From the NCBI RefSeq assembly GCF_000014265.1, contig NC_008312.1:750001-782000 (forward strand): a stretch of DNA of 32,000 nucleotides. The letters are read 5' to 3'. The DNA is from Trichodesmium erythraeum IMS101 (GTDB taxonomy: Bacteria > Cyanobacteriota > Cyanobacteriia > Cyanobacteriales > Microcoleaceae). Shown in pieces: positions 1-32,000 of this stretch. The number at the start of each line of letters is the position of its first letter. Within the stretch, counting starts at the first letter, position 1. The notes beneath the pieces are model-generated. The model was not told the DNA's origin. It searched no databases and saw only the letters and a program-made list of their open reading frames with translations. The position numbers were made by a program, and so were the translations under genes.

Positions 1-261
1 TTATGATTATGGCCAAGTAAAAATAGCCCATGTAAAGATTTGATATAAATTATAGAAAAATTTCAAATAGGGAATGATAGTAGCAGAGGTAACTTTACTA
101 TGGTTGATATAAATTCCCATTTAACTCGAAAAATATTTATCTATCAGTATGTAATCTGATAATACCTCATATAAAATTTATATTCATACTATATCATTAA
201 TAGTCCATCAGTAAAGTGGACAAGTTTAACATTACTATTGTTTTTTGGAGAGCGTCAAAGA

Positions 262-672
262 ATGGTAAAATATAATCAAGCTAACCTTGCTCCTAAATTA
301 TCTATACCTTCTAACTTACAAGGATTTACTCCTACAGAACGTCCTTGGGGATCATTCACAATTTTAGAAGAAGGAAATAGATACAAAATAAAGCGCATAG
401 AAGTAAAACCAGGCCATCGACTTAGCCTACAAATGCACTACCACCGTAGTGAACATTGGGTTGTAGTGTCAGGAACTGCTAAAGTTACCTGTGGTAACAA
501 AGAAGAAATCCTCGAAAACAATCAATCTACCTATGTACCTCAATGTACTCCACATCGCTTAGAGAATCCAGGAGTTATTCCTCTGGTATTAATTGAGGTA
601 CAGAATGGGGAATATCTTGGAGAGGATGACATTATTCGTTTTCAAGATGATTATGCTCGAACAAACTCATAA
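262..672 (+). CDS. Stand-alone cupin-domain protein of the type II phosphomannose isomerase / ManC C-terminal type
   Basis: The track ORF 238..672 begins at TTG. The first in-frame ATG is at 262 (MVKYNQ...). The protein carries the cupin signature RPWGSF...KIKRIEVKPGHRLSLQMHYHRSEHWVVVSGTA...PHRLENPG...IEVQNGEYLGEDDIIRFQDDY, which I recall from the C-terminal half of bifunctional mannose-1-P guanylyltransferase/PMI. No nucleotidyltransferase half is present. Confidence 0.7.
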   Translation: MVKYNQANLAPKLSIPSNLQGFTPTERPWGSFTILEEGNRYKIKRIEVKPGHRLSLQMHYHRSEHWVVVSGTAKVTCGNKEEILENNQSTYVPQCTPHRLENPGVIPLVLIEVQNGEYLGEDDIIRFQDDYARTNS

Positions 673-704
673 ATTATACTTGTTGTAAGAAAAAAAGATT
701 CTCA

Positions 705-1028
705 ATGATTAACTTGAGTGCAACAGCAGTCCAAGAGATTATCCGTCTTCAGTCCAAACAAAATCAACCAAATATCTTATTTCGCCTAAGAGTTAAACCT
801 GGTGGTTGCTGTAGTTTATGTTACACAATGCAATTTGATACACAACAGGATAGTAATGATCGAGTTTATGATTATGGCCAAGTAAAAGTTGTAGTGGATT
901 CTCTACAACTTAACTACCTGAATGGATTAATCTTAGATTATTCTGAGGATCTTATGGGTGGAGGATTCCGATTTAATAATCCGAATGCTAAAGTAGCTTG
1001 CGGTTGTGGTAATTCTTTTTCTGTTTAG
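705..1028 (+). CDS. Iron-sulfur cluster assembly accessory protein (HesB/IscA/ErpA family)
   Basis: 107-aa ORF with an ATG start. It shows the family pattern: LRVKPGGCCSLCY, a ...DYSEDLMGGGFRFNNPNA segment, and the C-terminal CGCGNSF cysteine motif. Confidence 0.85.
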   Translation: MINLSATAVQEIIRLQSKQNQPNILFRLRVKPGGCCSLCYTMQFDTQQDSNDRVYDYGQVKVVVDSLQLNYLNGLILDYSEDLMGGGFRFNNPNAKVACGCGNSFSV

Positions 1029-1461
1029 TATTGACAAATATATCTCACTGATTTAAGATAAAAGACTGTCTGTAAACTTATAGGAAACTAACCCTGTTAT
1101 TTTCCCGAGACTTCCTAAAAATTGCGCTGTTGCACCAAATAACCCTATGAGTGTAACCATAATAAATGATGAATTTAACCGAGAAATATACCTCATAGCA
1201 AGCTGTAAAATCTTGTGGCAGGTTTTTCTGTTATGTTCCTAAAAAAATAGGAGGCTTAAAGCACTTTAAATATTGGCACTGGGGTCATTCGATGCAGCAA
1301 AGTTAAAATTGCGCTTTGGGGATTTTCCTCAAAGCGTTGTGATTTATATAATGTGTGATAATTATGCTGTATATATGGCTATTAAGAGTTTGATCATTTT
1401 GTAGGTAAAGCAGGGTGAGATTAATTTAAACTAGTGAATTATTCCCAAATCTGATAATTTA

Positions 1462-1583
1462 ATTAGGGTTGGTAGAAAAAGTGTTACGGCTGAGGGCCGC
1501 AAATGGCTCTTAAAGCTCTATGATTAGGGTTAGCAGAAAAAGTGTTACGGGTGAGGGAGGGCAATGGCTCTTATGCACTATAG
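1462..1583. repeat. Two tandem copies of a ~61-nt unit in the spacer upstream of rpsL
   Basis: 1462-1522 is attagggttggtagaaaaagtgttacggctgagggccgcaaatggctcttaaagctctatg. 1523-1583 is attagggttagcagaaaaagtgttacgggtgagggagggcaatggctcttatgcactatag. The two are collinear with a handful of substitutions, and a partial third start (taatggttgg) follows. Confidence 0.8.
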
Positions 1584-1966
1584 TAATGGTTGGAATGTTA
1601 ATTTTTCTACATTTTTTCTTCTGGAATACTAAGGTAAATATCTAATTTTTAATATGAGTTAACTAATTTTATAATACTTTCAGTCAGTAAATTTAGCACT
1701 TAAAACTTGGAAAATTCTGTGTTTGTATATTTATTCAGCAGACCTTTAATTAAAATTCCCAGGATTTTAGGTATTATGCAAATAATATAACTTTACTTTC
1801 GAGAAACAACAAAATATATCAGTTCACAAACTGAGTATCATAATAGTAATTGGCCTAAATGTATAGATTCGGTTTTGAGAGTATAGAGAAAAAAATTGGT
1901 CAAGTAAACTTGCCTAGAATTATTCTGTGGCGAAAATATAAAAACAATTAGACAAAACTGTTGCTA

Positions 1967-2341
1967 ATGCCCACAATTCAACAACTGATTCGTTCAGCTC
2001 GTCAAGATACAGAAAAGCAAACCAAATCTCCGGCACTGAAAAGTTGCCCTCAACGTCGTGGAGTATGCACAAGGGTGTATACAACGACACCAAAAAAACC
2101 CAACTCGGCTCTACGGAAAGTAGCTAGGGTCCGTCTAACTTCAGGCTTTGAAGTGACCGCTTATATCCCTGGTATTGGTCATAATTTACAGGAACACTCT
2201 GTAGTTATGATTAGGGGGGGTAGGGTTAAGGATTTACCTGGAGTAAGATATCACATAATTCGTGGCACATTAGATACTGCAGGAGTAAAAGACCGCAAGC
2301 AAAGTCGATCTAAGTATGGAGCTAAAAAGCCCAAAGCTTAA
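1967..2341 (+). CDS. rpsL: 30S ribosomal protein S12
   Basis: [12 protein letters not shown]...[54 protein letters not shown] is canonical S12. The track ORF starts at TTG 1961, but the ATG at 1967 gives the conserved [10 protein letters not shown]-terminus. Confidence 0.97.
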
Positions 2342-2458
2342 ATTAGTAAAATGTAAAATTCTTGAAAGTCCTGGGTAAAATTTAAGTAGGGTAGCAAATA
2401 TTGAACTTTACATAAAGCTATTACCCATTGTTGAAAATTAAATTTATTGGTTTTTATT

Positions 2459-2929
2459 ATGTCTCGTCGTAGAGTTATTCAAAGACGTCCTATTCCTCCA
2501 GATCCTAAGTACAATAGTCGGTTAGTTACCATGATTGTACGACGCATAATGCGTCATGGAAAAAAGTCTGTAGCCTATAATATTGTTTACGATGCCTTTA
2601 AAGCTATTGAAGAAAGGACAGATTCAGATCCACTAGAATTATTTGAAAAGGCAGTTCGGAATTTGACGCCCCTAGTAGAGGTTAAAGCTCGTCGTGTAGG
2701 TGGTGCTACTTATCAAGTGCCAATGGAAGTACGCTCTGATAGAGGAACTACTCTGGCTTTGCGTTGGTTAGTTCAATACTCAAGATCTAGAGGTGGCAAG
2801 ACAATGGCCATGAAACTAGCTAATGAGTTGATGGATGCAGCTAATGAAACGGGTAGTGCTATTCGTAAGCGAGAAGAAACTCACAAGATGGCAGAAGCGA
2901 ATAAAGCCTTTGCTCACTATCGTTACTAA
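2459..2929 (+). CDS. rpsG: 30S ribosomal protein S7
   Basis: [23 protein letters not shown]...[20 protein letters not shown]...[10 protein letters not shown] is canonical S7. The ATG at 2459 lies inside the TTG-initiated track ORF (2447). Confidence 0.97.
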
Positions 2930-3025
2930 TAGATTAGGATTAGAGAAATTTGATGGTTGTCCCAACAGTAGGCAATTTTAATCAACTCTAAAAATGGGTA
3001 GCATAGATCAACGAAGGAGGTAACT

Positions 3026-5101
3026 GTGGTAAGAACTATGCCCATTGAGCGTGTGCGAAATATTGGTATTGCAGCTCATATTGATGCTGGTAAAACAACA
3101 ACAACAGAAAGAATCCTATTTTATTCTGGCATAGTACATAAAATGGGAGAGGTTCACTATGGCACCGCAGTTACCGACTGGATGGCTCAAGAGCGTGAAC
3201 GTGGAATTACTATTACTGCGGCTGCTATTAGTACCAAGTGGTTAGACCATCAAATTAATATTATTGATACTCCAGGACATGTAGACTTTACCATCGAAGT
3301 AGAACGTTCGATGAGGGTTCTCGATGGTATAATAGCTGTTTTTTGTTCTGTGGGAGGAGTACAATCTCAATCAGAAACGGTTTGGCGTCAAGCTGACCGT
3401 TATCAAGTGCCTCGTATGGCCTTTATCAATAAAATGGACAGAACAGGGGCTAACTTCTTTAAGGTGTATGAGCAAATTCGTGATCGTCTCCGTGCTAATG
3501 CAGTTCCTATTCAAATTCCTATCGGTAGTGAAAATGAATTTACTGGAATTGTGGACTTGGTGGCCATGAAAGCTTTGATCTATAATGATGACCAGGGAAC
3601 AGATATTCAAGAAACAGAAATTCCAGCAGATGTGGAAAAATTGGCTCAAGAATATCGTCTCAAGTTAGTAGAGTCTGTAGCTGAAACTGATGATGCTTTG
3701 ACAGAAAAGTATCTAGAAGGGGAGGAACTAACAGCAGAGGAAATTCGTAAAGCTCTACGTCTTGCTACTATTTCTGGTACAGTTGTACCTATATTATGTG
3801 GTTCTGCTTTCAAAAACAAAGGTATTCAGCTTTTGTTGAATGCGGTAGTGGATTATTTGCCCGCTCCTCAAGAAGTTCCAGCAATTCAAGGTACATTGCC
3901 TAATGGAGAATTGGATGTGAGGCCAGCAGATGATGAAGCCCCTTTAGCATCTCTGGCATTCAAAATTATGTCAGACCCTTATGGTCGTCTCACTTTCCTC
4001 CGGGTATATTCTGGAGTCCTTGCTAAAGGCAGTTATATTTTAAATTCTACTAAAGATAAGAAAGAAAGAATTTCTCGTTTAATTGTTCTGAAAGCTGATG
4101 ACAGAATAGAGGTCGATGAATTGCGAGCTGGAGATTTGGGAGCAGTTGTGGGTTTAAAAGACACCTTGACAGGAGATACGATTTGTGATAAAGATAATCC
4201 AATTATCCTAGAGTCTCTTTATGTCCCTGAGCCAGTTATATCAGTTGCTGTAGAACCGAAAACCAAGCAGGATATAGATAAATTGTCTCAAGCTCTTCAG
4301 GCTCTTTCTGATGAAGACCCTACATTTCGGGTGAGTGTTGATCCTGAAACTAATCAAACTGTGATTGCTGGTATGGGCGAACTACACCTAGAAATATTAG
4401 TAGATAGGATGCTTCGGGAATATAAGGTGAAAGCTAATGTAGGTAAACCACAGGTAGCGTACCGAGAAACTATTCGCCAACAGATTCAGGCAGAAGGTAA
4501 ATTTATCCGTCAAAGTGGTGGTAAAGGTCAGTATGGTCATGTGGTCATAGAGCTGGAACCAGGAGACCCAGGTAGTGGCTTTGAGTTTGTCTCTAAAATT
4601 GTTGGAGGGACAGTACCTAAAGAGTTTATTAGTCCAGCAGAGCAAGGAATGAAAGAAGCTTGTGAAGCCGGTGTTTTGGCTGGTTATCCATTAATAGATG
4701 TTAAGGCTACTCTAGTAGATGGATCTTACCACGATGTGGATTCTTCGGAAATGGCTTTTAAAATTGCTGGTTCTATGGCAATTAAGGAAGGTGTAATTAA
4801 GGCTTCACCTGTATTATTAGAGCCTATGATGAAGGTAGAGGTAGAAGTACCTGAAGATTTTATCGGTAATATTATCGGAGACCTAAACTCTCGAAGAGGA
4901 CAAATAGAGGGTCAAGGATTAGAAACAGGTATGGCAAAAGTAATGGCAAAAGTTCCTTTAGCAGAAATGTTTGGTTATGCTACTGATATGAGGTCAAAAA
5001 CTCAAGGTCGCGGTGTGTTTTCGATGGAATTTAGTAATTACGAGGAAGTGCCTCATAATGTCGCTGAGACTATTATTTCTAAAAGTAGAGGGTATGTTTA
5101 G
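3026..5101 (+). CDS. fusA: Translation elongation factor G
   Basis: 691 aa with [28 protein letters not shown] and NKMDR GTPase motifs and a full-length EF-G body. The GTG start at 3026 sits 5 nt after AGGAGG (3015-3020) and gives the usual MxRTxPxERVRN N-terminus. The alternative ATG is at 3038. Confidence 0.97.
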
Positions 5102-5362
5102 TGGTTTGGGAAATTTTGTGTTTTTTAGGTTAAAATTCTAGTTCTGAGATTAGATAATGTAAGAATCAAATAACTGATAAATAAATGAAAACTTGCAATT
5201 TACTGAAAAAGTTAGCAATTAATTGTCTAAAGCAAAAGCTAAAAAATATTAGGTAAAGGAATAAGCATGATTTTCAGAGTTTATCTTATTATTAATTAGT
5301 GTATCAATTTCCTAATTTAAGGGAAGCAGAATTAACTACGAAAAAAAAGGAAAAAGTTATTA

Positions 5363-6592
5363 ATGGCACGTGCAAAATTTGAAAGAAATAAACCTCATGT
5401 CAATATTGGAACTATTGGCCATGTAGACCACGGTAAAACAACCTTAACTGCTGCAATTACAATGAGTCTAGCAGCGCAAGGAAAGGCTAAGGCAAGAAAT
5501 TATGCAGATATTGATGCAGCTCCAGAAGAGAAAGCACGGGGTATCACAATTAATACTGCTCATGTAGAGTATGAAACAGAAGGACGTCACTATGCTCATG
5601 TAGATTGTCCAGGACATGCTGACTACGTAAAAAATATGATTACAGGTGCAGCTCAAATGGATGGTGCAATTCTAGTAGTTTCAGCTGCAGATGGCCCAAT
5701 GCCCCAAACTCGTGAGCATATTCTGTTAGCAAAACAAGTGGGGGTTCCTAATATAGTTATCTTCCTTAACAAGCAAGATATGGTAGATGATGAAGAACTT
5801 TTAGAACTAGTGGAACTGGAAGTTAGGGAACTTTTAAGCGACTATGATTTTGATGGAGATAATATTCCTATCGTGGCTGGTTCTGCTTTACAGGCAGTAG
5901 AAGCACTAACAGCAAACCCAGGAATAGGAAAGGGAGAAAATGAATGGGTAGATAAAATTCTCTCTCTGATGGATGAAGTTGATGGGTACATTCCTCAACC
6001 AGAACGTGATGTTGATAAGCCATTCTTAATGGCGGTAGAAGACGTATTTTCTATTACGGGTCGCGGTACTGTAGCTACAGGACGGATTGAACGTGGTAAG
6101 ATAAAAGTTGGGGAAACTGTAGAATTGGTTGGAATTAAAGATACTCGCAATAGTACTGTTACAGGTGTGGAAATGTTCCAGAAAATTCTGGACGAAGGAA
6201 TGGCTGGAGATAATGTAGGATTACTACTACGTGGTATGCAGAAAGATGATATCCAACGTGGTATGGTTTTAGCTAAATCAGGTTCTATTACTCCCCATAA
6301 GAAGTTTGAGTCAGAAGTATATGTTCTCAAAAAGGAGGAAGGAGGCCGTCATACACCTTTCTTCCCAAATTATCGCCCTCAATTCTATATTCGGACAACA
6401 GATGTGACTGGTGCTATTGAGTCTTTTACTGCTGATGATGGTAGTGTGGCAGAGATGGTCATGCCTGGTGACAGGATTAAAATGACAGTTCAACTAATCA
6501 ATCCAGTGGCCATTGAACAAGGTATGCGTTTTGCCATTCGTGAAGGTGGGAGAACTATTGGCGCTGGTGTTGTCTCTAAGATTGTAGAGTAG
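5363..6592 (+). CDS. tuf: Translation elongation factor Tu
   Basis: 409 aa. [36 protein letters not shown] and NKQD motifs with a full EF-Tu body. Confidence 0.98.
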
Positions 6593-6618
6593 GAAAACGT
6601 CCTGAGAAATTAAGTAGT

Positions 6619-6657
6619 AGAAAAGCAGTTATGTAAGTTATTGATTTTTGCTTTTCT
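6619..6657 (+). terminator. Weak hairpin downstream of tuf (possible attenuating or terminator structure)
   Basis: agaaaagca (6619-6627) is the exact reverse complement of tgcttttct (6649-6657), giving a 9-bp AT-rich stem with a 21-nt loop. It is followed by gctgcttattt, so there is no clean U-tract. Confidence 0.2.
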
Positions 6658-6837
6658 GCTGCTTATTTAACGAAAGTCTAAAACTTCGCCTTTTAAGGGG
6701 AAATGTTTTTAGAGGATTGCTGACTCATCCCTGTTACCAAAAAAACTTCTAACTTCATATTAGTCCTTTGCAAGTAAAGAAAACTAGCAATTGATAATTG
6801 AAAAATTAAAAATCTGAACCTAGAAAATTGAAAATAA

Positions 6838-7155
6838 ATGGCCACAATTCAACAGCAAAAAATTCGTATTCGTTTGAAAGCATTTGACCGCCGTTTACTA
6901 GATACATCTTGTGAGAAAATTGTAGATACGGCAAATAGAACAGGAGCAACAGCGATTGGGCCAATACCTTTGCCCACAAAAAGACGTATTTATTGTCTGT
7001 TGCGATCGCCCCACGTTGATAAAGATTCACGAGAACATTTTGAAACCAGGACACATCGTAGAATTGTAGATATCTATCAACCTTCCTCAAAAACAATTGA
7101 TGCTTTGATGAAACTTGATTTACCAGCAGGTGTAGATATTGAAGTGAAGCTATAG
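6838..7155 (+). CDS. rpsJ: 30S ribosomal protein S10
   Basis: [22 protein letters not shown]...[39 protein letters not shown] is canonical S10 placed directly after tuf. Confidence 0.97.
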
Positions 7156-7503
7156 ATAAACTAAGCCATGAGCAAATAGATAAGAGTTGATACTTGTTAA
7201 TAATGCCATAGCCTTAAGAAGTAATTTGCTAATCTACAGTTTTTGATATCTTAGAGTTAGATTTACTTTGATAAGGTAAATATTAATCTTAGGGTACTGT
7301 TGAGGATAGTGTTGAAGATAGTGAGGTATATTTTGATATTAATCTCTCTTAACTATTCTCTAAGCTCCTAAAACTTTGTAACTAATAAACTCTAAAATAG
7401 CTGTAAATTAATATTTGCTCCTTTAAGCAAGAGCACGGGTTTTTAATTAACCTTAAGATCTAACTAAGGCAATATCTCAAAACCTTGGTGATCCTCAATT
7501 TTT

Positions 7504-7539
7504 ATCTCAAAATTATCAAAAATCTCAAAATTATCAAAA
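7504..7539. repeat. Perfect 2 x 18-nt tandem duplication
   Basis: atctcaaaattatcaaaa occurs at 7504-7521 and again at 7522-7539, in the spacer upstream of the LON-domain gene. Confidence 0.9.
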
Positions 7540-7620
7540 ATATTAAGTATATATATATCCAAGGATAGAAAAATCCGCTTATAATAAGTCTAATTACTAA
7601 GACTCTATTAAAACTGGAAA

Positions 7621-8259
7621 ATGGCATCCTCTTCTGTAGCTGTTCGAGAACTTCCCCTATTTCCCTTACCAGAAGTAGTATTATTTCCGGGTAGGCCATT
7701 ACCACTATATATCTTTGAATTTCGCTATAGAATTATGATGAATACAATTCTAGAGAGTGATAGTAGATTTGGAGTTATGATGTGGGACTCAACCCAAGAT
7801 CGAGTTGTGGCAACTGGATGCTGCGCTAGAATTGAGGATTATCAGCGTTTACCTGATGATCGAATGAAGATTTTAACTATAGGTGAGAAGAGATTTAGAG
7901 TTTTAGATACGGTTAGAGAAAAACCGTATTTAGTTGGTTTAGTTGAATGGATAGAAGATGCTCCTTCTGAAAAGGAGCTTAGAGAGTTAACAACAAAAGT
8001 TGATCTCTTACTGAAAGATGTAGTTCATCTTTCGGGAAAATTGATGGATCAGAGGATAGAGCTACCAGAAGATATTCCTAATTTACCTAAAGAATTATCC
8101 TACTGGGTAGCTAGTAATCTTTATGGTGTGGCGACAGAACAGCAAGCTCTTTTGGAGATGCAAGATACTGGTGCTAGACTAGAAAGAGAAGTAGAAATTC
8201 TCACTTCTACCCGCAATCATCTTGCAGCTAGAACTGTTCTTAAGGATACTTTAAATTGA
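7621..8259 (+). CDS. LON peptidase N-terminal (substrate-binding) domain protein, stand-alone
   Basis: 212 aa. ELPLFPLPEVVLFPGRPLPLYIFEFRYRIM...FGVMMWD...GCCARIEDYQRLPDDRMKILTIGEKRFRV matches the LON N-domain pattern (LPLFPL..VLFPG..LPL.IFE.RY). No AAA+ or protease domain follows. Confidence 0.8.
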   Translation: MASSSVAVRELPLFPLPEVVLFPGRPLPLYIFEFRYRIMMNTILESDSRFGVMMWDSTQDRVVATGCCARIEDYQRLPDDRMKILTIGEKRFRVLDTVREKPYLVGLVEWIEDAPSEKELRELTTKVDLLLKDVVHLSGKLMDQRIELPEDIPNLPKELSYWVASNLYGVATEQQALLEMQDTGARLEREVEILTSTRNHLAARTVLKDTLN

Positions 8260-8512
8260 CATTCTCTCAAAGTTACTTACTCTCAAAGTTGCTTAACTGC
8301 AAAACCTAATGTTTTTTTTGATTGGACATCATCTCAATGCTGCTCTATGAGACAGCATTGAGGTAAAAAAATATACCAAATGGGTTTAGTTGGAACGTAT
8401 AAAGTAGAGTATTATATACTGTTTGTTAAACTGTAACATTGTTGGCAATTTCTTATGTAGATCCCGTGAGCTCTGAAGAAAAGTATAAATGCTAATACAT
8501 CAAACTTATGAA

Positions 8513-9103
8513 TTATATCCCTTGGCTACTAGGAGATAAAATAGGATAGTTTTTGTTCTTGATTAAGTCCTGGGTTTCATCATTAGCCCATTTATAATAA
8601 TCTAGTAATAATTGATGGGTTAATCTTTGTTTGATTGTCATTAATACACTTTTGAGTAAACTATTACCAGTTGTTTCTAAGACTGGTAATGGTGTCAACA
8701 ATAATGGAGGGGGTAATTCTACTTTAACTTCTAAATCAGCTTGACCTTTGAGATGAGTAACTCCTTTCAATTCTAGGGTATCAAGGATACCAACCAGATT
8801 CAGGTTAAAGCGTTGGTTTATATACTCTACACCACGAATTTCACATCTGTCTGACTTTAAGTAAATTTTGCCTTTAGTACTAGACCACAAGCGCATATCT
8901 ACAGTTGGTTGAATGCTTAACATCATAAAGTGTAGTGGACGCATTTTTAGGCGGAAACAATTTTGATCTAATTGCTCTAATCTTGTTGGGTCAACTAAAG
9001 CATTAACTAAGCGCTTTGGTTGACGAAGATAATGTTGAATAGGAACTTTTTGTTCTACTACAGGAATATCTACTGATTGTGAAGCAGTAAATTTACAAAT
9101 CAT
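8513..9103 (-). CDS. Conserved hypothetical protein, DUF1997-like
   Basis: 196-aa ORF with an ATG start. From memory, the sequence (HYLRQPKRLVNALVDPTRLEQLDQNCFRLKMRPLHFMMLSIQPTVDMRLW...) resembles the cyanobacterial/plastid DUF1997 family. The family assignment is unverified. Confidence 0.55.
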   Translation of the reverse strand: MICKFTASQSVDIPVVEQKVPIQHYLRQPKRLVNALVDPTRLEQLDQNCFRLKMRPLHFMMLSIQPTVDMRLWSSTKGKIYLKSDRCEIRGVEYINQRFNLNLVGILDTLELKGVTHLKGQADLEVKVELPPPLLLTPLPVLETTGNSLLKSVLMTIKQRLTHQLLLDYYKWANDETQDLIKNKNYPILSPSSQGI

Positions 9104-9139
9104 AATTTTAAAAAAAAATCAATAGCTGATAGCTAAAAT

Positions 9140-9181
9140 ATAATATTAATTAACATTGAAATAATATTAATTAACATTAAA
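9140..9181. repeat. 2 x 21-nt tandem duplication (1 mismatch)
   Basis: ataatattaattaacattgaa (9140-9160) is followed by ataatattaattaacattaaa (9161-9181), in the divergent spacer between the DUF1997-like gene and pheA. Confidence 0.85.
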
Positions 9182-9505
9182 GTTTGTTAATTTCATTAAT
9201 TTTATATTAAAGTATATAGTCAAGTTTGGTCAATAACTAACATTCAGATTTAGGTAAAATGGTAATATTGATTAATTAATTCTCATAAATGATATTGCCT
9301 CACAAATGGGAAGTAAGTAAACAAATGTAATTTTATTTTGCAAAAATGTAAATTATTTGTACTTTGTAAAAATTTTGTTGGATGTAAAATTTCAAATAGA
9401 GTGAGGTTCTTATTCAAGGGGATAAAAAAAAGTCATTTTGGATTTTCTGGCCTCCGGTTTCAGTCAGAGGTACTCATAGCTGATAACTGATAACTTATAA
9501 CTGAA

Positions 9506-10396
9506 ATGACTATATCTATTGCACATCTTGGTCCTGCTGGAACTTATACAGAAACGGCAGCAGTGGCATTTTCTGAAAAACTGGGCCAGCATGGTCAAAA
9601 ATCTATTCTGTGTCCGTACCCTAGTATTGCTCAAACTTTATCGGCAGTTTCTCAAGAGCAAGTGAATTTGGCAGTTGTACCTGTAGAAAATTCTATTGAA
9701 GGAAGCGTTACTGTTACTTTAGATACGCTTTGGAAACTGGATATTTTAGAAATTCAAACAGCATTAGTCTTACCTATTTCTCATGGGTTGATATCACTAG
9801 CTACTAGTTTTGAGGAGATTAAAATTGTTTATTCTCATCCACAAGCTTTAGCTCAATGTCAAGGTTGGCTAGAAAAGTTTTTACCGCAAGTAAAGCAAGT
9901 TCCAGCTAATTCTACTACAGAAGCATTAGAGCATTTGGAAAAAGAGCGGAGTGCCGGAGCGATCGCTTCTCATAGAGCTGCTAAAATTTATAAATTACCT
10001 GTATTAGCTTATCCAATTAATGATTATTCTGATAATTGTACTCGCTTTTTGGTATTGAAAAAAGGATGTACAGAAATGGAAAATTCAGCTTTTAAACTAA
10101 TAATTAATACAAGAGATAAGCCAGAAAATTTAGTTTTTACTTCTTTAGGTTTTACTGTACCTGCAAATGAACCTGGAGCTTTAGTTAAACCATTGCAAGT
10201 ATTTGCTAAAAGGGAGATTAATATGAGTAGAATAGAATCTCGTCCAACAAAACTATCTCTAGGTGATTATTTATTTTTTATTGATATAGAAGCTAATATT
10301 AATCATAATTCTGTTAAGGTAGCGATAGAAGAATTAAAAACCTATACACAAACCCTTAAAATTTTTGGCAGTTATATTCTTATGTCTATCAATTAA
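9506..10396 (+). CDS. pheA: Prephenate dehydratase
   Basis: 296 aa. The N-terminus is IAHLGPAGTYTETAA, the catalytic-domain motif is TRFLVL, and the ACT-domain region has PGALVKPLQVFAKREINMSRIESRPTK. This is the typical PDT + ACT architecture. Confidence 0.9.
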   Translation: MTISIAHLGPAGTYTETAAVAFSEKLGQHGQKSILCPYPSIAQTLSAVSQEQVNLAVVPVENSIEGSVTVTLDTLWKLDILEIQTALVLPISHGLISLATSFEEIKIVYSHPQALAQCQGWLEKFLPQVKQVPANSTTEALEHLEKERSAGAIASHRAAKIYKLPVLAYPINDYSDNCTRFLVLKKGCTEMENSAFKLIINTRDKPENLVFTSLGFTVPANEPGALVKPLQVFAKREINMSRIESRPTKLSLGDYLFFIDIEANINHNSVKVAIEELKTYTQTLKIFGSYILMSIN

Positions 10397-10467
10397 TAGT
10401 GATTAGTATTTAATTACCAGTTTGGTTTTGTGATCTTTCCTGACTGTTGATCATAAATATATTCTAT

Positions 10468-10505
10468 ATATCTAAATACTTTCCTAATATCTAAATACTT
10501 TCCTA
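10468..10505. repeat. Perfect 2 x 19-nt tandem duplication
   Basis: atatctaaatactttccta occurs at 10468-10486 and again at 10487-10505, in the convergent spacer between pheA and the giant gene. Confidence 0.9.
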
Positions 10506-10872
10506 TTTTATATTTTTTTTTAAAATCAATGCTTCGGTTTATTTAGTTGTTATCCTATATCTCTATATACCCATTAATATATTATACCACTTTAAAAAGA
10601 AGAATGCATTTTATGGTCGTGTATTTTGATAAAAGTAGCTGAAAAATATCAAGCACTGTGGCAATTTATTTGAGACAGGTACATCGAGCATTTTTCGCTT
10701 TTTTCCAAAATTTACTAAAATCTCGCTCTTTCTTCTAGCCTCGAAACTAGGGAGGTTCTACATAAGGTCTCTACAATTTGGAATAAATATTTATTATGTT
10801 TTTTAGCGCCAGGATATATAGCAAAAATTCCTGATATTTAGTATTACTATTTCTTCTTTTTTACTAACTAAT

Positions 10873-13800
10873 TTAGATTATATTTTGCAGCGTAACTAGC
10901 AGACGTTGAATTTGTTTTTCCCAAGTTAAATCTTGCATAAAATTCACAGCAGCATTACTCTTAAGTTTAGCATTTTTTGGATCTGAATATACTTTTTCTA
11001 ACATTTCAACTACTTCTTCAACATCAGATTCCCCCCAACCTTCTACACCTGGAAAAAGAGGGGTAGGTTTGACAGATTTTTGACAACGTAGTGGATAACA
11101 ATGAGAGTCATTAATAATATCTAAATGCCCGGTATTAGCAGAAATAATTGTTGGAATACCACAGGCAAGACTTTCCATTGCTACGAGATTTGTACCCCCT
11201 TCACAACGATTTGTAAATACAGCAACATCAGCTTCTCGTAATATTTGTCCAACCATATAATTGGGAATAATACCGACATCAATAACTGCACTGCTAGGAA
11301 TATCATTTTCTAGCAACCATTGAGTAATTTGTAAATGTTTATTTGGACTAATTTTAGGTAGTCCAACAACATTTCCAGTTTGCTCAATTCCTGCCATAAA
11401 TTGAGGCCAAAAATTATGCCAAGCTGTAATTAATAGTGCTTCTGGATGACGTTTTTGGAAAATTTTAAAAGCTGCTATAACAATATCTTGACCTTTGCGA
11501 TATTCTAGTTTTCCACCAGAAAAAATAACAAAGCGATCGCTAAAAGTATTAGATTTAGGTGCTGGATGAAAAATGGTTTGATCGATACCTTGTAAAACTT
11601 TTTGTAGAGGTTTTATACCATTACTTTCTAAAACATTAGTATTCCAAGTAGAACCTGTAATAATCAAATTGTATGCTTGGGCACGATTTATTTGTTCTGA
11701 AGTAAATTTAGTATTTTCTGAGAAAATAATTCCAATATTTTGGGTGCCTATAAGATTGTTACTAATAGAAAAATTACTATTTAATGCTTGTAATATTGGC
11801 AAGTTTACTTGCAATTTTTTACCTTGTTGATTCTTGAGTTGATTTTGCAAATTTTTTTGCTCATTAAAAGCTGGATTTAGTAAAGCTTGATGGAGAGGGT
11901 TTAAGGTTCCAGGTTGAATGGAAGGAGGTGTTAATAGTAGGGGTTTATATCCTGGGGTTTGAAGTAGTTGGAGAGTAAGATTAATGCCATAAATACCCCA
12001 GCCAGTATGATGGTTTAACGGCCAGTTAATAGCAATTATTTTGATGATTTCCGAAGTAGATTTTTTTGAATGTTCGGGTTCTTTGATATTACTATTAGTT
12101 GCTGGAATTAAACCTTGAGTTTGTAGATTTTTGGGAGAATTTATGAAGGTAGACGAAGGCGTGTTTTTTGGTAGTTTACTAGATTTATATTGTGCTAAAG
12201 CTTTTTGAATGGCTTCTTCTGGCAATTTAATAGCCGTTCTTTCAGAAATTTTATTGGTTGGAGAATTATGTTCTAGTAAATTTTCTAAGCTCTCTTTAAC
12301 TTGCTTCAATACACTATTCCAATATCCTATTTTTGCCTGTCTAAATAATCTCATTGTCGGATACCAAGGACTATCTTTGCGGTCTGTTAACCACCGCCAG
12401 TCAGAATCAAAATTTAACATTACCCAAACAGGTTTACCTAATGCTCCTGCTAAGTGAGCAATAACTGTATCTATTGTAATTACTAAATCTAATTGTTTTA
12501 TGACTGCTGCTGTATCAGTTAGGTCATTAAAAGATGAGCTTAAATTATGTATTTGAGTTTGAGATTTTAACCATTCATTATCTGCGACTGAGACTTCTTT
12601 TTGTAAAATATAAAAGTTAACTGTATCTATATTGATAATTTCTTCTAAATATTCAACCGGACAAGAGCGTCTTTGACTAGTTTTAATAGTACTACTTGTT
12701 TGCCAACATATTCCTACTTTGAGATTGTTTTCTGGAGCAAGTGGAATGGGAAAGTCGATTGATTTTGGTACAGATAAATAAGGAATTTCAGTAGGTATAG
12801 TTTCTAGAGTAGTTTGGAAAATTCGAGGTAGGCTCATCAATGGAATTTGCAGGTCAAAATCTGGCAATTTTTCACCTTTAACAAATAATTCATCTATTTC
12901 TGAAACTGTAGTAAATAATAATTTTAATCCAGCTTGATTACATTCAACAATTACACGGCCTCCTAATTTTTTTACCAGAGGAATATAGCGGATAAATTGA
13001 ATAGAATCTCCTAAACCTTGTTCTGTATAAATGAATAAAGTTTTTCCTGGAAAATTTGAGCCATCCCATACAGGTTGACCAAAACTACGAGTTTCATAAT
13101 CTTGACGTTTGCACCGCCATTCATATTCAGAAAATCCTTGAATAAAATCTCCCTGTTTTAGAAAAATTAAGCTGAAACCAAAGTGAGCATCAATATAATT
13201 CGGTCTGATACTCAGAGCTTTTTGATAGCAACGAATTGATTCTGTAATTTCACCTTTACCTTTAAATATTTGCCCTAAATTATGCCAAGCTTCAGCATAA
13301 TTTGGTTTCCTAGAGAGCGCTTTTTGATTATGAATAATTGCTGCATTAAATTTATGCTGATTTTTCAGAGCAATAGCTAGATTAAGATATGTTTGTTCAT
13401 TATTCGGATTTAAGCTAATTGCTTTTTGACAATAAGTAATAACTAGATTAGTTTTATCTGTTTTTTGGGCACATAAACCAAGTATTTCAAAAGCACCAGC
13501 AACATCCGGTTTATCTTGAATAATTAGATGGCATATCTGCTCTGCTTCTTCAAAGTTTCCAGCTTTATATTTTTCTAAAGCAGTTTGGAGTAATTTACTA
13601 TAATTATTGACTGTTTTTTTGAGCTTATTAGATGTGTATTTTCCTAGAGCTTTCTTGACTCCAGATTCTGGTAATTTGAGACTTATAATTCTGGATTTTT
13701 TTTCGACATGGGCAGCATTTTCTACTAAATCTATTAGACTATTTTTAATTTGTTTAATTATACTATGCCAATCTCCTATTTTTGCCTGTCTAAATAATCT

Positions 13801-16800
13801 CATTGTCGGATACCAAGGACTATCTTCCCGGTCTGTTAACCAGCGCCAGTTAGAATCAAAATTTAACATTACCCAAACAGATTTACCTAATGCTCCTGCT
13901 AAGTGAGCAATAACTGTATCTATTGTAATTACTAAATCTAATTGTTTTATAGCTGCTGCTGTATCAGCTAGGTCATTAAAAGATGAACTTAAATTATGTA
14001 TTTTAGTTTGAGATTTCAGCCATTCATTATCTGCGACTGATACTTCTTTTTGCAAAATATAAAAGTTGACTGTATCTATATTGATAATTTCTTCTAAATA
14101 TTCAACTGGACAAGAACGTCTTTGACTGGTTTCGGTGGTACTACTTGTTTGCCAACATATTCCTAATTTAAGATTGTTTTCTGGAGCAAGTGGAATAGGA
14201 AAGTCAATTGATTTTGGTACAGATAAGTAGGGAATTTCAGTAGGTATAGTTTCCGGGGTAGTTTGTAAAATTCGAGGTAGACTCATCAATGGAATTTGGA
14301 GGTCAAAATCTGGTAATTTTTCACCTTTAATAAATAATTCGTCTATTTCTGAAACCGTGGTAAATAATAATTTTAATCCGGCTTGATTACATTCAACAAT
14401 TACACGGCCTCCTAATTTTTTCACCAAAGGAATATAGCGGATAAATTGAATAGAATCTCCTAAACCTTGTTCTGTATAAACTAATAAGGTTTGACCCGGA
14501 AAATTAGAACCATCCCACACAGGTTGAGATAAATTACGACCGATAAAACCTTGAGTTTTCCACCGCCATTCATATTTAGAAAAACCGGGGATAAAATTTC
14601 CCTGTTTAAGTAAAGCGTTTGCTAAACCAAAATGAGCATTTACATGATTTGTGTTTAGTTCAATAGCTTGTTCATAATATTTTTTAATAGCTTGTTCATA
14701 ATATTTTTGAGATTCAGCAAGTTTTCCTAATTGGAAAAAAATATAGCCTAAGGAATGATTTGCCTCAATATAATCTGGATTTAGCTCAAGAGATTTTTGA
14801 CAATATTCAATTGCCAACTCAAATTGACCTTGTTTTTGCAAAATATTCCCTAGTCTACACCATGCTTCGGCATGATTAGGGTGAATTTCAATTGCCTTTT
14901 GATAATAGGTATTCGCCTTTGGTAAGTTTCCATTTTTTTCCCACACAAAGCCTAAATTAATATTGATCCATGAGCTGTTAGGATTAATTTTTCTAGACTT
15001 TTTATAGTTAATAATTGCTAAATCAATTTGACCTTTTTGTAAAAAAATCCATCCTAAACTTGAGTAGTTACTACTATTATTCGGTTCCAGTTCAATAGCT
15101 TTTTGATAATGAGCGATCGCCTCTTCTAAACGACCTTCTTTTTTCATTAGTTTGGCTAAGTTTGAATAAGCTTTAGTGAAGCCAGGATTCAAATTAATAA
15201 CTTGATTCAAAAGCTGAATTGCTATGTCATTTCTACCTGCTAAATTTTCTAGTACAGCTAATAAATTGAGTACCTGAAAATCTTGAGGTTTTTCTTCAAG
15301 TATTAGACGGCATATTCTTTCTGCTTCTACTAAATTATTTTGTTGATAATATTGATATGCATTCTCAAAATTTGCTGGTAAATCTGGTAAATTTTTCTGA
15401 GATTCTATAAATTCCATTAATGCTTCTTTTACCTCAATAAGTACACTATTCCAATCTCCTCTTTTTGGCTGTCTAAATAATCGTGCTGTGGGATACCAAG
15501 GACTATCATTTCTATCTAACATCCATCGCCAGTCAGGTACAAAAGGTAATAATATCCACACAGGTTTACCTAATGTTCCTGCTAAATGTGCTACTGCTGT
15601 ATCAACAGTAATTACTAAGTCAAGTTTAGTAATAATTCCAGCAGTATCAGCAAAGTCATTTAGCTGACTACTTAAATCTAATATAGGCAATGTTTTTAAT
15701 AATTTAAGATCTACTCCAGGTTCTTTTTGCAGACTATAAAAACTTACTCCTGCTACGTCTAAAAGATACTGAAAATTCATTAATTTACAAGAGCGTTTAA
15801 CAGCAGTTGGACTGTCCTGGTTTGTCATCCAAACAATACCAACTTTCAAGTAATTTCTTTCTGGAGATTCTAATTTTATCGACGGAATTTCAGGTATGTT
15901 TAAATTTTTAATTGGTGGAGGAATATTGTCTAAAGTAGTACCAAAAATACGAGGCAATTCTAACAATGGTGCATTAACATCAAAAGTCAAATTTACTATT
16001 TCTTCTAAACATTGCTCAATTTCAGGAATTTTTTCGAGCAATCTAACTAAAGGTTTTTGACAAGCTAGAGTTATGCGCGCTCCCTGTTTTTTAACCAATG
16101 GAATATAACGGATAAATTGAATTGTATCGCCATATCCTTGTTCGGCATAAATAAGGATTTTTTTACCTTCTAAGTTCGACCCATCCCAAAGCTTTTCTGG
16201 CTGTATTAAAAATAGAGCTTTACTAGCTTGCCAACGCCAATTATATTCTTGGAACCCTAACTTTAAATCTCCAAGAAGTAGCCAAACTAAGCTTAAATTT
16301 AGATGTACTTCAGGAAAATTTGGTTCTAGTTCAAGAGCTTTTTGATAAGAGGCAATACTGGCAGTGAAATTTCCTTCTTCCTCAAAAGTAACTCCCAAAC
16401 TATTGTGTGTCATTGCATAATCTGGATTTAGCTCAAGGGATTTTCTAAAATATTCAATTGCTAACTCAATTTGACCTTGTTTTCGCAAAACAACCCCTAA
16501 ATTGCACCATGCTTCGGCATAATTAGGGTTAATTTCAAGGGCCTGTTGATAATAGTTACTTGCCTTTGATAAGTTCCCCTTTTCTTGAAAGACAAATCCT
16601 AAATTATTGTATGCCTGAGCATAATCTGGATTTAGCTCAAGGGATTTTCTAAAATATTCAATTGCTAACTCAATTTGACCTTGTTTTAGCAAAATAACCC
16701 CTAAATTGCACCATGCTTCGGCATAATTAGGGTTAATTTCAAGGGCCTGTTGATAATAGTTACTTGCCTTTGATAAGTTCCCCTTTTCTTGAAATATTAA

Positions 16801-19800
16801 TCCTAAATTATTGTGTGCCTGAGCATAATCTGGCTGTAAATTAATTGCTTTTTGATAATAGGTGCTTGCCTTTGATAAGTCTCCCTTTTCTGCCCAAGCA
16901 AAGCCTAAATTGAAGTTTCCTTGTGAGTTATTAGGATTAATTTCTATAGACTTTTCAGAGTTAATAATTGCTGACTCAATTTGACCTTTTTCTAAAAAAA
17001 TAAATCCTAAATTTGAATAGTTACTACTATTATTTGGTTCCAGAGAAATAGCTTTTTGATAATGAGCGATCGCCTCTTCTAAACGACCTTCTTTTTTCAT
17101 TAGTTTGGCTAAGTTTGAATAAGCTTCAGTGAAGCCAGGATACAGATTAATAACTTGATTCAAAAGCTGAATTGCTATGTCATTTCTACCTGCTAAATTT
17201 TCTAGTACAGCTAATAAATGAAGTACCTGAAAATCTTGAGGTTTTTCTTCAAGTATTAGACGGCATATTCTTTCTGCTTCTACTAAATTATTTTGTTGAT
17301 AATATTGATATGCATTCTCAAAATTTGCTGGTAAATCTGGTAAATTTTTCTGAGATTCTATAAATTCCATTAATGCTTCTTTTACCTCAATAAGTACACT
17401 ATTCCAATCTCCTATTTTTGGCTGCCTAAATAATCTCATTGTTGGATACCAAGGACTATCTTTGCGGTCTGTCAACCAGCGCCAGTCAGAATCAAAATTT
17501 AACATTACCCAAACAGGTTTACCTAATGCTCCTGCTAAGTGAGCAATAACTGTATCTATTGTAATTACTAAATCTAATTGTTCTATAGCTGCTGCAGTAT
17601 CAGTTAGGTCATTAAAAGATGAACCTAAATTATGTATTTTAGTTTGACATTTCAGCCATTCATTATCTGCTACTGATACCTCCTTTTGTAAAGCATAAAA
17701 GTTGACTGTATCTATATTAATAATTTCTTCTAAATATTCAACTGAGCAAGAACGTACTTGACCGGTTTCATTGGTACTACTTGTTTGCCAGAATATTCCT
17801 ACTTTAAGATTATTTTCTGGAGAAAGTGGAATGGGAAAATTGATTGACTTTGGTACAGATAAATAAGGAATTTCTCCAGGTATAGTTTCTAGGGTAGTTT
17901 GGAAAATTCGAGGTAAACTCATCAATGAAATTTGAAAGTCAAAATCTGGTAATTTTTCACCTTCAACAAATAACTCATCTATTTCTAAAACCGTAGTAAA
18001 TAATAATTTTAATCCTGGTTGATTACATTCAACAATTACACGACCTCCTAATTTTTTTGCCAAAGGAATATACCGGATAAATTGAATAGAATCTCCTAAA
18101 CCTTGTTCTGTATAAATTAATAAAGTTTTCTCAGCAAAATTAGACCCATCCCATGTAGATTTTGCAAAACTACGAGTTATATAATCTTGACGTTGACAGC
18201 GCCATTCATATTCAGAAAATCCTACTAACAAATCTCCTTGTTTAAGAATAATAAATCCTCTAGCAAAGTGAGCATTGATATGATTAGGATTTAACTCAAT
18301 ACATTTTTCATAAAGAACTTTTGCTTCTGTTAAATTACCCTGTTGTTTCAGAATATTAGCCCAAGAGTAATAAATATAAGTATTATTTGGTTGAATCTCT
18401 AGAGATTTTTGATAACAACAAATTGCTTCTGGAATATTGCCTTGAATCTTAAATATTACACCTAAATTATGCCAACCAGAAGCCTCATTTGGTTTCAGTT
18501 CAATTGCTCTTTGATTATGAACTATTGCCTCGTCTAGTTTTTGTTGTTTTTTCAGAACAATAGCTAACCCTAAATGAGTTTTATAATTATTAGGGTTGAG
18601 GTTAATTGCTTTCTGATAGTAAACAATTGCTAAATCAATTTTGTCCGTTTTTTTTGCACACAGAGCAAGTATCTCAAATGCACTAGTACAATTGGGTTGC
18701 TTTTGAATAATAAAGTGACATATTTCCTCTGCTTCTTTCCAGTTTTCTACCTGATATTTTTCTAAAGCTATTGTCAGTAAGTCCTGAGTTGTAACTGATA
18801 ATCCTGGTTTAATTATTGATGGATAATCTGTCTTTTCATATTTATAAAAAGTCAGTAATTTAGAATATAAAGCACCAAAAACTTCTTGAGAAACTCCTTG
18901 CCAATCTCCCATTTTTTTCTGTCTAAATAATCTCATTGTTGGATACCAAGGACTATCTTCACGGTCTATTAACCAACGCCAATCAGAATCAAAATTTAAC
19001 ATTACCCAAACAGGTTTACCTAATGCTCCCGCTAAGTGAGCAATAACTGTATCTATTGTAATTACTAAATCTAATTCTTTTATGACTGCTGCTGTATCAG
19101 CTAGGTCATTAAAAGATGAACTTAAATTATGTATTTTTGTTTGAGAATTCAGCCATTCCAAATCTTCAGGAGAAACTTTTTTTTGTAAAATATAAAACTT
19201 AGCGTTATCTACATTTAAAATAGATTGTAAATCTTTAACAGAACAAGAACGTTTTTTGCTAGTCTTGGTTTGGCTATCTGTTTTCCAGGCTATACCGATT
19301 TTGAAACTATTGACAGTTTCTAAAAATTGATTTTTTTTTGATTCTGGTACAAATAAATAAGGAATTTCAGTAGGTATATTCTCTAGGTTAGTACCAAAAA
19401 TTCGAGGTATGCTCATTAATGGAATTTGTAGGTCAAAATCTGGGAATTTTTTACCGATAACAAACAATTCATCTATTTCTGAAACCGTAGTAAATAATAA
19501 TTTTAATCCATCTTTATTACATCCAACAATTACACGGCCTCCTAATTTTTTTACCAAAGGAATATAACGTATAAATTGAATAGAATCTCCTAAACCTTGT
19601 TCGGTATAAACTAATAAAGTTTTCCCTGGAAATTTTGATCCATCCCATACAGGTTGAGAAAAGCTATGATTTATATAATCTTGACGTTTACAGCGCCATT
19701 CATATTCAGAAAAACCTTGCATCAAACTTCCCTGTTTAAGCAAAACAGCAGCTAAACCAAAGTGAGCATTGAGATAATTTTTATCTAGTTTAAGAGCTTC

Positions 19801-20310
19801 TTGATAATACTTTTGTGATTCCGAAAGTTTTCCCAGCTCTAAAGATATAGTACCTAAACTATGATATACTTCAGCATTATTTGGTTTAATTTCAAGAGAT
19901 TTTTGATAATGCTCAATAGCTGCCTCAAATTGGCCTTTATCTCGCAAAATAAGTCCTAAGTTATGCCATGCCTCAGCATAATTAGGACACAATTTAATAG
20001 CGATTTTACAGTGACGAAGGGCAGCATCAATTTGCTGATTATCTTGAAGTGCAACAGCCAAATTATTATGAGTTTCTGCATAATTATAATTAACTTTTAA
20101 AGATTTTTGATAATAAGCGATCGCCTGTTCTATTTGATTGTTTTTATAAGCACATAACCCTAAAAGTTCTAAAACTAAAAAATTATTCGGTTGTCTTTTT
20201 ATAATCTTATGACAAATGTTTATTGTCTCTTCCCAGTTTCCAGATTGATATTTTTTAAAGGCTTGTTTAATTTCACCATCATCAAATTTGATGTCCATAG
20301 GCTTTGACAT
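10873..20310 (-). CDS. Giant multidomain protein: five tandem [TPR array + GT9-like (heptosyltransferase-fold) glycosyltransferase] modules plus a C-terminal GT4 (group 1) glycosyltransferase domain
   Basis: Uninterrupted 3,155-codon frame. The track start is TTG at 20340, and I used the first ATG at 20310 (MSKPMDIKF). Each module has 34-aa TPR-type repeats followed by ~300 aa with GT9-like signatures: EQG(L/Y)GD(S/T)IQFIRYIPL at the start of the domain, and DLVIT(I/V)DT(V/A)(I/V)AHLAG(A/T)LGK(P/S)VW(V/I)(M/L)L...(D/N)WRW...DSPWYPT(M/A)RLFRQ at its end. Numbering from the TTG, the RLFRQ-type module ends fall at aa 469-474, 968-973, 1619-1624, 2180-2185 and 2663-2668. The last ~390 aa (nt 10873-12048) look like a GT-B/GT4 domain with EGGTNLVAMESLACGIP (E-x7-E). 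I recognised no signal peptide or TM segment. Confidence 0.85.
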   Translation of the reverse strand: MSKPMDIKFDDGEIKQAFKKYQSGNWEETINICHKIIKRQPNNFLVLELLGLCAYKNNQIEQAIAYYQKSLKVNYNYAETHNNLAVALQDNQQIDAALRHCKIAIKLCPNYAEAWHNLGLILRDKGQFEAAIEHYQKSLEIKPNNAEVYHSLGTISLELGKLSESQKYYQEALKLDKNYLNAHFGLAAVLLKQGSLMQGFSEYEWRCKRQDYINHSFSQPVWDGSKFPGKTLLVYTEQGLGDSIQFIRYIPLVKKLGGRVIVGCNKDGLKLLFTTVSEIDELFVIGKKFPDFDLQIPLMSIPRIFGTNLENIPTEIPYLFVPESKKNQFLETVNSFKIGIAWKTDSQTKTSKKRSCSVKDLQSILNVDNAKFYILQKKVSPEDLEWLNSQTKIHNLSSSFNDLADTAAVIKELDLVITIDTVIAHLAGALGKPVWVMLNFDSDWRWLIDREDSPWYPTMRLFRQKKMGDWQGVSQEVFGALYSKLLTFYKYEKTDYPSIIKPGLSVTTQDLLTIALEKYQVENWKEAEEICHFIIQKQPNCTSAFEILALCAKKTDKIDLAIVYYQKAINLNPNNYKTHLGLAIVLKKQQKLDEAIVHNQRAIELKPNEASGWHNLGVIFKIQGNIPEAICCYQKSLEIQPNNTYIYYSWANILKQQGNLTEAKVLYEKCIELNPNHINAHFARGFIILKQGDLLVGFSEYEWRCQRQDYITRSFAKSTWDGSNFAEKTLLIYTEQGLGDSIQFIRYIPLAKKLGGRVIVECNQPGLKLLFTTVLEIDELFVEGEKLPDFDFQISLMSLPRIFQTTLETIPGEIPYLSVPKSINFPIPLSPENNLKVGIFWQTSSTNETGQVRSCSVEYLEEIINIDTVNFYALQKEVSVADNEWLKCQTKIHNLGSSFNDLTDTAAAIEQLDLVITIDTVIAHLAGALGKPVWVMLNFDSDWRWLTDRKDSPWYPTMRLFRQPKIGDWNSVLIEVKEALMEFIESQKNLPDLPANFENAYQYYQQNNLVEAERICRLILEEKPQDFQVLHLLAVLENLAGRNDIAIQLLNQVINLYPGFTEAYSNLAKLMKKEGRLEEAIAHYQKAISLEPNNSSNYSNLGFIFLEKGQIESAIINSEKSIEINPNNSQGNFNLGFAWAEKGDLSKASTYYQKAINLQPDYAQAHNNLGLIFQEKGNLSKASNYYQQALEINPNYAEAWCNLGVILLKQGQIELAIEYFRKSLELNPDYAQAYNNLGFVFQEKGNLSKASNYYQQALEINPNYAEAWCNLGVVLRKQGQIELAIEYFRKSLELNPDYAMTHNSLGVTFEEEGNFTASIASYQKALELEPNFPEVHLNLSLVWLLLGDLKLGFQEYNWRWQASKALFLIQPEKLWDGSNLEGKKILIYAEQGYGDTIQFIRYIPLVKKQGARITLACQKPLVRLLEKIPEIEQCLEEIVNLTFDVNAPLLELPRIFGTTLDNIPPPIKNLNIPEIPSIKLESPERNYLKVGIVWMTNQDSPTAVKRSCKLMNFQYLLDVAGVSFYSLQKEPGVDLKLLKTLPILDLSSQLNDFADTAGIITKLDLVITVDTAVAHLAGTLGKPVWILLPFVPDWRWMLDRNDSPWYPTARLFRQPKRGDWNSVLIEVKEALMEFIESQKNLPDLPANFENAYQYYQQNNLVEAERICRLILEEKPQDFQVLNLLAVLENLAGRNDIAIQLLNQVINLNPGFTKAYSNLAKLMKKEGRLEEAIAHYQKAIELEPNNSSNYSSLGWIFLQKGQIDLAIINYKKSRKINPNSSWININLGFVWEKNGNLPKANTYYQKAIEIHPNHAEAWCRLGNILQKQGQFELAIEYCQKSLELNPDYIEANHSLGYIFFQLGKLAESQKYYEQAIKKYYEQAIELNTNHVNAHFGLANALLKQGNFIPGFSKYEWRWKTQGFIGRNLSQPVWDGSNFPGQTLLVYTEQGLGDSIQFIRYIPLVKKLGGRVIVECNQAGLKLLFTTVSEIDELFIKGEKLPDFDLQIPLMSLPRILQTTPETIPTEIPYLSVPKSIDFPIPLAPENNLKLGICWQTSSTTETSQRRSCPVEYLEEIINIDTVNFYILQKEVSVADNEWLKSQTKIHNLSSSFNDLADTAAAIKQLDLVITIDTVIAHLAGALGKSVWVMLNFDSNWRWLTDREDSPWYPTMRLFRQAKIGDWHSIIKQIKNSLIDLVENAAHVEKKSRIISLKLPESGVKKALGKYTSNKLKKTVNNYSKLLQTALEKYKAGNFEEAEQICHLIIQDKPDVAGAFEILGLCAQKTDKTNLVITYCQKAISLNPNNEQTYLNLAIALKNQHKFNAAIIHNQKALSRKPNYAEAWHNLGQIFKGKGEITESIRCYQKALSIRPNYIDAHFGFSLIFLKQGDFIQGFSEYEWRCKRQDYETRSFGQPVWDGSNFPGKTLFIYTEQGLGDSIQFIRYIPLVKKLGGRVIVECNQAGLKLLFTTVSEIDELFVKGEKLPDFDLQIPLMSLPRIFQTTLETIPTEIPYLSVPKSIDFPIPLAPENNLKVGICWQTSSTIKTSQRRSCPVEYLEEIINIDTVNFYILQKEVSVADNEWLKSQTQIHNLSSSFNDLTDTAAVIKQLDLVITIDTVIAHLAGALGKPVWVMLNFDSDWRWLTDRKDSPWYPTMRLFRQAKIGYWNSVLKQVKESLENLLEHNSPTNKISERTAIKLPEEAIQKALAQYKSSKLPKNTPSSTFINSPKNLQTQGLIPATNSNIKEPEHSKKSTSEIIKIIAINWPLNHHTGWGIYGINLTLQLLQTPGYKPLLLTPPSIQPGTLNPLHQALLNPAFNEQKNLQNQLKNQQGKKLQVNLPILQALNSNFSISNNLIGTQNIGIIFSENTKFTSEQINRAQAYNLIITGSTWNTNVLESNGIKPLQKVLQGIDQTIFHPAPKSNTFSDRFVIFSGGKLEYRKGQDIVIAAFKIFQKRHPEALLITAWHNFWPQFMAGIEQTGNVVGLPKISPNKHLQITQWLLENDIPSSAVIDVGIIPNYMVGQILREADVAVFTNRCEGGTNLVAMESLACGIPTIISANTGHLDIINDSHCYPLRCQKSVKPTPLFPGVEGWGESDVEEVVEMLEKVYSDPKNAKLKSNAAVNFMQDLTWEKQIQRLLVTLQNII
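14662..14709. repeat. In-frame 2 x 24-nt tandem duplication inside the giant gene
   Basis: aatagcttgttcataatattttt(t/g) occurs twice with 23/24 identity. It encodes KYYEQAIK|KYYEQAIE in module 4. Confidence 0.9.
15065..15470. repeat. Copy A of a ~406-nt near-identical direct repeat inside the giant gene (partner at 17018-17423)
   Basis: Collinear with 17018-17423 at a constant offset of 1,953 nt (651 codons, in frame), with only scattered mismatches by eye. It encodes ...GDWNSVLIEVKEALMEFIESQKNLPDLPANFENAYQYYQQNNLVEAERICRLILEEKPQDFQVL... Confidence 0.9.
16417..16824. repeat. 2 x 204-nt near-perfect tandem repeat (68 aa, two TPRs) inside the giant gene
   Basis: 16417-16620 and 16621-16824 differ at only a few positions. 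They encode QEKGNLSKASNYYQQALEINPNYAEAWCNLGV(I/V)L(L/R)KQGQIELAIEYFRKSLELNPDYA twice. A partial third start follows (ataatctgg at 16825). Confidence 0.92.
17018..17423. repeat. Copy B of the ~406-nt direct repeat (partner at 15065-15470)
   Basis: See copy A. Together the two copies bracket exactly one module (module 3). Confidence 0.9.
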
Positions 20311-21177
20311 TTTCTTTTGACAGTAATTATTCTCCAGCAATTTTTTTTAATTATCTTTCACACCTTAAAATAGATTTTCTCAATCTATAATTTTTGACCA
20401 AAAACTTAGGAATAGCAATTCTCAATTTTTATTTCTGTTATCCCCAAAAACTATAACCCAATATTTTGATTAATTAATTTAGTTCTAAATATTAAATTTT
20501 TAACTAAAGTTAACCCCATATAATTTTAGTTTTAATCTTGCTATTGGGAGTTTTTTTGATTTCTTCAACTATTAATAATTTTTACCCTAATTACTAGGCA
20601 CAAAAAAAACTAAAAATTATCGTAGCTGTGCCAGGTTATCCCATCAAACAAATAAACAAAAAAATGTGTTATAATAAAATAATAACCATATACATACTAT
20701 CAGTACATTGATCATAAAAAGGTCATAGTTAAAAATAGTATCAATGTCGATAAATATCTCAAATAAATTCCTATTTAATTGCAGTAAATATTAACCAACC
20801 CAAAGACATTCAAAACCTCGGAGTAAATAATCACCCAAAAGGTTTTCATATAACATTTTCTTCTAGGACTAGAAGCCTTTATAATTAGAGTCATTAAGTC
20901 AAAGGTTTTTTGATTTAAATAAATTCCTTTATTGAAATCAGTAGTAATTCTTTAGTGCTACATAAGTATTTAGATATAGTCTATAACGCACCAGCCCACT
21001 TTGCTATGGCTCAAATGATGATAATTTATGAATTGGCCTTTCAGGATAATTAATAAATTTATTGTGCTTACTGAGGATTTGGCAAAAATTCCCCAGTTAT
21101 ACTTATATTTATATCTTCCTCTCTATTTTTTGTAACCAAGAAACAGTTATACCCCCTTAGTAGGGGTTAAGGGGACA

Positions 21178-21813
21178 TTAACTTCTGACTTCAAACAGAG
21201 AAGGTTGACAAGGACTAAACGAAAGACGATGTTGAGGTGACACCCCGTAATTTATTATTCCTTGTTTATGCTTTTTTGTACCATAACCTTTATTTTTCGT
21301 CAAGTCATAAACAGGATATTTTTTTGCTAAGCGCATAATCAAAGTATCACGCCAAACCTTAGCCACAATACTTGCAGCAGCGATCGCCAAACACTTACTA
21401 TCCCCCTTCACAACAGTCCTTTGAGGTATAAATAAATCTCTAATCTCTTGATTTCCATCAACCAAAACCAAATCTGGTCTCAATTTTAGCCTCAAAACAG
21501 CCCGCTTCATTGCCAACAAAGAAGCCTTGAGAATATTCAAACGGTCAATTTCCCGTACAGAAGCAATACCAATTTGACAATCCCAAGCCACTGTCCGAAT
21601 CAGAGAAGCCAAATGACAACGACGTTTTTCCGTCAGCTTTTTACTATCTGTCACTCCAGTACTAGCCAAATCATCCAAAACATCTTCTGGCAAAATTACC
21701 GCTGCTGCCACGACAGGTCCAAATAAGGCTCCACGCCCCACTTCATCCACACCAGCACTTAGAAATGAGTATAAACCATCAATAATTAAGTCAGAAGAAT
21801 TCTCGATTTCCAC
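21178..21813 (-). CDS. rnhB: Ribonuclease HII
   Basis: 211 aa. AGVDEVGRGALFGPVVAAAVIL, DSKKLT and ...ASIVAKVWRD... are RNase HII motifs. The GTG start at 21813 is preceded by GAGGAGG with a 9-nt spacing. The gene lies downstream of rne on the same strand. Confidence 0.92.
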   Translation of the reverse strand: MEIENSSDLIIDGLYSFLSAGVDEVGRGALFGPVVAAAVILPEDVLDDLASTGVTDSKKLTEKRRCHLASLIRTVAWDCQIGIASVREIDRLNILKASLLAMKRAVLRLKLRPDLVLVDGNQEIRDLFIPQRTVVKGDSKCLAIAAASIVAKVWRDTLIMRLAKKYPVYDLTKNKGYGTKKHKQGIINYGVSPQHRLSFSPCQPSLFEVRS

Positions 21814-22169
21814 CTAATGAAACCTCCTCAAACTTACTCAAATCAAAATAATTAAATAGGTTGTTCACTTACCTATTTCATATAACCCTTAACAGACTTG
21901 CTGTTAATAGGTTTTTACTCTGGAAACTTTTTATTTTTGAGTAAGCTCTTGGTAGCTGAATATTTTTTGAAATTAATACTTGGGTTTCAGTCTTGCTTCC
22001 AGAGTCATAGAAATCCTCAGGGGAGTTAGGAAATTGCCAAATTATCGAAATTTACTCACAATAAGAATCCTACCTCTGATGTCTGAGTTACTGATACCCA
22101 ACTTCTCACTTCAGCCATACTCCACACTCTCAACTCTTAATAATCTTGTCCAAAAGCCAAACTTTATGC

Positions 22170-24218
22170 TTATTCTTCCGCTGTAACTGCCGAAGAACGA
22201 CGACGACGGCGACGAATTGGCCCAGAATCATCAGAGTCATTACTATCAGAATTCAAATCAACATCTGAATCACTCAAATCTAAATCATAGTTACCATTTT
22301 CCTCACGAACATCAAAATCATCATCTTGAGCAGAAGAAACAGATAAATCAAAATTATCTAATTCCTGATCATCATCATTTTCCTCATAGTCTGCAACTGA
22401 TTCAACTTCAACCTCTTCCTTATCTACCCTTGTTCTGCTCAAATGATTCTCTCCTTCCCCTGGTTGTTTAATAGAGATAATGACTGATTTAGGATTTTTT
22501 ACCATTCCCTCCTCTACAAGTGTTAATGGAGAAATACCCATCAAAGCATATACATCTTGTTCATCAAAAGTCATTTCTACCGTTACTATTTCTGGAGCTT
22601 CAGTAATGGGTCTAATTATCTCTCTTCCTGAACGTCTCGTATTACTTGTCAGAGAATATCCCTCCGAAAGGATAGGATACTCCATTCCCGATCCTAATTC
22701 TCTTTCATGCAATTCCAAACTCTCATCCTGCATTGTTTCACCAACCCCTACTCGACGACGACGACGACGACGAGTTTCCTGGTAACTAGGATGGTTCAAC
22801 AATTCCAAATCAGAAGCATTATTAGCATTCTCCCCTTCTTGATATCCTTGTCTAGTCTCCCAAGAATAGTTTTGAGCCACACCCACCAAAGTTGGAGGAG
22901 TAACAGCTACAGGTTTAGTTAATTCCTCAGCATCTACATTTCGATTAACCACAGACAAATTAACATCCCCAATAGATACTTCAGATTCACCAGGTAAATG
23001 AACTAAATGTCCTAATCCATTACAACTAGGACAATTACGACCAAATAGCTCATATATATTTTGACCTTGGCGTTTGCGAGTCAATTCGACTAAACCCAAT
23101 TCTGACAACTGAGCTATCTGAGGCCTAGCTTTATCAGCTCTGAGAACTTGATTAAAATGTTCCAGAACTTGCAGTTGGTCTCGTCGTGAGTCCATGTCGA
23201 TAAAATCAACAATAATAACTCCTGCAATGTTACGTAGGCGTAGTTGACGGGCTATTTCCGTAGCCGCTTCACAATTTGTCCAAAGTACAGTTTCCCGAGC
23301 TGTAGCAGACCGTGTAAAAGAACCAGAGTTGACATCTATAACAGTTAGTGCTTCAGTTGGTTGGATAATAACATAACCACCAGAAGGTAAATCTACTCTT
23401 GGTCTGAGAGCTTCTCTAATCGCAGCATTCACCCGGAAGTATTCTAGAATAGGGATGCGATCGCCATGATGGTCAATTAAAACTTGCAATGGTTTACCCC
23501 CACTCCAGTTGAGCAAATGTTGCTTGACTCGCTTCACTCCCTCACTATAGTCCACTACAATTCGATTAACATCAGTACTATACATATCCCGCAGTACCCG
23601 TTGAATAAAATCATTATCACGATTTAGTAGTGCAGGAGCTCTGTTAGAATTAGCTTCAATTTGGATTATTTCCCATTGTTGCTGCAAAACCTCTAAATCT
23701 TCCAGAATTGCCTCTTCTTCCATACCTTCTGCTTCAGTACGAACTAACAGGCCCATACCTGCTGGTTTGATTAAAATTGCCAACGCTCTAAGACGATTTC
23801 GTTCACTCTCAGAACTAATACGCCTTGATAGATTTACACCCCTTCCATAAGGCATCAAAACTAAATAACGACCTGGTAGGGTTATATTACCTGTTAAACG
23901 TGGTCCTTTTGTACCAGTGGGTTCTTTCATCACTTGCACTAAGACTTTTTGTTGGGGTGTAAGTAGTTCTGTAATTGCACCAGAGGATCGTTTCAATCGC
24001 AATGGGCCTAAATCACTGACATGAATAAATCCATTGCGCTCAGGATCTCCAATATTGACAAAAGCTGCATCTATTCCAGGTATTACGTTTTCTACGGTTC
24101 CGAGATAGATATCACTAACTTGATGGCTACCTTTAGCAACAACAAGTTCTTGTATTTGGTCTTCAGAAAATACGGCGGCAATTCTGTGCTGTTCAGCGAT
24201 AATTATTTGCTTCGGCAT
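22170..24218 (-). CDS. rne: Ribonuclease E (Rne/Rng family), cyanobacterial type
   Basis: 682 aa. The N-terminal S1 and catalytic region (IYLGTVENVIPGIDAAFVNIG...; VIDVNSG...; IIVDFIDM) is followed by a low-complexity C-terminal half with Arg runs (RRRRRRV, RRRRRRSSA) and an acidic D/E/S/N tract. The ATG at 24218 is preceded by AGGAGG. Confidence 0.93.
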   Translation of the reverse strand: MPKQIIIAEQHRIAAVFSEDQIQELVVAKGSHQVSDIYLGTVENVIPGIDAAFVNIGDPERNGFIHVSDLGPLRLKRSSGAITELLTPQQKVLVQVMKEPTGTKGPRLTGNITLPGRYLVLMPYGRGVNLSRRISSESERNRLRALAILIKPAGMGLLVRTEAEGMEEEAILEDLEVLQQQWEIIQIEANSNRAPALLNRDNDFIQRVLRDMYSTDVNRIVVDYSEGVKRVKQHLLNWSGGKPLQVLIDHHGDRIPILEYFRVNAAIREALRPRVDLPSGGYVIIQPTEALTVIDVNSGSFTRSATARETVLWTNCEAATEIARQLRLRNIAGVIIVDFIDMDSRRDQLQVLEHFNQVLRADKARPQIAQLSELGLVELTRKRQGQNIYELFGRNCPSCNGLGHLVHLPGESEVSIGDVNLSVVNRNVDAEELTKPVAVTPPTLVGVAQNYSWETRQGYQEGENANNASDLELLNHPSYQETRRRRRRRVGVGETMQDESLELHERELGSGMEYPILSEGYSLTSNTRRSGREIIRPITEAPEIVTVEMTFDEQDVYALMGISPLTLVEEGMVKNPKSVIISIKQPGEGENHLSRTRVDKEEVEVESVADYEENDDDQELDNFDLSVSSAQDDDFDVREENGNYDLDLSDSDVDLNSDSNDSDDSGPIRRRRRRSSAVTAEE

Positions 24219-24261
24219 TCAATTTCCTCCTGTGCAGACTTGCTTACCAAGTCTTTCCCTT

Positions 24262-25223
24262 TTATAAAAATGTGGCGTTTTGACATTCTCCCCGGCCTAC
24301 AACTACGGAATTCCTAGCGAGCTGAAGCTCTTCGGCGAATTGACGTGCATGCTTACGCAAGTGCGCTAACAATATGGTCGGTGCTACCTTGGCGGTAGTC
24401 TGACCCTTCCTTCCACGTCTGTTTTTTGTCTCCATTTCTCTTTCCTTTCACGATCTAAAAAACGTTTTGCTGCGCGAAATGAAAAGCGAATATCCTCTAC
24501 AAGAAACAACTCATCCGTAGGATGCCTGCCCAAGGAACAACTAATATATTTGTGACTGCATTTTTATCACGGTAATATTTACTACCGCAATTCAAATCTT
24601 CTCATTCTCGCTCCTGAAAGGTCTAACTTTCCACCTAAAAACCCACAATAATAGTGGGTTTGATATGCTGCTTCCCATCTATTAATTACCCTAAAATAAC
24701 GACGGTATTTTTCCCTTTTTCTTTCTAGAAATGTTCGGAATTGTCCCTAACTTAGATCGCTAATTGCCTTGGATAATTGACTATGTTTTGGTGCGTTTTT
24801 CCTTGCAACTATTATTATTGCAAGGTTGCACCACTTCTTGAGCATTTCAGACACATTAGAAACTTCCAGTACAATTATTTGGTTGTAGTTAATAATACTG
24901 GTTAATAACTTATGCAGAAAGTCATATCTTGTATCTTTAAGTTGATTATGAAATTTAGTAACTTTCAATCTAGCTTTTTCGTACCGTTTGGAACCTAAGC
25001 ATTTTTTAAATAATGACTTACTCTGTAATATATACTTCTTAATTAGTTTCTTCAAAGGTTTTGGTGCATCTATTTTTTTACTATTACTTAAAGTAGTAAA
25101 AGTTTTGATGCCTAAATCTATATCTACTGAATTATCAGTTTGAGGTAATAATTCTCGATTAATTTCTACCAAGCTATAATACCTTATGGAATCATGGAAA
25201 AAAGATTTTTGTAAATAAGCCAT
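24262..25223 (-). pseudogene. tnpB: Decayed IS200/IS605-family tnpB (OrfB / IS1341-type) remnant, N-terminally truncated and frame-disrupted
   Basis: The ORF 24747..25223 carries IDLGIK (RuvC-I-like) and KARLKVTKFHNQLKDTRYDFLHKLLTSIINYNQIIVLEVSNVSEM (RuvC-II-like E). Further downstream on the - strand, other frames read GQFRTFLERKREKYRRYFRVINRWEAAYQTHYYCGFLGGKLDLS, then CGSKYYRDKNAVTNILVV (degenerate Zn-finger / HDRD-NAA-NI region), then ...EELQLARNSVVVGRGECQNATFL* ending at 24262. Stops and frameshifts separate these pieces. About 150 N-terminal codons are missing. Confidence 0.75.
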
Positions 25224-25463
25224 TTAATTGTAGTAGCTGATCACTCTTGTCAAGTATCTATAAAATAAATCTTAAAGAATGCTCAAAGCTTACATTTTAT
25301 AAGATATAGAGAATTACATCAACTCACCATTGAGTTTCACTATAAATGTACGCCTTTTATTTTTGCCCTTTCTTTTTGCGCTTTTGATACTCACCCCATA
25401 CCATAATTTAATGTTTTACTTATAGATACCCTCTTAATAGGTTTCCATTAACATTAAATTTTA

Positions 25464-28196
25464 TTACCTCAAAAACAACTTTTGCCTATGAGTATATACC
25501 AATTCAAACTCTAGCTTACTGACTTCTTTCAGCATATAAATTATATTTTGTGGTCTTAGTAAAGTTCCATCATTCTGATAGCTTCCTACATAACGAATAA
25601 TGGCATCAGTTTCATAATACGAATTAGACTCATAAGACCAAGGTATGCAAAAATTTAAGGTTGTTGGATACTCTAAAAACTCCAATTCAAATAAACGATC
25701 ACGTAAGTTAATAACTTTGACCTTACCCGACTTTGTTTTTTGTTCCCAAAGAATTAATTCCCTATTTTTAATTGCCTCTACCCACCCTTGCCAATTTAGG
25801 TTAGAACAGTCATTTTCCTCAACTTCTCTTATAGTATTGCAGTCTTGTATCAAATCTTTTGTAGAATCATTAGTTTTACTGACCCTCAAAATATACTCTG
25901 CTTTCTCCAATGTCTGAGATAAAGAAGGACTCTTAACTTCTACCTCTTCTACCTTATATATAGGTATACCAACTGGCAATTGACTCTCTAGCTTCTTCTG
26001 AAATCCTAACACATCTATTGTTTCTGTCAACTCAAAATCCACTACTTCTCCTGTACTAGTTACTCCTAGAGATAAAGCACTAGCTAGAACAATTCGTGGA
26101 CTTGGATGATATCCTCCGCTAAAGGCAATAGGTATATTACTCCGACGAACAATACGAGCAAATAACCTCGCTAAATCTAGATGACTTACTAAGGCCATTT
26201 CTCCTAATTTCCCAAACCAAACTCGTAGACGTTGTACCCGATTTTGATTAGGGACAAACTGACCTACAAACTTGGGAATTGGTGGTGGTGGAATAACAAT
26301 ATTATGACCTAGATCTGGACCACAAACACCACAATGAGAACAAGTCCCAAAGGAGCAATCAGGAACAGTTACTTCTGCCAAAGCTTTGTGCAAATCTTCT
26401 TTGAGCCAATTTTTATCAATTCCAGTATCTATATGATCCCAAGGTAGGGGTTGGTTAAGTCGGGAATTGACTTGGTCTTCATTCCATATATTAAAATTTT
26501 CTTCTGTATTTGAAAATACATTCCACTCACCCTTTTCTACTTGACGGTACTTCCAACTCAAGTCTGATTCTGCAATAGCATCACTCCATGCAGCAAAAGC
26601 TCTATCCAAACTTTCCCACCAAGAGTCCATGCCAGCGCCTCGTTCCCAAGCACGCAGAATTACAGATGCTAAACGGCGATCGCCTCTACCCAGAAAATCC
26701 TCCATTGCTGAGAGACGGACATCGGTAAAATTGGCTTTTACACCTTTCATCCTCCGAAATTCTGCCTTTAGCAATTCTTGCTTACGTTCAAACTCAGTCA
26801 CAGAAACCGAATGCCATTGAAAAGGAGTATGAGGCTTCGGGGTAAAATTAGAAATTGTTAAAGTAACCTGTAGCTTTCTCCGACCTTTAGCTCGGCATTC
26901 TTGCTGCAACCAATTAACTGTTTCGGCGATACCTAACACATCAGCATCAGTTTCTCCAGGCAAACCAATCATAAAATAGAGCTTAACTTTATCCCAACCT
27001 TGGTCATAAGCAGTTTTTACTCCCCGTAAAAGTTCCTCATTTGTCAATCCCTTATTTACAATGTCCCGCATTCGTTGGGTACCTGCTTCTGGAGCAAATG
27101 TCAAACTACTTTGGTGACCACCACCAATAATATTGGCAATATTTTTATCAAATCTATCTACTCGCTGACTTGGTAGAGATAAAGAAATATTTTCATCCTG
27201 GAAACGGTTTCTAATTTCAGTTCCCACTGCTGGTAAAGCCAAATAATCAGAACAACTCAAGGAAAGTAAAGAGAACTCATTATGTCCAGTTGCAGTTATA
27301 CCTTTTTCAATAGTATCCACTACTTGTTCTGGTTCCACATCTCGTGCTGGTCTAGTTAACATACCTGGTTGACAAAAGCGACAACCTCTAGTGCAACCAC
27401 GTCGAACTTCTATTACCAGTCGATCATGGACTGTTTCTACATAAGGAACCAAACCTATAGAATAAGCCGGCATAGGAGTTGCAACTCGACGCAGTATCGT
27501 TCTTGGCACATCATGACGAGTTGGGAAGACTGAGCCATCTTCAGCCATGCTATAAAATTGTGGCACATAAACACCGGGAATTTGGGCTAAGTCCAAAAGT
27601 AATTCTTCTCTGGTTAATCTACCCTTCTTACCCTCGTCAACTATTAGTCCAATTTCTGGAAGTAACTCTTCTCCATCTCCTAAAGCAATAAAGTCAAAAA
27701 AGTCTGCATAAGGTTCAGGGTTAGAAGTTGCTGTTTGGCCACCTGCAAAAATTAAAGGAAATTTGTCTTCATCTCTATTCCCTAGTTTAAGCCGTTCTTG
27801 CCAAGTTAATGGGATACCAGCCAAACTTAGCATCTCTAGAATATTTGTCGCTCCTAATTCATAGCTAAGATTAAAGCCTAGAATATCGAAATGAATCAAT
27901 GATTGCCTTGATTCTACAGCAAATAGTGGAGTTTCTGTGGCCCGCAATTTTTCTGCTAAATCTGGAGCTGGTAAATATGCGCGATCACATAGTTGTCGTG
28001 GCTGAGAATTCAAGATATTGTAAAGAATTATATGTCCTAAATTAGAAGCTCCTACTTCATAAACTTCTGGGTAACTCAATACCCAGCGCACTTGAGAACT
28101 GTCCCAAGGCTTATGAAAAGCACCAAACTCATTACCAAGGTAACGAGCTGGTTTGTGGATATGGGGTGTAAGTAAACTCTCTAATGCTACTGCCAC
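25464..28196 (-). CDS. Radical SAM protein (uncharacterised TIGR03960-like family) fused to a DUF2344 / TIGR03936-like C-terminal domain
   Basis: 910 aa. The Cx3Cx2C cluster motif is in RRGCTRGCRFCQPG, and the N-terminus is ...KPARYLGNE. The C-terminal ~270 aa start QRLRVWFGKLGEMALVSHLDLARLFARIVRRSNIPIAFSGGYHPSPRI, the pattern I recall for the radical-SAM-linked DUF2344 protein. GTG start at 28196. Family names are from memory and were not searched. Confidence 0.88.
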   Translation of the reverse strand: MAVALESLLTPHIHKPARYLGNEFGAFHKPWDSSQVRWVLSYPEVYEVGASNLGHIILYNILNSQPRQLCDRAYLPAPDLAEKLRATETPLFAVESRQSLIHFDILGFNLSYELGATNILEMLSLAGIPLTWQERLKLGNRDEDKFPLIFAGGQTATSNPEPYADFFDFIALGDGEELLPEIGLIVDEGKKGRLTREELLLDLAQIPGVYVPQFYSMAEDGSVFPTRHDVPRTILRRVATPMPAYSIGLVPYVETVHDRLVIEVRRGCTRGCRFCQPGMLTRPARDVEPEQVVDTIEKGITATGHNEFSLLSLSCSDYLALPAVGTEIRNRFQDENISLSLPSQRVDRFDKNIANIIGGGHQSSLTFAPEAGTQRMRDIVNKGLTNEELLRGVKTAYDQGWDKVKLYFMIGLPGETDADVLGIAETVNWLQQECRAKGRRKLQVTLTISNFTPKPHTPFQWHSVSVTEFERKQELLKAEFRRMKGVKANFTDVRLSAMEDFLGRGDRRLASVILRAWERGAGMDSWWESLDRAFAAWSDAIAESDLSWKYRQVEKGEWNVFSNTEENFNIWNEDQVNSRLNQPLPWDHIDTGIDKNWLKEDLHKALAEVTVPDCSFGTCSHCGVCGPDLGHNIVIPPPPIPKFVGQFVPNQNRVQRLRVWFGKLGEMALVSHLDLARLFARIVRRSNIPIAFSGGYHPSPRIVLASALSLGVTSTGEVVDFELTETIDVLGFQKKLESQLPVGIPIYKVEEVEVKSPSLSQTLEKAEYILRVSKTNDSTKDLIQDCNTIREVEENDCSNLNWQGWVEAIKNRELILWEQKTKSGKVKVINLRDRLFELEFLEYPTTLNFCIPWSYESNSYYETDAIIRYVGSYQNDGTLLRPQNIIYMLKEVSKLEFELVYTHRQKLFLR

Positions 28197-28405
28197 TATT
28201 AGTATTTAAGGTATATTTTTAAGTTATACATATTATCAAGATAGCACCAAAACTTATGGTGTTAAACTAGAATTCATAGACCTTCCTCATTTTGGCCTTA
28301 GGGTCTTAATGACGAATATCACTTTCTCGTATAGTATTGAATCACCTATAAGGTTAAATATGTACCAGAGAATTTAACTATATAGAGTTTTTATTTAGAT
28401 TAGCC

Positions 28406-28600
28406 ATGGAACCAAACTGTGTGATTCGGAAACTTGTATCTAAAGCTCTCTATTTTCGGCGATTAACCCCTGAAATCGAAAATCAAATCAACTCTGAGTT
28501 GACACGACTTGGCTATATTTCCGATGTAGACTATGAGGCATTAGAATTATTAATGGAAGAGATGGATGCAGGACGAATTCATCTCGTCCCTACTATGTAA
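28406..28600 (+). CDS. Hypothetical small protein (64 aa)
   Basis: ATG-initiated ORF divergent from the radical SAM gene. Its composition is non-repetitive and plausibly helical, with an acidic C-terminal half (DVDYEALELLMEEMDAGR). I recognise no family. Confidence 0.4.
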   Translation: MEPNCVIRKLVSKALYFRRLTPEIENQINSELTRLGYISDVDYEALELLMEEMDAGRIHLVPTM

Positions 28601-29542
28601 GTAATTGGAATTTTTTTTATTTTTACATTTCTTCTCCTTAGCAAAACATTTTAACAGCAAAAATAATCTTTTGCATGGATATCAGTTATTAGAAAATAAA
28701 TCTTTAGTAAAACTATCAAGTTAACAGTAAAATTCAACAAAGCATGAACTGAAATAGATATAATTTCCTGCGTATTTTTTTGTATATATTTTAATAATTC
28801 TTAATTCAGTAGATGGTAAAACCGAAACACAGGAATGACTAAATAAATAGTTATGATACTAAATAGTTTACCTTTTAATTAACCCCTCTAATCTGTTTTC
28901 AGCATAAATGATTTCTACCTTTTGCCTTATTCTCCTTATCAGTAAATAAATAGTTTGCTAATTTAAGTAGTATATTCTTTTTACTGATTCTCTTAATATT
29001 TTAAGACCATTAAATTCTTTACTTGATGTAAACTTTAGTTGGGTATGGTACATGGTAATCTTATTATAAACATTCAAATGCTCACATCTGCTTACATCTC
29101 ATACTTAAAAATTATGTGTATTAATTTTAGATTGTTTTTGTATTAATCGGAAAAAAAACTATAGGGTGTTTAACAGTTGTATAAAAAAAGTATGACATTT
29201 CCCATACTGTTGAAGTACAAAATTAATTTTTTTTAGTTAGGAAGCTTCACATAAGGTACCTTAAAGAGTAGTAAACAAGGAAAACAAGATATAGAAAAGA
29301 AGAAAAAAACTGTACCTCAGTAACTTGAGAAAACTGATGTAGAATTGCCTAATCAAAATGTTTGGAAAAATTGTTGTTATACTTAAATATATTTTTTGAA
29401 ACCTAAATCTAGAAAACAAAAATTGACTAGCTATAACTGAACAATATTTTAATTTTTATTTAAGAAAACTACCTCAGCAACTTTCAAAATAAACTGTACT
29501 ATGTCCACATTAATTAATTGCAGGAGCTAATAAAAAATAATC

Positions 29543-30718
29543 ATGGAGTTTGCCAAAAAACTAGAAAAAATATCGCCTTATCCCTTAACCGAAATTAACC
29601 GTAAAAAAAATGAATTAATCGACAGAGGAGTTGACATTATCAATTTTGGTGCAGGAGATCCAGACCAACCGACACCAAATCATATTGTTCAAGCAATGCA
29701 TGAAGCAATTAAAGATTCAACAAATCACCATTATCCTCCTATAAAAGGTCTAAAAGAATATAGACAAGCCGCAGCAGATTGGATGAAGCGTAGGTTTGGC
29801 ATTGAAGATTTGAACTCAGAAACAGAGGTAATTTCCTCTATAGGTTCTAAAGAGTCAATTCACAATCTTTTTCTGGCTTTTGTAAATCCAGGGGATTATG
29901 CTATAATACCAGACCCTGGTTATCCAGTTTATCGGACATCAACAATTTTTACATTAGGTCAACCTTACTCGATGCAACTTAGGGCTGAAAATGGATTTTT
30001 ACCAATTTTAAGTAATATTCCTCAAGAAGTAGCTGAAAAAGCTAAATTATTGTGGATTAATTATCCTAATAATCCTACAGGTGCTACAGCTAGCTTAGAG
30101 TTTTTTGAAGAATTAGTAGGTTTTTGTAAACATTATGACATATTGTTATGCCACGACAATGCTTATTCTGAAATAGCTTATGATAATTATAAACCTCCTA
30201 GTATATTACAAGTTCCTAACGCTAAAGATATAGCAATTGAATTTCATAGCTTATCCAAAACCTATAATATGTCAGGATGGCGCATTGGTTTTGTAGCAGG
30301 AAATAGTCTAGGAATAAAAGGATTAAGTCAAGTAAAATCCAACATAGATTCTGGAGTATTTCAAGCCATTCAAAAAGCTGCAACCGAAGCTTTTGTTTCT
30401 ACAACCGAAAAACACTTACAAAGTCTAGTGGCAGTTTATCAAAAACGACGAGATATTCTCATCAAAGGTTTGCAATCTTTAGGTTATCCCATTAAAGCAA
30501 ACTTAGCCAGTTTATATGCATGGGTTCCAGTTCCTAAAAATTATACATCTCAAGAATTTGCTACTCTTTTACTAGAAAAATGTGGCATTATCGTAGTGCC
30601 TGGAAACGCTTATGGTACATCAGGAGAAGGATTTATTCGTATTGCGTTAACAGTAGAAGACAAAAGAATTTCTCAAGCATTACAAAGAATTAAAGATTCA
30701 GGTCTTAATTACATATAA
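29543..30718 (+). CDS. PLP-dependent aminotransferase, class I/II (LL-diaminopimelate-aminotransferase-like / aspartate aminotransferase superfamily)
   Basis: 391 aa. Motifs present: GAGDPDQPTP, NYPNNPTG and the HSLSKTYNMSGWRIG PLP-lysine motif. The substrate cannot be assigned from sequence alone. Confidence 0.85.
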   Translation: MEFAKKLEKISPYPLTEINRKKNELIDRGVDIINFGAGDPDQPTPNHIVQAMHEAIKDSTNHHYPPIKGLKEYRQAAADWMKRRFGIEDLNSETEVISSIGSKESIHNLFLAFVNPGDYAIIPDPGYPVYRTSTIFTLGQPYSMQLRAENGFLPILSNIPQEVAEKAKLLWINYPNNPTGATASLEFFEELVGFCKHYDILLCHDNAYSEIAYDNYKPPSILQVPNAKDIAIEFHSLSKTYNMSGWRIGFVAGNSLGIKGLSQVKSNIDSGVFQAIQKAATEAFVSTTEKHLQSLVAVYQKRRDILIKGLQSLGYPIKANLASLYAWVPVPKNYTSQEFATLLLEKCGIIVVPGNAYGTSGEGFIRIALTVEDKRISQALQRIKDSGLNYI

Positions 30719-30840
30719 ATATTTAGACAAAAAAACTATCCTTTTAAATTGAATTACTATATTTAAGTTTTATTTAATTATTCTCTATTTTTTTTCAACT
30801 ATTTTATTATCTATACTAATCTTATTCTTATATTTTTCAT

Positions 30841-31260
30841 CCATCTTGCAAATTTTTGAGATGGGGGTTTGGAGGAGTGGCACCAATGAGCAATATTTCA
30901 GAGCTTATTTGTAGTTTTTGGACTTGTAAAACCCCTTGATGGAATTCTATATTTTTGTCATCTTCCCCGGTTTTTAGGCAGGGGGAGAAAGTTGATTTGT
31001 ATATCTGATGAGAGCTGACCTCTCATCACCGGCATAACCAGCTCCTCTTAGGGGAGATTTTAGCCGGCATCCAAGTCTATTTAAAGTCTCCAAATACCCG
31101 AGCGCGACTGACCAAAAAATATTGTGGGTTTTTATTTGTACCTTGCTGGAAAGAAGCTGTTCCGAAACCTGAAAGCTTCCTAAGTTCTCCTCAAGGTCGT
31201 GGGGAGAGTTTTGAGGCACCTCTTCTTTTCTACAGTATTTATAATAAATAGAAGAGGGGT
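30841..31260. ncRNA. Candidate structured non-coding RNA or structured element of unknown class (GC-rich island in an AT-rich spacer)
   Basis: One 60-nt line (31021-31080) counts 30/60 G+C, and the flanks are strongly AT-dominated. Stems found by hand: 30841-30846/30859-30864; 30864-30870/30929-30935; 30962-30968/30981-30987 (imperfect); 31007-31014/31020-31027 (8 bp, 5-nt loop); 31029-31033/31063-31067 enclosing 31042-31047/31051-56; 31153-31158/31174-31179; 31219-31226/31250-31257. No convincing coding frame. The strand is undetermined. Confidence 0.35.
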
Positions 31261-31551
31261 AAATAATCAATCTTATTTAAACATGGATTGTCGTCAGATT
31301 GGTGGGCGAGGCTTTAAACTCAATTGTTCGGTAATCAAAAAAATAATGCTCTCAATACTAGACTGTTTCATTTTAAATGAAAGTATGTATGTTAAGTCGG
31401 TATTTACAAAAAAAAGCTTAATTATATTAATTTTTATAAATCAACTTCAAGTTTTTCAATTAAATATGTTCTCAAACTTTTTATAAAAAGGCTAGCGTAA
31501 ATGCTAAGATATGCGCCATTAGTTTTTGTTTAGATGTTAATTCTGAAAAAA

Positions 31552-32000
31552 ATGAATGATGAAAAAACTGTGATTGGTTCTAACTATTCTGGTATTTCTT
31601 ATCTATTGGATAATAATCATAATCAATTTACTGTACCTGTAAATTTACTAATTCCATATTCAGCAGGTCTACAAGCTTTAGATGGAAATGATACAATAAT
31701 AGGCTCATTAAGCCCTGAATTGATTAATGGTAATCAAGGTAACGATAATATTTTTGGTGGAAGTGGTTCTGATACTTTACGAGGTGGTAGAGGTAATGAT
31801 TTTATTGAAGCTGACCAAGGTAACGATCAAGTTTTTGGAGATTTAGGTAAGGATACAGTTTATGGAGAAATCGGAAATGATCAAATTTATGGAGGGAAAG
31901 GAGAGGATATTTTATTCGGAGGCAATGGTAATGATACAATTTATGGGGATTTAGGAAAAGATACATTAATTGGAGAAGCAGGCAATGATATATTTGTTTT
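31552..32000 (+). CDS. RTX-type (hemolysin-type) calcium-binding repeat protein, 5' partial (runs off the window)
   Basis: This frame is not in the ORF track because no stop is reached. ATG at 31552 gives MNDEKTVIGSNYSG...GNQGNDNIFGGSGSDTLRGGRGNDFIEADQGNDQVFGDLGKDTVYGEIGNDQIYGGKGEDILFGGNGNDTIYGDLGKDTLIGEAGNDIFV. These are consecutive GGxGxD-type nonapeptide repeats. Confidence 0.75.
   Translation, partial: MNDEKTVIGSNYSGISYLLDNNHNQFTVPVNLLIPYSAGLQALDGNDTIIGSLSPELINGNQGNDNIFGGSGSDTLRGGRGNDFIEADQGNDQVFGDLGKDTVYGEIGNDQIYGGKGEDILFGGNGNDTIYGDLGKDTLIGEAGNDIFV

Follow-up and report, generated by a model that had tools for sequence, protein, structure and literature searches.

Only a few systems are known that glycosylate bacterial proteins in the cytoplasm (OGT-like enzymes, FlmG, Maf, HMW1C, TibC/AAH and EarP). 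Enzymes of family GT9 classically act on lipid-linked LPS cores, not on proteins, and HMW1C is GT41-like and is not known to have a canonical TPR array. OGT and SPINDLY (SPY), which belong to GT41, act on cytoplasmic proteins through an N-terminal TPR superhelix joined to a GT-B domain, with one such module per chain. HMW1C and EtpC are cytoplasmic and are encoded with a two-partner-secretion adhesin. The bacterial autotransporter enzymes TibC and AAH (BAHT) are GT9-related GT-B proteins that glycosylate a secreted protein in the cytoplasm and are encoded beside their autotransporter substrate; TibC, going by the title of its PDB entry (4rap), is a GT9-related enzyme that heptosylates an autotransporter. 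FlmG uses its TPR part to bind flagellin, and the donor is determined by its GT-B domain (PMC7591256; bioRxiv 10.1101/2022.03.25.485807), and the protein is described as confined to Caulobacterales. In a cyanobacterium, Synechococcus elongatus, Ogt is reported to modify a pilin.

Here we analysed a protein of Trichodesmium erythraeum IMS101 that combines TPR arrays, GT9-like domains and a GT4 domain in one chain; no publications on the TPR-GT9-like family were found in the literature. It is encoded in a window of 32,000 nucleotides, the whole stretch of DNA analysed. The ORF listing of the window contains a minus-strand frame of 3155 codons with zero internal stops, which agrees with the single open frame of the preliminary description, where no strand was given. 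At the G+C content of the window (~32%) a stop is arithmetically expected roughly every 13 codons in a random frame, so 3155 open codons cannot have arisen by chance. In the Dapis orthologue the first ATG aligns with codon 15 of the window ORF and codon 11 encodes Ile, so that translation probably starts at this ATG and yields 3141 aa. The gene (~9.4 kb) is real and intact. No hydrophobic segment or signal peptide was found in the protein, the maximum 19-residue Kyte-Doolittle score being 1.58.

The genes adjoining the giant ORF are housekeeping genes. On one side lie pheA and genes for a DUF1997 and a LON N-terminal-domain protein; the opposite flank has rnhB and rne. The only sugar-related ORF of the window is a small mannose-6-P isomerase/cupin ORF (238-672), which lies ~10 kb away. 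The window contains no candidate acceptor, sugar-nucleotide pathway, FkbM or flagellar genes and no autotransporter gene next to the giant ORF.

The protein consists of five repeats of a TPR array followed by a ~300-aa GT9-like domain, and ends in a GT4 domain (Table 1). There are exactly five, regularly spaced occurrences of each of the motifs EQGxGD, AHLAG, DSPWYP and RLFRQ. The first ~100 aa of TPR array 4 are almost identical to the start of array 3, and array 5 is preceded by a ~40-aa Lys/Ser-rich linker. Two tracts of ~390 nt, A and B, are ~97-98% identical and share a 192-nt exact match, the longest exact repeat within the gene. They form direct repeats 1953 nt apart that bracket module 3.

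Table 1. Features of the giant ORF (positions in the window; aa counted from the TTG codon)
Feature	Position	Strand	Basis or remark
Whole ORF	10873..20340	-	3155 codons, TTG to TAA; probable ATG start at codon 15 (20298)
TPR array 1, aa 16-199, ~5-6 repeats	19744..20295	-	Pfam TPR families
GT9-like domain 1, aa 200-500, EQGLGD and DTVIAHLAG	18841..19743	-	PF01075 23.5 bits; alignment; 71/76 conserved positions
TPR array 2, aa 515-697	18250..18798	-	Pfam TPR families
GT9-like domain 2, aa 698-1000	17341..18249	-	PF01075 21.1 bits; alignment
TPR array 3, aa 1001-1352, ~10 repeats, internal 204-nt tandem duplications	16285..17340	-	Pfam TPR; DNA self-comparison
GT9-like domain 3, aa 1353-1650, divergent, EQGYGD	15391..16284	-	Pfam; alignment
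TPR array 4, aa 1651-1909	14614..15390	-	Sequence comparison
GT9-like domain 4, aa 1910-2212	13705..14613	-	PF01075 17.4 bits
TPR array 5, aa 2250-2392, five helix pairs in model	13165..13593	-	AlphaFold aa 2250-2695, pLDDT 95.7
GT9-like domain 5, aa 2393-2695, copy used for model	12256..13164	-	Pfam; AlphaFold; Foldseek
GT4 domain, aa 2740-3155, conserved core from ~2780	10876..12123	-	PF00534 45.8 bits; PF20706 39.6 bits; homologues
Tract A, gene conversion or duplication, domain 2 end to TPR 3 start	17023..17413	-	
Tract B, gene conversion or duplication, domain 3 end to TPR 4 start	15070..15460	-	

The sole Pfam family matching each copy of the repeated domain at E<=0.01 was PF01075. The scores straddle its gathering cut-off of 22 bits (21.7 and 23.5 bits for copies 3 and 5), with three of the five copies below it, and each match spans only ~33 residues of the 247-position model; the protein as a whole scored 79.8 bits. 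Many homologues carry a precomputed PF01075 match and many do not. An AlphaFold model of domain 5 alone (pLDDT 94.8) was compared with the PDB by Foldseek, and the top six matches were all GT9 structures (among them 3tov of Veillonella, WaaF 1psw, WaaC 2h1h and TibC 4rap; E 5e-9 to 1e-5, TMq 0.5-0.59). In hhalign, DT-x2-AHLAG fell on VD261T262GLSHL of WaaC (31 residues aligned, probability 80%). From its position in the model and its sequence, the G-D loop after strand 1 corresponds to SSMGD13 of WaaC, and we take the Asp of GxGD to be the equivalent of WaaC Asp13, also in its role. Structure prediction thus supports a GT-B fold closest to GT9 for the repeated domain, in line with the family placement proposed earlier. 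A GT41 catalytic domain was considered and rejected: PF13844 (Glyco_transf_41) matched none of the five domains at E<=1, and the domain-only fold search gave GT9.

When a whole module was modelled (aa 2250-2695), ten helices led into the glycosyltransferase domain. Its best PDB matches were SPY and OGT (E 1e-13 to 1e-11, with low TM-scores of 0.3-0.4), which bears out the analogy to OGT drawn in the preliminary description. The TPR-containing capsule-polymerase multienzyme 8qoy was also among the whole-module matches; in capsule polymerases TPR arrays also act as oligomerisation scaffolds.

How does the module compare with the described enzymes? With WaaC/WaaF and 3tov the repeated domain shares its size (~300-350 aa), the two-lobe GT-B architecture, the DT-x2-(S/A)HL motif and the G-D loop, but sequence similarity is limited to ~30 residues. 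It differs from WaaC/WaaF in its own signature motifs (EYEWRW, EQGxGDxIQFxRY, DWRW, DSPWYP and RLFRQ across the family), in its fusion to TPRs and in gene contexts that feature proteins rather than LPS core loci. Cyanobacterial LPS is generally described as heptose-free, which makes ADP-heptose an improbable donor. TibC is no closer a structural match than WaaC/WaaF. BAHT have a four-Cys iron site, whereas a 105-sequence alignment of the repeated-domain family contained no Cys among its invariant or >=90% conserved columns; BAHT are also single-domain dodecamers without TPRs, in contrast to the TPR-containing multi-domain protein of Trichodesmium. Compared with OGT and SPY, the catalytic domain is much smaller, has no intervening domain and matches GT9 rather than GT41, and five modules share one chain. 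The catalytic family of HMW1C/EtpC is likewise a different one. In architecture and domain sizes as given in the papers, FlmG of Caulobacter and Brevundimonas resembles one module: it has 596 aa, with TPRs in the first 313 aa and a GT-B domain of ~280 aa. However, FlmG is a single module and has no fused GT4 domain.

The last ~416 aa belong to the GT4 type, as had been proposed. They match PF00534 (Glycos_transf_1, 45.8 bits, cut-off 26.4), PF20706 (GT4-conflict, 39.6 versus 26) and PF13692 (34.9 versus 27). The acidic pair in the C-lobe is E3047-x8-E3056, with both Glu invariant in 90 sequences (the window domain and 89 homologues), so that the E-x7-E spacing given before has to be amended to E-x8-E. 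Unlike other members of Glycos_transf_1, the domain represents a distinct subfamily with its own motifs (invariant NRxEGGTNLVAME, which contains E-x8-E, and GGKLExRKGQD); no relative was found in the PDB by sequence, and members occur in flagellin-FliW operons.

Domains 1, 2, 4 and 5 share 72-89% pairwise amino acid identity, whereas domain 3 is only 46-52% identical to the other four, which matches the previous impression of four close paralogs and one divergent copy. Domain 3 reads IKNL in place of IPYL, and domain 4 carries D255N and P245S at positions conserved in >=94% of the family. Still, none of the five copies departs from GxGD or DTxxAHLAG, and 67-72 of the 76 positions that are >=90% conserved in 100 homologues, these motifs included, are kept in every copy. 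At the DNA level the copies are 84-93% identical (67% for copy 3) and are thus not exact duplicates. The dN/dS ratios between copies (0.28-0.51) indicate that they are under purifying selection. The TPR arrays are 34-57% identical to each other, except for arrays 3 and 4 (77%). Faster divergence of TPRs could also reflect weaker constraint on the repeats.

The repeated-domain family comprises ~46,500 clusters at 50% identity, and at least 148 cluster representatives contain two to six copies of the domain. At least 14 cluster representatives (50% identity) combine one to five GT9-like copies with the same GT4 domain. Across cyanobacteria, Oscillatoriales orthologues follow the scheme n x (TPR-GT9-like) + GT4 with n = 1-6, fused or split, and at 28 cyanobacterial loci the GT4 domain is nearly always preceded by TPR-GT9-like modules, in the same or in adjacent genes. 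GT9-like and GT4 parts therefore form a conserved partnership. Five modules plus GT4 in a single ORF are found in other cyanobacteria as well (P0121, 3114 aa; P0125, 3140 aa, on several contigs), and intact multi-module ORFs occur in many genera. The arrangement is indeed uncharacterised, as first stated, but it recurs in public data and is not singular. The genome of a Dapis isolate contains colinear stretches of 3.7 kb and 2.3 kb that cover modules 1-2 and module 5 plus GT4. At the Okeania KiyG1 locus we counted at least eight ORFs with frame changes and rearrangements; an Okeania fragment of the domain-3 type is 68% identical to domain 3 versus ~40% to the other copies. Trichodesmium MAG_R02 has a shorter, partly truncated version, and module number varies among related MAGs.

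Cyanobacteria are not known to have flagella, so the best evidence from gene context is that of distant relatives, with 30-47% identity. At three Gemmatimonadota-type loci, a standalone GT4 homologue (42-47% identity) is part of a flagellin-FliW-GT4 operon. At two of the three, the neighbours are two TPR plus GT9-like proteins (E 1e-76 to 1e-107 against the GT9-like domain profile built here) and an FkbM methyltransferase, after which come flagellin and FliD. Geomonas subterranea has a related GT4 and, in three adjacent genes, five GT9-like copies between motAB and flagellin-FlbT-FlaF; flagellin, FlbT and FlaF neighbours are a further likeness to FlmG. A cassette of autotransporter, TPR-sulfotransferase and GT9-like genes in the proteobacteria Ralstonia, Thalassospira and Enterobacter 638 recalls BAHT, and family members adjoin filamentous-haemagglutinin (TpsA) genes in Pseudanabaena and Caballeronia, as HMW1C/EtpC genes adjoin their adhesin. 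In Arcobacter, a member is encoded beside a protein of ~8,500 aa that is accompanied by a type I secretion system, SapC and FkbM, and in Synechocystis 6714 a member adjoins a 2459-aa choice-of-anchor Q protein. FkbM-type methyltransferases are frequent partners in other lineages. No obvious substrate gene was found at the inspected Granulicella, Paroceanicella, Polaromonas and P0134 loci.

Since the same parts lie beside flagellin, autotransporter and other secreted-protein genes in other bacteria, we regard the Trichodesmium protein as most probably a protein-glycosylating machine of an uncharacterised kind. More specifically, we propose a soluble cytoplasmic multi-enzyme in which five TPR-guided GT9-like modules and a GT4 domain glycosylate proteins, and give this reading a probability of about 0.6. 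Where the preliminary description had left the choice between protein and polymer, gene context favours protein. Each TPR array would hold an acceptor protein, or a site on one, before its catalytic domain; the GT9-like domain would move a sugar from a nucleotide sugar by means of the GxGD Asp and the nucleotide-sugar motif DT..H, and a second sugar may be added or extended by the GT4 domain. The glycan is probably capped by an FkbM-type methyltransferase in other lineages. Most likely, the five modules carry out one and the same reaction on a number of different acceptor proteins or sites instead of assembling a single oligosaccharide step by step, because four of the five catalytic domains are far more similar to each other than the TPR arrays are (arrays 3 and 4 excepted). 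Of the two modes suggested previously, multi-site action is thus favoured over an assembly line of different sugars. Recombination between modules would alter module number, and relatives have their modules fused or split.

A different product is conceivable: the six glycosyltransferase domains might build or decorate a non-protein glycan (sheath/EPS, an LPS-like core or a methylated oligosaccharide), with the TPRs as an oligomerisation or export-docking scaffold. GT9 and GT4 are classic glycan-assembly families, WaaF/WaaC give the best fold matches and the whole module also matches 8qoy. In Azospirillum, islands with several TPR-GT genes also contain GT2, other glycosyltransferases and methyltransferases but no obvious protein substrate, a standalone GT4 gene in Hormoscilla adjoins GT2 and methyltransferase genes, and FkbM methyltransferases commonly methylate sugars. 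We nevertheless consider this explanation unlikely, since a membrane segment is absent from the protein, and export genes of the Wzx/Wzy, ABC or synthase kind were found neither beside the gene here nor at the 28 related cyanobacterial loci. Elsewhere, proteins recur as neighbours, namely flagellin, autotransporters, TpsA and giant substrates of type I secretion, and the whole-module architecture matches the protein-directed SPY and OGT.

It is very improbable that the protein is largely non-catalytic or decaying, with pseudo-enzyme scaffold copies or an expanded array heading for fragmentation. The broken Okeania locus, the truncated MAG_R02 version, dN/dS values that indicate only moderate constraint and the substitutions in copies 3 and 4 would fit such a fate; against it stand an open frame of this length in AT-rich DNA, the GxGD, DT..H and other conserved positions kept in every copy and the intact multi-module ORFs of many genera, while breaks in draft genomes and MAGs may be assembly errors. 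We give still less credence to an assembly artefact, in which one to three real genes were mis-joined or mis-counted because repeats of 85-98% identity confuse assemblers. Tracts A and B lie around module 3 and module number differs among related MAGs, but nothing in the window itself points to an artefact or to a gene in pieces: between modules, 7-33% of the DNA positions differ, and all share one frame under constraint. In addition, the colinear Dapis stretches partly corroborate the module order, five modules plus GT4 recur independently as single ORFs, and a domain-3-type copy exists in Okeania. Of the two refuting outcomes named in the preliminary description, a fold outside GT9/GT-B and an artefactual or split ORF, neither was obtained.

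The protein-glycosylation reading can be extended, tentatively and with more doubt than confidence for the whole, to the entire family. The repeated domain might define a very large unstudied family of cytoplasmic protein glycosyltransferases, the ~46,500 clusters, in which cassettes for acceptor recognition (TPR) and for catalysis (GT9-like) undergo shuffling, duplication, fusion and splitting. A dedicated GT4 subfamily and FkbM methyltransferases may be partners of these cassettes, and their substrates may be flagellins, autotransporters, TpsA adhesins and giant proteins of type I secretion in many phyla. As part of the same proposal, the Trichodesmium protein would be an array with five specificities for the glycosylation of several proteins that are secreted or at the cell surface, possibly oscillin-, RTX- or pilin-type glycoproteins of gliding Oscillatoriales, and FlmG may be one narrow branch of the family.

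Should proteins prove to be the substrates of the TPR-GT9-like family, it would rank among the largest families of cytoplasmic protein glycosyltransferases. Its ready logic, with the TPR for the acceptor and the glycosyltransferase for the donor, would be attractive for glyco-engineering (compare the domain swaps of FlmG), and tandem arrays would show how the acceptor range is widened by module duplication within a single gene. Testable systems exist in culturable flagellated bacteria, namely the flagellin islands of Geomonas and Gemmatimonas and the autotransporter cassettes of Ralstonia and Enterobacter. For Trichodesmium, a globally important nitrogen fixer, and other Oscillatoriales, the finding points to an unexplored layer of surface-protein glycosylation, with possible consequences for colony formation, gliding, phage resistance and interactions with particles.

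On the minus strand of the window, a single ORF at 10873..20340 runs for 3155 codons from a TTG with zero internal stops, so that the uninterrupted frame of 3,155 codons claimed in the preliminary description was borne out. Since a stop is expected about every 13 codons in a random frame at the ~32% G+C of this region, 3155 open codons strongly favour a real gene, and we regard the open frame as strong evidence that the gene is genuine. Window codon 15 is matched by the first ATG of the Dapis orthologue, which has Ile at codon 11; translation thus probably begins at base 20298, which would give a product of 3141 aa. The giant protein has no signal peptide and a Kyte-Doolittle maximum of 1.58 over 19-residue windows. 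As it lacks a hydrophobic segment, a membrane or secreted protein was ruled out, and the product should be soluble and cytoplasmic.

The motifs EQGxGD, AHLAG, DSPWYP and RLFRQ occur exactly five times each in the giant protein, once per GT9-like domain. Module 3 had been described as divergent and modules 1, 2, 4 and 5 as close paralogues, and this proved correct: domain copies 1, 2, 4 and 5 share 72-89% protein identity, versus 46-52% between copy 3 and the rest (84-93% among copies at the DNA level, with copy 3 at 67%). The longest exact internal repeat, 192 nt, lies inside two near-identical tracts, which are direct repeats 1953 nt apart and flank module 3. These tracts bear the mark of recent gene conversion or duplication and are a likely substrate of module loss. 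The Dapis gene is colinear with modules 1-2 and with module 5 plus the GT4 domain and lacks modules 3-4, the region bracketed by the tracts in the window being module 3. The TPR arrays are 34-57% identical to each other, apart from arrays 3 and 4, which reach 77% because of the conversion tract; the adjoining GT9-like copies 3 and 4 share only 46%, which shows mosaic recombination. A collapse of exact repeats was ruled out by the 7-33% divergence between copies. Judged from their sequences, the copies are paralogues that have diverged and between which a conversion tract has recently arisen.

Features of the giant gene and of the unfused Geomonas locus
Feature	Position	Description
TPR array 1		~5-6 repeats, before GT9-like domain 1
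GT9-like domain 1	aa 200-500	minus-strand ORF
TPR array 2		~5-6 repeats, between domains 1 and 2
GT9-like domain 2	aa 698-1000	minus-strand ORF
TPR array 3		~10 repeats, between domains 2 and 3
GT9-like domain 3	aa 1353-1650	minus-strand ORF
TPR array 4		~7-8 repeats, between domains 3 and 4
GT9-like domain 4	aa 1910-2212	minus-strand ORF
TPR array 5		~5 repeats, between domains 4 and 5
GT9-like domain 5	aa 2393-2695	minus-strand ORF
C-terminal domain	aa 2740-3155	distinct from the GT9-like repeats
Near-identical tract	window 15070-15460	~390 nt, 97-98% identical to the other tract
Near-identical tract	window 17023-17413	~390 nt, 97-98% identical to the other tract
Geomonas locus L062	CP077683.1 3613-13010	motAB, GT4, 2 + 1 + 2 GT9-like copies in three adjacent TPR genes, flagellin, FlbT, FlaF

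In a Pfam scan of the whole protein, TPR families dominated and PF01075 (GT9) scored 79.8 bits in four stretches. When each copy was scanned alone, PF01075 was the sole family at E<=0.01 for all five, with scores that straddle the cut-off of 22 bits (23.5, 21.1, 21.7, 17.4 and 23.5 bits for copies 1 to 5) and cover ~33 residues around DTxxAHLAG. The NCBIfam scan gave heptosyltransferase I/III weakly, far under the cut-off, and no specific family for the repeated domain, while searches of PDB sequences with the repeated-domain profiles and the GT4 domain gave interleukin-5 (E 0.9) as sole match and nothing meaningful. Copy 5, predicted from a 105-sequence alignment (pLDDT 94.8, pTM 0.93), adopts a two-lobe Rossmann-type (GT-B) fold. 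Its best Foldseek matches in the PDB were all GT9: the Veillonella GT9 protein 3tov at the top (E 5e-9, TMq 0.59), WaaF (1psw), WaaC (2h1h/2gt1) and TibC (4rap/4rb4). The seventh match was a 403-aa chain of the spinach NDH-PSI-LHCI supercomplex (9grx_1, E 7e-6, TMq 0.54), that is, a chloroplast NDH subunit with a GT9-like fold.

Profile alignment with hhalign placed DTVIAHLAGALGKP on VD261T262GLSHLTAALDRP of WaaC with 80% probability; the alignments to WaaC and WaaF span the DT..H motif only. In the model, the (Q)GxGD loop after strand 1 appears where WaaC has SSMGD13, and its Asp would be the positional counterpart of Asp13, which has a catalytic role in WaaC. By modelled fold and by motifs the repeated domain is GT9-like, yet only a marginal member of the Pfam GT9 family. 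A model of all of module 5 (TPR array plus GT9-like domain, pLDDT 95.7) best matched SPINDLY and OGT at TM-scores of 0.3-0.4, values that denote a likeness of architecture, not close superposition. The repeated domain is not GT41 according to the Pfam scan and the domain fold search, and the Cys4 site of BAHT is absent from the conserved columns of its alignment.

The C-terminal domain was confirmed as GT4 (Pfam Glycos_transf_1, 45.8 bits versus a cut-off of 26.4; also GT4-conflict and Glyco_trans_1_4). The E-x7-E spacing first assigned to it needs correction: the acidic pair is E3047-x8-E3056, within the motif NRxEGGTNLVAME, which does not vary across an alignment of 90 sequences (89 homologues and the domain of the window protein).

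The single-module form, a TPR array with one GT9-like domain in 450-530 aa, is extremely common (at least 8000 candidates in a word-index search), and many such proteins carry the NCBI label 'tetratricopeptide repeat-containing glycosyltransferase family protein'. Across 1.84 billion cluster representatives, a full HMMER scan detected the domain in 46,501 proteins (E<=1e-3). Of the 150 with the best scores, 148 were multi-copy, with two (18 proteins), three (99), four (23), five (7) or six (1) full copies, and at least 14 of the best-scoring multi-copy proteins also bear the C-terminal GT4. Among these are two independent cluster representatives that combine five copies with GT4: P0121, which comes from an Oscillatoriales MAG, has 3114 aa and shares only 38% identity with the window protein, and P0125, which has 3140 aa.

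Among GTDB species genomes, the GT4 domain marked 39 loci, all cyanobacterial and mostly from Oscillatoriales (Trichodesmium, Okeania, Dapis, Hormoscilla, Laspinema, Phormidium, Oscillatoria, Microcoleaceae and Leptolyngbya). In the 28 of these that were analysed, 1-6 TPR-GT9-like modules almost always precede GT4. Some form single ORFs (Laspinema, 4 + GT4, 2457 aa; Phormidium CCY1219, 2479 aa), others are split in two (Dapis, 2 / 3 + GT4; Okeania SIO2B3, 3 / 3 + GT4; Hormoscilla, 4 / 2 + GT4), and at some loci the modules are adjacent single genes before GT4. Closest to the window are a partial protein of Trichodesmium sp. St18_bin3 (98% identical) and the GT4 region of a Trichodesmium MAG (92%); the Dapis locus is syntenic, with pheA and the LON-N gene downstream. 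In Okeania sp. KiyG1 (locus L001, BLZO01000052.1 9968-21503), the homologous locus is fragmented: it comprises at least 8 ORFs, the frame changes several times, one piece is duplicated and sequence ahead of GT4 is deleted. It lies near the radical-SAM and aminotransferase genes known from the window, arranged differently, and its fragmentation could be gene decay or assembly error. The varied copy numbers, fusions and splits show that module number is dynamic, with the five-in-one window protein at the upper end of the known range. A literature search on TPR-linked GT9/heptosyltransferase proteins, including cyanobacteria and Trichodesmium, turned up nothing published on the family or its tandem arrays. 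The arrangement is uncharacterised, as initially stated, but it is recurrent in databases and not unique.

Within the window, the giant gene has rpsJ, a LON N-terminal-domain gene, DUF1997 and pheA to one side; to the other come rnhB, rne, a TnpB fragment, and radical-SAM and aminotransferase genes. None of these neighbours gave a substrate clue. The only sugar-metabolism-related ORF (238-672, plus strand; 144 aa, mannose-6-phosphate isomerase C-terminal/cupin, PF01050, E 1.6e-50) is separated from the giant gene's 3' end by ~10 kb. The 158-aa IS605 OrfB/TnpB-type transposase fragment (24747-25223, minus strand; PF01385, E 1e-19) is far shorter than full TnpB and thus probably a remnant. The C-terminal half of the RNase E/G homologue (22170-24218, minus strand; PF10150) is long, acidic and of low complexity, and contains two RRRRRR runs. 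Three AT-rich stretches (20341-21177, 28601-29542 and 30719-32000; G+C 0.27-0.33) hold no ORFs of convincing length, and Rfam (gathering thresholds) and ARAGORN tRNA scans of the whole window were empty. Conserved neighbours at the cyanobacterial loci revealed no candidate acceptor: in the Trichodesmium/Okeania/Dapis group they are syntenic housekeeping genes only, and 10 loci of the Laspinema/Oscillatoria group have an FkbM methyltransferase beside family members. The context of P0121, inspected for a functional clue, was uninformative.

The loci inspected outside the window, roughly 25, were picked by hand. Standalone homologues of the GT4 (42-47% identical) sit in a flagellin-FliW-GT4 operon within flagellar clusters at three loci, one annotated as Gemmatimonadales and the other two with the same gene order and TPR-GT genes that have Gemmatimonadales orthologues. 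At two of the three, the divergent neighbours encode two TPR + GT9-like proteins of 718 and 677/696 aa, which match the domain profile at E 1e-76 to 1e-107, and an FkbM-type methyltransferase, beyond which follow another flagellin and FliD. The complete Geomonas subterranea genome has a related GT4 (E 4e-48) with motAB on one side and flagellin-FlbT-FlaF on the other, and the GT4 is followed by three adjacent genes with 2 + 1 + 2 GT9-like copies. The five GT9-like copies and one GT4 of this locus represent the inventory of the Trichodesmium polypeptide, unfused. Several GT41 and GT2 TPR proteins follow FlaF, making this locus an unusually dense flagellin-glycosylation island.

A cassette of autotransporter, TPR-sulfotransferase and GT9-like protein, often with an added alpha/beta hydrolase, was found in beta-, alpha- and gamma-proteobacteria: Ralstonia solanacearum (PSI07 megaplasmid, L010), Thalassospira marina (L054) and Enterobacter sp. 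638 (pENTE01, L055). This suggests that the passenger domain is both sulfated and glycosylated. Filamentous-haemagglutinin (TpsA) genes adjoin family members in Pseudanabaena PCC 7367 and Caballeronia. Downstream of the haemagglutinin gene on p1 of Caballeronia grimmiae (L012, 7498-9951), an 817-aa CDS with the annotation ShlB/FhaC/HecB TpsB transporter contains the GT9-like domain; this is either a true, topologically odd fusion or a merged gene call. In Arcobacter, a ~8,500-aa protein and a complete type I secretion system, along with SapC and FkbM, are encoded next to a family member. The member on pSYLB of Synechocystis sp. PCC 6714 (L014, 8672-10915), a 747-aa 'TIGR03032 family' protein with the GT9-like domain at its C-terminus and not after a TPR array, is encoded divergently from a neighbouring 2459-aa choice-of-anchor Q gene. 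FkbM methyltransferases also recur beside family members in Azospirillum. No substrate gene was obvious at the Granulicella, Paroceanicella, Polaromonas, Poribacteria and P0134 loci. In the hand-sampled loci, family members are repeatedly paired with large secreted or filament-protein genes across at least five phyla, the pattern of TibC/TibA, AAH/AIDA-I, HMW1C/HMW1 and FlmG/flagellin.

We favour, at a probability of about 0.6, that the giant protein glycosylates proteins. Six GT domains with conserved catalytic motifs are joined in one soluble polypeptide, and the TPR arrays run straight into the GT9-like domains; each array would present a protein acceptor to its domain, and the GT4 would add a further sugar. 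In FlmG, a 596-aa TPR + GT-B protein, experiments assigned flagellin binding to the TPR and the choice of donor to the GT-B domain (PMC7591256; bioRxiv 10.1101/2022.03.25.485807). The giant protein resembles OGT, SPY and FlmG in architecture and probable logic, the likeness to FlmG being at the level of architecture. A TPR-containing Ogt of Synechococcus elongatus is reported to be required for pilin glycosylation. The preliminary description had left a choice between a multi-site enzyme and an assembly line. With TPR arrays only 34-57% identical (arrays 3 and 4 aside) versus 72-89% for catalytic copies 1, 2, 4 and 5, we think it more likely that one reaction is carried out on several acceptors or sites than that an assembly line adds different sugars. 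Candidate acceptors in Trichodesmium are presumably oscillin-type or RTX-type surface glycoproteins of gliding Oscillatoriales, or pilins. ADP-heptose is doubtful as the donor, since cyanobacterial LPS is generally reported without heptose.

Service to a non-protein glycan is a good deal less probable than protein glycosylation. The fold matches WaaC and WaaF speak for it. Pseudo-enzyme or artefact explanations take up the small remainder. The P-Y of the IPYL motif is missing from copy 3, and copy 4 carries D255N and P245S. GxGD and DT..H are kept in all five copies. Of 76 positions that are at least 90% conserved among 100 homologues, copies 5, 1, 2, 3 and 4 retain 72, 71, 70, 67 and 70, respectively. 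Pairwise dN/dS of 0.28-0.51 between copies indicates purifying selection of limited stringency.

On the preferred reading of protein glycosylation, the giant gene would encode a TPR-guided cytoplasmic glycosyltransferase, here with GT9-like catalytic domains in tandem array and a dedicated GT4 fused to them. Its architecture is genuine and recurs elsewhere, so the single gene is not unique; it is the family-level picture that provides a substantive, testable lead.
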